A DNA stretch of 64,000 nucleotides from an uncultured Chloroflexia bacterium (GCA_963829105.1 CAWHHF010000018.1:41374-105373); one strand, 5' to 3'; positions 1-64,000 are shown, counted from the stretch's first letter. The notes: generated by a model not told the origin, from the letters alone. Translations and numbers: made by a program.

Positions 1-262
1 TGCCCGGGACGACGACGCCCCAGAACGACATCGCGGCGATCACGAACCCGACCAGCGACACGATCCAGAAGGCGGCGGCGATGGTCGTGGCCGTCTCCCC
101 CGCGAGTGACGGGACGAGCCACGACCGAGCCGCCAGCCAACCGCCGGTCTGCGTCCCGGGGTAGATCCGGATCCACGCCAGAGCGCCGAGCGCCCCGCCG
201 TGGCCGAGCCCGTGCACCAGCAGCACGCCGGCTGCGATGGCCCTGATCATCTGGTCAGACAT
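1..262 (-). CDS. Small hydrophobic membrane protein, partial (C-terminus beyond window edge), function unknown
   Basis: Own translation of the minus strand from ATG at 262..260: MSDQMIRAIAAGVLLVHGLGHGG...FWIVSLVGFVIAAMSFWGVVVPG, open to the window edge. Hydrophobic helices. Starts 5 nt after the stop of the upstream reductase gene (267). Absent from the ORF track because it runs off the window. Confidence 0.5.
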   Translation of the reverse strand, partial: MSDQMIRAIAAGVLLVHGLGHGGALGALAWIRIYPGTQTGGWLAARSWLVPSLAGETATTIAAAFWIVSLVGFVIAAMSFWGVVVPG

Positions 263-266
263 GTTG

Positions 267-704
267 CTACGCCTCCTGTGGCTCGACCCGGAACACCGGG
301 TGATCAGCTGGATCCGGAAGGGCGGCGAAGAACTCCCGCGCCCGCCAACCCATGCGCTCGCGATAGGCGGTTACGACCCGGTCGTGCTCGTCGCCGCCGA
401 CCTCGACGGCCCAGAAGGGCTCGTGCGTCCGGCCCCTCCGCAGCTCGCCCCGGCCGGCAGCGCGAAGGTTGCGGACCCAGTGGGTCTCGCCACCTCCGGA
501 GACGAGGTACCGGGCGCCCTCGACCTCGAGCGTGGGGACCGGCGTCCTGACCGGGCGGCCGGTACGGCGACCGCGGACGGTGAGCGTCGGGCCGCCGAGC
601 CAGATCGTGATGGGGTTCACGACGCGGCTCATGAAGAACCGGGAGGGCACGTAGGGCCGAGGCCCTGCCTCATGCCCGGTCATCGGATCGTCAATCGGCG
701 GCAT
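267..704 (-). CDS. Deazaflavin (F420H2)-dependent nitroreductase/quinone reductase family protein (DDN-like, PF04075-type)
   Basis: 145-aa ORF. The pattern ...LTVRGRRTGRPVRTPV...YLVSGGGETHWVRNLRAAG...RVVTAYRERMG matches my memory of the split beta-barrel DDN family. Confidence 0.8.
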   Translation of the reverse strand: MPPIDDPMTGHEAGPRPYVPSRFFMSRVVNPITIWLGGPTLTVRGRRTGRPVRTPVPTLEVEGARYLVSGGGETHWVRNLRAAGRGELRRGRTHEPFWAVEVGGDEHDRVVTAYRERMGWRAREFFAALPDPADHPVFRVEPQEA

Positions 705-921
705 CGGAATCCTCCTTCGACATGGGTGTCCGTTCGATGGCGATCAGTCCGAGGCCCGCGTCCCGCAGCCGTGTCAACAGCCCGTACAGCGCGGCCTGAT
801 CGACGGCGACGAAGATCAGCAACGAGTCGCCGCTGGGCACCAGCCGGAGCCCCTGGCAGCCCAGGAAGGCGGCGCGTCGCCGGTCGACGTGGCCTGCGAC
901 CCGGATCTCGTAGCGCTCCAT
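691..921 (-). CDS. Conserved small actinobacterial protein of unknown function (YEIRV...DQAALxGLLxRLRDxGL motif family)
   Basis: 76-aa ORF MERYEIRVAGHVD...VAVDQAALYGLLTRLRDAGLGLIAIER. It overlaps the downstream reductase start by 14 nt. The motif is recalled from many Streptomyces-type hypothetical proteins. Confidence 0.55.
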   Translation of the reverse strand: MERYEIRVAGHVDRRRAAFLGCQGLRLVPSGDSLLIFVAVDQAALYGLLTRLRDAGLGLIAIERTPMSKEDSDAAD

Positions 922-1055
922 GGCGCTGATGTTCGGGCTCGCGAGTCGCGCTCGCGCCTCGCGAAGGGCCGGTCTTTCGCTGCGGGGTTCCCCTTCCCAA
1001 AGGAGGGGAGCGGGCGAGGACGATCCGGGTCCGGAGCCTTGCGGCCGCAGCTCTA

Positions 1056-1108
1056 GGAGGTTGGTGTCAAACGGGCGTTCGCAACGGCTGACGGGCGGGC
1101 GCGGGCGC
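1056..1108. repeat. Left terminal inverted repeat of the IS1182-type element
   Basis: About 45 of 53 positions match the reverse complement of 2857-2909 by manual alignment. Confidence 0.8.
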
Positions 1109-1185
1109 AGCTACGATTCGTCTCGGGACGGGCTCCCGGATCGAACGGATGGGCACCGCCCCGGCTGATTGCAGGGAGCCCGTCG

Positions 1186-2778
1186 ATGTCGCTCGGACCC
1201 ACGCCCCGCCAGGGAGACGCCTTCCGGGACACGACCGAGTTCTGCGCCCCGAGGGTCCGGACGGACTCGATCTATGCCCTCCTCCACCGGGAGTGCCTCA
1301 ACCTCTTCCCAGACGAGCTGTTCGCCGACCTCTTCGCCGACATCGGGCGACGCTCGGTGCCGCCTCTCGTCGTGGCGGTCGTCATGGTCCTCCAGCGTCT
1401 GGAGGGCCTGTCCGACCGCGAGGCCGTCGAGCGCTTCACGTTCGACGCCCGCTGGAAGTACGCCTGCGGCGGCCTGCCCTTCGACTATCCGGGCTTCGCC
1501 CACACCGTGCTCGTCGACATGCGGGCGCGCCTTCTCCACTCGGCCCGCCCGCGACGGATCTTCGAGCGCGCCGACGAGGTGGCCCACGACGCCGGACTGG
1601 TCGGCCTCCGGCGGGTGCTCGACAGCACGCCCCTCTATGACGCGGTGGCTACCATGGACACCGTGACCCTGGTTCGCTCCGCGATCCGGGGCGTCCTCGC
1701 GGCAGCCGAGGCAGAGGAGCCGAAGCCTGTGCTCCGCGCGGTCCTGCGCCGCGACGACGACTACCGGAAAGGTGGCAAGCCCGCCTGCGACTGGGAGGAT
1801 GCCGAGTCGCGCCTGGCCCTGGTCGACGCGCTGGCCCGCGACGGCGAGGCGATGCTTGCGGCGCTCGAGGACCAGCCGCTCACGCCGCCGCTCGCCGAGG
1901 CCGCGGCCCTCCTCGCGACCGTGATCGGGCAGGATCTCGAGGAGGATCCCGACGGCCGGATCCGGATCGCCCGGCGGGTGGTTCGCGACCGGGTCATCAG
2001 CACCGTCGACCCCGACGCCCGCCACGGCCGCAAGACGAACGCCCATGCCTTCGACGGGTACAAGGGACACGTCGCGATCGATCCCGACTCCGAGCTCATC
2101 ACCGCGACCGTCGTCACGCCGGGCAACGCCGGCGACGCGAGCGTGGTGACGGAGCTGCTCGCCGCCGAGCTCGCCGCCGACGAGGCTCCCGTCGAGCCGG
2201 ATACGGAGCCGCTCACGGTGTACGGCGACTCCGCGTACGGTGCGGGGCCCGTCCTCGCGACGCTCGAAGACGCCGGCGCCGTCAGCCGCTGCAAGGTCCA
2301 GCCCTCCCACGCGCTGCCCGGTCGCTTCAGCAAGGACGAGTTCACGGTCGACCTCGCCGCCCGGACGGTCACCTGCCCGGCGGGCCGGGTCGCGTCATTC
2401 ACCGAGGGCAACCGGGAACGGCAGGCCGCCTTCGGGCGTGCCTGCGGCGCCTGCCCGCTGGTGACCCGCTGCACGACATCGCCCCATGGTCGGACGATCG
2501 AGCTCGGTCCCCACGAGGCGCTCCTCGTCGCTGGCCGGACCGCCGCTCGCGACCCCGTCTGGCGGGACGACTACCGGGCGACCCGGCCAAAGGTCGAGCG
2601 CAAGATCGCCCACCTGGTGCGCCGAAGACATGGCGGCAGGAGAGCGCGGGTCCGGGGCAGGTCGAGGGTCGGCGCCGACTTCGCGCTCTTGGCCGCCGCG
2701 GTGAACCTGGCCCGGCTCGCGAGGCTCGGGTTGTTCCGATCGGGCGGGACCTGGGTGGCAGCCACTTCGCGAGGGTGA
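1186..2778 (+). CDS. IS1182-family DDE transposase
   Basis: 530-aa ORF. N-terminal LQRLEGLSDREAVERFTFDARWKYACGGL (DUF772-type transposase N-domain), DDE region (...YGDSAYG...) and C-terminal Cys motif CGACPLVTRCTTS, typical of IS1182/IS5 transposases. Confidence 0.9.
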   Translation: MSLGPTPRQGDAFRDTTEFCAPRVRTDSIYALLHRECLNLFPDELFADLFADIGRRSVPPLVVAVVMVLQRLEGLSDREAVERFTFDARWKYACGGLPFDYPGFAHTVLVDMRARLLHSARPRRIFERADEVAHDAGLVGLRRVLDSTPLYDAVATMDTVTLVRSAIRGVLAAAEAEEPKPVLRAVLRRDDDYRKGGKPACDWEDAESRLALVDALARDGEAMLAALEDQPLTPPLAEAAALLATVIGQDLEEDPDGRIRIARRVVRDRVISTVDPDARHGRKTNAHAFDGYKGHVAIDPDSELITATVVTPGNAGDASVVTELLAAELAADEAPVEPDTEPLTVYGDSAYGAGPVLATLEDAGAVSRCKVQPSHALPGRFSKDEFTVDLAARTVTCPAGRVASFTEGNRERQAAFGRACGACPLVTRCTTSPHGRTIELGPHEALLVAGRTAARDPVWRDDYRATRPKVERKIAHLVRRRHGGRRARVRGRSRVGADFALLAAAVNLARLARLGLFRSGGTWVAATSRG

Positions 2779-2856
2779 AGAACGGGCGCAGGACGGCGCT
2801 CAGCGCCCTCGGGTGAGTGCCCGCCCGGCCCCCAGCTCTGGGATCCGCGCACTTTG

Positions 2857-2909
2857 GCGCCCCCGCCCTCCCGTCAGGCGTTCAGAATGCCCGTTCGACA
2901 CCAACCACC
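2857..2909. repeat. Right terminal inverted repeat of the IS1182-type element
   Basis: Reverse complement aligns to 1056-1108. Its last base (C2909) is the first base of the complement of the LuxR stop codon. Confidence 0.8.
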
Positions 2910-5662
2910 TAGACCAGGCCTGCCTGCTGGGCGCGCAGGACCGCCTGGGTTCGGCTCGTCGCGCCGAGCTTGGCCAGCACGTGGCCGACATGCCACTTCG
3001 CCGTGCCGAGCGAGACCGTCAGGCCGGCGGCGATCTCCGCGTTGCTCGCGCCCCGTGCGAGCAGCCTCAGGACGTCAAGCTCACGGGGGGTGAGCGTCTC
3101 GAGGAGACGCCCATCGGCTTCCTGCCACACCGTTGCTCCCGGAACGTGCGGTCGCGGCGCGCCGGCCTGGGCCGGATCCGCGGCGAGGGCGGCGATCAGC
3201 ACGTCGACGAACCCGGGCGCGGCCGCGCGGACGAGGGGCAGGAGATGAGCGACGCTCTTCCCGTCATCCACGAAGCGCCGGACATAGCCGCCAGGGGCGG
3301 CGAGATCGACTGCCTGCCCCAGCGCTCGCAGTGCCTCCGCCCCGCGATCCTGCGCCTCCGCACAGGCCGCCTCCAGGACGCCGATCGAGACCAGGTCGAC
3401 GACGGCTCCGGAAGCTTCCTGGGCCACCCTGGTCCGAGCCAGCAGCTCGCGAGCCTCGTCGGGCCTCCCCTGCGCCAGGCGCACCCGCGCGATCGTCGTG
3501 ACCATCGAGCGACGCAGGATCTCCAGCAGCGGTGAGCCGGGCGGTGCGTCGGGTGTCGCGCGTTCCGCCCAGCGCCCGGCGCCGGCAACATCGCCCTGCT
3601 GCAGGAGGATCCGGGCCTCGATCTCGCCCGCGAGCCCCGGGAGCGCCATGCCGGTCGTCCGCTCGTCACGCTGGCTGGTGCGGAGCGCCTCGAGCGCACC
3701 TTCCTGGTCGCCATAGGCGAGGCGAACGAGCGCAAGGTACGAGATCGCCCAACCGAGCACCGGGCGCCCGATCCCCATCCGACGCGCCGCCTCGAATCCC
3801 GCCTCGAGCTCGCGACGGGCTTCGACGAGGTCGTTGGCTTCGTAGCGGACCATGCCGAGCACCACCCGGGCCGGCCAGGCGATCGGTCGCGGTCGGCCCT
3901 GCCCATCGGCCTGCTCCGCGAGGACGGTGCGGCAGATTGTCTCCGCCTCGCCGCGGAGGCCGGCGAGGGCCAGGGCCTGGCCGAATGGGCTGACCGCCGG
4001 CAGGACGGCCATCGGGTTTCCCGTCTGGAGCGCTGCCCGGTACCCCGCCCGCAGCGTGTCTACGGCGAGCGCGTATTGCCCGCGCGCGAACGTTGCGAGG
4101 CCCGCGGCCAGGAGCCCGAAAGAACGGAACAGTGGATCGTCGCCCAAGAGCTCGATCCCTTCGATCGCCAGGCTCTCGGCGTCCGGCCCGGTCACCGTCG
4201 CCATGAGCGCACGGAGGATGAGCAGCCGTCCCTCGGCTGGGCCGCGCCCGCCGGACGAGGCGAGGTGACGCTCGGCGAGGGCCACGGCGGCCCCCATCCG
4301 GCCCGTCTCGAACAACGCCCAGGCCTGGAGCGACACGAGCCCCGGGCTCGCGGCGACGCGCTCCGGAGGCAGGGCCTCGAGCCAGCCCACGAGCGTCGAG
4401 AGCTCCCCGGCCTCGAAGGCCGGCCGGGCCGCCCGCTCCACGAGGTCCACCGCCTTCTCGACCGAGTCGGCGGCCAGCGCGTGGCCGATCGCCTCGGACA
4501 CGAGGCCGGCAAGGTCGAAGAAGTCGGCCGCCCGTTCATGGAGCATGCGCCGTTCCGGATCGCGGACCTGCGAGCGGAGGTAGTCGGCAAAGAGGCCGTG
4601 GTACCGATACCAGCGCCGCTCGGCATCGAGCGGCACGAGGAACAGGTTGGCTCGCTCCGCGCGCTCGAGGAGCGAGCCCGCGTCGTCGCGGCCCGTGAGC
4701 GCGCGGCACAGCTCCACGGTGAACCGCTCGGCGATCGAGGTCTGGACGAGGAACTCCCGGAGCTCCTCGTCGACCCCGCCGAGGACCTCGTCGGCTAGGT
4801 AGTCGAACACGAACCGGTGACTGCCCCCGAACGCCTCGACCATGGCGTCCGGATTGGGACGGTCTCGCAGCGAGATCGCCGCCAGCTGCAGGCCGGCGAC
4901 CCAGCCCTCGGTCCGTTCGACGAGGCGCTCGACCATCGACGGCGTGAGGTCCACCCCTGCCCCGGCAAGGTACCTCGAGGCCTCCTCGCCGGTGCAGCGC
5001 AGGTCATCGACGCGCAGCTCGACGAGCCGTCCGTGGGCTCGAAGGCGGGGCAGCGGAAGCGGCGGGTCTTCGCGGGTGAGCAGCACCAGGTGGACGAACG
5101 GCGGTCCGCGCTCGATCAGGACGCGGACCAGACGGTGGATGGCCTCCGCCGTGATGACCTGGTAGTCGTCGAGCACCAGCACGAGCGGGTCGTCGCTCGC
5201 CGCCAGCTCGTCGAGGAGGGTGGCCGCGACGAGCTCGGGGTCCGGCGCCGCTCCGGGACCGAACAGGTCCGTCGTCGCGTCGCCGGTTCCCGGCCGCACC
5301 GCCGACATCGCCGCGGCGAGGTACCGGGCGAACCGGGCGAGATCGTTGTCCGCTGCATCGAGGGACAGCCAGGCGCGGGCGAGGCCGCGCGACTCGATCC
5401 AGCCGGCGAGGGCCATCGTCTTGCCGTACCCCGGCGGCGCGGACAGCAGCACCAGGCGGACGTTGTCGTCGAGGGCCCGGTCGAGGAGCGCGTTGAGCCG
5501 GGCCCGCTCACCATAGCTGGAGCCTGGAGCGGGCATCACGAGCTTCGTCCGGACGAGCGGGACGGCAGCCCGCGATGACGCCCCTCCGGCGTCCCGGCTG
5601 ACCGTCGTGCTGCGGGCAGTTCCCAGTGAGTCCATCGGCATGTCTAGAGTAGAGGCTGCCAA
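2909..5662 (-). CDS. Large ATP-binding LuxR-family regulator (MalT/LAL type: AAA ATPase + TPR-like repeats + C-terminal LuxR HTH)
   Basis: 917-aa ORF. Walker A LLSAPPGYGKT, long helical repeat region, and C-terminal LTPRELDVLRLLARGASNAEIAAGLTVSLGTAKWHVGHVLAKLG. Confidence 0.9.
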   Translation of the reverse strand: MAASTLDMPMDSLGTARSTTVSRDAGGASSRAAVPLVRTKLVMPAPGSSYGERARLNALLDRALDDNVRLVLLSAPPGYGKTMALAGWIESRGLARAWLSLDAADNDLARFARYLAAAMSAVRPGTGDATTDLFGPGAAPDPELVAATLLDELAASDDPLVLVLDDYQVITAEAIHRLVRVLIERGPPFVHLVLLTREDPPLPLPRLRAHGRLVELRVDDLRCTGEEASRYLAGAGVDLTPSMVERLVERTEGWVAGLQLAAISLRDRPNPDAMVEAFGGSHRFVFDYLADEVLGGVDEELREFLVQTSIAERFTVELCRALTGRDDAGSLLERAERANLFLVPLDAERRWYRYHGLFADYLRSQVRDPERRMLHERAADFFDLAGLVSEAIGHALAADSVEKAVDLVERAARPAFEAGELSTLVGWLEALPPERVAASPGLVSLQAWALFETGRMGAAVALAERHLASSGGRGPAEGRLLILRALMATVTGPDAESLAIEGIELLGDDPLFRSFGLLAAGLATFARGQYALAVDTLRAGYRAALQTGNPMAVLPAVSPFGQALALAGLRGEAETICRTVLAEQADGQGRPRPIAWPARVVLGMVRYEANDLVEARRELEAGFEAARRMGIGRPVLGWAISYLALVRLAYGDQEGALEALRTSQRDERTTGMALPGLAGEIEARILLQQGDVAGAGRWAERATPDAPPGSPLLEILRRSMVTTIARVRLAQGRPDEARELLARTRVAQEASGAVVDLVSIGVLEAACAEAQDRGAEALRALGQAVDLAAPGGYVRRFVDDGKSVAHLLPLVRAAAPGFVDVLIAALAADPAQAGAPRPHVPGATVWQEADGRLLETLTPRELDVLRLLARGASNAEIAAGLTVSLGTAKWHVGHVLAKLGATSRTQAVLRAQQAGLV

Positions 5663-5944
5663 CAGCCCCTCAGGAACCGTTCAGCGTGGCAACGGGCGGC
5701 TCGAGCGTCTGACCGTGGGCGATCCGGGACGACGGGCGACAGCTCAGAGGTCGCTGGCGTCCCATCGTGGTAGCCGTCGCATAGCTGCGGCCGCGATCGC
5801 AGCCTTGCCGCGGGACCAAGGCCAATCCGTGCGCGCAGGCCGCCGAAGTGGGCGACCGCGTCACCGTCCGAGCCTGCGATTGGCCCCATGACGGGCCGCC
5901 GTCGATCCGGTCGATGACGGCCCGCCTCCTACGGTCACGACGTG

Positions 5945-6412
5945 TCAGTCGGGCCGTGGCTCCAGGATGACGACCTGGGTCTGCCGCGATCTCAAGGCGG
6001 CGTAGGCATCGAGCTCCTTGTTGTAGACCGACCAGCTGGCCCACAGGCGAAGGCGCTCGGCCTCGTTGGCGGCGCGTCCGTGGACTGGGCGTGACCCGTC
6101 CACGAGGTCGACGATGGCGTCCGGGTGCGCCAGGAGGTTGAGCCACCAGGCGGGCTCGGGGTCGGCCCAGCCGTTCATGGCCTTGGTGACGAGGTTGGGC
6201 CCGTCCTCGATGTAGCCGAGGATGGCGATGCGCTCCCTGCCGGTGTGACGCCCGACCGTGCGCAGGCGCAGCATGCCCCAGCGATCGGCCGTCGGGCGTC
6301 GAAGGGCGCGACGGCCGCCCGTGATCGAGTAGATGGCACGGTGGGCCACCCACGCGGCGCGGACGAACCAGCGGGGCGGCAGGGGCGCAGGCCGCTGCGG
6401 CTCCGTGCTCAC
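5945..6412 (-). CDS. Deazaflavin (F420H2)-dependent reductase family protein (DDN-like), paralogue of 27519..28001
   Basis: 155-aa ORF with ...WGMLRLRTVGRHTGRERIAILGYIEDGPNLVTKAMNGWADPEPAWWLNL.... Roughly two-thirds identical by eye to the 27519..28001 product. 4-nt overlap with the upstream DUF4386 gene. Confidence 0.85.
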   Translation of the reverse strand: MSTEPQRPAPLPPRWFVRAAWVAHRAIYSITGGRRALRRPTADRWGMLRLRTVGRHTGRERIAILGYIEDGPNLVTKAMNGWADPEPAWWLNLLAHPDAIVDLVDGSRPVHGRAANEAERLRLWASWSVYNKELDAYAALRSRQTQVVILEPRPD

Positions 6413-7155
6413 ACTGCGCCCGCCCCTGCCAGCGAGGTCTCGATCGCGGGCGCCGAGGCGGTGGCGGGCGCCGAGGCGACCGCCCGCGGGTTGAAGCCCC
6501 TGGTGATCAGCCAGACCGCGAGGACCATCTCCTGCACGGCGATGGGAAGAGCCAGGACGAGCTGGGGCGTCGACATCGGTGCGACCAGACCGAGCATGAC
6601 GAGGACGCCGGACACCATGACCGAAGCGATGGCAACCAGACCCCAGGCCGACAGCCAGCGGGGAACGAGCCGCGATCGGTAGAACACCAGGTAGTACATG
6701 AGACCCCCGAGGCCAAAGACCAGCACCGCCACCTCGCCCAGCAAATCACGGGCTGCCATCACGAGCGCGGCTGCGGCCTCGTAGGCCGATGACGCCGGAG
6801 TTCCGGCGCTCGCGGATTCGCGACTCACGGCCACCATCACCAGCAGGCAGACGACGATGCCGAGATAGAGCGCCGCCTCGATGAGCCTGAAGCCAACAGA
6901 CCCAAGCGCCAGACCTTCGTCGTGCTGCTTCAGGACCGGGTAGAGCGCAATGGCGATGCCGGCCGCGGCCGCCGCCCCGATCGCAAGGAAGAGAGCCCCC
7001 AGCAGGACCTGGCCCTCGTTGGCCGAGATCCCGGCGAGGTAATCGGGGGCGCCCAGGATCGGCTGCACGAACACCAGTCGCGAGATCACGTCCGCAGCCG
7101 TCGCGATGATGAACAGCACTCCCGCGGCAACGGCGAACCTTCGGTTCGAATTCAT
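6409..7155 (-). CDS. DUF4386-family polytopic membrane protein
   Basis: Start set at the internal ATG (7155) preceded by AGGAGTGAGGAAG. Product MNSNRRFAVAAGVLFIIATA...YRSRLVPRWLSAWGL...LPIAVQEMVLAVWLITRGF matches the DUF4386 pattern. The longer track ORF (to 7749) has a non-protein-like N-terminus. Confidence 0.8.
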   Translation of the reverse strand: MNSNRRFAVAAGVLFIIATAADVISRLVFVQPILGAPDYLAGISANEGQVLLGALFLAIGAAAAAGIAIALYPVLKQHDEGLALGSVGFRLIEAALYLGIVVCLLVMVAVSRESASAGTPASSAYEAAAALVMAARDLLGEVAVLVFGLGGLMYYLVFYRSRLVPRWLSAWGLVAIASVMVSGVLVMLGLVAPMSTPQLVLALPIAVQEMVLAVWLITRGFNPRAVASAPATASAPAIETSLAGAGAV

Positions 7156-7315
7156 CTTCCTCACTCCTGTTCTTGGGCAGGCCGACTCTGGCCGGTCCCG
7201 CGTCATGCTTGCCACGCTAGGGCCGACGGGGGCGCACCGGCATCGATGGGATTCGTGATCCGGTAGCGAGCTGACCGGCGTGGGCACCCGCGACGCGGAG
7301 TAACGTGCTAGCACA

Positions 7316-9616
7316 ATGGCCAGGCCCATCCGCCGCCCGGGCAACCTGCCGGCCGAAGCGACGAGCTTCATCGGCCGTCGCCGTGAGCTCGCCGAGCTCA
7401 GGAAGAAGCTCACGACGGCCCGCCTGGTCAGCCTCGTCGGCCCGGGCGGCGTCGGCAAGACCCGCCTCGCGATCCGGGGCGGGACCGATCTCAGGCGCCG
7501 CTTCCGGGACGGCGCATGGCTCGTTGAGCTCGCCGAGGTTCGGGATCCCGCATTCGTCGCCAACGCCACGCTGGCGGCCCTGGACCTGCGCGACCAGGCC
7601 GCGACCGAGCCACGGGCCCTCCTGCTCTCGTACCTGCGGGACAAGGAGCTGTTGCTCGTGGTGGACAACTGCGAGCACCTGCTCGGAGCTGCCGCGGTGC
7701 TCGTGACCGACATCCTCAAGGCCGCGCCCGGCGTGCGGGCTGTCGCCACGAGCCGCGAGCCGCTGTCGGTTCCGGGTGAGCACGTCCTCCCGATCCCACC
7801 GCTCGAGCTGCCTCGAGCCCAGGCCGACGAGTCGCTCGATCAGCTCCGCCAGAACGAGTCGGTCGAGCTGTTCACCGAGCGCGCTTCGGCGGCGTCGGGC
7901 GGGTTCGAGCTGACCGCCTCCAACCAGGCGGCGGTCGTGGACCTGTGCCGTCGCCTCGACGGGCTGCCCCTCGCGATCGAGCTCGCGGCGGTCAGGACGC
8001 GGGTCCTCTCGGTGGAGCAGATCCTCGATCGCCTGGCCGACCGGTTCGGCCTGCTCACGGGGGGAAGTCGCGCGGCCCTGCCGCGTCATCAGACCCTGCG
8101 AACCACCATCGAATGGAGTCACGACCTGCTGGGATCGGACGAGCGGACGCTCTTGCGGCGCCTGTGCGTGTTCGCAGGCAGGTTCACGCTCGAGGACGTC
8201 GAGTCGGTGTGTACGTCCGACGACGTGCCGGCGGCGCATGTCCTGGACGTGCTGTCATCGCTGGTCGACAAGTCGCTCGTGATGAAGCAGGACGCACCAG
8301 GTCTCGCCTGCTACCGGCTGCACGAGACGATGCGCGAGTTCGCCGGCCTCAAGTTGCGAGAGGCCGGCGAGCAGGACGCCGTCGAGCTGCGTTGCGTCGA
8401 CTACTACGTCTCGAGGTGTCTGCGATCTGAACAGGCGGCCCAGGATCGGCTGGTCGAGTGGCTCGAATGGATGGACCTGGAGATCGACAACATCCGCTGG
8501 GTCCTCCGGCGATGCCTGACGCACGCGGACATCTCACGCGGAATGGATCTCGCTGCCTCCATCCGTGGGTACTGGGGCACGCATGCGACCAGCGAAGGCG
8601 TGCGGTGGCTGGACGAGCTCCTCGCGACCGGACTCGGGGATCCGGAGCCGCGGGCTCGGGCTGAGTACCTGCGTGGCTTCCTGGCCGTGTTGCTGGTAGA
8701 TCCGACCGCTGCCAGGCCGGCCCTCGAACGAGCGGCTGCGGCGGATCGAGCAGCCGGCCGCCTCCGCCCGCTGGCCTCATCACTCTCCATGGCCTCGATC
8801 GCCGCGAACATGGCGGGTGATCGGGCGTCCGCCAGGCGTCTGCTCGACGAGGCCCAGGCCGTGACGGCCGGCCTCGGGGACGTCCCGACAACGCTCGCGC
8901 TACTGCAGGCTCGATCGCTCGATGGCTTCTTCGGGGGTGACCTCGGGGCGGCGACATCCGCGTCCTCGGAGGGCCTGCGTCTCAGCCGGGAGCTGGGGGA
9001 CCTCTACACGCTCAAGGTCTGGCTGCTGAACCTGGGCACGGTCGCCCTGATCGCCGGTGATCTTGGCGCGTCAAAGCCCCTGCTCGCAGAGGCGCTGCGG
9101 ATTGCCCACCAGATGGATGACCGGGTGCAGCTGGCGTACCTCCTCGACGCATCGGGCTGCCACGCCGCCGGCTCCGGGCAGGCGCGGCTCGCCGCACAGC
9201 TGCTCGGAGCTGCGCATGCCGTCCGCACGGGGACCGGCGCCAGCGTCATGCCGTTCCTCGCTCCCCTCGTCGGCCAGGCGAAGGCGTCGGCGAACGCAGC
9301 GCTGGGCGCATCCAGGTTCGAGGCCGAATGCAAGGCCGGAAGCCGATTGAGCCGGGACGCCGCGGTGCGGCTCGCACTCGGTGAACCCGGCCACGTGGCC
9401 GCCGCGGCTTCGTACAGTGCGGGCGCGGGGTTGCTCGCGAAGCGCGAGGCGGAGGTCGCGCGGCTGGTCGCCGACGGGCTGAGCAACAAGGAGATCGGGG
9501 CACGCCTGTTCATCTCCGAGCACACCGTCGACAGCCACGTCCGCAGCATCCTGAACAAGCTCGGATGCAACTCACGTGCTCAGATCGCCGCGTGGATGGC
9601 GTCGTCGGACCAGTAG
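7316..9616 (+). CDS. ATP-binding LuxR-family regulator (NB-ARC/AAA ATPase + TPR + LuxR HTH)
   Basis: 766-aa ORF. FIGRRRELAELRK...LVSLVGPGGVGKTRLA and C-terminal LAKREAEVARLVADGLSNKEIGARLFISEHTVDSHVRSILNKLG. Confidence 0.9.
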   Translation: MARPIRRPGNLPAEATSFIGRRRELAELRKKLTTARLVSLVGPGGVGKTRLAIRGGTDLRRRFRDGAWLVELAEVRDPAFVANATLAALDLRDQAATEPRALLLSYLRDKELLLVVDNCEHLLGAAAVLVTDILKAAPGVRAVATSREPLSVPGEHVLPIPPLELPRAQADESLDQLRQNESVELFTERASAASGGFELTASNQAAVVDLCRRLDGLPLAIELAAVRTRVLSVEQILDRLADRFGLLTGGSRAALPRHQTLRTTIEWSHDLLGSDERTLLRRLCVFAGRFTLEDVESVCTSDDVPAAHVLDVLSSLVDKSLVMKQDAPGLACYRLHETMREFAGLKLREAGEQDAVELRCVDYYVSRCLRSEQAAQDRLVEWLEWMDLEIDNIRWVLRRCLTHADISRGMDLAASIRGYWGTHATSEGVRWLDELLATGLGDPEPRARAEYLRGFLAVLLVDPTAARPALERAAAADRAAGRLRPLASSLSMASIAANMAGDRASARRLLDEAQAVTAGLGDVPTTLALLQARSLDGFFGGDLGAATSASSEGLRLSRELGDLYTLKVWLLNLGTVALIAGDLGASKPLLAEALRIAHQMDDRVQLAYLLDASGCHAAGSGQARLAAQLLGAAHAVRTGTGASVMPFLAPLVGQAKASANAALGASRFEAECKAGSRLSRDAAVRLALGEPGHVAAAASYSAGAGLLAKREAEVARLVADGLSNKEIGARLFISEHTVDSHVRSILNKLGCNSRAQIAAWMASSDQ

Positions 9617-9711
9617 CGGACGCCGCAGGCGAGCTGGTCGAGACGACACTACCTACCCGATCACGAATCCCATCGATGGCGGCCGGCGCGTGCGCACCTA
9701 GGGTGGTGAGC

Positions 9712-9963
9712 ATGACAAGCGAAAGCCCGACCCAACGCGTGGAGGTCAGCTTCGTCGGTGTGCCTCCGGCCCGGCAGATAGAGCGGGCGTCCGGGGTCAG
9801 CGAGGTGGAGGTCGACGGTCCGGTCCTGCGCTGCCTGGTGTGCGGCAGCTTCCAGCCGTTCCTCGAGGCTCTGCGCGGTCACGAGGTCGTCAGCCTCAGT
9901 GCCTCTCCCGTCGCGATTGGTGGCCCAGGTCAACGTCAGCCACAACAGGGAGATGAAGGATGA
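9712..9963 (+). CDS. Small protein resembling the C-terminal (DUF4162-like) domain of ABC-2 type ATPases, without a nucleotide-binding domain
   Basis: Internal ATG at 9712 of track ORF 9565..9963. Product MTSESPTQRVEVSFVGV...VEVDGPVLRCLVCGSFQPFLEALRGHEVVSL. ATGA stop/start overlap with the next gene at 9960-9963. Confidence 0.4.
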   Translation: MTSESPTQRVEVSFVGVPPARQIERASGVSEVEVDGPVLRCLVCGSFQPFLEALRGHEVVSLSASPVAIGGPGQRQPQQGDEG

Positions 9964-10712
9964 ATGCGGCAGGCGATCACATGGCGCTGGACAAGGTGGC
10001 CAGGATCACGGGCGGCCTCTACCTCGCCTACATCATGGCTTCGGTGCTCGCCACCATGCTGGGGCAGATCGGGATGGGTGCAGCGCCACAGGTCTACCAG
10101 GCGATCACCACGAGCGAGGGGTCGTTTCGCCTCGGTCTCGTCATCGCGCTGACAACAGGGTTCCTCTTCCTGATGGTCGCGTGGGGCCTCTACGTCCTCC
10201 TGCGACGGGTCAACAAGAACCTCGCGCTGCTGTTCCTGCTGCTCAACGCCGTCGGGGTCGCCATCCAGGGCGCGAGCATGTTGTCACTGGTATCCGCGCT
10301 GCTGCAGGGAGACGCGACGAGCCACATGCAGGCCTACTCGGCGGCACAACTGGAGGGGCTGGCGTACCTGTCCATCAACGTCTACAAGGCGGGCTGGGTC
10401 ACGGCGCAGCTGTTCTTCGGCACGTGGCTGTTCCCGCTCGGCTATCTCGTCTACAAGTCCGGGATCCTGCCCCGGTTCCTGGGCGTCCTGCTGGTGCTCG
10501 ACGGACTCGCCGTCCTGGTCTGGTTCCTCCAGGCCCTCCTCCTGCCGGACTACAACGCGATCCACTACCCTGGCCTCGCGTTGAGCTTCGTCGCCGAGCT
10601 CGGGCTGGCCCTGTGGCTCCTCGTCAAGGGCGTGAAGGTCGTCGACGCCGGAGCAGGCGTGCCGGCCGAGAAGCGGCTCGCGGATCCACTGGCCGAGGGC
10701 GCTCGGGCGTGA
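9960..10712 (+). CDS. DUF4386-family polytopic membrane protein
   Basis: 250-aa ORF with ...ARITGGLYLAYIMASVLA...WLFPLGYLVYKSGILPRFLGVLLVL...VAELGLALWLLVKGV. Confidence 0.8.
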   Translation: MNAAGDHMALDKVARITGGLYLAYIMASVLATMLGQIGMGAAPQVYQAITTSEGSFRLGLVIALTTGFLFLMVAWGLYVLLRRVNKNLALLFLLLNAVGVAIQGASMLSLVSALLQGDATSHMQAYSAAQLEGLAYLSINVYKAGWVTAQLFFGTWLFPLGYLVYKSGILPRFLGVLLVLDGLAVLVWFLQALLLPDYNAIHYPGLALSFVAELGLALWLLVKGVKVVDAGAGVPAEKRLADPLAEGARA

Positions 10713-11630
10713 AGGCCATCGTCTGCAAGCGGTACGGTCCACCGGAGGTCCTCCGGGTCGAGGAGCTCGCGACCCCGGTTCCCCGGGCGAACGAGGTGCG
10801 CATCCGCATCCTGGCAACCGCCGTGACGTCCAGCGACTGCTACGTCCGGGGGCTCAACCTGAGCCCCGCCTACCGGCTCATGGCGCGGCTCGCACTCGGA
10901 TGGAACGCGCCCAGGCAACCCGTGCTCGGTATGGTGCTCTCGGGGGAAGTGGACTCGGTCGGGCCGGACGCCCGGTCATTCGAAGTGGGTGAGCGGGTAT
11001 TCGGCTTCAATCGACACCGATTCGGAACGTATGCGCAGTTCGTGTGCTGGCCGGAAGACGGACTCCTGGCGACGCGACCGGCCAACCTCAGCGACGAAGA
11101 AGGCGCGGCCATTTCCTACGGTGGCCTCCTCGCGCTCCACTTCCTGCGCAGGGCCGGCGTTCGAGAGGGACAACGGGTCCTCGTCTACGGGGCCTCAGGA
11201 GCGGTGGGCACGTCCGCCGTGCAGCTTGCCCGGCATTTCGGGGCGGAGGTGACCGGCGTTTGCAGCACCGCGAACCTGGACCTCGTTGCATCGCTCGGCG
11301 CGACCTCGGTGATCGACTACACCAGCGAGGATTTCACGGAGGAAGGCAGCGCGGTACGACCTGATCCTCGACGCCGTGGGCAAGAGGAAGAGCGCCGCGA
11401 CGCTCCGGCGGTGCCGGCAGGTGCTGGCTCCCGGCGGCGCCTGCGCATCGGTCGACGACGGGACACCGGACCTTCGTCGCGAAGACCTTGTGCTGCTCGG
11501 CGAGCTGGCAACGAAGGGTGAGATCAGGCCCGTGATCGACCGCACGTATGCCCTGGACGACATCGTCGACGCGCACCGGTACGTCGACAGCGGACACAAG
11601 CGCGGCAACGTGATCATCACCGTGACGTAG
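10709..11630 (+). pseudogene. MDR-family NAD(P)H:quinone oxidoreductase (zinc-type alcohol dehydrogenase-like), frame-disrupted as assembled near 11341-11355
   Basis: GTG 10709 overlaps the upstream stop (GTGA). VKAIVCKRYGPPEVLRVEE...VLVYGASGAVGTSAVQLARHFGAEVTGVC...DYTSEDFTEEG then shifts +1 into RYDLILDAVGKRKS...GEIRPVIDRTYALDDIVDAHRYVDSGHKRGNVIITVT (track ORF 11376..11630). Paralogue 12146..13123 is colinear across the break. Confidence 0.8.
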
Positions 11631-11674
11631 CGCTCAGAACCCGTTCGAGAACCGGTATTCGTCAGGCGCCGAGG

Positions 11675-12079
11675 CTAGGCAGCCGTGGACACCCACGTCC
11701 ATGCGTACCAGGCGGTCAGTGCATTGAAGACGAAGCTCACGATGATCAGGAAGTTGTCGTACAGGCCGGCGTAGGGCAGGCCGAAGACGTTGAAGACGAC
11801 GACGAGCGCTGCCACGACGATGTTGAGCCAGCCGACAGCGGGATACGGCAGCGTCAGGGACAGGACGACCATGATGATCGGGACCAGCATGATCACGGCG
11901 ATCCCGAGCCACATTCCCTGGCTCGCCCGTCGGCCCGCGATTTCGCCCGGTGTTATGTCGCCTGCGAACAAGCGCAGGACATCCCCCAGGAGGTAGGTCA
12001 GCATCACAGCCACCCACAACCCCGAGAGGATGATCCTTACGTCCGTCATGACTTCAGTTGCCTCGTTCCTGAGCTTCAT
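11675..12079 (-). CDS. DUF6326-like small membrane protein
   Basis: 134-aa ORF with LSGLWVAVMLTYLLGDVLRLF...IIMVVLSLTL...WLNIVVAALVVV...ALTAWYAWTW, the pattern I recall for DUF6326. The start could instead be the second ATG (12049). Confidence 0.6.
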   Translation of the reverse strand: MKLRNEATEVMTDVRIILSGLWVAVMLTYLLGDVLRLFAGDITPGEIAGRRASQGMWLGIAVIMLVPIIMVVLSLTLPYPAVGWLNIVVAALVVVFNVFGLPYAGLYDNFLIIVSFVFNALTAWYAWTWVSTAA

Positions 12080-12145
12080 TCTGCTTCATGGTGATGATGA
12101 CTCTCCCTCGGGCAGGCCCTGAGGCCAGCCTGGCCTTCAGGCACC

Positions 12146-13123
12146 TCAGATCGCGACGACGACCTTCCCTCGAGCATGCCCCGCCTCGATGTAGCGGATG
12201 GCCGCCGCCGCCTCGGGCAGTGGATACGTCGCGTCGATGACTGGCCGGAGCTTCCCCTCCTCCACCATGGACGTGAGGACCTCGAGATCCTCACGCTTCG
12301 GGTTGGAGAGGGGGCGGCGCAGGCCCTGCTTCACGAAGGGGGACAGCACGACCGGTCGGATCAGCCGGACCAGCAGCGCCAGGCCGCTCGCGCCCGTGCC
12401 GCTGTTGAGGACGAGGGTGCCGTCAGGCACGAGGGCCCGCCGGCAGTCGGAGAGGGAGTGGTTCTCGATGTTGTCGAGAATCAGGTCGTAGCGTGCGGTC
12501 CCCCGGGTGAAGTCCTCCCGGGTGTAGTCGATGACGTGGTGCGCGCCAAGCGAGCGGACCAGCTCCACGTTCGTCGGGCCGCAGACGCCGGTCACCTCGG
12601 CACCGAAGGCGCGGGCGATCTGCACCGCGTACGTGCCCACGCCGCCCGACGCGCCGTTGATGAGGACCCTCTGGCCGGCCTGAAGCCGGCCCGCATCGCG
12701 GAGGCCGTGGAGCGCCGCGGACGCCGACGTCGGGATGGCCGCGGCCTGCTCGAAGGTCAGGCCGGCCGGCTTGCGGACGAGGGTGTCCTCGGCTGCCCTC
12801 GCGTACTCGGCGCAGGCCCCCGATGACGGCCAGCTGCAGAGGCCGAAGGCCTCGTCACCGGGCGCGAACCGGGTCACCGCGCTGCCGGTCGCCTCCACCG
12901 TCCCCGCGATGTCGAACCCAGGCACGCCGAGCTTCGGCCCGCGCAGGCCGCTCGTGAACCGGACCGGGAATGGCGAGCCCCGGACGCCGAACGCGTCACC
13001 GATGTGGAGCCCCGCTGCGTGTACCCGCACGAGCACCTCCCGGTCGCCGATCCCGGGCCTGTCGATCTCACGGATCGCGAGCACCTCCGGCCCGCCGTAC
13101 CGTTGCTGGACGATTGCCTTCAC
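12146..13123 (-). CDS. MDR-family NAD(P)H:quinone oxidoreductase
   Basis: 325-aa ORF with MKAIVQQRYGGPEVL...VLINGASGGVGTYAVQIARAFGAEVTGVC...GKLRPVIDATYPLPEAAAAIRYIEAGHARGKVVVAI. Confidence 0.9.
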   Translation of the reverse strand: MKAIVQQRYGGPEVLAIREIDRPGIGDREVLVRVHAAGLHIGDAFGVRGSPFPVRFTSGLRGPKLGVPGFDIAGTVEATGSAVTRFAPGDEAFGLCSWPSSGACAEYARAAEDTLVRKPAGLTFEQAAAIPTSASAALHGLRDAGRLQAGQRVLINGASGGVGTYAVQIARAFGAEVTGVCGPTNVELVRSLGAHHVIDYTREDFTRGTARYDLILDNIENHSLSDCRRALVPDGTLVLNSGTGASGLALLVRLIRPVVLSPFVKQGLRRPLSNPKREDLEVLTSMVEEGKLRPVIDATYPLPEAAAAIRYIEAGHARGKVVVAI

Positions 13124-13189
13124 CCGGTTCCTCCTTGGGCCATATCCACCATCGAGCTCAGCCGACTGAGGACGAGGGCGTGGGCGCGA

Positions 13190-13636
13190 TCACGGCGAGG
13201 GTGCGACCTGGGTCCGCGGCCACGCCCATGCCGTGCGGACGATCGCGACGAGGAGCACGACCTCGACAGCGCTCCCGAGGAGGTAGTAGACCCACCCCTC
13301 GCCGATGCACGACGCGATGATGCTGACCGCGTAGACGAGGGCGACGACGATGTTGACGATCCGGTTGACGCGGGGCCGAAGGACGAGCGACAGGACCACC
13401 ATCAGCGTCGGGATGAGGACGTAGGCGGTGGTCAAGACCAGGAACACCTGGTCGACCGCGATCCCCATGGCCGCCACCTTGCCGTCGAGCGCGGCCCGGA
13501 GGATGTCGGCGCGGAAGAACCCGAAGATGTCGACGTAGGCGAACACGATCAGCATCGCGATCCAGAGCGCGGACAGCACGAGCTTCACGTCGATCCTGGT
13601 GTTCCGGTACTGCCCGGCCTGTGTCGTGGTGCTCAT
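13190..13636 (-). CDS. DUF6326-like small membrane protein (paralogue of 11675..12079)
   Basis: Start set at the internal ATG 13636. Product MSTTTQAGQYRNTRIDVKLVLSALWIAMLIVFAYVDIFGFF...MVVLSLVLRPRVNRIVNIVVALVY...VAIVRTAWAW. Confidence 0.7.
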   Translation of the reverse strand: MSTTTQAGQYRNTRIDVKLVLSALWIAMLIVFAYVDIFGFFRADILRAALDGKVAAMGIAVDQVFLVLTTAYVLIPTLMVVLSLVLRPRVNRIVNIVVALVYAVSIIASCIGEGWVYYLLGSAVEVVLLVAIVRTAWAWPRTQVAPSP

Positions 13637-13764
13637 GCGGCACTCCATTCCTGGACGATTGCCTGCACCGATCTCTCCTCGTGGCTGCGCATCGCATCGC
13701 TGCTTATGACGTAAGCATATGCCATAAGCTATGATGCTGTCAACGGCACCCGAGGAGAACGTGG

Positions 13765-14427
13765 ATGACACGCCGAACGACGCCAAAGCGCGCGCCGCTC
13801 AACCGGGACCGCGTGCTGCGCGCCGCGCTTGAGCTGGCCGATGAGGGCGGCACCGGGGCGCTGACGATGCAGAAGATCGGTCGCCGGCTGGGCGTGGAGG
13901 CGATGTCGCTCTACCGGCACGTCCGCAACAAGGACGACATCCTCGACGGGATCGTCGACCTCGTCTTCACCGAGGTGGAGCTGCCGGCCGATCGCTCGAG
14001 CTGGCGGACGGTGCTCCGCGCCCGATCCGTCTCGACCCGCGCTGCCCTGCGGCGGCATCCCTGGGCGATCACGCTCATGGAGTCGCGCATGGCGCCCGGC
14101 CCTGCGAACCTCCGCAGCCACGAGGACACCATCACCGTCCTGCTCGACGCGGGGTGCTCCGCGATCACGGCCACGCACGCCTACAACCTCGTCGACAGCT
14201 ACGTCCTCGGGTTCGCGCTCCAGGAGGTGAACCTGCCGTTCAGCAACGCCGAGGAGCTGGCAGCGATGGGCGAGGAGCTGCTCGCCCACGTGCAGGCGGA
14301 CGAGTACCCGAACTCGGCGCGGGTCGCCGGTGAGCTCCTCGCGTCCGGGTTCGACTACGGAGACGAGTTCGAGTTCGGGCTCGACCTCATCCTCGACGGC
14401 ATCGAGCGGTACCTGCAGGGGGCGTGA
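13765..14427 (+). CDS. TetR-family transcriptional regulator (TetR-class C-terminal domain)
   Basis: 220-aa ORF with RDRVLRAALELADEGGTGALTMQKIGRRLGVEAMSLYRHVRNKDDILDGIVDLV. GAGGAG RBS upstream. Divergent from the DUF6326-QOR-DUF6326 operon. Confidence 0.9.
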   Translation: MTRRTTPKRAPLNRDRVLRAALELADEGGTGALTMQKIGRRLGVEAMSLYRHVRNKDDILDGIVDLVFTEVELPADRSSWRTVLRARSVSTRAALRRHPWAITLMESRMAPGPANLRSHEDTITVLLDAGCSAITATHAYNLVDSYVLGFALQEVNLPFSNAEELAAMGEELLAHVQADEYPNSARVAGELLASGFDYGDEFEFGLDLILDGIERYLQGA

Positions 14428-15060
14428 TCGCGAGGCTCGGAATCGTGGGTGGCCCTCGCCCAGGCGTCCGCCCGCCGACAGCGCTCCGGCGTCACTGAGA
14501 ACCCACGGCGGGAGATGGCCCGGGATCGTCGCGGATGACGTCTCGCTCCGAATGAGCTCGACACCAGCGTCTGCTTCCACATCCGAGACGCGGCGACGGA
14601 GCTCGTCTCGCCGCAGCACGTCGTGCAACTCCAGGAGCGGGCGCGGGGATACGATGGGGTCGAACACGCCCAAGCACAGCTCGACCTGGAGCTGCCGCTG
14701 TCGGCGGGGCCGGTCGGACGACGGTCCGCTTCGGCGGCCGGTCCCGCGATCGGGCGGCTTCCCGCACCAGACCATTGTGGATTGACCGATGCCCCGATCG
14801 ATGATCGCCGCTGCGGCGGCCGCGCTGCCGGCAGAGCACCGTGCGCTCGGCGTGGAGGAGCTCGGCCGACCGCTTGCGGCGCGGGGACAGGCCCGCTCGA
14901 CGAGGCCGATCGCGGCGGTTCACCGGGCGTTCCGTGTGGACCGGCGATCCCGCCGACCCGGCGACGGGCCGCAGGCGAGCGATACCACCAGGGGTCTGCG
15001 CTGCCTTGGACCGGAGCTTGGCGCGATCCATCCGGAACCGGGTCACCCGTGCGCTCGCTG

Positions 15061-18000
15061 ATGGCGGCGTGGCGGATGAGTCTGCGTCGCACCCGTGCCG
15101 ACTGGCCGATCGTCGCGGCGGCCTGGCTGGTCACGCTCCTCGCCGCCGCGCTTGTCGCTGCCGGACCGATCTACTGGTCAGCTGCCTCCGCGGCGGGGCT
15201 GGGCCGGACGGTCGCCGCGTATTCCGTCGCGGAGACGTCGATCGAAGTCTCGCTCTACGGGGCACCGGCACGCGTCGCCGCCATCGACGACCAGGTCGTG
15301 ACCGACCTGCAGCACGCCACCACGGCGGTGAACGGCAGCGTCCTGCGCGACGTGCGGAGCACCGCGACGCTCACGCTGCCCAGCCAGCCATCGGTCCGGG
15401 AAGGCGACCTGGCCGTCCTGGGCTCCCTGGACGCGCTCCCAGGCCACGCCACGCTGATCGGCGGCAGCTGGCCGGTGGAGAGCAGCGATTCGTCCGGACC
15501 CATCCCGGTCGTTGTCGTGGACTCTGTCGCGAAGGAGCTCCGCCTCACCGTCGGTGACGAGCTGTTGCTCGTGACCCAGGTAGGCGACCGGACAGTGGTC
15601 CCGGTGCGCCTCGTGGGCATCTTCGCCATCGCCGCGGTCACCGACCCCTACTGGCACGGCGACACGCAGCTCACCACCGGCATCCTGGATGGACCGGGCT
15701 ACCGAACCTTCGGGCCGTTCCTCACGACCTCCCACGACCTCCTGCAGCGCGTTCCCATCGGTTCGGTTCACGCGTGGTGGCGCACATCCCTGGATCTGGC
15801 AAGGCTGACGGTGGACGGCACGACGCCGCTGCTCAGGTCGCTGGAGGCCTTGCCCGACCGGTTGCGGTCGGACATCGGCGAGGCGCCCACCATCACGATG
15901 GGGCTCCCGCCGCTTCTCGCCGATGCGGAACGCTCGCTCCTGGTGAGCCGCACCAACATGTACCTGCTGATGGCGCAGCTGGCGATCCTTGCCATCTACG
16001 CGGTCATCCTCGTCGCGTCCCTGCTGGTGGACCACCGGAGGTCCGACACCGCCGCTCTCCTCTCCCGCGGGGCCGGGCCCTCGCAGGTGGGCTTCCTCGC
16101 GCTTGCTGAGGGGATCCTGATCGCGATCCCGGCCGCGGTCCTCGGGCCCTGGCTGGCGGTCGCGGCCGTGGCGATCCTGAACGCCGTGGGGCCGCTGGCC
16201 GATGTTGGCCTCGAGACGCAGCCGCGGGTCACCGTGGAGGGCTACCTTGCCGCCGGCGCCATCGCCATCGTGTGTGTGGCGCTGCTGGTGCTGCCCGCGA
16301 TGCTGTCCGCGCGCAGCCTCGCGGCCGAGCAGCGCGGGCTCTCCCGGCCCGAGACGCGTACCCTCGGGCAACGGATGGGGCTCGACATCGCGCTCCTGGC
16401 CATCTCCTGTATCGCGCTCTGGCAATTGCGCCTCTACGGCGCACCACTGACCCGCACGGTGCAGGGCAGCTTGGGCATCGATCCACTGCTCGTGGCGGCA
16501 CCGGCGATCAGCCTGCTGGCGGGCGGCGTGCTGGCACTGCGAATCCTGCCCCTCCTGGCCCAGGGGGTGGAGGCCGCGGTCTCCCGCCGGCGGGACCTCG
16601 TCGCGACGCTCGGCTCCCGCCAGCTGGCCCGTCGCCCGCTGCGCTACACGCGCGCCCTCCTCCTGTTCATGATCGCCATCTCGATGGGTGTGCTGACCGT
16701 GTCGTACGCCGCGACATGGTCCAGCGCTCAGCGCGACCAGGCCGCCTACCAGGCGGGGGCCGATGTGCGGGTGGTGCCCGGCGACTCGCTCGGCGGGCTG
16801 CCCGCCTGGGCCCTGCCCGGCGCGTACGCGGGGCTGCCGGACATCGTTCGGGCGTCACCGGTCGAGCGCATCCGAGACGGGATCTCGTTCGCCGCCGGCT
16901 CAGGCGACCTCCTGGGGATCGATGCCGCTACGGCCGGCGGCCTCGTGCTCTTCCGCGCAGATGAATCGGCCAGCCCGCTCAGCGACCTGTTGCAGAGGCT
17001 TCGCGATGGCCGACCGGAGCCGCGCCTCACGACGCTGCCGGCGGGAACCGCCTACCTTCGCATCGCGCCCCGTCTCGACGTGGCGATCCGCGGAACGGTG
17101 ATCGACCCCGCCACCGGCGAGGCGCGCCTCGAGCAGCTCGATCCCGCCTCGCTGGCCGCCGTGCGCGTGCGCGTTAGCGCGCTCGTGCGTGACGCGGGTG
17201 GACTCCTGTACCGCGTCGAGTCCGATCCTGTGCCGATGGCTGGGCCGGGGACGGCCATCGTGCTGTCGCTCGAGCCCACCGGAGCGCGCAGCGCCCCGGT
17301 GGTGGCGAAGGTCGGCGCCCGGTTCGACGGGCCCGTGGAGCTCGCCGGTCTGGGCATCGACGTGTGGCTTCCCGGGGACGCGGTCATGTCCGACGGTTTC
17401 GTGGGAGTGGCCTCGCTCTCGGCCGGTGGCGAAACGGGGGGCCCGTGGACGGACGTGCCGCTCAGGTCAACCGGCTGGAGCGCCCAGATGGCCGAGGGAC
17501 TCCGTCTGCCGGGTGCCGTGCCCGCCGGCCAGACGGACGGCACCGCCGTGCATCTCACCGGGAATGGGCTGCAGAACCCTGACTCTGCCAACGGAACCGG
17601 CCAGCAAGCCGGACGAATTCAGGTTCCTGCCTGCCGCACTCGCCTCGCTCGACGAGGCGCTGCCGGTGATCGCCAATCGCGCCTTCCTGGCCGCCATCGC
17701 AGCGTCACCCGGCGACACGGTCACGGCCACGGTGGTTGGCTCGGTCCAGCGCCTGTCGATCGCCGGGGTGGTCGACTCGTTTCCGACCACCGATCCGGAG
17801 CGGCCGTTGCTGATCCTCGACGAGGCCACCCTCGGCCTGCTGCGCCTGCAGCGGACGAGCAGCGCCCGAAGCGCGGACGAGTGGTGGATGAAGGCTGCCG
17901 ACGGACGCTCGGAGCCGTTGGCGGCGGCGCTGCGCGCCAGCCCGTTCGACAGCTCACTGGTGACGAGCGTCGACGACCGCGCCCACAGCCTCAGCACGGA

Positions 18001-18439
18001 CCCGGTCGCGATCCTCACCATCGGCGCCCTGGCGATCGGCTTCGTCGCCACCGGGCTGTTCGCCGTCGTGGGCCTGACCGTGACCACGTCGGCGGCGGCG
18101 CGCGCGCGTCGCCCCGAGTTCGCGCTCCTGCGCGCCCTCGGTCTCTCGGGGAGGCAGCTGACGGGCTCGCTGTGGCTCGAGAACGGCACGCTGGTGCTGG
18201 TCGGCCTGCTCGCGGGGACGGCACTCGGCCTCCTCATCGGCTGGATGGTCCTGCCATTCGTCACCGTGTCGCAGGGCGCGACGACGCCGGTGCCGCCGGT
18301 CATCGTCGACGTGCCCTGGGACCGCATCCTCCTGCTCGACGCTGCCATCGCGCTGGCGCTTGTCACTGCGCTGCTGGTAGTCGGTAGCGTGCTGCGCCGG
18401 TTGGAGCTAGGCAGCGTCCTCCGCATGGGGGAGGACTGA
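15061..18439 (+). pseudogene. Large FtsX-family (MacB-type) ABC permease with two FtsX domains, frame-disrupted as assembled near 17560-17600
   Basis: ATG 15061 (MAAWRMSLRRTRADWPIVAAAWLVTLLAAAL...). A good membrane/ECD sequence runs to ...AVHLTGNGLQ, then becomes nonsense. The +1 frame (track ORF 17189..18439) continues with ...LPVIANRAFLAAIAASPGDTVTATVVG...FALLRALGLSGRQLTGSLWLENGTLVLVGLLAGTALG..., a typical C-terminal FtsX domain. Confidence 0.75.
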
Positions 18440-18441
18440 AC

Positions 18442-21255
18442 GTGGGCTCGCTGTGGGCTGCCGGACTGCTCCTGCGCCGGTTCCGGGCCGAGATGGGGAC
18501 GCTCCTCCTCCTGTTCGTCGTGATCGCGGCGACGAGCTTCCTGTTCGCCGCTGCACCTCGCCTGTTCGATCGCGCATCCGACGATGGGCTGCGGTACGCG
18601 GCGCTTGCCGTCGATCCCCTTCAGCGGGACCTGGTGCTGGCGGAGGTCAACAGCCTGTCCCCGGGCGTCGACGGCGGTGTCGCCGAGGTGCGCGCCCACG
18701 GAGACCAGGCCGCGGAGCGGTTCCCCGCCTCGCTCGCCGCGCTGATCTCCGATCGCTCGCTGCGCGTTACCACCGCCCGCTTCTCGGTGACCGACCCGCC
18801 CACCAACTACGAGACCTACGTATCCCTTCGCTACCAGGACGGCCTGACCGATGCGTCCCGGCTCGCCTCCGGGCGCTGGCCCGTCGATCGAGGAGTCGCG
18901 CTGCCGCCGGCCACGGCGGTGTTCGGGTCTGAGACGCCGGCCGGTGGCAACCCGCCCGAGCCGGTGATCCTCGAGGCTGCGACCTCGACGGCCGTGGCTA
19001 CCGAGATCGGTGTGCACGTGGGCGATCGCCTGGCGGTGACGCTGGACGGCAGGGACCCACTGCTCGAAGGCGCCCACCGTCAGGTGGTCCCCATCCAGAT
19101 CGAGGTGGTCGGGCTCTTTGAGCCGATTGACCCGCACGCGCCGTACTGGTCCGGGGACCCGAGTCTGCGGGTCGTGCAGATGGGAACGTGGGACACCCCG
19201 GTTGCCCGGTTCACTGCCTACATCGCCGCCGAGACATACGGCGCCGTCTGGAGCAGTGGCCTGCCGTTCCGCTACGAGTGGCGCTACCAAGTCGACCCGC
19301 AGCGTCTCGTCGCAGGGCAGGTCGCACAGTGGCAGGAGGATCTGCGGCACCTGGACTTCGTCACCGGATTCTCGGAGCTCGCGTTACCCGGCACCGTCGT
19401 CATGCGCAGCGGCCTGCTCCGGATCCTCGATACATTCGCCACGCAGCTCGCGCGGTCGGAGTCGATCCTGTCGATTGCCGCCATCGGCCCGTTCCTCCTG
19501 GCGGGCGGCGTCCTGGGCATGCTCGCCATCCTGCTGGGCACGCGCCGGCGCGCCACCCTGGTGCTCGCCCGCGGCCGCGGAGCGTCCGGCTCGGTAGTGC
19601 TGGGCACGCAGCTGTGGGAGGCCGTGATCCTCGCCGGAAGCGCATGCCTGGTAGGGCTGCTTGCCGCGACGATCGCAATCCCCGCGCGAGCCGGACCGCT
19701 CTCCCCGGTGCTGGCGATCGCGGTCGGGGGGGCAGCCATCCTCCTGTTGATGGGCTCCGCCTGGCCGATGGCACGGCGCCCCCTCGGCCAGCTGGAACGG
19801 GACGACCAGCCGCAGCACGGGGTGGCCCCGCGCCGCCTCGTCATCGAGATGACGTTCGTGGGCATCGCCGTCGCGGGAATCCTGCTGATCCGCGAGCGTG
19901 GCCTGAGCCTTCCCGTCGACGGCAGCGTCGGCCACTTCAACCCGCTGCTCGCGGCGGTTCCGGTGCTCTGCGGTCTGGCGGCAGGGATCGTGGCCCTGCG
20001 TCTCTACCCGCTGCCCATCCGTGGCCTCGGGGGGCTGGCCGCCAGGCGTCGCGGCCTCGTCTCGGTCCTCGGCCTGCGGACGGTGGGCCGGCACCCGGCT
20101 GCAGCGAACCTCGCGCTTCTCGTGCTGATGCTGACCGCCGCTGTCGGGGCTTTCTCCATGGTGATCGTCTCGAGCATCGATCGAGGACAGCATGTCGCTC
20201 CGTACCTCGACGTGGGCGCCGATTACCGGATCGAGACGATCGGGATCGGCGCGCTGCCACCGTCGCTGGATCCTGCCGCAATCCGCGGTGTCGAGGCCGT
20301 GGCGGCCGGCGTCATCGACGCGTCTGCCGGCTTCGCGAGCACGGCGAACCAGCGGGCCAGCATCTACCTCGACGCCGTCGACCCGCGAGCCTACGAGGCG
20401 GTTGTCGGCGGCACGCCCGCAGATCCGGGCTGGCCGAGCGCTTTCCTGGCCGAGCCGACGGGAGCCGGCCTCGGAACGGAGGCGAACCCGGTCCCGGCCA
20501 TCCTCTCCGCCCGGCTGCCGGCGGGCAGCGCCAATCTCGCGTTGGGCGACACGTTCCGGATCGTGGTGCTCGGCCATGACCAGGTGTTCCGGCTCGTCGG
20601 GCAACGGACGAGCTTCCCCGGGATCGGTGAGCCGGCCTCGTTCGCGGTTGTGCCCCTCAACTGGGTCCAGGCCGCGTGGGGGAGCCAGCCTCTGCCGCCA
20701 TCGGTGATGTGGCTGCGGGCGCCCGAGGAGGTCGCGGGGTCCCTGGCGGCGACCGTCCCCGAGGCGGGGGACGAGGTGCGCATCGTCTCGCGTTACGACG
20801 CCTACGCGTCGCTCCACGATGCGCCGCTCGGGGCGGCGATCGCCACGGGCTCCGGCATGGCGATGGTCCTTGCCACGATCTACATGGCGCTTGCCATCAT
20901 CGGCGCCGTCGTCCTGTCCGCGGCACGCCGAAACCAGGACGTCGCATACTTGCGAACCCTCGGTGTCACCGCTTCCCAGGCACTCGCGCTCAGCCTCACG
21001 GAGCATGTCACCCCCGTGCCGTTGGCGCTCATCCCCGGGGTGGCGCTGGGCGTCGGTGTCGCGTTCCTGCTCGAGCCCGGTCTGGACCTGGCCTCGTTTG
21101 CCGGGACCAGCGGCCTTCCGCTGTCCGTTGACCTGACGTGGCTGTCGCTCATGGTCGCCGCGCTGATCGGGGTGGCGGTGGCGGCGGTCTGCGTCGGGAC
21201 CTGGCTCTCGCTTCGGGCCTCCGTGGTGGACGCGCTGCGGATCGGCGAGCATTGA
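18442..21255 (+). CDS. Large FtsX-family (MacB-type) ABC permease, two FtsX domains, intact
   Basis: 937-aa ORF. N-terminal TM, large extracytoplasmic regions, and FtsX signature ...[43 protein letters not shown].... Starts 2 nt after the previous stop. Confidence 0.85.
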
Positions 21256-21271
21256 CATGCATGGAGGACGC

Positions 21272-22276
21272 ATGACCCAGGACCTCACCCGGCTCGTCGA
21301 CGCGCCGGTAGGAGATCTCACCCCGAGGATGGCCCGAGCTGCTCCGGAGCCGAGCCGCGAGTCCCACGACGGCGCGCTGATCATGTGCGACAACCTGGTG
21401 AGGATCTACAAGGTCGCCGACCTCGAGGTGGTGGCCCTCCAGGGGTTGGACCTGCTGGTGGAGGCGGGTGAGTTCATCGCCCTGGTCGGGGCCTCGGGCA
21501 GCGGCAAGAGCACCCTCATGAACATCCTCGGCGGGCTCGACGCCCCGTCGGCCGGACGGGCGGTCGTCGCCGGCCATGTTCTCGGCGAGATGGGCCGCGG
21601 GGAACGTTCGGACTACCGACGCCGGGTGATCGGCTTCGTGTGGCAGCAAACGTCCCGCAACCTGTTCTCATATCTCACGGCCCGCCAGAACGTCGAGCTC
21701 CCCATGCTTCTCAACGGGGTTGGCCGCCACGAGCGTGGGGAGCGCGCCACCGGCCTATTGGCGCGGGTGGGGCTGGCGCACCGGAGCGACCACCGTCCGG
21801 AGCGCCTCTCCGGCGGCGAGCAGCAGCGCGTCGCGATCGCCGTCGCGCTTGCCAACGAGCCGGCAGTCCTGTTCGCCGACGAGCCCACGGGCGAGCTTGA
21901 CACGACCACTGCCCACGACGTGTTCGATCTTCTGCGGACCGTGAACCATGAGCTCGGCGTGACGATCGTGGTCGTCACCCACGACCCGTTGGTCAGTGAG
22001 CAGGTGAGCCGTACGATCGCCATCCGCGACGGGCGAACGAGCAGCGAGACGCTCCGCCGACGTGCGGTCTCCGAGCAGGGCGACCACCACATCATCAGTG
22101 AGGAGTACGCCGTTCTCGATCGAGCCGGGCGCCTCCAGCTGCCTCGCGGCCACGTCGAAGCCCTGGGGCTCGAGCGACGAGTGCGGCTGGCGCTCAAACC
22201 CGACCACATCAGCGTCTGGCCGGACCGCGACCATTCCGGGGACGGCGATGGCCGGGCCGACGGGACGGACGCCTGA
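21272..22276 (+). CDS. ABC transporter ATP-binding protein (MacB/LolD-like) with about 100-aa C-terminal extension
   Basis: Start chosen at ATG 21272 (GGAGGA 3 nt upstream). Walker [10 protein letters not shown], signature [12 protein letters not shown], Walker B VLFADEPT. The tail ...[40 protein letters not shown] resembles an AbrB/SpoVT-type swapped-hairpin motif. Confidence 0.9.
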
Positions 22277-23070
22277 TGGGCGACCTTCAATCCGCGCTGC
22301 CCGAGCAGCGGCCGGCAGGCGATCCGAGCGCCCCGCCCATGGTCGAGACGCGCGACCTCTCGCGCGATTACGCGATGCCGGGAGAGCTGGTCCACGCCGT
22401 GCGCGACGTGAGCCTTCGGGTGGGCCGGGGCGAGCTGGTAGCGCTGCGAGGACGGTCTGGATCGGGCAAGACCACATTCCTGTCCATGGTCGGCGCTCTT
22501 GATCGACCGACGCGCGGCAGCGTCTCGGTGGATGGCACGGTGGTCTCGGACCTGCCGGAGTCGCAGCTCATCGACTTCCGGCGGCGGAAGATCGGCTTCA
22601 TCTTCCAGGGGTTCGGCCTCATGCCCATCCTCTCGGCCGCGGAGAACGTCGAGGTCCCCCTCCGCCTCGTGCGGACCGAGCCCCGGGAGCGCGACCGACG
22701 CATCCTCGAGCTGCTCGGGATGGTCGGCCTGAGCGGCCGGGCCAACCACCGTCCGCAGGAGCTGTCCGGTGGCGAGCAGCAGCGCGTGGCGATCGCCCGC
22801 GCGCTGGCCAATCGACCCGACCTCCTCCTGGCCGATGAGCCGACCGGGCAGCTCGACTCGCAGACCGGGCGGAGCATCATGTTGGTGATCCAGCACCTCG
22901 TGCGGAGCGAAGGTGTGACCGCCATCGTGGCGACACACGACCCCATGCTCATCGACCTGGCAGACCGTGTGATCGAGTTGCGGGATGGCCGGCTGCAGGA
23001 CGACGGCTTGGCCACCGCCCATGCCGATGCAGCGTCAGCCCCGACCGCCGGCATGGACAACCGCGGCTGA
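22276..23070 (+). CDS. ABC transporter ATP-binding protein (MacB/LolD-like), second ATPase of the cluster
   Basis: 264-aa [39 protein letters not shown]. Start overlaps the upstream stop by 1 nt. Confidence 0.9.
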   Translation: MGDLQSALPEQRPAGDPSAPPMVETRDLSRDYAMPGELVHAVRDVSLRVGRGELVALRGRSGSGKTTFLSMVGALDRPTRGSVSVDGTVVSDLPESQLIDFRRRKIGFIFQGFGLMPILSAAENVEVPLRLVRTEPRERDRRILELLGMVGLSGRANHRPQELSGGEQQRVAIARALANRPDLLLADEPTGQLDSQTGRSIMLVIQHLVRSEGVTAIVATHDPMLIDLADRVIELRDGRLQDDGLATAHADAASAPTAGMDNRG

Positions 23071-23089
23071 TATACCGCCTTGTGGGTCG

Positions 23090-24493
23090 ATGATGGCACC
23101 GACCCCCTCGGGGAGACCGGCGTCCGGCTATCCGGCAGATGACCGTTGGGCCTAGTGTCCGGCCCCCGACCTCTGGCCGTGAACGGTGATCGGGATCCGG
23201 CGGCTTGGACCGGTGATCGGATAGGTCAGCTGACGTCGACCGGAGGAGCGGGTACCCCTTGGGGTCCGCCGAAGGAGGCTGGCCTGATGACGACGATCGG
23301 GATCGACATCGGGGGACGGATGCACGTCGCGGCGAGATGCCGGGACGGCGAGGCCCGGGCCGACCGCGAGATCCTGCGGGTCAGCCAGGACCGGGCCGGG
23401 TTCACCGTCCTCGACGCCTGGCTCGAGCGACAGCCGGAGCCCGTGACCCTCGTGACGATGGAGTCGTCGGGCCACTACTGGATGCCGCTCGCCAGCCACC
23501 TGCGCCGGCACGACGTCCCGGTCGCCGTGGTCAACCCGCTCGCGGCGAAGTACTTTGCAAGGAGCCGCCTGGGCCGGACGAAGTCCGACCCGGCCGATGC
23601 CCGGAGCCTCGCCGAGATGGCCATGCGCGACACCCCCGACGCCCGCGACCCGCTCGCCGGCGTCGAGCTGCGCCAGGCGGCCCGCTTCGCGATGACCCTG
23701 GTCACCGAGCAGGCGAAGGTCTGCCAGCGCCTGGTCCGCCTGGTCGAGCTGGGCTTCCCGGAGCTCGGCGAGCTGTTCGACGATCCGACCTGCCGGACCG
23801 CCCGGGAGGTGCTGCGGATCGCCCCCACAGCCCGGACGGCAACGAGGCGTCGGACGGCGACGCTGGCCAACGCCAACGGCCGTCCCGGCCATCGCCGCCT
23901 CGGGACGGCGAAGGCGGAGCGGCTCCAGGCCGCCGCGGCCGACTCGATCGCTGTCCCCGAGCTCGATGCGGAGGTCGCCTTCGAGGTCCGCCTGCTGCTC
24001 GACCAGTACGACCTGCTCGAGCGCCAGATCACCGACGCCGACCGGCGGGTCGCAGGGCTCCTCGACGGCGAGACCGCCCGTCGGCTCCAGACGATCCCGG
24101 GCGTCGGGCCCTCGATCGCGGCGACCCTCATCAGCGAGATCGTCGACATCGGCCGGTTCGACGACTTCGACCAGCTCCTCGCGTTTGCCGGCGTCCATCC
24201 GGCGGAGCGGAGCTCGGGGCGGAAGGGATCGAACCCGGAAACCTCCTGGCACATGAGCAAGGCGGGCAACAGCCACCTCCGGGCAGCCGCCTATCGGATG
24301 GCCCTGGTCGGGATCCAGCACAACCCGGTCATCGCCGCCCACTACGCTCGCAAGCGCGCCGCCGGCAAGTCGAAGATGAACGCCCTGGGCCACTGCATGC
24401 GCAAGGCCCTGGCCATCGTCTGGGGCGTCTGGCGCAACGGTCAGGACTTCGACCCCAACTGGGGGGTCGAAGCTTGACAAGACCCTATGGGAT
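23090..24493 (+). mobile_element. IS110-family insertion sequence (ends not resolved: left end somewhere in 23071-23286, right end within 24478-24493)
   Basis: A single DEDD-type transposase gene wedged between two convergent host genes (stops at 23070 and 24494). Long 5' non-coding arm (up to 216 nt) and very short 3' arm (up to 16 nt). No terminal inverted repeats, as expected for IS110. Confidence 0.6.
23287..24477 (+). CDS. IS110-family transposase (DEDD recombinase)
   Basis: ATG 23287 preceded by GAAGGAGG. Product MTTIGIDIGGRMHVAARC...VTMESSGHYWMPLASHL...VAVVNPLAAKYFA...KSDPADARSLAEMA...IPGVGPSIAATLISEI...SGRKGS...MSKAGNSHLRAAAY: the IS110 N- and C-domain hallmarks. Confidence 0.9.
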   Translation: MTTIGIDIGGRMHVAARCRDGEARADREILRVSQDRAGFTVLDAWLERQPEPVTLVTMESSGHYWMPLASHLRRHDVPVAVVNPLAAKYFARSRLGRTKSDPADARSLAEMAMRDTPDARDPLAGVELRQAARFAMTLVTEQAKVCQRLVRLVELGFPELGELFDDPTCRTAREVLRIAPTARTATRRRTATLANANGRPGHRRLGTAKAERLQAAAADSIAVPELDAEVAFEVRLLLDQYDLLERQITDADRRVAGLLDGETARRLQTIPGVGPSIAATLISEIVDIGRFDDFDQLLAFAGVHPAERSSGRKGSNPETSWHMSKAGNSHLRAAAYRMALVGIQHNPVIAAHYARKRAAGKSKMNALGHCMRKALAIVWGVWRNGQDFDPNWGVEA

Positions 24494-25009
24494 CTAGGCC
24501 GCATCGGGGATCGGCTCCTCAGCCGATCCCTGCTCGACCCGCCGGACCCGGAGCGCCTGGTCGACGGCGAGCCGGCGAAAGCCCTGCTGGTCGCCGGCCG
24601 TGAACCGGGCCGCCACCGCCTTCATCGGGACGATCTCCGGCTCGTCGACCCCGTAGGTCTGCCCCTCGTGCACGATGGTGGCGGACCCGGCTGCCAGCAC
24701 GTTCTGGAGCCAGTTCGTGCGGGAACCGTACACGAGCGCGATCAGGAACCCGTCGTCGTCAGCCACCACCCCGACGGGCGTCTCGTACGGTCGGCCCGAG
24801 GTCCGGCCGCGATGCCGGATCACGGACGCGTACGCTCCAGGCGTGCCCGCCGATCGCATCTGCTTCGGGTTGATGACCGCGCGCTGGATCCGGATGAGGG
24901 GCCTGAGCACGAGCGGCGACTTCGTCCGCATCCCCAGCAGGAACACGAGCGCGAGCGCCACGACTCCCACGAACAGGGCGCCCGCGAGGGTCGCCACTTG
25001 CATCAACAT
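24494..25009 (-). CDS. Deazaflavin (F420H2)-dependent reductase family protein (DDN-like) with N-terminal membrane anchor
   Basis: 171-aa ORF. N-terminal TM ATLAGALFVGVVALALVFLL, then ...IRHRGRTSGRPYETPVGVV...LVYGSRTNWLQNVLAAG.... Confidence 0.8.
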   Translation of the reverse strand: MLMQVATLAGALFVGVVALALVFLLGMRTKSPLVLRPLIRIQRAVINPKQMRSAGTPGAYASVIRHRGRTSGRPYETPVGVVADDDGFLIALVYGSRTNWLQNVLAAGSATIVHEGQTYGVDEPEIVPMKAVAARFTAGDQQGFRRLAVDQALRVRRVEQGSAEEPIPDAA

Positions 25010-25106
25010 CGGGTGCCTCCCTGGTTGGTTGTGTCGCCTGCTACACTGTAAGCTGACGGTGTAAGCCTACGACTACACTGTAAGCCTGTCAAGGGTGAGG
25101 AATCCG

Positions 25107-25793
25107 ATGGCGAAACCGCCGACCGAGTCCACGCTGCCAGCGGCCTCCGGACGCACGCCGCTCAGCCGCGACCGCGTCCTCGAGGCGGCCGTCGCGCTTG
25201 CCGATGAAGACGGCCTGGAGGCCGTGTCGATGCGCAGGCTCGGCCAGGTGCTGCGGGTCGAGGCGATGTCGCTCTACAAGCACGTGGCCAACAAGGACGA
25301 CATCCTCGACGGCATCGCCGACCTCGTCGTGGGCGACTTCGAGGTGCCGTCCGGGGACGTCGACTGGAAGGCGGCCATCCGGCGGAGTGCGATCTCGGCC
25401 CACCAGACCCTGCTCCGCCACCCATGGGCCAGCAGCCTTATCGAGTCCCGCCTCAGCGCCGGTCCCGCGAGGCTGCGCTACCTGGACGCGGTGATCGGCG
25501 TCCTCTCGGCCGCTGGGTTCTCGATGCCGGTGGCCGTGCGCGCGATCATGGCGCTCGACAGCCACACCTACGGCTTCGTGCTCCAGGAGCTCGCCTGGCC
25601 GTTCGACGACGAGAACGCTGCGGAGGTGGCGGCAGCCTTCGCACAAGCTCTTCCCGCGGGCGACTACCCGAACCTCCTCGCGATGGCCAATATGGCGGCG
25701 ACGACGCCGGGCGGCGCCCCGGTCGATTTCGCGTTCGGGCTGGACCTGATCCTCGACGGCCTGGAGCGCGTCCGGGACGCCGCCTACCACTGA
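25107..25793 (+). CDS. TetR-family transcriptional regulator (paralogue of 13765..14427)
   Basis: ATG 25107 after GGTGAGGA. Product ...RDRVLEAAVALADEDGLEAVSMRRLGQVLRVEAMSLYKHVANKDDILDGIADLV.... Divergent from the 24494..25009 reductase gene. Confidence 0.9.
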   Translation: MAKPPTESTLPAASGRTPLSRDRVLEAAVALADEDGLEAVSMRRLGQVLRVEAMSLYKHVANKDDILDGIADLVVGDFEVPSGDVDWKAAIRRSAISAHQTLLRHPWASSLIESRLSAGPARLRYLDAVIGVLSAAGFSMPVAVRAIMALDSHTYGFVLQELAWPFDDENAAEVAAAFAQALPAGDYPNLLAMANMAATTPGGAPVDFAFGLDLILDGLERVRDAAYH

Positions 25794-25814
25794 TCGGGGG
25801 TGATGGTCGCCGCC

Positions 25815-26594
25815 CTACCGCGTGACGGCGACCTGACCCGGGACCCCGACGGGCCTGCGATCGGGCCTGTGGTCGGGCGCGCCCGGAGACCTCACTCCCT
25901 TCACGAGCAGGTAGCCCAGCAGCCAGACCTCGGCGATGGTCGGCAGCATCATGGCGGACGAGTTGAGCGCATCCCCGGACGCGGGGTCCAGGAACACGGC
26001 AAGCGCCCCCACCAGCCAGCCGGCGCCTCCCACCACGAGCGCGACACCCATCGCCCTGGGGAACAGCCCCGACGCGTAGGCGAGGTACCCGAGCGGCACC
26101 AGCCACAGGCCGTAGAAGACCTGGGCGATGACGGAGCCGGCGTGATGCATGTCGAGCAGGAGCAGCGCCAGGGCTTTCGATCCTGCGGCTCCGAAGGCGG
26201 CCGCATAGGACGGCTCGGTTGCGACCAGCAGGGCGGCGACCGGGAAGACCTGCTTGACGCAGACGATGGCTGCCCCGACGGCGACGAGGACCACCATCGC
26301 ACGAGCCCGGCCCCCGTTCACGTGACGCAGCAGCAGGTAGAAGGCCATCGCTGTGAAGATCCAAGCCGCCGCCTGGACCAGGTCGGCAACGACGCCAGCC
26401 CGGACGAGTCCTGCGTTCGCCACCAGCTTCTGGGCGGTTGCGGCGGCGTCGTCTGGTACGTACACCGTGCCGGTCGCGCAGTTGAACGAGAAAGCGGCGA
26501 AGACGGCCACGATCAGGTAGAGGACACCTGCAATCCTCGCGCGGCGCTTGGGCGAGGGCTTGGCCCGGGCGGAGTGGATGATCGCGTTCATCAT
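25815..26594 (-). CDS. DUF4386-family polytopic membrane protein
   Basis: ATG 26594 after GAAGGAGAGAC. Product MMNAIIHSARAKPSPKRRARIAGVLYLIVAV...WLVPLGYLAYASGLFPRAMGVALVV...IAEVWLLGYLLVKGV. Confidence 0.75.
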   Translation of the reverse strand: MMNAIIHSARAKPSPKRRARIAGVLYLIVAVFAAFSFNCATGTVYVPDDAAATAQKLVANAGLVRAGVVADLVQAAAWIFTAMAFYLLLRHVNGGRARAMVVLVAVGAAIVCVKQVFPVAALLVATEPSYAAAFGAAGSKALALLLLDMHHAGSVIAQVFYGLWLVPLGYLAYASGLFPRAMGVALVVGGAGWLVGALAVFLDPASGDALNSSAMMLPTIAEVWLLGYLLVKGVRSPGAPDHRPDRRPVGVPGQVAVTR

Positions 26595-26648
26595 GTCTCT
26601 CCTTCGCTGCCCGAGTGCGGGAACCCCCGGGCAGCGCACCTCGCCGAC

Positions 26649-27395
26649 TCAGGCCGGCCGCCCGGCGGCTGCGGTGCCCCGCCACCTCGTTGTCTCACCG
26701 GCAGGCTCGGCAGCGATCACGGATGAGTTGAAGCCCTTGGCGATCAGCCACACCGCCAGGACCATCTCCTGCACGGCGAGCGGGGCCATGAGGACGCCGA
26801 GCGAGAGCCCGAACATGCTCCCAATCGCCGGCACGATGTAGAGCGCTGCCCCTCCGAGCCCCCACGTGGACAGCCACCGGGGCACGAGCCGCGACCGGTA
26901 GAGCAGGAGGTAGAACATGAGCGCGCCGAGCGCGAACGGGATGGCGATCAGCTGGTCCCAGGTCACGGTCTCGGTCGTGCGCACGAAGCCGGCCAGCGGG
27001 CCCGCGTCGGGCTGCTTGCTGAGCGCGATCAGCAGCAGCCAGCCCAGCGCGCCGACGAGGTAGGTGACCGTCTCGAGCCCGCCCCGGAAGACGACGTAGC
27101 CCATGGCCAGCGTCTCGTCGTACCGCCTGCCGACCGGCCAGAACACGACCGGGACCATTGCGAGCGCGAAGCCCATGAGCAGGACGAGCAGGGCTCCGAT
27201 CGCCAGCTGGTTCGGCTGCGCGGCGACCTGGGCGAGGTAGGCGGGGCCCGCCAGGACCGGGTCCGTGACGATCAGGCTGAGGGCGCCCGCGACCGTCCCG
27301 ATGATGAACAGCACGCCGATCCAGGCGGCTGCCTTCCGATCCGCGCTCATGCCTGGCTTCGGGGCAATTTCGGCGATCGTTCGGTTCGTGTTCAT
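26649..27395 (-). CDS. DUF4386-family polytopic membrane protein (closest paralogue of 6409..7155)
   Basis: ATG 27395 after AGGAGAGAAGAGC. Product MNTNRTIAEI...AAWIGVLFIIGTVAG...YRSRLVPRWLSTWGL...PLAVQEMVLAVWLIAKGF. Confidence 0.8.
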   Translation of the reverse strand: MNTNRTIAEIAPKPGMSADRKAAAWIGVLFIIGTVAGALSLIVTDPVLAGPAYLAQVAAQPNQLAIGALLVLLMGFALAMVPVVFWPVGRRYDETLAMGYVVFRGGLETVTYLVGALGWLLLIALSKQPDAGPLAGFVRTTETVTWDQLIAIPFALGALMFYLLLYRSRLVPRWLSTWGLGGAALYIVPAIGSMFGLSLGVLMAPLAVQEMVLAVWLIAKGFNSSVIAAEPAGETTRWRGTAAAGRPA

Positions 27396-27455
27396 GCTCT
27401 TCTCTCCTATCACTGGGCAGGCCGAACAGGCCTCGTGCACTTGGCTGGAATCGGA

Positions 27456-27480
27456 CCCCGCCGCGCCTTGGTCGGCGGGG
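27456..27480 (-). terminator. GC-rich hairpin between the reductase and DUF4386 genes (possible attenuator or processing site)
   Basis: CCCCGCCG-cgccttggt-CGGCGGGG, an 8-bp perfect stem. No clear U-tract. Confidence 0.3.
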
Positions 27481-27518
27481 TGTGGTCCTCGAGTCCGTCG
27501 AGGTCCGGGGGAGGACCC

Positions 27519-28001
27519 CTAATCGGATCGGGGCGACAGGATGACGACTGCCGTCTCCCGGGAACGCAGGGAGGCATAGCCGTCGAGATCCTTGTCGTAG
27601 ACGGCCCACATGGCCCACAGGCGAGGCCGTTCGTCCTTGTGCGCGGCACGTCCACGGACGGCGCGCGACCCTCCGGGGAGATCGACGGTCACATCGGGCT
27701 GAGCCTGCAGGTTGAGCCACCAGGCGGGCTCGGCATCGGCCCAGCCGTTCATGGCCATGGTGACGAGGTCGGGACCATCCTCGAAGTAGCCGAGGATGGC
27801 CACTCGCTCCTCACCGGTGCGGCGTCCGACCGTCCGCAGCCGCATCATGCCCCAGCGGTCGGCCTTCGCGGTCCGGAGGCCGATCCGGCCGCGGGTGACC
27901 GAGTAGAGGGCGCGTTGCGCGATCCAGAACGAGCGGATGAACCAGCGCGGCTGCAGGGACGGCGACTTCTTCGGCGGTTCTGCGGCGGTCGGGGCGGTCA
28001 T
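27519..28001 (-). CDS. Deazaflavin (F420H2)-dependent reductase family protein (DDN-like), paralogue of 5945..6412
   Basis: 160-aa ORF with ...WGMMRLRTVGRRTGEERVAILGYFEDGPDLVTMAMNGWADAEPAWWLNL.... 4-nt overlap with the upstream XRE gene. Confidence 0.85.
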   Translation of the reverse strand: MTAPTAAEPPKKSPSLQPRWFIRSFWIAQRALYSVTRGRIGLRTAKADRWGMMRLRTVGRRTGEERVAILGYFEDGPDLVTMAMNGWADAEPAWWLNLQAQPDVTVDLPGGSRAVRGRAAHKDERPRLWAMWAVYDKDLDGYASLRSRETAVVILSPRSD

Positions 28002-28228
28002 GGTCTCTCCTCGGAGTCCGGGTAGTGGAAGACGTCATCCAGGCCGACGCCGAAGGCTCGGGCGATCTGGAAGGCCATCTCCAACGTGGGTGAGTACCTG
28101 CCCTGCTCGATGGCGATGATCGTCTGGCGCGTCACGCCGACTCGATCGGCCAGGTCCGCCTGGGTCATCTCGCCGTTGGCGAACCTCAGCAAGCGGATCG
28201 AGTTGGTGACGCGGGTCGGCTTCACCAT
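27998..28228 (-). CDS. Short XRE-family helix-turn-helix transcriptional regulator
   Basis: 76-aa ORF with IRLLRFANGEMTQADLADRVGVTRQTIIAIEQGRYSPTLEMAFQIARAFGVGLDDVF. Confidence 0.9.
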   Translation of the reverse strand: MVKPTRVTNSIRLLRFANGEMTQADLADRVGVTRQTIIAIEQGRYSPTLEMAFQIARAFGVGLDDVFHYPDSEERP

Positions 28229-28668
28229 TGCTGGAACGGCCCGTGGTAGGCCGCGATCTTGGTGACGGAGCTGACGAGGGCTGCCGCCATGCCCCCCAGG
28301 AAGATCGCGTTGGCGATCCAGAACTGGTCCGCCATGGCCATCGCGAGGGCCAGGGCGACGACCGAGCCGGTGATGATCAGCCAGTTGCCGACCCGCTCAC
28401 CGTAATGGTCGATCTCCCGGTCGCGCTGGTCGTTCTTGTCGGCCTCGCGCGGGTTCGAGGCCGCGGCCACGACGTTGCCCAGGACGTTCGCCACGATGAA
28501 GCCAACGATCGCGAGGATCATCGGCTGGACCCAGGAGATCTCGGCGATCGGCTTGCCGAGCACCTGCGGCACGACGAGGGCCAGGTAGACGAGGAGCGTC
28601 GGCACCGCGACGACGAGCACGACCCAGTTGCTCTTCTCGAGGAATGTCACCCGCGTCTCCCATGTCAA
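28222..28668 (-). CDS. Small 4-TM membrane protein that partners short XRE regulators (DUF2178-like from memory, unverified)
   Basis: 148-aa ORF, four hydrophobic segments with an acidic/basic loop (PREADKNDQRDREIDHYGE). The start is TTG at 28668 or GTG at 28650. 7-nt overlap with the XRE gene. Confidence 0.65.
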   Translation of the reverse strand: MTWETRVTFLEKSNWVVLVVAVPTLLVYLALVVPQVLGKPIAEISWVQPMILAIVGFIVANVLGNVVAAASNPREADKNDQRDREIDHYGERVGNWLIITGSVVALALAMAMADQFWIANAIFLGGMAAALVSSVTKIAAYHGPFQQW

Positions 28669-28684
28669 GAATCGTTGACATGGG
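28659..28684. promoter_or_regulatory. Perfect inverted repeat CCCATGTCAA-N6-TTGACATGGG, candidate XRE operator O1
   Basis: Read directly. 10-bp arms and a 6-nt spacer, overlapping the 5' end of the membrane-XRE operon. Confidence 0.55.
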
Positions 28685-28707
28685 CAATGTAAAGGACAGC
28701 CGACACC

Positions 28708-28727
28708 TTGTCAACTATCTTTGACAT
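28708..28727. promoter_or_regulatory. Second copy of the same operator architecture, TTGTCAA-N6-TTGACAT (candidate O2)
   Basis: Same half-site and 6-nt spacer as O1, centre about 46 bp from the O1 centre, in a locally AT-rich patch. Confidence 0.45.
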
Positions 28728-28792
28728 CTTCGAACTAGGTGCCGAGCACCTTCGGGCCACCGACAGGGCACCGCCCGGCGGGCGGGCGCCGG

Positions 28793-29242
28793 TCAGCGCC
28801 AGTTCCCGGAGTGACCGACGCGATCGATCTCGATCTCGAAGATCTCGCGCGGTGTCCGGCGCTGGTACGCCTGGCCGACGTATTTCTGGGACATGCGGTC
28901 GATGAAGGCCAGGCCCTCGTCGGGCCGGATGTTGACGACGTGTCCGCTGATCGACAGCCATCGCCACTGGGTCCTGGTGCTCACGATGGAGATCCCGACC
29001 CGGGGATGCACCCGGAGCGCCCGGCCCTTCTTCGAACCCACGGGTGAGCTGGTGAGAAGGAGCGCGCCGTCGTAGTCGACCCACATCGGGAAGGGGACGA
29101 TCAGGCCGGCCTCGGTCGTGTACGAGACGTGGCCGAGGGCGGGCTCGGCGAACAGGTCGAGCATTTCGGCTGGGATGGAAGTGGCCACGTGTGTCTCGCG
29201 AATGCTGGTGTGCGTCGATGCCGACGATGGAACGAAGGCCAA
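28793..29242 (-). CDS. Pyridoxamine 5'-phosphate oxidase-like (PPOX class, probably F420/FMN-binding split-barrel) protein
   Basis: 149-aa ORF with ...LFAEPALGHVSYTTEAGLIVPFPMWVDYDGALLLTSSPVGSKKGRALRVHPRVGISIV.... The start is uncertain (the internal GTG or the ATG at 29164 are possible). Confidence 0.7.
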   Translation of the reverse strand: MAFVPSSASTHTSIRETHVATSIPAEMLDLFAEPALGHVSYTTEAGLIVPFPMWVDYDGALLLTSSPVGSKKGRALRVHPRVGISIVSTRTQWRWLSISGHVVNIRPDEGLAFIDRMSQKYVGQAYQRRTPREIFEIEIDRVGHSGNWR

Positions 29243-29309
29243 CGATAGACAGACTCGCGCAAGCCTGCTCGGGACGCCACCCGCTCAAGACGCGGATCGG
29301 AATCACGGG

Positions 29310-29337
29310 TTGCATTCCGCGCCGATATACGTATACT
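29310..29337 (+). promoter_or_regulatory. Sigma70-like promoter TTGCAT-16 nt-TATACT overlapped by the palindrome TATACGTATA (29326-29335)
   Basis: Read directly. An AT-rich island in a GC-rich genome, 44 nt upstream of the EXLDI gene start. Confidence 0.5.
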
Positions 29338-29380
29338 CCTGCGTATGGTTAGTCAGCCTGCCAGGAGTTACGATGCCGAC

Positions 29381-29899
29381 GTGCCGAACAAGACGATCTA
29401 CGTGTCCGATGCGGACCTGCCGCTCTACGGACGTGCCCAGGAGCTGGCCGGTGGCAACCTGTCCGCGGCGATCGCCAGCGCGCTGCGCCGGTACGTCGAC
29501 GTGGAGGAGGGACGACGGGAGGGTTTCGACGAATTCGTCGTCCGCGTCGGACCCGGTCGCGGCCGCAAGGTCCGGTTCACCGGGGTGTTCCTCGGGGAAT
29601 GGGTCAACACGAGCTACAGCCGCGTCGAGACCTTCCGGGTCTACCGCGGCCGGACTGGCAAGTTCGTCCTCCACGTCGAACGGAGTCCCGACTACTCGAT
29701 GGTCGACGCGGAGGGCAAGCCGGCCGGATGGCGAGGCTACCTCGGCATCGGGAACATCAGCTACGGGACCACGCCCGCCGAGTCGACGCTCGAGGTCGTC
29801 GAGTCGCTCGACGAGCTCCGAGAGCGGATCCCGCCCCAGCTCTACGACAGCGTGGCCACCTCCGCGCGACAGCCGGCCGTCGAGGACCTCGACATCTGA
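29381..29899 (+). CDS. EXLDI-family protein (C-terminal E-x-L-D-I motif) with ribbon-helix-helix-like N-terminus
   Basis: GTG 29381 gives VPNKTIYVSDADLPLYGRAQELAGGNLSAAIASALRRYVDVEEG... ending ...QPAVEDLDI. This matches the TIGRFAMs EXLDI family as I recall it (accession unverified). Confidence 0.8.
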   Translation: MPNKTIYVSDADLPLYGRAQELAGGNLSAAIASALRRYVDVEEGRREGFDEFVVRVGPGRGRKVRFTGVFLGEWVNTSYSRVETFRVYRGRTGKFVLHVERSPDYSMVDAEGKPAGWRGYLGIGNISYGTTPAESTLEVVESLDELRERIPPQLYDSVATSARQPAVEDLDI

Positions 29900-29935
29900 C
29901 CCTCATCGCCACGCGGCCCGCCCAAGGAGTGCCGC

Positions 29936-30718
29936 ATGACAACGACCGAATTCCGGGGGCCCGCGATCCAGGTGCTGGGCCTGGAGAAGTCCTACAAGCA
30001 GCTGCACGTGCTGCGCGGCGTGGACTTCGAGGTGGCGCGCGGAAGCATCTTCGCGCTGCTCGGCTCCAACGGCGCCGGCAAGACCACGATCGTGCGCATC
30101 CTCAGCACCCTGCTCAGGCCGGACGGCGGGACGGCGCGCGTCGACGGGTTCGACGTCCTGACGGAGCCGGCGCGGGTGCGGGAGTCGATCAGCCTGACGG
30201 GTCAGTTCGCCGCAGTCGACGAGATCCTCACCGGCCGGGAGAACCTGATCATGATCGCCGAACTGCGGCACGTGAAGGGCGTGGGCAGGGTGGCAGACGA
30301 CCTGCTCGAACGTTTCGGCCTCGCCGACGCGGCCGGGCGCCGGGTGTCGACCTACTCAGGCGGCATGCGCCGTCGCCTCGACATCGCCATGAGCCTCATC
30401 GGCAACCCGCGGGTCATCTTCCTCGACGAGCCGACCAACGGCCTCGACCCGGAGGGCCGAATCGAGGTGTGGCAGGTGATCCAGAACCTCGCCGACAGCG
30501 GCACGACCGTGCTCCTGACGACCCAGTACCTCGACGAGGCCGAGAAGCTGGCCGACCGGATCGCGATCCTGCACGACGGCACGATCGTCGTGTCCGGCAC
30601 GTTGGAGGAGCTGAGGAAGCTGCTCCCGCCCGCGAAAGTCGAATACGTGGAACGGCAGCCGACCCTGGAGGAGATCTTCCTGGCGATCGTCGGGAGCGAC
30701 AAGAAGGTGCAGCGGTGA
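29936..30718 (+). CDS. ABC-2 type (DrrA-like) transporter ATP-binding protein
   Basis: 260-aa ORF with GSNGAGKTT, YSGGMRRRLDIAMSL, IFLDEPTNGLDP. Confidence 0.9.
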   Translation: MTTTEFRGPAIQVLGLEKSYKQLHVLRGVDFEVARGSIFALLGSNGAGKTTIVRILSTLLRPDGGTARVDGFDVLTEPARVRESISLTGQFAAVDEILTGRENLIMIAELRHVKGVGRVADDLLERFGLADAAGRRVSTYSGGMRRRLDIAMSLIGNPRVIFLDEPTNGLDPEGRIEVWQVIQNLADSGTTVLLTTQYLDEAEKLADRIAILHDGTIVVSGTLEELRKLLPPAKVEYVERQPTLEEIFLAIVGSDKKVQR

Positions 30719-31476
30719 ACGACCACTACTTCAGCGACACGAGGGTGATGCTCGTGCGTTCCATGCGCCACGTCACCCGCAGCATGGACACCATCATCAC
30801 GGTGACGATCATGCCGATCGCCTTCATGCTGCTGTTCGTCTACGTGTTCGGGGGCGCCATCCAGGCGGGCACCGACAACTACGTGAACTACCTGCTGCCC
30901 GGCATCCTGCTCATCGCCATCGCCAGCGGCATCTCCTATACCGCCTTCCACCTGTTCAACGACATGCAGAGCGGCATCTTCGAGAGGTTCCACTCGATGC
31001 CGATCGCCCGGTCGTCGGTGCTGTGGGGGCACGTCCTGACCTCGCTGGTGTCCAACGCGATCTCCGTGGTCGTCATCATCCTGGTGGCACTCCTGATGGG
31101 CTTCCGTTCGTCGGCAGGCGTGGAGGCATGGCTCGCCGTGGCCGGGATCCTCGTCCTGTTCACGCTCGCGCTGACCTGGCTTGCCGTGATCGTCGGCTTG
31201 TCGGCGAGCTCCACAGACGGGGCGGCCGCTTTCTCGTACCCGATCATCTTCCTGGCGTTCATCAGCTCGGCATTCGTGCCCACCGCCTCGATGCCGGGGC
31301 CCGTGCGCGTCTTCGCGGAGAACCAGCCGGTCACCTCGATCGTCAACTCGATCAGAGCCCTGTTCGAGCAGCAGCCGGTCGGAGGCGAAATCTGGATCGC
31401 CCTCGCCTGGTGCGTCGGCATCCTCGTCATCGCCTACGCGCTCGCCATGGTGGCCTACCGGCGCAAGATCGCCTGA
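30715..31476 (+). CDS. ABC-2 type transporter permease
   Basis: GTG 30715 overlaps the upstream stop (GTGA). A six-TM protein with ...FERFHSMPIARSSVLWGHVL..., a typical ABC-2 permease. Confidence 0.9.
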   Translation: MNDHYFSDTRVMLVRSMRHVTRSMDTIITVTIMPIAFMLLFVYVFGGAIQAGTDNYVNYLLPGILLIAIASGISYTAFHLFNDMQSGIFERFHSMPIARSSVLWGHVLTSLVSNAISVVVIILVALLMGFRSSAGVEAWLAVAGILVLFTLALTWLAVIVGLSASSTDGAAAFSYPIIFLAFISSAFVPTASMPGPVRVFAENQPVTSIVNSIRALFEQQPVGGEIWIALAWCVGILVIAYALAMVAYRRKIA

Positions 31477-31825
31477 AATGGCCAGGGGCGGGAGTCGCCC
31501 GTGACAGGTGGGGCCACCGTGTCCTCCGAGCGGTACCCCGGATCATGGCCGTCTCGGCCGAACACGAGGCCCAGCTGACGAGGGTGCTCGATCCGGCGCA
31601 GCGGGAGGTGCTGATGGGCCTGCTGCTGGATGTCGCCGGGGGCCAGGGGAGCACCCGTCCGGGCCATGGGCCGCTGGGCGCGGCGCGGCACGCCGGTCGA
31701 TGGCCGGGAGCGCGCGGCGCCTGGCCCGGCTCGCGTGCCCGATACTGGACGGCGCCGCGTCACCGCGACGGACCGTCGGAGTTGCTTGATCGCCTGACCC
31801 TCGCGCCCGGCCAGCGAAAGGACCC

Positions 31826-33271
31826 ATGCGCCATCTCGGCATCGACCTCGGCACGGCTTCGGTGAAGCTGATGGTCCTCGGCGAGGACGGCGGCGAGATG
31901 TCGGTGTCCCGCCCCTATCCGGTCGCCGCCCCGTCGCCCGGCCGCGCCGAGACGGCCCCGCGCCTCTGGCTGGACGCGATCCGCGACGCGGCCCGCGAGG
32001 TGCCGGACCCCGGCTCGATCGCATCGATCGGGTTCTCCGGCCAGATGCACGGCGTCGTGCCGTGGAAACGCGGCGCGGGGGCGATCCATCCCGCGATCCT
32101 GTGGCCGGACCAGCGCGGTGGGTCGATGATCCCCGCGCTCGCGCGCCTGCCGCCAGAGATGGCCGCTCGCGTCCGCAACCCGTGGGCGAGCGGCATGGCC
32201 GCGACGACGATCCCCTGGCTGCGCGAGCACGAGCCGGAGCTGTACGCGGCGGCGGACTGCTTCCTGCTGCCGAAGGACCACGTCCGCTGGGCCCTGACCG
32301 GCAACCTGGCCACGGACCATTCGGACGCGAGCGGCACGCTCCTCTACGACTTCGAGGCGGCGGGCTGGTTCGGTGACCTGTTCGCGCGGCTCGGCCTCGA
32401 CGAGGCGAAGATGCCGCCCATCCTGCCCAGCGACGACCAGGCCGGGCCGGTGACGGCCGACGGGGCGAGGCGCTGCGGCCTCCCCGTGGGCGTCCCGGTC
32501 GCCGTCGGCGCGGGCGACACGGCGGCCGCGATCCTCGGCTCGGGGCTCGTCGACGAGCGCGTCGTCCAGATCAGCATCGGCACTGCCTGCCAGGTCGTGC
32601 GCATCGGCCGGGACCTGCCGGCCTTCGACCCGGCGCTGAACCTGTTCGCCGGCGCGGACGAGGGCACGTGGTACCGGATGGCGGCGATGCTGAACGGCGG
32701 GCTCGCGCTGGAGTGGCTGCGCGGGATCCTCGGCCTCACCTGGGACGACGTCTACGCGGAGGTCGGCGCGATGGAGCCGCCGCTGGACCTCCAGTTCCTG
32801 CCCTACCTCGCGGGCGAACGGACGCCCTGGATGGACCCCGAGGCGCGCGGTGCCCTGTCCGGGCTCGGCCTTCATCACGGGCGCCTCGATCTCGTGCACG
32901 CCGGGCTGCTGGGCGTCGCGTGCAGCGTCCGGCTCGGCCTCGAGACGCTCGGCACCGCGGGCGTCGAGCGCTACCGGCTCGTCGGGGGGAGTGTCCGGTA
33001 CCCGTACTGGAACCAGCTGCTGGCGACCGTCCTCGGGGTGCCGCTCGAGGTCTCCGTCGCCACCGATGCCTCGGCACGCGGCGCGGCGATCCTGGGCGCC
33101 CGGGCCATCGGGGTGGAGATCGCCGCGCCCCACGACGACGTCGCCGTGCAGCCCCGGGAGATGCCCGGGATCGACGAGTACTTCGCCCGGTTCACCGAGA
33201 CGTACCGGGCGCTGCGCGCCACCCGCGGCGTCGACCCGCAGCCGGCGCCCGAAGCGGCGACGGCGCGGTGA
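31826..33271 (+). CDS. FGGY-family carbohydrate kinase (xylulokinase-like)
   Basis: 481-aa ORF with MRHLGIDLGTASVKLMVL...IGFSGQMHGVVPW...VGAGDTAAAILG...YLAGERTPW.... Confidence 0.9.
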   Translation: MRHLGIDLGTASVKLMVLGEDGGEMSVSRPYPVAAPSPGRAETAPRLWLDAIRDAAREVPDPGSIASIGFSGQMHGVVPWKRGAGAIHPAILWPDQRGGSMIPALARLPPEMAARVRNPWASGMAATTIPWLREHEPELYAAADCFLLPKDHVRWALTGNLATDHSDASGTLLYDFEAAGWFGDLFARLGLDEAKMPPILPSDDQAGPVTADGARRCGLPVGVPVAVGAGDTAAAILGSGLVDERVVQISIGTACQVVRIGRDLPAFDPALNLFAGADEGTWYRMAAMLNGGLALEWLRGILGLTWDDVYAEVGAMEPPLDLQFLPYLAGERTPWMDPEARGALSGLGLHHGRLDLVHAGLLGVACSVRLGLETLGTAGVERYRLVGGSVRYPYWNQLLATVLGVPLEVSVATDASARGAAILGARAIGVEIAAPHDDVAVQPREMPGIDEYFARFTETYRALRATRGVDPQPAPEAATAR

Positions 33272-34131
33272 GGATCTTCGCCCGCGGCTGGAGCAACGGC
33301 TTCGACGGCCCGGGCCGCCGCCTCGTCTACTACCTCAAGGGCTGCAACATGCGCTGCCACTGGTGTGGCAACCCCGAGAGCATCGCCGCGGCACCCGAGA
33401 TGCTGTTCTACCCGGAGAAGAGCGCCTTCGCGGGCGACAGCTGCCCGCACGGTGCCGTCCGGGACGGGCTCCTGGACCGCCGCGCCTGCGGCCGCTGCCC
33501 GGACCACGCCTGCGTCGAGCGCTGGCGCGACCCTGCCTTCGAGCGGGTCGGCGAGGGGATCACCCTCGCTGAGCTGCTCGACCAGGTGGAGGAGCGACGG
33601 TCCTTCTTCGGCAGGGATGGTGGCGGCGGCGTGACCTTCTCCGGCGGCGAGCCGACGCTCCAGATGGACGCCCTCCTGGCGGCCACCGACGTGCTGCGCG
33701 AGCGCGGCATCCACGTCGTCATCGAGACCAACGCCTCCTCGCCGCGGTTCCACGAGCTGGACGGGCGGTGCGACATGCTCATCTGCGACCTGAAGGCCGT
33801 CAGCCGGGACCTTCACGCCCGCATGACCGGGGCCGGCAACCGGGTCATCCTCGCCAACCTTGCGTCCGGCATCACGATGACGGTGCGGGTGCCGCTCATC
33901 CGCGAGCTGAACTTCGTGCCCGAGGAGCGTGAGAAGATCCACCGGTTCCTGGTGGAGATTCGACCGGAGCGGGTCGGGCTGCTGCTGCTGCACCGCCTGG
34001 GGCGGCCCAAGTACCAGGCGCTCGGCATGACCTGGACGGCGGAGGACCTGACGCCGCCCGATCGAGACGACGTGGAGGCATTCCGGCAGGCGCTGGAGCG
34101 CGACGGCCTCGCGGCCGAGATCCTGAACTAG
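33268..34131 (+). CDS. Glycyl-radical enzyme activating protein (radical SAM)
   Basis: GTG 33268 overlaps the kinase stop (GTGA). Radical-SAM CxxxCxxC motif is present (KGCNMRCHWCGNPE), then VTFSGGEPTLQ. The auxiliary-cluster region has only a partial Cys set (SCPHG...ACGRCPDHAC). Confidence 0.9.
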   Translation: MRIFARGWSNGFDGPGRRLVYYLKGCNMRCHWCGNPESIAAAPEMLFYPEKSAFAGDSCPHGAVRDGLLDRRACGRCPDHACVERWRDPAFERVGEGITLAELLDQVEERRSFFGRDGGGGVTFSGGEPTLQMDALLAATDVLRERGIHVVIETNASSPRFHELDGRCDMLICDLKAVSRDLHARMTGAGNRVILANLASGITMTVRVPLIRELNFVPEEREKIHRFLVEIRPERVGLLLLHRLGRPKYQALGMTWTAEDLTPPDRDDVEAFRQALERDGLAAEILN

Positions 34132-34145
34132 GAGGCGCACGCATC

Positions 34146-36516
34146 GTGGACGACTGGATCGCATGCCTGGCGAGCGGCGTGGAGACGCTCCGCGGCGTCA
34201 AGCGGCATCAGACGGTCAACAACGCGTGGTTCTTCGTCCAGGAGGTGCGCATGCGCGAACGGGAGGACATGCGGCTCGCCGGGCTCGACACCGATTCGGC
34301 CCTCGGGCGGGCCGAGCTCCTGTGTCGGACTGTCGAGCGGATGCCGCTCGCGATCCCGGCCGGGAGCGCCCTCGCCGGTTCGCAGGACGGTGCGTTCTCG
34401 CCCTCCTACGCGCTCATCAACCCGAGCTTCAAGGTCGAGGAGTTCGCGGGCTACTGCGATCCCTGCGCCGCCTACGACGACATCGATCCGGAAGAGAGCG
34501 TGACACCCGAACGCGTGGCGACGGTGCGGGCGTACTGGGAAGGTGCCGGCTACGTCCGCGACCTGCGCGCCATCTACGAGCGCTACGGGCGCTACACCTC
34601 CGAGGTCGCCTTCTTCATGGAGCCGGTCACCGGCCACGTGATCCCCGACCTGCGCCCGTACCTGGCGCACGGCGTGATCGCGATCCAGGAACGGGCGCTC
34701 GCCTCCGGCACCGACTACGGCCGCGCGATGGCGCGATCCCTCGACGCCGTCCTGATCCTCGCGCGGCGCTATCGTGCCCTGGCGCTCGCGATGGCCGAGG
34801 CCGCCGGGCCCGGCCCGACCGCCGACCCGGCCGCGAAGGCCCGGCTCGAGACGATCGCCGCCCTGCTCGACGAGGTCCCGGCGCGGGGCGCCCGCGACCT
34901 GCACGCCGCGGCACAGGCGTTCGTGCTGCTGTGGCAGGCAATGGCGATCGAGCAGGCCCCGAACCCGTACGCGCTCTCGGTCGGCAACGTCGACCGCCTG
35001 TTCGCGCCCTATCGTGGGGAGTGCGACTTCGAGGAGGCCGTCGCGATCATCCGCCACCTGCTGTGCTTCTTCCAGGTCGGCGACCGCTGCTGGGCGATCT
35101 CGCAGAACCTCATGGTCGGGGGTCGCGACGTGGGCGGCAGCGACCTGGGCAACCCAATGACCGGCGTGGTCCTGGAGGCCTTCTTCCGGAGCAACGACCC
35201 CCAGCCGTCGCTCTCCGTGAAGGTGCACGCGGACACGCCCGAGGCGCTCTACCTGGACCTCGGCCGGTTCTTCTTCGCCCCCGGCCACCTGACCCCGTCG
35301 CTGTTCAACGACGACGCCCTGCTGCCGCTGCTCGGCGCGCAGGGGATCCGGGCCGCGGACCAGCCCGACTACGGGATCGCGGGCTGCCAGGAGCCCTCGA
35401 TCATGGGCAAGTCCTCGCTCAACACGACGAACACGTGGCTCAACCTCGCCAAGGTGCTCGAGATCGCGCTCAACGACGGCCGGTCGACCATCTCGGGCGC
35501 GCAGATCGGGCCGACCTGGGCCGAGCTCGGGTTCGCGGACGCCGCCGACGCGTACGCCCACGCCGAAGCCGCGTTCCTCGGCACGCTCGATGCGCTGCTG
35601 CCCGAGATGGCCGCGGCCGGCAGCGCCTGCACGACGCTGCTCGGGCGCGCGATGCCCGTGCCGTTCACGTCGTCGCTGATGGACAGCCTCACCACCTTCC
35701 GCGACGTTCGCGACCCGGAGGCGCCGGGCGCCACGTACACCGGCAGCGGCTGCCTCATCCACGGTCTCGCCGTCGTCGCCGACTCGCTCACGGCGCTCGA
35801 CGCGGCGTTGCGCATCTGGCCGGCCTCGGAGATCCGGGCGGGCCTCGCCTCGGACTTCCGGGAGGCGCCGCGGCTCCGGGCGTTCCTGGTCGCGCAGCCG
35901 AAATGGGGCAACAACCACCATGAGGCCGACGCGACCGCGATCCGGATCGCCACGGCCGTCTCCGAGCGGGTGAACGCGCTCCGGGACACCTCCGGAGCCG
36001 CGTTCCTCGCCGACTGGTCGACACCGAGCACGCACCTGCTCTATGGCTACTGGGTGGGGGCGACGCCCGACGGCCGCGCCGCGCGGACGTCGCTGAGCTA
36101 CGGGATCGACCCCCGGCCGGAGACATCTCGCAGCGAGCTGCCGGAGCGGTTCCTCTCCTTCCGCAAGCTGCCGTTCGGCCTGATGGCGGGCGGCTACGCC
36201 TCCCACGTCGGGATCTGCCCGGTCGACGCCGAGTTCCGGAGGCCGATCGACGGGAAGGCGCGCTGGATGCGCGACCGCGTCATCGCGCCGCTGTTCCGGT
36301 TCGGCGAAGGGGTGCCGGGATGCCCCCTACTACGTCTACTTCAACATCGACACGGTCGACAACCTTCGGGCGGTCCTGCGGAATCCGAAGGAGCTGGCGC
36401 CGAGCGGCGTCTACATCATGCGGATCCACGGCACGTTCGTGAACTTCCTGGACCTATCGCCGGCGATCCAGGAGGACATCATCGCGCGCCTCGAAGCGGG
36501 CGGGTTCGCGGCATAA
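34146..36516 (+). pseudogene. Glycyl radical enzyme (PFL2/glycerol-dehydratase-like family), frame-disrupted as assembled at a C5 run (36323-36327). The glycyl-radical domain lies in the +1 frame.
   Basis: Body motifs: GIAGCQEPSIMGK (Cys loop) and WVGATPDGRAA. After ...RFGEGVPG the listed frame turns to Arg/Pro nonsense. Own translation of the +1 frame from 36328 gives YYVYFNIDTVDNLRAVLRNPKELAPSGVYIMRIHGTFVNFLDLSPAIQEDIIARLEAGGFAA, stop TAA 36514-36516. Confidence 0.85.
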
Positions 36517-36543
36517 GCACCAGCCGCTTCGGGCTGCTCCCGA

Positions 36544-38088
36544 TCAGCCGGCGCGGCGCCGGCGCTCGTGGACGGCGTCGTGGAGCTCCGCGGTCGTGCG
36601 GCCGGCGAGGGCCGCATCCACCGGCCGCCGCCGCCCGCGCGGCAGGCCGATCCCGACTGCGCGTGCCGCCGCGCTCGGATCGTCGTGATCGTGGCCGTGC
36701 TCCTCCGGCGCCCACGGGACACCGGCCGGGAACAGCAGCACGAACATCTCCACCAGCTCCGGGTCGAACTGGACCCCGGCCTGACGGCGCATCTCCGCGA
36801 GCGCCTCCGCGTGGCTGATCGCCTCGCGATACGGGCGCCCGGCGATCATCGCCTCGTAGGCATCGACGATCGACACGATGCGGGCGCCGATCGGGATCTC
36901 CGAGCCTGCCAGGCCGTGCGGATATCCCCGTCCGTCGTACCACTCGTGGTGGTGGAGCACGATCGTGGCCGCGTCGCGCAGCGCGCCCGCCTGCTCCAGG
37001 ACCACCTGGCCGATCTTGGGGTGCTCGGCGACCACCCGCCATTCCGACGCGGCGAGGTCACCGCGCTTCGCCAGGATCTCGTCGGGGATCGCCAGCTTGC
37101 CAAGGTCGTGGAGGAGGCTCGCCGTCCGGATCCGGTCCAGCTCACCCTGCGGGAGGTCGATCGATCGCGCCAGCGCCACGGACGCCTCAGCGATGAGCGT
37201 GGACGGCTTCCCGGCCCAGGGCGCGCGCCCGGAGAGCGTCCGCAGGAGCGCCTCCTGGGCCACCGACATCGCGGCACGACCCGCGTCGAGCGCCTGCGAC
37301 CTGGCCTCCGAGCCGATCGGCGAACGCCGGACGGTGTCCTCGTCGCCGGTCTCCCGGAAGATGTACACCTGGTCGCGCCCGAGCGCCTTCGCGGAGTAGA
37401 GCGCCGCGTCCGCGTCGCGGACCAGCGCCTCGACCCGGAGGACGCCGCCCGGACCCCCCGCCACGCCCGCGGACAGGGTGATGCCCACCGTCTCCCCGTC
37501 CGGGAGGCGGACCGTGCTGCTCCCCACGATCCGCCGCAGCTTCTCGGCCAGGGAAGCGGCCGCGTCCACGTCGGTCTCGGGGAGCACGATGAGGAACTCC
37601 TCACCTCCGTACCGGCCGGCGAGATCCACGGTGCGAACGTTGGCGTTGAGCAGCTGGGCGACATGGCGGAGGACCCGGTCACCGGCGGCATGGCCGTGGG
37701 TGTCGTTCAGGCGCTTGAAGTGGTCGAGGTCGACGAGCACGACCGAGAGGGGGTGCCCGTAGCGCGCCGCGCGGGCGATCTCCTCGTCCACGCGGGAGAG
37801 CACGGCCTGCCGGTTGGCGATGCCCGTCAGCGGGTCCACGGTGGCCAGCCGCCACGTGTCCGCGACCCGGTCGGCCAGCCCTCGGAATGCCGCTCGCAGC
37901 CGTGGATCCTGGATCCGCTCGGCCTCGATGGCGACCAGGGCCCCCTCGTCCGCGGCGTCGGTGAGGCGCTCCGCGAGGATGGCCAGGCGCCGGTTCTGGC
38001 GCCCCACGACGATCGCCGAGAAGCCCGCCGTCCCGGCAAGCGCGCCGACCAGCGCGATCGCCAGCACGAGCGGGATGAACTCGACCAT
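36544..38088 (-). CDS. Membrane-anchored diguanylate cyclase (GGDEF) fused to an HD-GYP phosphodiesterase domain
   Basis: ATG 38088. N-terminal TM MVEFIPLVLAIALVGALAG. RTVD I-site 5 residues before RYGGEEF. HD-GYP motifs LHDLGK and HHHEWYDGRGYP. Confidence 0.9.
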   Translation of the reverse strand: MVEFIPLVLAIALVGALAGTAGFSAIVVGRQNRRLAILAERLTDAADEGALVAIEAERIQDPRLRAAFRGLADRVADTWRLATVDPLTGIANRQAVLSRVDEEIARAARYGHPLSVVLVDLDHFKRLNDTHGHAAGDRVLRHVAQLLNANVRTVDLAGRYGGEEFLIVLPETDVDAAASLAEKLRRIVGSSTVRLPDGETVGITLSAGVAGGPGGVLRVEALVRDADAALYSAKALGRDQVYIFRETGDEDTVRRSPIGSEARSQALDAGRAAMSVAQEALLRTLSGRAPWAGKPSTLIAEASVALARSIDLPQGELDRIRTASLLHDLGKLAIPDEILAKRGDLAASEWRVVAEHPKIGQVVLEQAGALRDAATIVLHHHEWYDGRGYPHGLAGSEIPIGARIVSIVDAYEAMIAGRPYREAISHAEALAEMRRQAGVQFDPELVEMFVLLFPAGVPWAPEEHGHDHDDPSAAARAVGIGLPRGRRRPVDAALAGRTTAELHDAVHERRRRAG

Positions 38089-38262
38089 GGGATCCAAGGG
38101 GTGGCACTCGCCTGGGGGTGATTCCCGGTTGCGGTCAAGACGGCCGCACCCGTACCCAGCCAGCCTACGGCGCGGCCAGGTGGCGGCCATGGGGCGATGG
38201 TCCCACCGTCACCCCGGTGAGCCGGACCCGGTTCATGCACGCACCGCACGCTCGCGTCCTGG

Positions 38263-39174
38263 TCATGGCCCGAACGTACCGGGGGGTCCCGTCGCTCCGG
38301 CGGGGATGACCCGGCCGCGCGCGAGTTCGCGCCCGTCACCACCGGTGAGGCGCCAGGCCCACGGACCCTCGGATGCGCTCGTCTCGGGCCACACGCTGCC
38401 GGTCAGCGCGGCTCCCGGCGCCGCCGCGGCGGCGTACTCCAGCCGGACCCGCCGCGGCACGGCGGCGAGCAGACGGCGGCCACCATCGCCCGCGGCATGG
38501 AGCGCCTCCTCGAGGTAGTCCACGTACGCGGCGTTGTTGACATGGCCCATCGGGTCGAGGTCCTGTGGGCGGACGATGGTCCGCAGCACCACGGCCTCCG
38601 GCGGTGACGGCGGCAGCGTCACGCGGCCCGGCTCGAACGCGCCCGGGGGCACGGCGAACTGGGCGGGGAATTCGGGGGGCACGCGGCGCGGCACGCCCCG
38701 CTCGTCGATCATGACCCAGTCGGTATGGCCCCACATCGCGAGCGTCCCGTCCTCGAGGCGCGCCTCCGTCCGCCGCCGGGCCCAGACCTGCCGGAAACCC
38801 GTGACCGCCGTGGAGACGACGAGGGTCGTGCCCAGGGGGATCGGCAGGAGGATCGCCAGCTCCGCGGCCCGCACAACCCACGCGAGGCCGCGCCGCGCGT
38901 ACCACTCGCGGCCGAAGCCCAGGCGCTCGGAGTGGATCCAGGCGACGTCCTGCGCATACCGGAGCAGGGCCGAGGTACGCGCGACGCCGTCAGGGCCGCA
39001 CTCGTCGAACCGGACGCGGTACGGGACGGTGACACCCGGCACGAGGGACGGGTCCGTGTTCCGATCTGCGGTCTCGTCGTCGATCCCGGCGTCCCCGGTC
39101 GAGTCAGCGTCGCCGGTCATGCCGGCGTCCCGGTTCCTGCCGGACTCTCCGCTCCTGCCGGGGTCCCCGGTCAT
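38263..39174 (-). CDS. Acyl-ACP thioesterase-like double hot-dog protein
   Basis: ATG 39174 overlaps the upstream stop (ATGA). Product ...YRVRFDECGPDGVARTSALLRYAQDVAWIHSERLGF... and a second half ...VRPQDLDPMGHVNNAAYVDYLEEAL.... Confidence 0.8.
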   Translation of the reverse strand: MTGDPGRSGESGRNRDAGMTGDADSTGDAGIDDETADRNTDPSLVPGVTVPYRVRFDECGPDGVARTSALLRYAQDVAWIHSERLGFGREWYARRGLAWVVRAAELAILLPIPLGTTLVVSTAVTGFRQVWARRRTEARLEDGTLAMWGHTDWVMIDERGVPRRVPPEFPAQFAVPPGAFEPGRVTLPPSPPEAVVLRTIVRPQDLDPMGHVNNAAYVDYLEEALHAAGDGGRRLLAAVPRRVRLEYAAAAAPGAALTGSVWPETSASEGPWAWRLTGGDGRELARGRVIPAGATGPPGTFGP

Positions 39175-39857
39175 GCCGGCTTCCGGCCGGCCAGCCGGTC
39201 CAGGCCCTCGAGGGCGATCAGCTTCACGCTGTCGGCGGCCACCGGTCCGCGCTCCCGGACGAGCCGGACCTCGCTCGAGCGCCGTGCATCGAACACGACC
39301 AGCCCCACCACGAGCCGCCCGCCCTCGTCGGCCGCGCCACGCCGCGCGTCGTCGAGCTGGTGCAGGACGTCGGCCTTGATGCCTCGGGCGCCCCACTTGC
39401 AGTCCCACGCCTCTGCGGCTCCGTCGCGCTCCACCGTGACGTCGTAGGGGTGGATCTCCGCGGGCCGGCCGTCGAACAGGATCCGCCGCTCGCGACGGAC
39501 GGGGCCGGTGCGGACGGCGAGAAGGCGCTCCGTGAGGGCCTCCACGAGGGCGCCGCGAAACTGGCTGCGTGCCTGATCGCCGCGGTCGGCCACCTGGAGC
39601 GACACCTGGAGCACGGCTTCGGAGCGGTCCCGGACCGGGTCGCCGGGGGCGGGCGCGACCGCGCCGAAGAGGGTCGGGAACATCGTCCGCCAGACGGCGG
39701 GATCCAGGGACTCCCCGTTCATGACGGCTCGCGCGAGCAGGCGCTGGGTCGTGTTCGCCTCGGCCAGCAGGTCGGCGGAGCGGGCGACGAGCGGGTCGGC
39801 CTGGATGTGCGCGTAGACGACCGCACGGCCATCGGGGCGGGCTTCCATGAACCGCAT
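39171..39857 (-). CDS. Hypothetical protein; the C-terminal half has a PD-(D/E)xK nuclease-like motif arrangement
   Basis: ATG 39857 overlaps the upstream stop. High GC3. The motifs ...EIHPYDVTVERDGAAEAWDCKWG...RLVVGLVVF fit D-x14-D-x-K with the flanking beta/alpha pattern (inference only). Confidence 0.6.
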   Translation of the reverse strand: MRFMEARPDGRAVVYAHIQADPLVARSADLLAEANTTQRLLARAVMNGESLDPAVWRTMFPTLFGAVAPAPGDPVRDRSEAVLQVSLQVADRGDQARSQFRGALVEALTERLLAVRTGPVRRERRILFDGRPAEIHPYDVTVERDGAAEAWDCKWGARGIKADVLHQLDDARRGAADEGGRLVVGLVVFDARRSSEVRLVRERGPVAADSVKLIALEGLDRLAGRKPA

Positions 39858-40156
39858 CAGGCAGGCTCCCCCAGCGCCGCGAGCGCCACCTGCGGGAGGG
39901 TCGAGAGCCAGTCGATGGCGCGGTGCGGGTCCGTGATGCGGGCCGCCTCGCCGACGAGGGCGGTGATGGCCTCGTCGGCGCCTGGCGGCGAGGGCTCGGT
40001 GCCGCGGGCGGCGGCGATCGCGCGCAGGCGGGCACGCCAGATGGTGCCGAGGTCCGTGACGTACTGGTACTCGTCCTGGACGGGCTCCGCGGTGGCCGCG
40101 AGCACGTCGAAGCCGCCGAGGGCGCGGTCGATCAGGTCGGTGACGGTCACGGGCAT
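39857..40156 (-). CDS. Hypothetical 99-aa protein
   Basis: Track ORF with very high third-position GC, translationally coupled to the downstream gene. I recognise no motif. Confidence 0.6.
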   Translation of the reverse strand: MPVTVTDLIDRALGGFDVLAATAEPVQDEYQYVTDLGTIWRARLRAIAAARGTEPSPPGADEAITALVGEAARITDPHRAIDWLSTLPQVALAALGEPA

Positions 40157-40317
40157 CCGTCGCAGGGTACGACGGCGGCGGCGATCGCGGGGCGCCGATT
40201 GCCGGGGACGGCGCCGGGAGCGGACCGGCGGCGGTGGCCTCGCGCCGGACCCGCATGGCGGCCCCGCTGCCAGCGGGACGGTCGGGTCGGGGGCGGGACA
40301 GTCGGGTCGGGGGCGGG

Positions 40318-40578
40318 TCAGACGGGCTCGCCACTCCGGGACAGCGCCCCGATCGCGGCGGCGCGCGGGCTGGCGGCGAGCCGGGCCTGGGCACGGCGCT
40401 CGAGCTTGCCCAACGTGCGCCGCGTGCGGTCGTCCCAGCGTGCCGAGTAGGCGCGCTGGGCCTGGCGCCGGATGTCGTAGGCGGCCTGCCGGTCTCCGGC
40501 GCGCTCGAGACGCCCAACGCCGTCGAGCACGTCGCGATAGAGCCTCGGCAAGACTTCGGCCGGATTCTGGTCATCCAT
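40318..40578 (-). CDS. Hypothetical 86-aa helical, Arg-rich protein
   Basis: Internal ATG 40578 (MDDQNPAEVLPRLYRDVLDGVGRLERAGDRQAAYDIRRQAQ...). High GC3. Function unknown. Confidence 0.45.
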   Translation of the reverse strand: MDDQNPAEVLPRLYRDVLDGVGRLERAGDRQAAYDIRRQAQRAYSARWDDRTRRTLGKLERRAQARLAASPRAAAIGALSRSGEPV

Positions 40579-40796
40579 CCAGCAGAGCGTGCCCGGTGCC
40601 TGGCACGTCGGGTATGAGCGGGTCGTCCTGCCGGGGATCCGCCGGGAGTCCGGGGTGCGTTGCCGGCGCGCACCGGGCGACCGGCTTGCGGCGATCCCGA
40701 AGCGCCGGTTCCGAGGCGGGCACAACGACCGCATCACCCGGTCGGCGAGCACGGCTTCGCGGCGGCCCCGGCGAGGGTGGTCGGTGGCGACGGTGG

Positions 40797-41156
40797 TCAG
40801 TCGCCCCGGTGGGCCCCGCTCTCGATGCGGAAGCCGCGGCCGAGCCCGCGGGCGGGTTCCCAGCGCGTGAGCACCCGGTCCACGTACCCGGCGGGCGGCC
40901 CATCCTCCAGCCGCTCCACCAGTGCCTCGAGGTCCGCGCGCCGCCCTTCGGCCAGGACCCGGACGCTGCCGTCGGCCTCGTTGGCCACGAACCCGTCGAG
41001 CCCGAGCGCACCGGCCTCGCGAAGCGCGAACACGCGGTAGCCGACGCCCTGGACCCGGCCGCGAACGATGGCCTCGAGGCGCGCGCGGCCGGAGCCCTCG
41101 AGCGGGCCTCCGGCGCGACCCGTTGCCCCGGCGGCCCCCGGCGGATCCCCGTTCAT
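40797..41156 (-). CDS. acyP: Acylphosphatase
   Basis: ATG 41156 overlaps the holB stop (ATGA). Product ...RLEAIVRGRVQGVGYRVFALREAGALGLDGFVANEADGSVRVLAEG.... Confidence 0.85.
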   Translation of the reverse strand: MNGDPPGAAGATGRAGGPLEGSGRARLEAIVRGRVQGVGYRVFALREAGALGLDGFVANEADGSVRVLAEGRRADLEALVERLEDGPPAGYVDRVLTRWEPARGLGRGFRIESGAHRGD

Positions 41157-42399
41157 GCGACGCGCCGCCGGCGCGGCCATCGGATGAGCAGCACGTCCAG
41201 CTCCAGCTCGGGGCTGACGTTCCCGGCGACCAGCTCGTCGGCCCGGACGAGACGGGCGAGGAACTCAGCGGGGGAGCCGGCGGCCAGCTCCCGTGCGGCC
41301 GCCTCGATCTCCTCGAGGATCATGACGTTCCGGATGGAGCCCAGCGCTCCGTGCTGGGCAAACGCCAGGTCCCGCGCAACGCTGCGCCACACGTCCAGGA
41401 GCAGCACGAGGCCCCGACGACGGGCCGCGGCCGGGATCTTCCTCGGAGCGCCGTCGTCGGGTGGCTCGTCGGGTGGCTCGTCAGCTGCTTTGTCGGCTCC
41501 CTCGCCCGCCGCGGCCGGCCGCGCGATAGCCGGGCCGTCGGCCCGGGCCGACACCTGGCCGGCCGGTGTCGCTCGTCCGCGGGCCGGACGCCCGGCCGGC
41601 GCCTCGGTCGGGGCGGGGGGGACAGGAGCGCGTCGAGCTCCATCGCCCGGGAGAGGAGGGGCCTGGCGGAGGCCAGCCGGCGAGACGGGCCGAGCTCCAG
41701 GAGGTCCAGCAGGGTCCGGGTGAGCTCACCGCGAATCGCCTCGGCGCCGCCGGCGCTCGCATAGGCGACGGCCAGACCGGCGCGTCCGCCCGTCAGCCGG
41801 GCGAGGCGAGCGGCGGTGGGGGCGTCCGCGAGGCCGCGTTCCACGAGCAGGCGCTCGACGTCACGGACCCCCACCGTACCGAGCCGGATGCGGGCGCACC
41901 TCGAGCGGATCGTCGGGAGGAGCACCTCCTCGTCATCGGCACACAGGATGACGGTCGTGTCGTGGAGCGGCTCCTCGAGCGTCTTGAGGAGCGCCGACTG
42001 GGCGTCCTCGCCCGCGCGATGGACATCCCTGACGATCGCCACGCGGCCACCGCCCTCGACCGGCAGCAGCGAGAGCTCGGTGACGAGGTCGCGGACGCCG
42101 CGCACCTTCGACCCGGGGCCACCGATGACAACCTGGGTCCCGAGGCTGTCGGGTCCCAGCCAGTGGAGGTCCGGGTGGTTCCCGTGCTCCACCATGCGGC
42201 AGGTACGGCAGGTTCGACAGGGCCGACCGCCCCCGGAGGCGCCCGTGCACAGCAGCCCGGCGGCGAGGTCAAGGGCGAGGGCGACCTTGCCCACCGCCCC
42301 GGGGCCGCTGATGAGGATCGCGTGCGGGACGCGCGACGCCAGCATCGCGTGGGCGGCCGCGACCGCGGCCGGGTGGCCGACGGTCAGGAAGCCGTCCAC
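41153..42399 (-). pseudogene. holB: DNA polymerase III subunit delta' (holB), frame-disrupted as assembled at a 7-nt homopolymer (41615-41621); almost certainly functional in vivo
   Basis: N-part: HAILISGPGAVGKVALALDLAAGLLC...CRTCRTCRMVEHGNHPDLH...LLKTLEEPLHDTTVILC...TIRSRCARIRL. After ...LLSPP the frame must shift -1 to continue ...APTEAPAGRPA...LLLDVWRSVARDLAF...LDVLLIRWP (track ORF 41153..41554). The span is 1247 nt, so one added base restores 416 codons. GTG 42399 is the proposed start. Confidence 0.8.
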
Positions 42400-42424
42400 G
42401 TCGCTGGCGATCGTTCGACCGCGG

Positions 42425-44638
42425 TCAGCCCTCGGCAGGCTCGGGAGCCGTCTCGGGAGCCGTCTCCGCCACCGGGGCCGGGGCCTCGGCGGACGCGGCG
42501 GGCTTCCGGGTGGTCCGGCGCCTGGGGGCCGCTGCGGGCGCGGCAGGCTCGGGAGCCGTCTCGGGAGCCGTCTCCGCCACCGGGGCCGGGGCCTCGGCGG
42601 ACGCGGCGGGCTTCCGGGTGGTCCGGCGCCTGGGGGCCGCTGCGGGCGCGGCAGGCTCGGGAGCCGTCTCGGGAGCCGTCTCCGCCACCGGGGCCGGGGC
42701 CTCGGCGGACGCGGCGGGCTTCCGGGTGGTCCGGCGCCTGGGGGCCGCTGCGGGCGCGGCAGGCTCGGGAGCCGTCTCGGGAGCCGTCTCCGCCACCGGG
42801 GCCGGGGCCTCGGCGGACGCGGCGGGCTTCCGGGTGGTCCGGCGCCTGGGGGCCGCTGCGGGCGCGGCGGGCGCGGCGGCTTGGGGAGCCGTCTCCGCCA
42901 CCGGGGCCGGGGCCTCGGCGGACGCCGGGGTCGAGGCACCCGCAGGAGCCGTAGGACGGGATCGCTGCAGCTGCGCGCGGAGCATCTGCTCGAGCTCCGG
43001 CGGTACCTCGCTCCACTCCTCGCCGCCCGTGCGCGGGGCACGGTCGACACGGTCCTGACGCTCCGGGCGCGGCCCGCGCGGGGGCTGCTGCCCGCCGCGA
43101 CCGCCGCCACCGGTGCTGCCGCCCCCGCCGGGGCTGCCGCCACCTGTCCGGCCACCGCGGGCCGGCTCGGCATAGCGGCTCGGGCCGGCGCCCCGGCCAC
43201 CGCCGTAGCGCTCGCGCTCGATCGCCGCCGCGTAGGCGCTCCGGTTGCCGCCACCGCGGCCACCTCGGGCACCGCCACCGCGGCCACCCTGGCCCCGACG
43301 CTGCTCGGCGAGCAGGTACTCCGGGATCGCCGGCTCCTCGAGGTCCTCGTCGTCGTCGGGGAGCGGGGCCAGGCCGGCGGCCGGGCGTGCGGCAGGCGTT
43401 CCGATCTGGCGGTCCCAGACGGAACCGAACGGCGCCGACCTCGGCCCGCGCGGCGCGGCGGAGAGCGCGTCCAGGTCGTCGAACGGCGTGGGCAGGTCGC
43501 CCGACGGTGTCCGCGACCGCCCGCCGCGTGGCGTCCGCTCCGGGAGCGGCGCGGCATCGGCCGCAACCTCCTCGCCCTCGGGCTCCTCGTCCTCGAGCTC
43601 GTCGGACCCCTCGACCGGCTCACCGGCCTCGGCCGGCTCCTCACCTTCGGCGGGCCCGCCAGCCTCGACCGGCTGGTCTTCACGCCGGCCCCGGCCACGG
43701 CCGCGACCACCGCGCCGGCGGCGCCGGCGGCGGGCTTCACCCTCGCCTTCGAGCTCCGCGTCGCCGGCGGCGACGGCCATGCCCTCCTCGCCCTCCTCCA
43801 GGTCCTCCGGGTTCTCGAGCTCCTCCCGGACCTCGAGATCCTCAACCGGGGCGACGGCGGCGATCCTGGACAGCTTCTCGCCGGGCAGCGCCACGAGCCC
43901 GATCGGCGCCGCACCGCCCGAGGCGGCGACCGGCTCGCGAACCGGCTCGCGGCCGGAATCGCGACCCGCGTCGCGACCATAGTCACGACCCGAGGACGAG
44001 CGCCCGCCGCGCGAGCCGCTGCTGTAGCCGCCCTCGCGCTCGGACCGGCCGCGGCCACGACCCCGGCCACGACCCGTCCCCTCGGACAGCTTGTCGGGGA
44101 CCTCGGTCATCGACAGGTCCTCGTCGTCGTCCGCGACACGGCGGCCGGAGCGCGTGGACCCCTTGTCGACCTTGGCGATATGGGTGATGTCCGTGAACAG
44201 GTCGGCGACCTCGATGAGGTCCGACGACGTGTTGCCGCGGAAGCTCACCACCTCCACGCGCACGCCCATCTCCTGGACGGCGCGAATGGCGGAGGCGAAG
44301 TCCCCGTCGCCCGAGACGATGACCGCGACATCGAGGTTGCGCGCGGTCTTCATCAGGTCCACCACGAGCTCGATGTCGAGGTTCGCCTTGATCTTGCCGT
44401 CGCCGTACTTCCGGATGTCCTTGCTGACGACCTTGTACTGGTGCCGCGCGAGGAACTGGTGGAAGTTGCGCTGGTTCTCGTTCTCCGGGTCGAGCCCGGT
44501 ATAGGCATACGCGCGGACGAAATCCCGTCCCGCGGTGGCCGACTTCAGCAGCGTGACGTAGTCGATATCCACGCCGGCCGCCTTGGCCGCGTAGAAGATG
44601 TTCGCCACGTCCACGAAGACGGCGACGTTCTTCCCCAC
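42425..44638 (-). CDS. NYN (LabA-like, PIN-fold) nuclease-domain protein with about 560-aa low-complexity tail (acidic, RGG-rich and tandem-repeat segments)
   Basis: GTG 44638 after AGGAG. N-terminal MGKNVAVFVDVANIFYAAK...NLDIELVVDLM...DVAVIVSGDGDFASAIRAVQEMGVRVEVVSF. The remainder is E/R/G/P/A-rich. Confidence 0.85.
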   Translation of the reverse strand: MGKNVAVFVDVANIFYAAKAAGVDIDYVTLLKSATAGRDFVRAYAYTGLDPENENQRNFHQFLARHQYKVVSKDIRKYGDGKIKANLDIELVVDLMKTARNLDVAVIVSGDGDFASAIRAVQEMGVRVEVVSFRGNTSSDLIEVADLFTDITHIAKVDKGSTRSGRRVADDDEDLSMTEVPDKLSEGTGRGRGRGRGRSEREGGYSSGSRGGRSSSGRDYGRDAGRDSGREPVREPVAASGGAAPIGLVALPGEKLSRIAAVAPVEDLEVREELENPEDLEEGEEGMAVAAGDAELEGEGEARRRRRRRGGRGRGRGRREDQPVEAGGPAEGEEPAEAGEPVEGSDELEDEEPEGEEVAADAAPLPERTPRGGRSRTPSGDLPTPFDDLDALSAAPRGPRSAPFGSVWDRQIGTPAARPAAGLAPLPDDDEDLEEPAIPEYLLAEQRRGQGGRGGGARGGRGGGNRSAYAAAIERERYGGGRGAGPSRYAEPARGGRTGGGSPGGGGSTGGGGRGGQQPPRGPRPERQDRVDRAPRTGGEEWSEVPPELEQMLRAQLQRSRPTAPAGASTPASAEAPAPVAETAPQAAAPAAPAAAPRRRTTRKPAASAEAPAPVAETAPETAPEPAAPAAAPRRRTTRKPAASAEAPAPVAETAPETAPEPAAPAAAPRRRTTRKPAASAEAPAPVAETAPETAPEPAAPAAAPRRRTTRKPAASAEAPAPVAETAPETAPEPAEG
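42431..42930. repeat. Tandem array: four perfect 108-bp units plus a diverged partial fifth, in-frame inside the NYN-protein gene
   Basis: Unit starts gcaggctcgggagccgtctcgggagccgtctccgcc at 42435, 42543, 42651 and 42759. It encodes PAASAEAPAPVAETAPETAPEPAAPAAAPRRRTTRK (36 aa) repeats. Confidence 0.9.
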
Positions 44639-44692
44639 GTTGACTCCTATGTGTGGGGCGTGACCCGGACACCGTCCGGACCGCCCGGTGCG

Positions 44693-45160
44693 CTAGAGGC
44701 GGCGAGCCGATCCGGCTGCCGCGAGGGGTCGCCGGAGCGTGGGTCCGGCGGGAGCGAACCCGGCGCGCACGAGGCGCGCGAGATCCGCGGGATCATCGGG
44801 CTGAGCCATCTCGACCTGGGTGCAACCCTTGTTGCCGGCCGAGCGGAGCAGCTCCTCGAGGAGGGCGTCCGTCACGCGATCAGCGTCGTGGTCCGGGGCG
44901 ACGACCAGGAGGTCGACCGTTCCCACGTAGCCACCGGCGATGACCGACGGACGCAGGACGAGAAGGGCCCCGCCCACGATCTCGCGTCGCAGCTCGGCGA
45001 CGATCAGGCTCGCGTTCGGAAGGTAGACGAGCTGGCGAAGCAGGTCAGCGGCATCGAGCGACCCGCGGCCTGATCCCCGGAGCGACGTCCGGCCGAGAAC
45101 GGCCAGGCGGTCGACGTCGGTGATGCGGGCCTGTCGGATCAGGTACTCCACGCCGAGCAT
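44693..45160 (-). CDS. GNAT-family N-acetyltransferase
   Basis: Internal ATG 45160. Product MLGVEYLIRQARITDVDRLAVL...GYVGTVDLLVVAPDHDADRVTDALLEELLRSAGNKGCTQVEM.... Confidence 0.7.
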   Translation of the reverse strand: MLGVEYLIRQARITDVDRLAVLGRTSLRGSGRGSLDAADLLRQLVYLPNASLIVAELRREIVGGALLVLRPSVIAGGYVGTVDLLVVAPDHDADRVTDALLEELLRSAGNKGCTQVEMAQPDDPADLARLVRAGFAPAGPTLRRPLAAAGSARRL

Positions 45161-45327
45161 GTACCTCGAGCAGCGAGCGGCCGGTGCGCCGGGTGGCCGG
45201 GCCGAAGCGGTCCGGACGGGCGGCCCCGCGCCTGGCCGCGATGAAGGATGCCCGGGAGGCGAGCGACACGAGGCTCGAGCAGCCATCCCGAGGCGAACCG
45301 GCCGGGACTCCGGCCGAATCGACGGCC

Positions 45328-45355
45328 TTGCATCCCTGACGCCAGCGCCTATGAT
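45328..45355 (+). promoter_or_regulatory. Sigma70-like promoter TTGCAT-16 nt-TATGAT upstream of the liv operon
   Basis: Read directly. It leaves a leader of about 155 nt before the ATG at 45516. Confidence 0.45.
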
Positions 45356-45515
45356 ACTGCATCGCTCCGGGACTCCCTGTTCCGGGCGAATGGGTCCCTC
45401 GTCCCGTGTCGCCGTCACCGCCACGCCGAAGCAGATCGGCCACCTGGGACGGCGCCACGGCCAAGGAGCATCGGGATGCCGCGGGCGTCGACGAGGGGAA
45501 TTGGAGGAGGCAGCT

Positions 45516-46799
45516 ATGAAGTTCTCACGCGTGGGCGTGGCCATCGCGGCCGCGGCCATCGTCGTCTCGGCCTGCGGTGGGTCGAGCAGCAGCCCCGCGG
45601 CCGCCTCGGGCGCGGCTGCCTCGGGCGCCGCGGCCGGCGGCATGAATGTGAAGGTCGGGATCGAGCTGCCGATGACCGGCGGCGAGGCCCCGAACGGCGT
45701 GCCGACCGCCAACGGCGTCGCGCTTGCCCTCGACCAGGTCAAGGTCCCCGGCTTCAACGTCACCATCAACCAGCAGGACGACGCGGTCAACGGCGTGCAC
45801 AACGCCGACCAGGGCGCCAAGAACATGCAGGCCCTGGCCAACGACGCAGAAGTCATGTTCGTCGTCGGCCCCTACAACTCCAGCGTCGCGCAGGCCGAGA
45901 TCCCGGTCAGCAACGCGGCCGGCCTGATGCAGTGCAGCCCGGCCAACACCGCGGTGGTGCTGACCAAGGGCGCCGACGCTCTCAAGCTCCGCCCCACGAA
46001 CCCGGACAAGATCGCCTACGTGCGCGTCGCGACGACCGACGACAACCAGGGCGCCGGCACCGCCGACATCGCCTACAACATCGCCAACGCCAAGACCGCG
46101 TACGTCCTCGATGACACGCAGACGTACGGCAAGGGCCTGGCCCAGGGCTTCACGGACGCCTACACCAAGTTCGGCGGATCGATCGCCGCGACAGACGGCG
46201 TCCCCGGAACGACGACCGACTTCACCAGCTACGTCACGAAGGCCAAGGGCCTCAACCCCGGCATCGTCATGTACGGCGGCGTGACCACCTCCGGCATCGG
46301 ACTGTTCCGCAAGCAGATGGCGCAGCAGGGCCTCGCCAACATCCCGCTCGTCGGCGGCGACGGCATCAGCGACGGCTCGGCGGCGACCGCCAGCACCTTC
46401 CTCAACATCGCGGGCGCGGACGGCGACGTGAACACGTACAGCACCGTCGCGGCGATCCACGACATCCCGAACCCCACAAAGTTCGCGGCCGACTACAAGG
46501 CCAAGTTCAACACGGAGCCGGGCTCCTACAGCGCCCCGGGTTATGCCTGCACGCAGATCTTCCTGCAGGCCCTCGCGGCCGTCGGGACCGGCGTGACGGA
46601 TCCCGCCGTGCTGCGCGAGAAGGTCCGCGCCTACGTCGCAGACCCCGCCAACTCGTTCGACACCGTGCTCGGGAAGGTCAGCTTCGACGCCAACGGCGAC
46701 ACGACCCAGCACACGATCTCGTACTACCAGTTCGATCCCACGACCAAGGACTGGAAGTTCATCAAGCAGCGCGACTTCACGGCCGACCCGGTCAAGTAG
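45516..46799 (+). CDS. livJ: Branched-chain amino acid ABC transporter substrate-binding lipoprotein (LivJ/LivK-like)
   Basis: ATG 45516 after GGAGGAGG. Lipobox AIVVSAC. Periplasmic-binding type I pattern ...VKVGIELPMTGGEAPNG...VVGPYNSSVA.... Confidence 0.9.
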   Translation: MKFSRVGVAIAAAAIVVSACGGSSSSPAAASGAAASGAAAGGMNVKVGIELPMTGGEAPNGVPTANGVALALDQVKVPGFNVTINQQDDAVNGVHNADQGAKNMQALANDAEVMFVVGPYNSSVAQAEIPVSNAAGLMQCSPANTAVVLTKGADALKLRPTNPDKIAYVRVATTDDNQGAGTADIAYNIANAKTAYVLDDTQTYGKGLAQGFTDAYTKFGGSIAATDGVPGTTTDFTSYVTKAKGLNPGIVMYGGVTTSGIGLFRKQMAQQGLANIPLVGGDGISDGSAATASTFLNIAGADGDVNTYSTVAAIHDIPNPTKFAADYKAKFNTEPGSYSAPGYACTQIFLQALAAVGTGVTDPAVLREKVRAYVADPANSFDTVLGKVSFDANGDTTQHTISYYQFDPTTKDWKFIKQRDFTADPVK

Positions 46800-46809
46800 T
46801 CCCACGCTG

Positions 46810-46852
46810 GAGGAAGGCCGGACACCTCGACATCGAGGGCCCGGCCTTCCTC
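46810..46852 (+). terminator. Long GC hairpin between livJ and livH (I-shaped terminator or attenuator)
   Basis: GAGGAAGGCCGG...CCGGCCTTCCTC, a perfect 12-bp outer stem enclosing an inner CCTCGA/TCGAGG stem. No U-tract. Confidence 0.4.
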
Positions 46853-46904
46853 GCATCTGGCGACGGTCCATTCACCGATCTGCCCCGTACCAGGTGATCC
46901 GCCG

Positions 46905-47936
<1,032 letters not shown>

Positions 47937-47940
<4 letters not shown>

Positions 47941-49121
47941 GCGCCGCGACGAGCCGCCTCGGGAGGGTGCGCAGCTTCAGCTCGCGCCACCAGTCGACGT
48001 CGATCGTCCTGGTCGTCATCGTCATCACGATCCTGCTGCCGATCATCTCGCTCGTGCCGCCGTTCAGCGGCTTCGGCACCCAGAAGGACTTCGTGGGAGG
48101 CTTCGCCGCGGCAGGCGTGTTCGTGCTGCTGGCGCTCGGCCTCAACGTGGTCGTGGGCTTCGCCGGCCTGCTGGACCTCGGCTACGCGGCGTTCTTCGCG
48201 ATCGGTGCCTACACCTACGCCTACGGCGCGTCGGGCTTCACCGGCCTGTCCATCCCGTTCTGGCCGATGCTGCTCGTGGGAGCGCTGGTCGCCGCGGTCT
48301 TCGGCGTGCTGCTCGGCGCGCCCACGCTCCGGTTGCGCGGCGACTACCTCGCCATCGTCACCCTGGGCTTCGGCGAGATCGTGCCGGTCGTGTTCCTGAA
48401 CGCGGACAAGTACACCAACGGCACCAACGGCATCACCGGCATCGCCCAGCCGAACGCGCTCGGCCTGTTCGGGATCAACGGGTTCGGGTTCACGAACCCG
48501 TGGCCCTACTACCTGACCATCGTGGGCATCATCACGGTCGTCGTCATCCTCCTGTACCGGCTGCAGGATTCGCGCCTCGGCCGGGCGTGGGTGGCGCTCC
48601 GCGAAGACGAGCTGGCCGCGGCCAGCATGGGCATCAACACGATCACGACCAAGTTGCTCGCGTTCTCGATCGGCGCCTCGACCGCCGGCCTCGCGGGCGT
48701 GTTCTACGCCGCGAAGCTCTCGACCGTGACCCCGGACCAGTTCGGGTTCACCGTCTCGTTCACGGCCCTCGCCATGGTCGTCCTGGGTGGCATGGGCAAC
48801 ATCTGGGGCGTGGCGGCGGGCGCACTGATCATCTACGAGCTGCAGAGCCAGGGCCTCAAGCAGCTGGGCAGCTTCATGCAGGGCCTCAACCTGCCGGCGG
48901 TCGCGCTGGGGCCGATCTCCATCAACGTGAGCGCCATCAACTTCCTGAACTACCAGTACCTGCTCTACGGTCTCGCGCTGGTGATCATGATGCTGTTCAG
49001 GCCGGAGGGCCTGTTCCCGAGCCGGCGGAGACGGCGGGAGCTGCACGAGACGCCGGCCGCGGACGAGCTCACGGCGCCCGACCCGACCGCAGGCGACCCG
49101 AGCCAGGAACGCGGGGACTGA
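47937..49121 (+). CDS. livM: Branched-chain amino acid ABC permease LivM
   Basis: 394-aa ORF with ...LALGLNVVVGFAGLLDLGYAAFFAIGAY...LRLRGDYLAIVTLGFGEIV.... Confidence 0.9.
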
Positions 49122-49123
49122 CG

Positions 49124-50206
49124 ATGGACCAGCCGACAGCCCCGTCCGCCACACCGTCCGCCCCCGCCACCCCCGCCGGTCCTGACGGGGCCGCCGACGC
49201 GGGTGCGCCGCGCACGCTGCTGCTCGACGCCCGGGGGATCACCAAGCGGTTCGGCGGCCTCGTCGCCGTGCGCACGATCGACTTCGAGATCCCGGAGGGC
49301 TCGATCGTCAGCCTCATCGGTCCCAACGGGGCCGGCAAGACGACCTTCTTCAACGTCATCGCCGGGCTCAGCGAGCCGAGCGAGGGCACGATCACCTTCG
49401 CCGGCGAGCAGGTCGTCGCCCGCCCCCGGCGGACCTGGGCCGAGCCCTTCTTCTGGTTCGCCCTGCCGGCCCTGTTCGTCGTCCTGGCGCTGGGGGTGGT
49501 CGCAGCCCAGCTGCCGATCAGCGGCGAGCTGCTGGCGCTGGTGTCGGTTGGCCTGCTCGTGACCTCGCTCGTCGTCGCGATCATCCGTCCGCCCTGGTAC
49601 GTCCACATGCTGGAGCGGACGGGGAGCTTCCGCAGCGCACGGCCCAACGAGATGGTCAGGTTCGGGATCGGGCGGACGTTCCAGAACATCCGCCTGTTCG
49701 CCAACATGTCCGCGCTCGAGAACGTGCAGGTGGGCATGCACAGCCGCATGTCGGCCACGCCGATCGACGCCGCGTTCCGGACGCCCCGCCACAACCGCGA
49801 GGAGGCGGCCGCCGCGGTGAAGGCCCGCGAGTGGCTGGCCTACGTCGGGCTCGGCGACCGCGACGATGAGATGGCCCGCAACCTGCCCTACGGCGACCAG
49901 CGGCGGCTCGAGATCGCCCGCGCGCTGGCCAGCCAGCCGCGACTGCTGCTGCTGGACGAGCCGACGGCGGGCATGAACCCCGTCGAGACACGCCGGATGA
50001 CGGAGTTGATCGCCCAGGTCCGCCGCGACCTCGGGATCACGATCCTGCTCATCGAGCACGACATGCGGGTCGTGATGGGGGTCAGCGACCGGGTCACCGT
50101 GCTCGACCACGGCGAGAAGATCGCCGAGGGCACGCCGGACGCCGTGCGCGCGGACCCTCGGGTCATCGAAGCGTACCTCGGCAAGGGAGCGGCGAGCGCA
50201 TCATGA
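49124..50206 (+). CDS. livG: Branched-chain amino acid ABC ATPase LivG with an unusual hydrophobic insertion of about 70 aa
   Basis: ATG 49124. GPNGAGKTT, LPYGDQRRLEIARAL, LLLDEPTAGMNP. The insertion ...PFFWFALPALFVVLALGVVAAQL...LLALVSVGLLVTSLVVAII... lies between the Walker A segment and the Q-loop motif GIGRTFQN. Confidence 0.9.
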   Translation: MDQPTAPSATPSAPATPAGPDGAADAGAPRTLLLDARGITKRFGGLVAVRTIDFEIPEGSIVSLIGPNGAGKTTFFNVIAGLSEPSEGTITFAGEQVVARPRRTWAEPFFWFALPALFVVLALGVVAAQLPISGELLALVSVGLLVTSLVVAIIRPPWYVHMLERTGSFRSARPNEMVRFGIGRTFQNIRLFANMSALENVQVGMHSRMSATPIDAAFRTPRHNREEAAAAVKAREWLAYVGLGDRDDEMARNLPYGDQRRLEIARALASQPRLLLLDEPTAGMNPVETRRMTELIAQVRRDLGITILLIEHDMRVVMGVSDRVTVLDHGEKIAEGTPDAVRADPRVIEAYLGKGAASAS

Positions 50207-50958
50207 CGGCCCCGACGACAGACGCCCGCCCGGACCTCACCGCCGCGCCGGTCCTGCTGCGCCTGGACGGCGTCCACAGCTACTACGGCAACATCCACGC
50301 GCTCCAGGGCATCTCCCTCGAGGTCAACGCGGGCGAGATCGTGACCCTGCTCGGCGCGAACGGGGCGGGCAAGACCACCACCCTGAGGACGATCCACGGC
50401 CTCATGCATCCGCGCAAGGGCAAGATCGAGTTCGAAGGCAAGGACATCACGGGGATGCCTGCCCACGAACACGTCAGCCACGGCATCGGCCAGGCGCCCG
50501 AGGGACGCCGGATCTTCTCCCGGATGACGGTCCTCGAGAACCTGCAGATGGGCGGCTACAGCCGGAAGGACAAGGCGAGCCTGCCGGACGACTTCGCGCG
50601 CGTGTTCGAGCTGTTCCCCCGCCTCCTCGAGCGCAAGGGTCAGGCGGGCGGGACGCTGTCCGGCGGCGAACAGCAGATGCTCGCGATCGGGCGGGCCCTG
50701 ATGACCCGGCCGAAGCTGCTCCTGCTCGACGAGCCGTCGATGGGCCTGGCGCCGATCCTCGTCGAGCAGATCTTCGCGATCATCGAGGACATCAATCGCC
50801 AGGGCACGACGATCCTGCTCGTCGAGCAGAACGCGCTGATGGCGCTGGGCATCGCGAACCGGGGCTACGTCCTCCAGACCGGGCGGATCGTGCGATCGGG
50901 CGACGCGAAGGCGCTGCTCCAGGACCCGGAGGTCCAGAGGGCCTACCTGGGCGGCTGA
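50203..50958 (+). CDS. livF: Branched-chain amino acid ABC ATPase LivF
   Basis: 251-aa ORF with GANGAGKTT, LSGGEQQMLAIGRAL, LLLDEPSMGLAP. Confidence 0.9.
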   Translation: MTAPTTDARPDLTAAPVLLRLDGVHSYYGNIHALQGISLEVNAGEIVTLLGANGAGKTTTLRTIHGLMHPRKGKIEFEGKDITGMPAHEHVSHGIGQAPEGRRIFSRMTVLENLQMGGYSRKDKASLPDDFARVFELFPRLLERKGQAGGTLSGGEQQMLAIGRALMTRPKLLLLDEPSMGLAPILVEQIFAIIEDINRQGTTILLVEQNALMALGIANRGYVLQTGRIVRSGDAKALLQDPEVQRAYLGG

Positions 50959-51018
50959 TTCTGCCGGGCGGCCGGTGCGGCCGGGGCGGCGAGAGGCGCG
51001 GTTCGCGGCGCCCCGCGG

Positions 51019-51438
51019 TCAACCTCGGGGCGGCTCCAGGATGATGTCGTACGCGGCCCGCAGCATCATGAGCGTGCCGACGACCGCGATCCAGTAGCCG
51101 TAGGCGCCGGCCGGGAGGAACCCCTCGGGTGCGTCCAGCAGGCCCGGCACCCACAGGATCACGCCCACCAACGCGACGAGCGCCAGCAGCAGGAACGCCA
51201 GGCCCCGGTCAACCGCCATCGGCCGTTCGCCGGCCGCGTACGGGAGCGCGACGAGGGCGATCGTGGACAGGGCGGCGAGGAACGACGCGATCCCCGATCC
51301 GTCGAACGCCCGGTACACGACGGGCGTGAGCCCGCCGTCCCCGCCCACGGTGTACCAGGGCAGCAAGCAGCCCACGAGCAGCACGATCGCGCCGACGAAC
51401 GCCAGGCGGCGCCCGTTGCCGAGGGGACGTCGGTGCAT
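51019..51438 (-). CDS. Hypothetical 4-TM membrane protein
   Basis: 139-aa hydrophobic ORF. Its start overlaps the hpt stop by 1 nt. Confidence 0.6.
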   Translation of the reverse strand: MHRRPLGNGRRLAFVGAIVLLVGCLLPWYTVGGDGGLTPVVYRAFDGSGIASFLAALSTIALVALPYAAGERPMAVDRGLAFLLLALVALVGVILWVPGLLDAPEGFLPAGAYGYWIAVVGTLMMLRAAYDIILEPPRG

Positions 51439-52004
51439 CAGCCGGTCGTGCCGTAGACCTCGGGGCGCAGCACGCCCACGAAGCGGAGGTTGCGGTAGCG
51501 CTCGCCGTAGTCGAGCCCGTAGCCGACCACGAACTGGTCCGGGATCTCGAACCCGACGTAATCCACGTCGATCTCGACGAGGCGGCGCGCCGGCTTGTCG
51601 AGGAGCGTGCAGATCTTGAGCGAGGCGGGGTTCTTCCCGCGGAGATAGCGCAGCAGGTAGTTCAGGGTGAGGCCGGTGTCGATGATGTCCTCGACCAGGA
51701 GGACGTCATCGCCCACGATGCTGGCCGACAGGTCCTTCAGGATCCGGACGAGGCCCGAGGACTCCGTGCTCGTTCCCCCGTAGGAGCTGACTTCCATCAG
51801 GTCGATCCGCAGCGGGAGCGGGATCTGGCGCATCAGGTCCGCCATGAACGGCAGCGAGCCCTTGAGGACGCTGACCAGGGTCAGGTTCCGGCCCGCATAG
51901 TCGGCGCCGATCCGTTGTCCCAACTCTGCAACCCTGGCGGCGATCGCCTCCTCGCTGAGGAGGACTTCCCCGATGTCGGCCTGGAGATCGGCGGTGCGGG
52001 TCAT
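51438..52004 (-). CDS. hpt: Hypoxanthine phosphoribosyltransferase
   Basis: ATG 52004 (ATGA overlap with the upstream gene). Product ...LVSVLKGSLPFMADLMRQI...DVLLVEDIIDTGLTLNYL...VGFEIPDQFVVGYGLDYGERYRNL.... Confidence 0.92.
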   Translation of the reverse strand: MTRTADLQADIGEVLLSEEAIAARVAELGQRIGADYAGRNLTLVSVLKGSLPFMADLMRQIPLPLRIDLMEVSSYGGTSTESSGLVRILKDLSASIVGDDVLLVEDIIDTGLTLNYLLRYLRGKNPASLKICTLLDKPARRLVEIDVDYVGFEIPDQFVVGYGLDYGERYRNLRFVGVLRPEVYGTTG

Positions 52005-52756
52005 GGGCGGGTCGACGGTGCCTCCACGTGGCTGGGAGCAGGGTACGTGGCGATGATCGCGCGTCCGGGCCGCCGGCGCACGCCGGGCAGGAGGTTCACA
52101 CCGGTCCCGCGTCGTGAACTGGGGCGGCGAGCGGGCCGGCCAGCGCGCGCGGCGGCGGCCTCCGATGCGCGGCGTCGTCGGCGTCCGCGGCGCCGGCTCC
52201 GCACGCCCGCTGGATCCCGGGACGCCTCGGATCGGCCGGCCATCCCGGGCCGGCCGGTCGGGACGGCATCGGCGCCGGCGTCCTGCGCGCCCGTACCCGG
52301 CGCAGCCGCGGGGCGCGAGGGGGCGGTCGCGGCGGGAGCGGCGGGTGCGACGGGTGCCGCGGCAGCGTGGATCCGGGGGGGCGTGGACTGGCCGGAGGTG
52401 CCGGTCAGGTCGTCCAGCAGCGCCATCCGACCGAACTTGAGCATCAGCATCCGGAAGTCCCGCCCGTAGAACAGCTTGATCCGGATGTCCGGGTACAGCT
52501 CCCGCAGACGGCGGAGCTTGCGGTTCTTCTTGCGCACGAGCTTCTGCTTGAGCGTCGTGAGCTCGACGTAGAGCTCCATGTCCGGCAGGTAGAAGTCCGG
52601 CGAGAAGCTCTCGACCACGTCCCCGTCCAGGTTCCAGCCGATCGGGTAGGTGTCGGGCTCGTAGAGCCATCGGACCTCGTAGAAGTCCAGGATCCGGGCC
52701 AGCTCCGCCTCGCTCGCGTGGGCGAACGCAGGCCGGGCGGACACGGCGGCCGTCAC
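52001..52756 (-). CDS. Hypothetical protein: conserved N-terminal domain of about 110 aa with a T7-endonuclease-I-like PDF...VE motif, plus an Arg-rich disordered C-terminus
   Basis: 251-aa ORF with ...FSPDFYLPDMELYVELTTLKQKLVRKKNRKLRRLRELYP.... The tail is A/P/R-rich. Confidence 0.6.
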   Translation of the reverse strand: MTAAVSARPAFAHASEAELARILDFYEVRWLYEPDTYPIGWNLDGDVVESFSPDFYLPDMELYVELTTLKQKLVRKKNRKLRRLRELYPDIRIKLFYGRDFRMLMLKFGRMALLDDLTGTSGQSTPPRIHAAAAPVAPAAPAATAPSRPAAAPGTGAQDAGADAVPTGRPGMAGRSEASRDPAGVRSRRRGRRRRRASEAAAARAGRPARRPSSRRGTGVNLLPGVRRRPGRAIIATYPAPSHVEAPSTRP

Positions 52757-53136
52757 GTGGTGCTCCCCGGCCCGCGGGGATCGCGTCGGCCGTCGTCACC
52801 GAGCAGCGTGCGGAGGTCACCCTCCCAGCCCGCGAGGAACCGGCGCATCGCGATGACGTCCGCCTCGACGAAGGAAGGTGCGCCGGCCGGGCGGGCCGCC
52901 GCGCCGGACGCGGGCCTGACCGCGGTTGCCGGGCGGGCGCTCCCCGGGCGACGGCTCCCGCGGTCTGCCGCGACGACGACGGTCACCGTCCGGCTGCCGC
53001 AGGACGGGCAGTCCAGCTCAACGAAGGCAATGTCGCCATGGTCGGCCAGGACGGCAATCCGGTCCACGGGAACGGCCGCTCCGCAGTGGGTGCAGCCGGA
53101 CCCGGTGAGGCGCTCCCGGAGTCCGCGGTGGTCCAT
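52753..53136 (-). CDS. Hypothetical zinc-ribbon protein (CxxC...CxxC)
   Basis: 127-aa ORF with ...GSGCTHCGAAVP...VELDCPSCGSRTVTV.... 4-nt overlap with the downstream gene. Confidence 0.55.
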   Translation of the reverse strand: MDHRGLRERLTGSGCTHCGAAVPVDRIAVLADHGDIAFVELDCPSCGSRTVTVVVAADRGSRRPGSARPATAVRPASGAAARPAGAPSFVEADVIAMRRFLAGWEGDLRTLLGDDGRRDPRGPGSTT

Positions 53137-53196
53137 CGAGGTCAGTCTACCGACTCCGCGTCCTGATGGGGCCCGGCGGGGCCAGTCGATCCTCGC

Positions 53197-53213
53197 ATAC
53201 CCCCATGGGGTAT
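53197..53213. promoter_or_regulatory. CsoR-type operator palindrome ATACCCC-CAT-GGGGTAT
   Basis: Read directly. It matches the actinobacterial CsoR box consensus (ATACCCC..GGGGTAT) as I remember it. It lies 10 nt upstream of the csoR ATG, in the 86-bp divergent intergenic region. Confidence 0.75.
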
Positions 53214-53222
53214 CATCTGCTC

Positions 53223-53582
53223 ATGCCCGAGACCACCTCCCGGCAGGCACCGGCGCATGACGCCGGCAATGCCACCTTTCGCCACAGCTACAGCAAGGAC
53301 AAGGCGCAGCTGGTGCGGCGGCTGAGCCGCGTCGAGGGCCAGGTTCGCGGCATCGCGCGGATGATCGAGCGCGAGGAATACTGCGTGGACATCCTCCAGC
53401 AGACCGCCGCCCTGCGGGCGGCCGTGGATGCGGTGTCCATCCTGATCCTCGAGGACCACGTGCAGGGCTGCGTCCGCACGGCCGCCGAGCGCGGCGAGGC
53501 GGACAGGTACGTGGACGAGATCATCGACGTCGTGCGGCGGTCCCTGGGGCGACCGGTCAGGGGCGCCAAGAGCACCCTCTGA
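53223..53582 (+). CDS. csoR: CsoR/RcnR-family metal-sensing repressor (x-C-H-C fingerprint, copper type)
   Basis: ATG 53223. Product ...KAQLVRRLSRVEGQVRGIARMIEREEYCVDILQQTAALRAAVDAVSILILEDHVQGCV.... Confidence 0.88.
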   Translation: MPETTSRQAPAHDAGNATFRHSYSKDKAQLVRRLSRVEGQVRGIARMIEREEYCVDILQQTAALRAAVDAVSILILEDHVQGCVRTAAERGEADRYVDEIIDVVRRSLGRPVRGAKSTL

Positions 53583-53600
53583 CGTCGCCCGCTGACCCGG

Positions 53601-53640
53601 TTATCCACAACTCGCGCGCTCAACGTGGATTCGTGGACAA
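53601..53640. promoter_or_regulatory. Cluster of three DnaA-box-like 9-mers
   Basis: TTATCCACA (53601-53609, perfect E. coli-type consensus). Complement of acgtggatt (53622-53630) is AATCCACGT. Complement of cgtggacaa (53632-53640) is TTGTCCACG (8/9 to the actinobacterial TTGTCCACA). Confidence 0.55.
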
Positions 53641-53646
53641 CTGGGC

Positions 53647-53675
53647 TTGACGCCCCCGGCCGGCGCGCCTAACGT
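53647..53675 (+). promoter_or_regulatory. Sigma70-like promoter TTGACG-17 nt-TAACGT directly downstream of the DnaA boxes
   Basis: Read directly. Oriented toward rsmG. Confidence 0.4.
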
Positions 53676-54019
53676 CCGCAATCCGCACGTCGCGTGCGCG
53701 CACCGGGGAGCGTCATCCAGAAGGGGTCGCGGGGAAACCCGGGCCGGAACCGACTGGATGACGCGAGACCGAGTCGACGCCCGCAAGTGCGATCTCTCCG
53801 ACGCCGGGAGCGGCTCCCGGACGAACCGGTGCACGACCACGGGAGGGTGCCCTGGATCGCCCGAGAGATCCGCTCCCGACGCGTGTTGAGGACCTCCCGC
53901 CCCTGCCAGCAGAGTTCGGCGACGAGCTCGACGCCGGGCTCGAGGCGCTGGGCCTTGAGCTTGCGCCGCCCGTCCGCGACGTCCTCGACGCCCATGCCCG
54001 CCTGCTCCTCGCCTGGACC

Positions 54020-54625
54020 GTGGCGATCAACCTGACGGCGATCCGCAACCCTGCGGGCATCGCGCGGCTCCACATCCTGGACTCCCTCGCCGCCGTGTCC
54101 CTGCTGGCACCCCGAGGCGTGACGGGGATCCTGGACCTCGGCAGCGGCGGTGGATATCCCGGCCTGCCACTGGCCGCGGTGCTGGCGCCGGCCCGGACCC
54201 TGCTGGTGGATTCGGTCGCCAAGAAGGTCGGCTTCCTGCGCACGGTCGTGACGGCGACCGGTCTCGAGGGCCGGGTGGCCGCCGAGGCCGTGCGCGGCGA
54301 GGCGCTGGCGCGTGACCCCCGTGACCGGGAGGGCTGGCCGGTGGTGACCGCCCGGGCGGTCACCAGCCTCCCGGAGCTCGTGGAGATCGGGCTTCCGCTC
54401 GTGGCGCCCGGCGGCGTCCTCGTCGCCTGGAAGCGCGAGCCGGTCGATGGCGAGCTCGCCGCGGCGGCCCCGGCCCTGGCCGCGCTCCGGGCCGGCAGCG
54501 TGACGATCCATGCGGCGGGCGTCCCGGGCCTCGAGGCGCACCGGCTGGTCGTCATCCCGCGAGGCGGTCCCATCGACCGGCGGTTCCCGCGCGACCCCGC
54601 GGAGCGCCGCCGGCGCCCGTTGTGA
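54020..54625 (+). CDS. rsmG: 16S rRNA (guanine527-N7)-methyltransferase RsmG (GidB); true start probably further upstream
   Basis: ...INLTAIRNPAGIARLHILDSL...ILDLGSGGGYPGLPLA.... In-frame RsmG-like sequence (LPAEFGDELDAGLEALGLELAPPVRDVLDAHARLLLAW) extends upstream to about 53900 with no ATG/GTG/TTG. A CTG at 53903 follows GAGGA. Confidence 0.85.
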   Translation: MAINLTAIRNPAGIARLHILDSLAAVSLLAPRGVTGILDLGSGGGYPGLPLAAVLAPARTLLVDSVAKKVGFLRTVVTATGLEGRVAAEAVRGEALARDPRDREGWPVVTARAVTSLPELVEIGLPLVAPGGVLVAWKREPVDGELAAAAPALAALRAGSVTIHAAGVPGLEAHRLVVIPRGGPIDRRFPRDPAERRRRPL

Positions 54626-54628
54626 CCT

Positions 54629-54670
54629 CGGGGCGTGCGACACGGGGCGTGCGACACGGGGCGTGCGGCC
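54629..54670. repeat. 14-bp tandem direct repeat CGGGGCGTGCGACA, 2 perfect copies plus one 12/14 copy
   Basis: Read directly. It begins 4 nt after the rsmG stop codon. Confidence 0.8.
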
Positions 54671-54697
54671 GGTCCCCGCTGCGCTACCCTGCCCGGG

Positions 54698-55420
54698 ATG
54701 CGCGTCGCGGTCCTGTCCGACATCCACGCCAACCTCCCGGCCCTCGAGGCCGTGCTCGCGGCCATGCCCTCGGTGGACGAGGTGTGGCAGCTGGGCGACA
54801 TCGTCGGCTACGGGCCCGAGCCGGACGGGGTGGTGGCACGGCTCCGCGAGGTCGGTGCGCTCGGCGTGCGCGGCAACCACGACACCGCGGCGCTCGGTGG
54901 TCCGGAGATCGAGTCGTTCAACGTGGATGCCCGCAACGCGATGCTGTGGACGCGGGCGACGATCAGCGACGAGACGAGGGCATGGCTCGGCTCGCTGCCG
55001 GACCGGCTCGAGCGAGACGGCTTCACGCTGGTCCACGGGAGCCCGAGGGACCCCATCTGGGAATACGTCACCTCGACGCCGGTGGCCAGGGCGGGGATCG
55101 CCGCGATGGACACGCCCTGTGGCCTTCACGGTCACACCCACATCCCGATCGCCTACCTGGAGGACGACGGCCAGCTCGAGACGATGAGCCCGGGCTCCGG
55201 CTCGCGGCTCGCCTTCGACGGCCGCCGGGTGCTGCTCAACCCGGGCAGCGTCGGTCAGCCGCGGGACGGAATCCCCGCCGCATCGTGGCTGATGCTCGAC
55301 ACGGGCGAGGGCTCGGCCACCTGGCGGCGGACGGTCTACGACGTGGCCTCGGTGCAGGGCGCGATGAGCCGGCTGAAGCTCCCGGAGCGGCTCGTCGCCC
55401 GCCTGGCGTACGGACTCTGA
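54698..55420 (+). CDS. Metallophosphoesterase (YfcE/MJ0936-like calcineurin-fold phosphodiesterase)
   Basis: ATG 54698. Product MRVAVLSDIHANLPALEAVL...QLGDIVGYGPEP...VRGNHD...VHGSPRDP...GHTHIP.... Confidence 0.88.
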   Translation: MRVAVLSDIHANLPALEAVLAAMPSVDEVWQLGDIVGYGPEPDGVVARLREVGALGVRGNHDTAALGGPEIESFNVDARNAMLWTRATISDETRAWLGSLPDRLERDGFTLVHGSPRDPIWEYVTSTPVARAGIAAMDTPCGLHGHTHIPIAYLEDDGQLETMSPGSGSRLAFDGRRVLLNPGSVGQPRDGIPAASWLMLDTGEGSATWRRTVYDVASVQGAMSRLKLPERLVARLAYGL

Positions 55421-55540
55421 TGACGGGCGGGCGTCGCTGATGGGGGCGGGCGGAAGTGTGACGCGTACCGTATCGTCCCTCCGGTACGAGAGAGCGGGCA
55501 GGAACCTGTCCATCCCCACGAGGTCGCCCAACACCAGCCC

Positions 55541-57614
55541 ATGATCGGAGGACGCAAGCCCATCCAGGGCCGCAAGCCCGCGGACCGGCGGATCCGGGTG
55601 GAGCGCCCACACTCCGCCTTCTTCCGCTACACGGGGCCCGGCCAGCTGGTCGCGAAGCCCGCCGCCTCCAGGCCGACGACGCCGCTCGGGGCCGCCCTGT
55701 CGCGGATCAAGCAGGCGGTGTTCGGACGCCCCCTCGCGAACGAGGAGGAGATCGGCGAGCGGCTGCCCAAGAAGCTTGCGCTCCCCATCTTCAGCTCGGA
55801 CGCGATCAGCTCGTCCGCCTACGCCACCGACGAGATCCTGAGGGTCCTCGTCCTCGCGGGCGCCAGCGCCCTGTACATCTCGGTCGAGGTCGCGGTCGCG
55901 ATCACGGTCCTGCTGACGGTCGTCTCGTTCTCGTACCGCCAGGTCTGCCGCGCCTACCCGTCCGGCGGTGGGGCGTACATCGTGGCGCGCGAGAACCTGT
56001 CCCAGACCGCCGGCCTCGTGGCGGCCGCCGCCCTGTTCATCGACTACATCATGACCGTGGCCGTGTCCACGGCGTCGGCGGTGTCCCAGGCCTACTCCGT
56101 CTGGCCCGCGCTGTACGACATCCGGATCGAGATCGCGCTCGCCTCGATCGCCCTGATCACGGTGGCCAACCTGCGCGGGCTGCGGGAGTCGGGCAACATC
56201 TTCGCCATCCCGACCTACCTGTTCGTGGGCATGGCGCTGCTGATGATCGGGCTCGGGATCGGGCACATCGTGACCGGCACCGTGCCCGTGCTGCCGGATC
56301 CGCCCTACGTCATCAAGCCGCCGGACCCGGTCCTGCTCCTGACGCCCATCCTGCTGCTCCGGGCGTTTGCCGGCGGCGCCGTGGCCCTGACGGGCGTCGA
56401 GGCGATCGCCAACGGCGTGCCGGCCTTCAAGCCGCCGGAGTCGAAGAACGCGGCCAACACGATGACGATGATGGCCATTCTCCTCGGGGTCCTGTTCATC
56501 GGGATCACGTTCGTCGGCAACCGGTTCGGGATCCAGCCCACGACCGAGGCCGGGCCGACGGCCATCGCCCAGGTGTCCAGCGCGGTGTTCGGGGCCGGGT
56601 CGCCGGTGTTCGTCCTGTTCCAGGTCGCGACGGCCCTGATCCTGTTCCTGGCCGTCAATACGAGCTTCAACGCGTTCCCCCGGCTGGCCGCCATCCTGGC
56701 CGACGACGGGTTCATGCCGCGCCAGTTCAGCATCCGCGGCGACCGGCTCGCGTTCTCGTGGGGGATCGTCGTCCTCGCCGGGGTGGCGGCCACGCTGCTC
56801 GTCTACTTCCAGGGCGACGTCCACCTCCTGATCCCGCTCTACTCGGTGGGCGTGTTCGTCTGCTTCACCCTGTCCCAGGTCGGCATGGTGCGCCACTGGC
56901 TGACGGTCAAGGAGACCGGGTGGCGCTGGCGGCTGACGGTCAACGCGGTGGGCGCGGTCCTGACCTTCGTCGTGCTGGTGGTCGTCGTCGTCGGTGAAGT
57001 TCACCTCGGGCGCCTACCTCGTGCTGGTGCTCATCCCGATCCTGGTCGCCCTGATGCTGTTCATCAACCGGCAGTACGCCGCATCGGCGCGCCAGCTCGC
57101 CGTCCGCCCCGACTTCGTCGTGCCGCCGCCCGGCCGCGAGGAGCGCGCGATCATCCCCGTGCCGGCGCTCAATCGCGCGGTGGTGCGGGCGGTCAACGTC
57201 GCCCGCTCGATCTCCGAGGAGGTCCTCGCGGTCTACATCAGCGACGATCCCGAGGACTCGGCCGCGATGCGCGCCCTGTGGGAGCGCCAGGTGCCGGGTG
57301 TCTCCCTCGTCATCGTGGAGTCGCCGTACCGGGCGCTGGCCGGGCCCCTGATGGCCTACCTGGACGTCCTCGACCGGGCGTGGCCTCCCGACAAGCCGGA
57401 GCCGATCACGTTCATCGTCATCCCCGAGTACGTCGCCCGCAACTGGTGGGAGCGGATCCTGTACAACCAGTCGGCGCGCCAGCTCCGGCGGGTGCTGCTC
57501 GGCCGGCCCCACACCGTGGTCGTGGACGTCCCCTACCGCCGGGACGAGCCGCGCAAGTTCGGGGGCGCGGGTCACGATGCCGACGTCGACGACGGCGGAC
57601 ACCGGGCCGCATGA
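55541..57614 (+). pseudogene. APC-superfamily permease with C-terminal cytoplasmic domain (M. tuberculosis Rv2690c-like; possibly a KimA-type K+ transporter), frame-disrupted as assembled near 56990-56996
   Basis: ...LPIFSSDAISSSAYATDEIL...AYPSGGGAYIVARENL...TGVEAIANGVPAFK... through ...TFVVLVVVVV, then +1 into KFTSGAYLVLVLIPILVALMLFINRQY...VYISDDPEDSAAMRALWE...FIVIPEYVARNWWERILYNQSA (track ORF 56994..57614). Confidence 0.8.
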
Positions 57615-57717
57615 CCCGCCGGAGGGCTGGCCGGTGGTATCGTGACCGGCGCGTCGGGTCGGCCGAGGGTCGGCCGTGACCAGCCGTTCCCACGCTTGAC
57701 TGGAGGCTCCTGAACTC

Positions 57718-58176
57718 GTGGCCGACTCGCCGGCACCGCAATTCCGGCGTGCCGTCATCGCCCTGTCGGGCGCCCGGACGGATCGGCCGATCGTGGCGCT
57801 GGCAGCCGAGCTCGCGCGGACTGGCCACGCGGAGCTGGTCGGCGTCCACGTCGTCGAGATCGACTGGACGCTCCCGCTCAACGCCGACGTGGCCGGCCGG
57901 TCCGAGGACGCCCAGCGCGTCCTCGACATCGCCGAGACGACCGCCGAGGCGTCACGCTACCGGCTCGAGACCGTGCTGCTGCAGGCTCGCGACGTCGGCG
58001 CCGCCATCGTGGACGAGGCGAGCGAGCGGAGGGCCGACCTGATCATCGCGGGGCTGCCGTTCCGGCGCCGGTTCGGCGGGGACTTCACGATCGGCCGAAC
58101 CATCCCGTACATCCTGAAGAACGCCCCCTGCGGGGTCTGGGTCATCCGCGAGGCGATGCCCGAGGAGCAAGCATGA
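57718..58176 (+). CDS. Universal stress protein (UspA family)
   Basis: 152-aa ORF with ...LVGVHVVEI...IVDEASERRADLIIAGLPFRRRFGGDFTIGRTIPYILKNAPCGVWVI. Confidence 0.85.
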   Translation: MADSPAPQFRRAVIALSGARTDRPIVALAAELARTGHAELVGVHVVEIDWTLPLNADVAGRSEDAQRVLDIAETTAEASRYRLETVLLQARDVGAAIVDEASERRADLIIAGLPFRRRFGGDFTIGRTIPYILKNAPCGVWVIREAMPEEQA

Positions 58177-58682
58177 AAGCCGTCATCGTCGGCTGTGGTC
58201 GAGTCGGAGCCGGTCTGGCCGACGAGCTCGACCGCGCCGGCTGGCAGGTCCTGATCATCGACCGGGTCACGGCCGCCTTCGACCGGTTGCCGTCGTCGTT
58301 CGGCGGAACCGCGCTGCGGGGCGACGGGACCGACGAGGACACGCTGCGGCGTGCCGGCGCCGGGGGGGCCGACCTGTTCCTCGCCCTCACCGAGGGCGAC
58401 AACCGGAACATCATGGCGGCCCAGCTGGGCCTCGAGGCACTGGGCGCGCGCTCGACGATGGCCAAGTGCAACGATCCGGTGCGCGCCGAGGCATACGCCC
58501 ACCTGGGCATCGCCACGGTCTGCCGCACCAACCTGATGATGACCGCCATCCTGGAGCACCTGGGTCAGGCCGCGCCGGCCCTGGCCGGCATCTACCCGCC
58601 GAAGGGCCACCACGATCACGGGGCCGACGCGACGGCCGCCGAGGGCGGCGTCACTCGCGGCGCGTCCGCGAAGGAGGCCTGA
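58173..58682 (+). CDS. TrkA-N (NAD-binding) K+ transport regulatory protein (CeoB-like)
   Basis: MKAVIVGCGRVGAGLADELDRAGWQVLIIDRV...TEGDNRNIMAAQL.... 4-nt overlap with usp. Confidence 0.85.
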   Translation: MKAVIVGCGRVGAGLADELDRAGWQVLIIDRVTAAFDRLPSSFGGTALRGDGTDEDTLRRAGAGGADLFLALTEGDNRNIMAAQLGLEALGARSTMAKCNDPVRAEAYAHLGIATVCRTNLMMTAILEHLGQAAPALAGIYPPKGHHDHGADATAAEGGVTRGASAKEA

Positions 58683-58685
58683 GCG

Positions 58686-59357
58686 ATGTTCGTGCTGGTC
58701 GTGGGTGGCGGCAAGGTCGGGTACTACCTGACCAAGGAGCTGATCGAGTCGGGGCACGAGGTCGCCCTGATGGAGAAGGACCGGGCTCGCGCGGAACAGA
58801 TCCGCGACGAGATCGGGTCGGTGGTGATCGGGCAGGACGGGTGCGAGGGCAAGTACCTCCACGAGGCCGGGGCGAACCGGGCGGACATCGTGGCCGCGGT
58901 CACCGGCGATGACGAGGACAACCTCGTCATCTGCCAGATGGCGAAGCACCACTTCGACGTCCGGCGGACGATCGCCCGGGTCAACAACCCGAAGAACGAG
59001 GCGCTGTTCCGGCACCTCGGCGTGGACGAGATCATCAGCCCCACGCGGATGATCCTGGGCTCGATCGAGCAGGACATCCCGGTCCACGAGCTGCTCCACC
59101 TCGCGGCCCTCGGCGTGGGCGAGCTGGAGATCATCGAGGCGCACCTGCAGGCGGGCTCGCCGGCGATCGGGAAGGTCGCCTTCGACCTCACGGTGCCCAA
59201 GGGCTGCTCGCTGTTCGGGGTTATCCGGGAGGGTGTGCCGACGCCGCTCCGCATGGACACGATCCTTGCCGCGGGAGACAAGGTGATCGCGATCGGGCGG
59301 CCCGACTGCGAGGCGGCGCTCCGGGACCAGCTCATCGGGGAGTACGAGGAGGCCTGA
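58686..59357 (+). CDS. trkA: TrkA-type K+ transport regulatory protein (TrkA-N + TrkA-C; CeoC-like)
   Basis: MFVLVVGGGKVGYYLTKELIESGHEVALMEKD...GDDEDNLVICQMAK... and a C-terminal RCK_C-like region ...ELEIIEAHLQAGSPAIGKVAFDL...VIREGVPTPLRMDTILAAGDKVIAIG. Confidence 0.88.
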   Translation: MFVLVVGGGKVGYYLTKELIESGHEVALMEKDRARAEQIRDEIGSVVIGQDGCEGKYLHEAGANRADIVAAVTGDDEDNLVICQMAKHHFDVRRTIARVNNPKNEALFRHLGVDEIISPTRMILGSIEQDIPVHELLHLAALGVGELEIIEAHLQAGSPAIGKVAFDLTVPKGCSLFGVIREGVPTPLRMDTILAAGDKVIAIGRPDCEAALRDQLIGEYEEA

Positions 59358-59458
59358 TCCGCGGCGCGGGCGGTGGACCGGAGACGGCGCTTGACCGGAA
59401 CCCTTGGCCCTGGATCGGGATCCGGGCGACTTCGGCGGGGCTGTTCGTGCGAGCGCCG

Positions 59459-60136
59459 TCAGCGCCGTCGCACGGTCGCCAGCCAGGCATGCACCCGGCC
59501 CACCGGGAGCCGGGTCTCCAGCACCTCCGGCTCGATCGCCTCGATGCGCCACCCGTCGGCGGCGACGAACGAGCACCTGAGCATCGTCCGGGTGATGCGC
59601 TGCGGCCCGTAGCCGAAGGGATTGCGCGCGCTCCAGGCGATGACGAGCGCCCGACCGCCCGGGCGCACGACCGCGGCCAGCGACCGTGCGTAGCGACGCC
59701 GCTCGTCGGGCTGCAGGGCGTGGAACAGGCCCACGTCGAGTGCCGTGTCGAATGGTCCGCCGAGACCCTCGCCGCCCGGCTCGTCCAGCGTCAGGGCGTC
59801 GCGCACGAGGAACCGGGCCCGGATCCCGAGGCCCGCGGCCGCGGCCGTCGCCCTCTCGATCGCCCGGGGCGCGATGTCCACCCCGACGACGCGGTGACCA
59901 CGGGCCGCGAGCAGCAGGGCGTGCGCTCCGGTGCCCGTGCCGGCATCGAGGACGGAGCCCGCGAAGGCGCCCCGCTCGAGCAGCCGCATGACCGCCCCCT
60001 GGGGACGTCCGATGTCCCAGGTCGGGGTGCCCTCGTAGGCGGTGTCCCAGGCGGTCACACGGTGGCCCTCGCTGGATCCCCCGGAGCCCGGATAGCCGGA
60101 ACGGGCGCCGTCCGCGCTGGCCGGCGCCCGTTCCAT
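59459..60136 (-). CDS. Class I SAM-dependent methyltransferase
   Basis: 225-aa ORF with ...SVLDAGTGTGAHALLLAARGHRVVGVDIAPRAIE.... Confidence 0.85.
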   Translation of the reverse strand: MERAPASADGARSGYPGSGGSSEGHRVTAWDTAYEGTPTWDIGRPQGAVMRLLERGAFAGSVLDAGTGTGAHALLLAARGHRVVGVDIAPRAIERATAAAAGLGIRARFLVRDALTLDEPGGEGLGGPFDTALDVGLFHALQPDERRRYARSLAAVVRPGGRALVIAWSARNPFGYGPQRITRTMLRCSFVAADGWRIEAIEPEVLETRLPVGRVHAWLATVRRR

Positions 60137-60163
60137 CCGTCGGTGGACGGAGGTTGAGAGAGG

Positions 60164-61159
60164 CTAGAAGATCCGGTTCGCCACCTCGGCCGGAGCGAGG
60201 AGGAGGTCCTTGAGCTCGGCGTCCACCTTCAGCAGGGAGATGTGCGCGCCCGCCATCTCGAGGGACGTGCAGTACTCGCCGACATAGCTGCGGAAGACGG
60301 TGATGCCCTTGGCGGCCAGCTTCTTGTGGGCGGCACCGTAGAGCAGGTAGAGCTCGCTGATCGGCGTCCCGCCCAGGCCGTTGACCATGAGCGCGACCTC
60401 GTCGCCGGCCTTGAACGGCAGGTCGGGCACGATCGCGTTGAGGAGCAGGTCGACGATCTCGTCGGCCGTTCCCATCTTGCGCCGCTCGCGGCCCGGCTCG
60501 CCGTGGATGCCGATGCCGACCTCCATCTCGCCGTCCGCGATCTCGAACAGCGGGGTGCCGCGGGTGGGCGGGGTGCAGGAGGACAGGGCGACGCCCATCG
60601 TCCGGACCTGCCCGATGACCTTCTCGCCGACCCGGACGCACTCCTCGAGTGAGCCGCCCTTGTCGGCCATGGCCGCCGCGGCCTTGATGACGAAGAAGTT
60701 GCCGGCCACGCCGCGCCGGCCGATCGTCCAGGTCGAGTCCTTGACCGCGACGTCGTCGTTGACGAGCAGGTAGCCGATCTTCTGGCCCTCGGCCTCGCAC
60801 AGCTCCCTCGCCATCTCCCACGCGGTGCGGTCGCCCGTGTAGTTGTTGACGATGAACAGCACGCCGGCCGGGGTGTCCATCAGCTTGGACGTCTCGGTGA
60901 CGAACTCGACGGGCGGGCCGGCGAACACGTCCCCGGGGCAGGCGGCGTCGAGCATGCCCGGCCCGACGATCATGGTGTGGGCCGGCTCGTGGCCGGACCC
61001 GGAGCCCTGGATGATCGACACCCGGTCCTTCTTCGGCATGTCGGCCCGGTAGATCAGGTTGTACTTGGGCTCGAACTTGAGCGAGCCCCCCGATGCCAGG
61101 GTGACGCCCTCGAGGAACTCGGTGACGAACGTCTTCGGATCGTTCAGAAATTTCCTCAT
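60164..61159 (-). CDS. dhaK: Dihydroxyacetone kinase, DhaK (substrate-binding) subunit
   Basis: ATG 61159 (ATGA overlap with the dhaL stop). Product MRKFLNDPKTFVTEFLEG...VSIIQGSGSGHEPAH...GMLDAACPGDVFAGPP.... Confidence 0.92.
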   Translation of the reverse strand: MRKFLNDPKTFVTEFLEGVTLASGGSLKFEPKYNLIYRADMPKKDRVSIIQGSGSGHEPAHTMIVGPGMLDAACPGDVFAGPPVEFVTETSKLMDTPAGVLFIVNNYTGDRTAWEMARELCEAEGQKIGYLLVNDDVAVKDSTWTIGRRGVAGNFFVIKAAAAMADKGGSLEECVRVGEKVIGQVRTMGVALSSCTPPTRGTPLFEIADGEMEVGIGIHGEPGRERRKMGTADEIVDLLLNAIVPDLPFKAGDEVALMVNGLGGTPISELYLLYGAAHKKLAAKGITVFRSYVGEYCTSLEMAGAHISLLKVDAELKDLLLAPAEVANRIF

Positions 61160-61827
61160 GCCGTTTCTCCCTGTCCGTACTTCTCGCGCCAAGCGGCGCT
61201 GATGGCCTGGAGGATCACGCCGACCGCGGTGGCGCCGGCGTCCACGGAGCCGATGCTCCGTTCGCCCGTGTACGCGGCCCGGCCGCGCATCGCGAGCATC
61301 GACTTGGTCTCCTCGGCCGCCGTGACGGCGACGTCGGCGGCTCGCTGGAGCGCGGCCACCCCGTGGTCGCCCTGCATCGCCGGGTCACCGATCGCCGCCT
61401 CGAGGCTGTCGGTTGCCGGGACGAGGGCGTCGAGGAGCGTCTTCTCGCCGAGCGAGGCACCGCCCCGGGCCATGATCCCGGCGATCGAGGCTCGCAGCAT
61501 CGCGATGACGTCCTCGGGTGCCAGCTCCGTCCTGTCGCCCGCGGTCGCGCCGGCACGCAGGAACGCCGTGCCCCAGATGGGCCCGCTCACGCCCCCGACC
61601 TTGCCGGAGATGACAAGGCCGACCTTCTTGAGCACGGACCCGACGCTCGACCGGTCGAACGTGTCGTAGTCGCTGACGACGACCTCGAAGCCGTTGCGCA
61701 GCGAGTACCCGAAGTCGCCGTCGCCGACGATCGAGTCCAGCTGTGCGAAGTAGTCCGCGTTGTCGACGATCGTCCGGGCCATCGTCTGCACGACGAGGTC
61801 AACGTCCTCGAGCGACGATTGCGCCAT
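61156..61827 (-). CDS. dhaL: Dihydroxyacetone kinase, DhaL (ADP-binding) subunit
   Basis: 223-aa ORF with ...YFAQLDSIVGDGDFGYSLRNGF...GGVSGPIWGTAF...GEKTLLDALVPA...RGRAAYTGERSIGSVDAGA.... Confidence 0.9.
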   Translation of the reverse strand: MAQSSLEDVDLVVQTMARTIVDNADYFAQLDSIVGDGDFGYSLRNGFEVVVSDYDTFDRSSVGSVLKKVGLVISGKVGGVSGPIWGTAFLRAGATAGDRTELAPEDVIAMLRASIAGIMARGGASLGEKTLLDALVPATDSLEAAIGDPAMQGDHGVAALQRAADVAVTAAEETKSMLAMRGRAAYTGERSIGSVDAGATAVGVILQAISAAWREKYGQGETA

Positions 61828-61843
61828 CCGTACCTCCTTCTAG

Positions 61844-62644
61844 CTAGCTGGTCGCCTGGGCCGACGGATCCGGGGCGAGGCAGGCCTCCAGGTCGTCGAG
61901 CGTGATGTAGCTCCCCGGCCGGGCCGCGCTCCGGTTCGCGATCACGACGGTTGCCTCTCCGTCGGGGTCGCCGAGCGTGGACACGACCATGGCCGCCTCC
62001 GTGCTGTCCTCGGCCTCCGTGTAGCCGTTCACCGTCACCAGGCAGCGCAGACCGGCCCCGGTGGCGGCCAGGAGGCCGTTGCGCGAGTCCTCGACGACGA
62101 GGACGTCCGCCGGCGGCATCCCGAGCTGCTCGAGCGCGAGGAGGTAGATGTCGGGCGCCGGCTTCTTGTGTTCCACGCAGTCACCGGCGAGGAACACGTC
62201 GAACCGGCCGGCCCGCTCCGCGCCGATCGCAAAGTCGAGGATCGCGTGCACCGACGCTTCGGCCGAGGTCGAGGCGACGGCGAGCTTCCAGTCGGCGTCC
62301 TGGGCCGCGGTGATCACGCGCCGGATGCCGGGCCGCGGCGGCAGGCTGCCGGCGGCGACCATCTCCGTGTAGATCTGGGTCTTGCGCTTGTGCCACCGGG
62401 CGACCTCGGCCGCCTGTGCCTCGGGGGTCGTGGGCAGGCCGGCGGCCGTCACGAACTCGGGCGTCAGCAGGCTCGCCATCCGCTCCTTGCCGCCGCCGAT
62501 CTTGAGCCGCCGCCCGTACTCCTCGACCGACCACTCGACGGGGAGACCGAACTCGCGGAAGGTCTGGTTGAAGGCCGGCAGGTGCCCGTAGCGCTCGGTG
62601 TCGGCCAGCACGCCGTCGCAGTCGAAGATGAGCGCCTTCACCAT
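61844..62644 (-). CDS. HAD-superfamily hydrolase (beta-phosphoglucomutase/CbbY-like phosphatase)
   Basis: ATG 62644. Product MVKALIFDCDGVLADTE...LAVASTSAEASV...KKPAPDIYLLALEQLG...VVEDSRNGLLAATGAGL.... Confidence 0.85.
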   Translation of the reverse strand: MVKALIFDCDGVLADTERYGHLPAFNQTFREFGLPVEWSVEEYGRRLKIGGGKERMASLLTPEFVTAAGLPTTPEAQAAEVARWHKRKTQIYTEMVAAGSLPPRPGIRRVITAAQDADWKLAVASTSAEASVHAILDFAIGAERAGRFDVFLAGDCVEHKKPAPDIYLLALEQLGMPPADVLVVEDSRNGLLAATGAGLRCLVTVNGYTEAEDSTEAAMVVSTLGDPDGEATVVIANRSAARPGSYITLDDLEACLAPDPSAQATS

Positions 62645-63489
62645 GCCTTGCCTTCGCTCCCGAACATCCGGATGTGGTCCTGGGCCATCTTCTTGACGGC
62701 GGCGTGCTGGACCTTCATCAGGGCCGGCGGGTCGTACTCGCCCGGGTGTGCGGTCATGTAGTCGAAGGCCGACTTCATGAACGCGATCTTGAGCGCGGTC
62801 GAGATGTTGACCTTGGCGCAGCCCCGCGAGATCAGGTCGCTGAACTGCTCCGGGCTCATGCCCGTGCCGCCGTGGAGCGCGACCGGGATCCCGGTGGCCT
62901 CGACGATGTCGGTCACGCGCTGGGCGTCGAGCGTCGGGGCGGTCTTGTAGGTTCCGTGGGCGTTGCCGATCGCAGGGGCGAACACGTCCACACCCGTCGC
63001 CCGGACGAAGTCGACCACGGTCTCCAGCGACTGGACGTGCTGCGCCTCGTCGCCGGTCATCTCCTCGGTGCGCTTGAAGCCCTCGATCTCGCCCTCGACA
63101 TGCGCGCCGTAGCGCCTCGCCTCGGCGACGACCTCGACGCACTGGCGCCGGTTCTCCTCGACCGACAGCTTCGAGGCGTCGAACAGGACCGAGTTCCAGC
63201 CCATCGCGAGGCAGTCCGAGATCACCTGGCGATCGGGGCAGTGGTCGAGGTGGAGCGCCACGGGCACCGTGACGCGCTCTGCCATCGCCGTCCACATCGC
63301 GAACATGACCTCCGTGCCGGTCATCTGCACGTGCTTGACCGAGGTCTGGAGGATGACCGGGGCGCGCAGCTCCTCGGCCGCCGCGAGGACCGCGTCCATG
63401 GTGAGGTCGTTGATGACGTTGATCGCGGCGACGCCGTAGCGCTCGGCGAACGCGCGATCGAGGATCTCCCTGGTCGAGACGACCGGCAC
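62638..63489 (-). CDS. Class II (metal-dependent) ketose-bisphosphate aldolase family protein (FbaA/GatY-like)
   Basis: GTG 63489 after GGAGG. Product ...AINVINDLTMDAVLAAAEELRAPVILQTS...VALHLDHC...GEIEG...PAIGNAHGTYK...LHGGTGMS.... Confidence 0.88.
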   Translation of the reverse strand: MPVVSTREILDRAFAERYGVAAINVINDLTMDAVLAAAEELRAPVILQTSVKHVQMTGTEVMFAMWTAMAERVTVPVALHLDHCPDRQVISDCLAMGWNSVLFDASKLSVEENRRQCVEVVAEARRYGAHVEGEIEGFKRTEEMTGDEAQHVQSLETVVDFVRATGVDVFAPAIGNAHGTYKTAPTLDAQRVTDIVEATGIPVALHGGTGMSPEQFSDLISRGCAKVNISTALKIAFMKSAFDYMTAHPGEYDPPALMKVQHAAVKKMAQDHIRMFGSEGKAW

Positions 63490-63490
63490 C

Positions 63491-64000
63491 TCACACCTCC
63501 TGCATGGGACGCATATGGGGTTCGGGCGGCACGTCCAGCAGGAAGCGGGCGTTGCCCTCGTCCACGACGAGGACGTCGACCACGCCCGTCCGCAGGGCGC
63601 CGAGGATCGCGAACGGCTTCTCGCTCTCGCTGACGACCGCGACGACGGTCCCGACGGCGTGCAGCTCCTCGATGGACAGGCCCACGAGGCGCGCCGTCTC
63701 GGCCAATTCCAGCCGCGAACCCGCCACGTCAACGTAGTTGCCGAGCAGGTCGCCGACGGCGCCGGCCAGGCGCAGGCGCCGGATCTCCTCGATGGAGAAG
63801 CAGCCGGTGCGGACCATCGTGCAGGCGTCGTCGGTCCCGCCGATGCCCACCAGCGCGATCGACGCGCCGGCGGCGACGCGCAGCGTGTCGGCGACGGCCG
63901 GCTGGCGCAGCAGCTGGTCGCGCATCTCGACGCTCTCGACGTAGGCGGGCGCGTACAGCTCAACGGCCTGGCCGCCGCAGCGGGCCGCGAGGCTCCTGAC
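63491..64000 (-). CDS. SorC/DeoR-type sugar-binding transcriptional regulator, partial (N-terminus beyond window edge)
   Basis: Open to the window edge. Product ...ASIALVGIGGTDDACTMVRTGCFSIEEIRRLRLAGAVGDLLGNYVDVAG...AVVSESEKPFAILGALRTGVVDVLVVDEGNARFLL, the typical SorC sugar-binding domain. Confidence 0.75.
   Translation of the reverse strand, partial: VRSLAARCGGQAVELYAPAYVESVEMRDQLLRQPAVADTLRVAAGASIALVGIGGTDDACTMVRTGCFSIEEIRRLRLAGAVGDLLGNYVDVAGSRLELAETARLVGLSIEELHAVGTVVAVVSESEKPFAILGALRTGVVDVLVVDEGNARFLLDVPPEPHMRPMQEV

Follow-up and report, generated by a model that had tools for sequence, protein, structure and literature searches.

What does a glycyl radical enzyme (GRE) do next to a sugar kinase, and does the copy at this locus, whose reading frame is broken, still yield a complete protein? 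In the window, by which we mean the whole 64,000-nt stretch of DNA that was analysed, genes for a kinase, a radical-SAM activase and a GRE adjoin one another on the + strand between 31826 and 36516, with the following features.

31817..31822, + strand: AAAGGA, Shine-Dalgarno-like, 3 nt 5' of the kinase ATG (direct sequence reading)
31826..33271, + strand: FGGY carbohydrate kinase, 481 aa, xylulokinase-like subfamily (Pfam, TIGR01312 and PDB matches)
33268..34131, + strand: GRE activating enzyme (radical SAM), 287 aa, GTG start (TIGR02494; Pfam Radical_SAM, Fer4_12)
33343..33366, + strand: CNMRCHWC, CX3CX2C radical-SAM cluster motif of the activase
33442..33513, + strand: four auxiliary Cys of the activase, C59, C74, C77 and C82 (C-x14-C-x2-C-x4-C)
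34131..34135, + strand: GGAGG, predicted ribosome-binding site 10 nt 5' of the GRE GTG start at 34146
34146..36516, + strand: PFL2-type GRE, whole gene, both frames
34146..36313, + strand: GRE body, PFL-like ten-stranded barrel (PF02901); codons 1-722 plus the first two bases of codon 723 (Val), all in frame 0
34635..34637, + strand: family-wide invariant His164; B12-independent glycerol dehydratase has its own His164 in the same alignment column
35373..35399, + strand: Cys loop GIAGCQEPS (Cys414, Glu416), the C-x-E signature of GRE eliminases/isomerases (alignment)
36314, + strand: extra G relative to intact orthologues, causing a +1 frameshift (DNA alignments to loci L004, L005, L085 and L086)
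36315..36516, + strand: C-terminal glycyl-radical domain of the GRE, +1 frame only, 67 codons and a stop (frame reading; dN/dS)
36415..36441, + strand: Gly loop IMRIHGTFV, putative radical site Gly762 at 36430-36432, aligned with glycerol dehydratase RVAGYSA

The sequence-level statements of the first-pass annotation on motifs, gene overlap, intergenic gap and frameshift were all correct when re-checked. The GTG start of the activase at 33268 overlaps the kinase TGA (a GTGA overlap in the context GGTGAGG), and 14 nt (34132-34145) separate the activase from the GRE.

A divergent glycyl radical enzyme and its activase

The GRE body matches the Pfam PFL-like family PF02901 (273 bits) and contains a GATPDGR motif. 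Its AF2 model (pLDDT 83, pTM 0.88) was matched by Foldseek to the diol dehydratases 9rco, 1r8w and 5i2g with TM scores of 0.80-0.82, and to more than 40 GRE structures at a TM of ~0.8; in the model Gly762 and Cys414 each sit at the tip of a beta-hairpin. A profile of the family aligned with glycerol dehydratase over the full length (260 bits), with H164, C414, E416 and G762 all conserved. C414 corresponds to C433 of glycerol dehydratase, E416 to E435 and G762 to G763 (a number counted from the alignment rows), and C414-Q-E416 is invariant in the family. The glycyl domain departs in part from the fingerprint given in a 2026 review, RVxG[FWY]x6-8[FL]x4Qx2[IV]x2R. It reads R-I-H-G-T-FVNFLD-L-SPAI-Q-ED-I-IA-R, keeping the Arg, Gly, [FL], Q, [IV] and R positions, with Ile for Val, Thr for [FWY] and His at x, and the C-terminal domain gave no match to Pfam Gly_radical (PF01228) even at E<=10. 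Pfam, motif and alignment evidence thus bear out the initial description of an activase paired with a PFL2/eliminase-type GRE that has a non-canonical glycyl motif.

A His-Gly-Thr loop could mean that the family has lost radical chemistry and retains only the PFL fold, as a non-radical enzyme or scaffold. We regard this as highly improbable. It would account for the lack of a Gly_radical match and for the unmet Val and [FWY] positions, but Gly762, Cys414 and Glu416 are invariant and the remainder of the fingerprint is kept (x6 L, x4 Q, x2 I, x2 R). Moreover, an activase with an intact CX3CX2C motif adjoins the GRE in 75 of the 81 loci, which would be pointless without installation of a radical.

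The window activase scored 187.8 bits against TIGR02494, above the cut-off of 174.35, and the three Cys of its radical-SAM motif are present in 75/75 family activases. Two-cluster activases have eight auxiliary Cys. Here a partial set had been reported, and this was confirmed: the four extra Cys, the same ones in 79% of the 75 family activases, would be enough for one additional Fe-S cluster, not two.

The motifs that set this GRE apart are family traits. RIHGTFV was found in 119 of the 120 top homologues, and in 28 sequences with identities down to 54%, AGCQEP, GATPDGR and DWSTPSTH show little or no variation. The clade was counted in at least 581 species genomes, which range from the Chloroflexota and the PVC phyla to Clostridia of the gut, cultured gut anaerobes included; the window copy is therefore one ordinary member of a family that is not rare. 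Identity to every solved GRE is 18-23% (22-23% for the best PDB match). None of the NCBIfam equivalogs (HpsG, HpfG, HypD, CutC, PflB, IAD, HPAD) was reached, the best scores (145, 133, 104 and 102 bits) lying far below the cut-offs of 1000-1100, nor was the PFL2-3 subfamily model (165 bits, cut-off 678), and a June 2026 review of GREs describes none that resembles this clade. The proposal that the enzyme belongs to no characterised clade withstood these comparisons, which indicate, at the sequence level, a large, strongly conserved and previously uncharacterised clade outside the characterised ones.

The frameshift at position 36314

In the deposited sequence, frame 0 of the GRE turns to nonsense after ...FGEGV, and it is the +1 frame that carries ...DAPYYVYFNID...IMRIHGTFV up to a stop at 36516. 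Deleting G36314 gives a 789-aa protein that is colinear with 789-aa homologues, with V-R-D at the repaired site as in the intact sister L085. Such a repair does restore the C-terminal domain, as had been supposed, though at 789 aa, slightly different from the 790 aa implied before. L085 is the closest relative of the window copy (94% nucleotide identity, syntenic); its sequence at this point is GGGGT-CCGGGATGCC. The sequence expected at 36309-36320 if the extra G is absent in nature is GGGGTCCGGGAT.

The gene could be a genuine recent pseudogene, with a real extra base, a body without its glycyl radical domain and a decaying cassette. This is unlikely in our view, although the frameshift does stand in the deposited sequence, outside any long homopolymer, and a GRE could be dispensable in a host lineage that may be mostly aerobic. 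Locus L084, too, carries an extra base in this alignment column, though the bases differ, and three further indels in its cassette, in the kinase and the tail; insertion at one site in two assemblies could reflect a real mutational hot spot. However, neither frameshifted copy is sister to the other; the sister of each is intact, L086 in the case of L084. Selection on the gene is also not relaxed in body or tail (dN/dS 0.11-0.20): between the window and L084, the body gave a dN/dS of 0.195 and the tail one of 0.11, values no different from those of intact pairs, and for the +1-frame tail of the window against L084, L004 and L005 the ratio was 0.11-0.15. The window kinase and activase are intact. 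Furthermore, the essential gene holB is itself frameshifted in the window, at a C7 run, with the same truncated product in L085, which points to consensus errors in assembly.

Alternatively, the base may be real, and ribosomes may get past it by programmed +1 frameshifting or other recoding, so that full-length GRE would be produced in regulated amounts. The occurrence of an insertion at one position in two lineages and purifying selection on the downstream +1 frame fit this idea, as do the arrangement common to both copies, a Val codon (GTG/GTA), one skippable base and an Arg codon, and a G-rich, Shine-Dalgarno-like GAAGGGG just upstream. Yet the two sites have no slippery codon, stop or hungry codon in common (GTG CCG vs GTA TCG), neither the intact sisters (L085, L086) nor any of the more distant homologues has the extra base, the two occurrences are not monophyletic, and the same assemblies contain other indels, one of them in holB. 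We consider recoding extremely improbable.

The extra base at 36314 is probably an assembly artefact, a long-read consensus error. If so, the organism very likely makes the full 789-aa GRE, and the dead gene that had been allowed for is probably not what this locus holds, given the unrelaxed dN/dS, the intact sisters, the non-sister insertion in L084 and the holB frameshift. The organism itself had been described as actinobacterium-like. Among named sequences, its HolB matches Ca. Limnocylindrales best, and the nearest GRE loci with a name are those of Chloroflexia and Limnocylindrales MAGs; the host is thus probably a Limnocylindria-like member of the Chloroflexota instead.

Linkage to FGGY kinases

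The association of the GRE with a sugar kinase is not an accident of one genome. An FGGY kinase adjoins the GRE in 68 of the 81 loci, so that the linkage first noted in the window is a conserved family trait, and the co-occurrence of the same three genes in dozens of unrelated genomes argues that the cassette did not arise by chance. DNA homology to L004 and L005 spans exactly 31796-36515 of the window, indicating that the three genes were kept together while their flanks differ. At least four gene orders were found among the GRE loci, and L076 has a GH32 gene inside the operon. In many genomes the cassette is accompanied by genes for a PMI-like isomerase and a GntR/sugar-binding regulator, which the window lacks. 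The GRE neighbour families examined include no transporter, aldolase or glycosidase that recurs and so might point to a substrate.

The window kinase has both FGGY domains (Pfam FGGY_N 159 bits, FGGY_C 81 bits, each above its Pfam threshold), and its best PDB matches are the xylulokinases 5vm1 and 2itm. Against the XylB equivalog TIGR01312, however, it scored 335.5 bits, under the cut-off of 380.25, whereas the GRE-linked kinase of Faecalicatena passes at 464.8 bits. A shorter type of ~448 aa is the commoner partner (57/68 loci), a highly divergent FGGY protein with only 115-155 bits to XylB. The two subfamilies adjoin the GRE in 57 and 10 loci, respectively, with GRE identity remaining at 45-68%. 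FGGY kinases typically phosphorylate ketoses. The adjacency of kinase and activase to the GRE, a sign of functional coupling, is conserved despite shuffled gene order and two FGGY subfamilies.

A proposed pathway and its relation to known systems

The cassette is probably a module for the oxygen-free breakdown of a sugar or polyol. We favour, with a probability of roughly 60%, a self-contained anaerobic catabolic module in which the kinase acts first and the GRE, of eliminase/isomerase type, then carries out radical C-O cleavage. By homology, the activase would abstract a hydrogen atom from Gly762 of the GRE, and the radical would move from there to Cys414. The resulting thiyl radical, aided by Glu416 and His164, would abstract hydrogen from a substrate carbon that bears a hydroxyl group, and the neighbouring C-O bond would be cleaved, by dehydration or ring-opening isomerisation. 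C-O cleavage is suggested by the conserved C-x-E and His, which are common to glycerol/propanediol dehydratases and YbiW/PflD. The substrate would be a phosphorylated sugar, polyol or anhydro-alditol handed over by the FGGY kinase, an order suggested by the YbiW/PflD precedent and by normal catabolic logic. Where present, the PMI-like isomerase and the GntR/sugar-binding regulator would complete the module.

A downstream PMI-like isomerase is hard to square with the 1-deoxy or 2-deoxy products of dehydration or C1/C2 ring opening.

The two steps may also run in reverse, which we consider less likely. The GRE would then use an unphosphorylated sugar, polyol or anhydro-alditol, and the kinase would phosphorylate the carbonyl product and trap it for central metabolism, for example a 1-deoxy-ketose or a deoxy-aldose that receives its phosphate at the terminal hydroxyl. 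The closest structural relatives are diol dehydratases with small, unphosphorylated substrates, and the kinases of the window and Faecalicatena are xylulokinase-like, a ketose being the type of product that a GRE could make; two non-orthologous FGGY subfamilies are also easier to explain if the kinase reads a generic ketose product. Against this, phosphorylation precedes the GRE in the sole known sugar-directed GRE system, and in this family invariant loops rich in Ser, Thr and Asn (STPSTH, NTTNT) take the place of the residues with which glycerol dehydratase contacts its small substrate, which is suggestive of a larger, polar or phosphorylated ligand.

The best matches of the window GRE in both sequence and structure are the glycerol dehydratase DhaB1 of C. 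butyricum (1r8w) and the propanediol dehydratases 5i2g and 9rco, at 157 bits with the single GRE sequence and at 260 bits with the family profile. They have in common with the window GRE the catalytic set of Gly loop, Cys-x-Glu loop and His164, and a TIGR02494-type activase as partner. Identity is nonetheless only 21-23%, the Gly loop is RVAGYS in glycerol dehydratase and RIHGTF here, and the substrate contacts S282, D447 and Y640 correspond to A276, T428 and about S625. Microcompartment-shell and 1,3-propanediol dehydrogenase families were absent among the recurrent neighbours at the loci examined, and the family has an FGGY kinase as neighbour instead.

Aminoacyl radical enzymes (AAREs), described in 2024, are a PFL-like branch that also has a non-classical radical loop. 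In those enzymes the radical Gly itself is replaced by Ala, Ser or Thr, whereas the window GRE keeps its Gly and differs at the -1 (His) and +1 (Thr) positions.

YbiW/PflD are C-O lyases of 1,5-anhydroglucitol-6-phosphate and 1,5-anhydromannitol-6-phosphate in 'anhydroglycolysis', with substrates phosphorylated by the PTS. The window GRE shows neither a close sequence relationship to YbiW/PflD (~20% identity) nor their PTS/aldolase context: no PTS or FSA-type aldolase family was found among the GRE neighbour families examined. The family profile scored 178-192 bits against YbiW/PflD, no closer than to HypD or CutC, and the Gly loop of the window GRE does not fit RVxG[FWY], the canonical fingerprint of the 2026 review, with which it was compared. 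PTS phosphorylation and a downstream aldolase in that system stand against an FGGY kinase and a PMI-like isomerase in this family. It had been suggested that the characterised GRE classes are not typically operonic with an FGGY kinase; YbiW/PflD already set a precedent for a GRE that uses a kinase- or PTS-phosphorylated sugar. Like the window GRE, they have a C-x-E loop, and their substrate is a sugar derivative phosphorylated one step earlier. They are the only known precedent for the coupling of phosphorylation to GRE chemistry in carbohydrate catabolism.

The cassette and the extra base in the window copy

The window holds only the minimal trio of kinase, activase and glycyl radical enzyme (GRE), laid out as follows:

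31826-33271, + strand: FGGY kinase, 481 aa, with FGGY_N and FGGY_C domains
33268-34131, + strand: GRE activase, 287 aa, GTG start overlapping the kinase TGA; passes the generic TIGR02494 model
14-nt spacer between activase and GRE, containing GGAGG
34146-36516, + strand: GRE, GTG start; frame 0 carries PF02901 (273 bits), the Cys loop GIAGCQEPS and GATPDGR
+1 frame, stop at 36516, + strand: glycyl-radical domain (...DAPYYVYFNID...IMRIHGTFV...); frame 0 is nonsense past ...FGEGV

All sequence-level statements made about this cassette by the first-pass annotation were verified. The kinase is xylulokinase-like, yet falls under the XylB equivalog cut-off (335.5 vs 380.25 bits), and an exact look-up returned no identical entry for its product. 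Beside the motif CNMRCHWC, the activase has four more cysteines (C59, C74, C77 and C82), which bears out the partial set of auxiliary-cluster cysteines noted earlier. A promoter and terminator scan of 31300-36900 found none, and Rfam gave zero matches over the whole window, hence no riboswitch clue. A − strand ORF at 30936-31430 was rejected as a shadow ORF, the true upstream gene being an ABC-2 permease on the + strand that ends at 31476.

When aligned with intact orthologues, the window DNA has one surplus G, at 36314 (GT[G]CCGGGAT vs GT-CCGCGAG). The resulting 890-aa product is present in the protein collection, and its 90% cluster contains a second frameshifted product (P0004, from the related locus L084) together with three intact 789-aa proteins. 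Two related loci, L084 and L085, are syntenic with the window on both flanks and a third, L086, on the upstream flank, with genes for DUF4386, F420H2-quinone reductase, an ABC-2 transporter, GGDEF-HD and an acyl-ACP thioesterase in common. The extra base of L084 lies in the same alignment column as that of the window. A shared ancestral frameshift was therefore considered first; it was dropped, since the two copies with the frameshift do not group as sisters. Cassette-wide identities pair the window with L085 (94.07%) and L084 with L086 (94.09%), vs 92.25% between the window and L084, so that each frameshifted copy has an intact sister. At the site itself, L085 reads GGGGT-CCGGGATGCC, that is, the window minus the G.

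By the Nei-Gojobori method, the body gave a dN/dS of 0.195 between the window and L084, and the tail, translated in the +1 frame, one of 0.11; both values match the intact pairs. The L084 cassette has three further indels. Compared with all relatives, its kinase shows a 1-nt deletion, a 1-nt insertion and a 57-nt insertion at the C-terminus, and another 1-nt insertion lies near the GRE stop (window-equivalent positions of the L084 indels: 31996, 33164, 33261 and 36484); its dN/dS is unrelaxed all the same. A further disrupted gene lies downstream in the window:

41156-42399, − strand: holB (DNA polymerase III delta'), an essential gene, split across two frames near a C7 run at ~41615-41625

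With holB homologues (~405 aa), residues 1-259 align in one frame and 264-406 in another, and the L085 assembly has the same truncated HolB product, which suggests that these assemblies contain indel errors at homopolymers. Taken together, the intact sisters, the unrelaxed dN/dS, the L084 indels and the split holB indicate that the GRE frameshift most probably arose as a consensus error in an assembly prone to indels. Instead, a real mutation of very recent date, or recoding, may explain the base at 36314. A true sequence of GGGGTCCGGGAT within 36290-36340 would favour an artefact, and a fixed GGGGTGCCGGGAT a pseudogene or recoding. For the window itself, the caution is that what looks like a pseudogene is probably an artefact of assembly.

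The best named relatives of HolB belong to Ca. Limnocylindrales (70-72% identity). Together with the nearest named GRE loci, they point to Chloroflexota/Limnocylindria, and the actinobacterium-like host proposed earlier was not upheld; on the HolB relatives, an actinobacterial origin of the window was rejected in favour of Limnocylindria. Next to holB, a 108-nt tandem repeat (42433-42925; 4.6 copies, 97% identical, in a region of ~79% GC) encodes 36-aa units rich in Ala, Pro, Glu and Thr; they form part of the C-terminal half of a protein with a NYN domain (ORF 42425-44638, − strand). Two transposase genes, one DDE/IS4-like and one of the IS110 family, occupy 1057-2778 and 23143-24477, and two tandem DUF4386 paralogues lie at 25815-26648 and 26649-27518 (− strand). 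Two window segments, 27498-27961 and 5952-6387, match an F420H2-dependent quinone-reductase-like gene of L084, with nt identities of 86% and 78%. Relatives show rearrangements downstream of the GRE, with a 4.6-kb insertion in L084 and a transposase fragment in L086.

A widespread GRE family and its FGGY kinase

The repaired GRE, with G36314 removed, has 1827 homologues. The best 120 of these are 54-91% identical to it, nearly all ~760-830 aa long and annotated with PF02901 only. The glycine loop [ILV][MLV]RIHGTFV is kept in 119 of the best 120, confirming that the atypical radical motif claimed for the window, RIHGTFV, is real. An alignment of 28 sequences, down to 54% identity, showed further invariant or near-invariant motifs: AGCQEP, NTTNTWLN, DWSTPSTHLLYGYWVGATPDGR and RIHGTFVNFLDLS..IQ.DI..R. 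The Pfam Gly_radical model missed the C-terminal domain even with the threshold relaxed to E<=10, and no NCBIfam GRE model reached its cut-off (the best was PFL2-3, 165 vs 678 bits), which is why the sources carry generic labels only.

Scanning one genome per species, we found the GRE in at least 581 species. The family is therefore not rare. The first-pass placement of the enzyme outside the characterised classes holds. The nearest carriers are Chloroflexia and Limnocylindrales metagenome-assembled genomes (MAGs; 85-88%). Others belong to Victivallaceae, Planctomycetota, Kiritimatiellae, Armatimonadota, Spirochaetes and termite-gut Bacteroidota, and many are Clostridia, including Faecalicatena contorta, F. 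fissicatena, Blautia and a C. symbiosum MAG. Cultured carriers are Victivallis vadensis DSM 14823, Faecalicatena contorta JCM 6483, F. fissicatena KCTC 15010 and Blautia sp. XA-2221.

To survey the neighbourhoods of homologues, ORFs from 81 loci were clustered: 75 of the loci have an activase beside the GRE and 68 an FGGY kinase, the exceptions being mostly truncated contigs. The linkage that had been noticed in the window is thus conserved, and the association of this GRE family with an FGGY kinase is obligatory. Gene order varies (kinase-activase-GRE, activase-GRE-kinase, GRE-regulator-activase-kinase and kinase-GRE-activase). Two kinase subfamilies were found: a divergent FGGY type of ~448 aa in 57 loci, and a XylB-like type of ~495 aa in 10, including the window, L004 and L005 (homologous loci in other assemblies) and Faecalicatena. 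Across phyla, kinases are only 21-32% identical to that of the window, vs 45-68% for the GRE. DNA homology between the window and both L004 and L005 covers exactly 31796-36515, with unrelated flanks; the trio thus behaves as a unit.

Also recurrent are a GntR-HTH/periplasmic-binding-fold regulator (37 loci), a phosphomannose isomerase (PMI)-like cupin of ~356 aa (29 loci) and ROK regulators (10 loci). GH32 recurs in 6 loci, and in one of them it lies inside the operon. That one case is L076, a Clostridia MAG locus in which the GH32 gene stands between the FGGY kinase and the activase and GRE (222-6457); GH32 flanks the cassette in L006, L007, L010, L011 and L031. Occasional partners include GatZ/KbaZ, PfkB, xylose-isomerase-like TIM barrels, ribose-type ABC transporters and GH51. 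Downstream of the cassette in L004, a Chloroflexia MAG locus, lie genes for a tagatose-1,6-bisphosphate-aldolase-like protein (NF009498, 248 bits), a PfkB kinase, and GatZ/KbaZ-like and URO-D-like proteins (10610-15073). GatZ/KbaZ recurs in L042, L064 and L068; the kinases of the first two fall in the XylB-like cluster, and that of L068 is a separate long singleton of ~502 aa. When 247 other flanking ORFs from PVC, Armatimonadota and Clostridia loci were compared with Pfam in two censuses, no other family recurred (at most 3-4 members). A search of the whole window found none of the PMI-like, GntR-PBP, GatZ, PfkB or TIM-isomerase genes of other loci. The window also encodes a DhaK (dihydroxyacetone kinase) subunit with a Dak1 domain (381 bits), at 60164-61384 on the − strand, 24 kb from the cassette.

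Putative reaction and substrate

The family has a PFL2-type GRE fold, conserves the Gly, the Cys-x-Glu and the His, comes with a dedicated activase and is under strong purifying selection. In the AlphaFold model (pLDDT 83, pTM 0.88; TM ~0.8 to essentially all PFL2-type GREs), Gly762 and Cys414 are predicted at hairpin tips. By analogy, the activase would install the radical on Gly762 and Cys414 would relay it. Hydrogen abstraction at a carbinol carbon, assisted by Glu416 and His164, could then lead to cleavage of the adjacent C-O bond, either as a dehydration of the kind catalysed by glycerol and propanediol dehydratases, or as a ring-opening isomerisation like those of YbiW and PflD.

The kinase step probably precedes the GRE step (probability about 0.6). 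We prefer this order because the sugar-directed GREs known so far work on phosphorylated substrates, and because invariant Ser/Thr/Asn-rich loops replace the small-substrate contacts of glycerol dehydratase. On the same grounds the reverse order, with the GRE acting before the kinase, seems unlikely. Neighbours of the GH32, PMI-like and GatZ/tagatose type are a loose hint at a substrate derived from a hexose, ketohexose or hexitol; no scheme that was drawn up accommodated all partner genes.

More doubtful still is that the clade performs an undescribed type of GRE reaction on a kinase-made sugar or polyol phosphate, for example a radical beta-elimination in which the installed phosphate, a neighbouring hydroxyl or an ether oxygen is the leaving group. 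If so, the invariant His-Gly-Thr loop and one-cluster activase would be the signature of a radical that is housed and installed in a distinct manner. The clade would then form a functional GRE class of its own and belong to a new anaerobic pathway for carbohydrates, one that occurs in gut Lachnospiraceae, Victivallales, Planctomycetota and soil Chloroflexota.

Relation to characterised glycyl radical enzymes

GREs catalyse highly consequential anaerobic reactions of gut and sediment microbiomes, among them TMA, p-cresol and H2S formation and the use of hydroxyproline and anhydro-sugars. Full-text literature searches, with most subscription journals outside their coverage, found no characterisation of this GRE family and no paper joining 'glycyl radical enzyme' with 'FGGY'. 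A June 2026 review describes seven GRE classes, none FGGY-linked, and whole clades still without assigned function (PMC13450708). With no NCBIfam cut-off reached and solved structures at most 23% identical, this agrees with the earlier proposal that the enzyme lies outside characterised clades. The first-pass interpretation of the cassette is largely upheld and has been extended: the atypical GRE and its kinase linkage stand, and corrections concern taxonomy, rarity, precedent and the frameshift.

The cassette does not amount to a new type of system, and the window copy tells nothing that hundreds of other copies do not. What is new is a widespread, uncharacterised clade of GREs in which the radical loop is atypical, the activase is of a one-auxiliary-cluster type and the partner is a kinase. 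Being large and strongly conserved, with an invariant atypical radical loop and an unusually clear genomic hint in the FGGY kinase, the clade is a good target for enzyme discovery, and its function is directly testable in the named cultured carriers.

The nearest solved structures are the B12-independent glycerol dehydratase and GRE propanediol dehydratases (21-23% identity to the window GRE). In a profile alignment, glycerol dehydratase H164, C433, E435 and G763 are conserved in the family, the last three as C414, E416 and G762. In contrast, S282, D447 and Y640, which we take from the published structure to be substrate contacts, are replaced by A, T and ~S. The GRE fingerprint RVxG[FWY]... 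(PMC13450708) is violated here at two positions with the Gly kept. Aminoacyl radical enzymes, unlike the FGGY-linked family, alter the radical Gly itself and are thus a different case.
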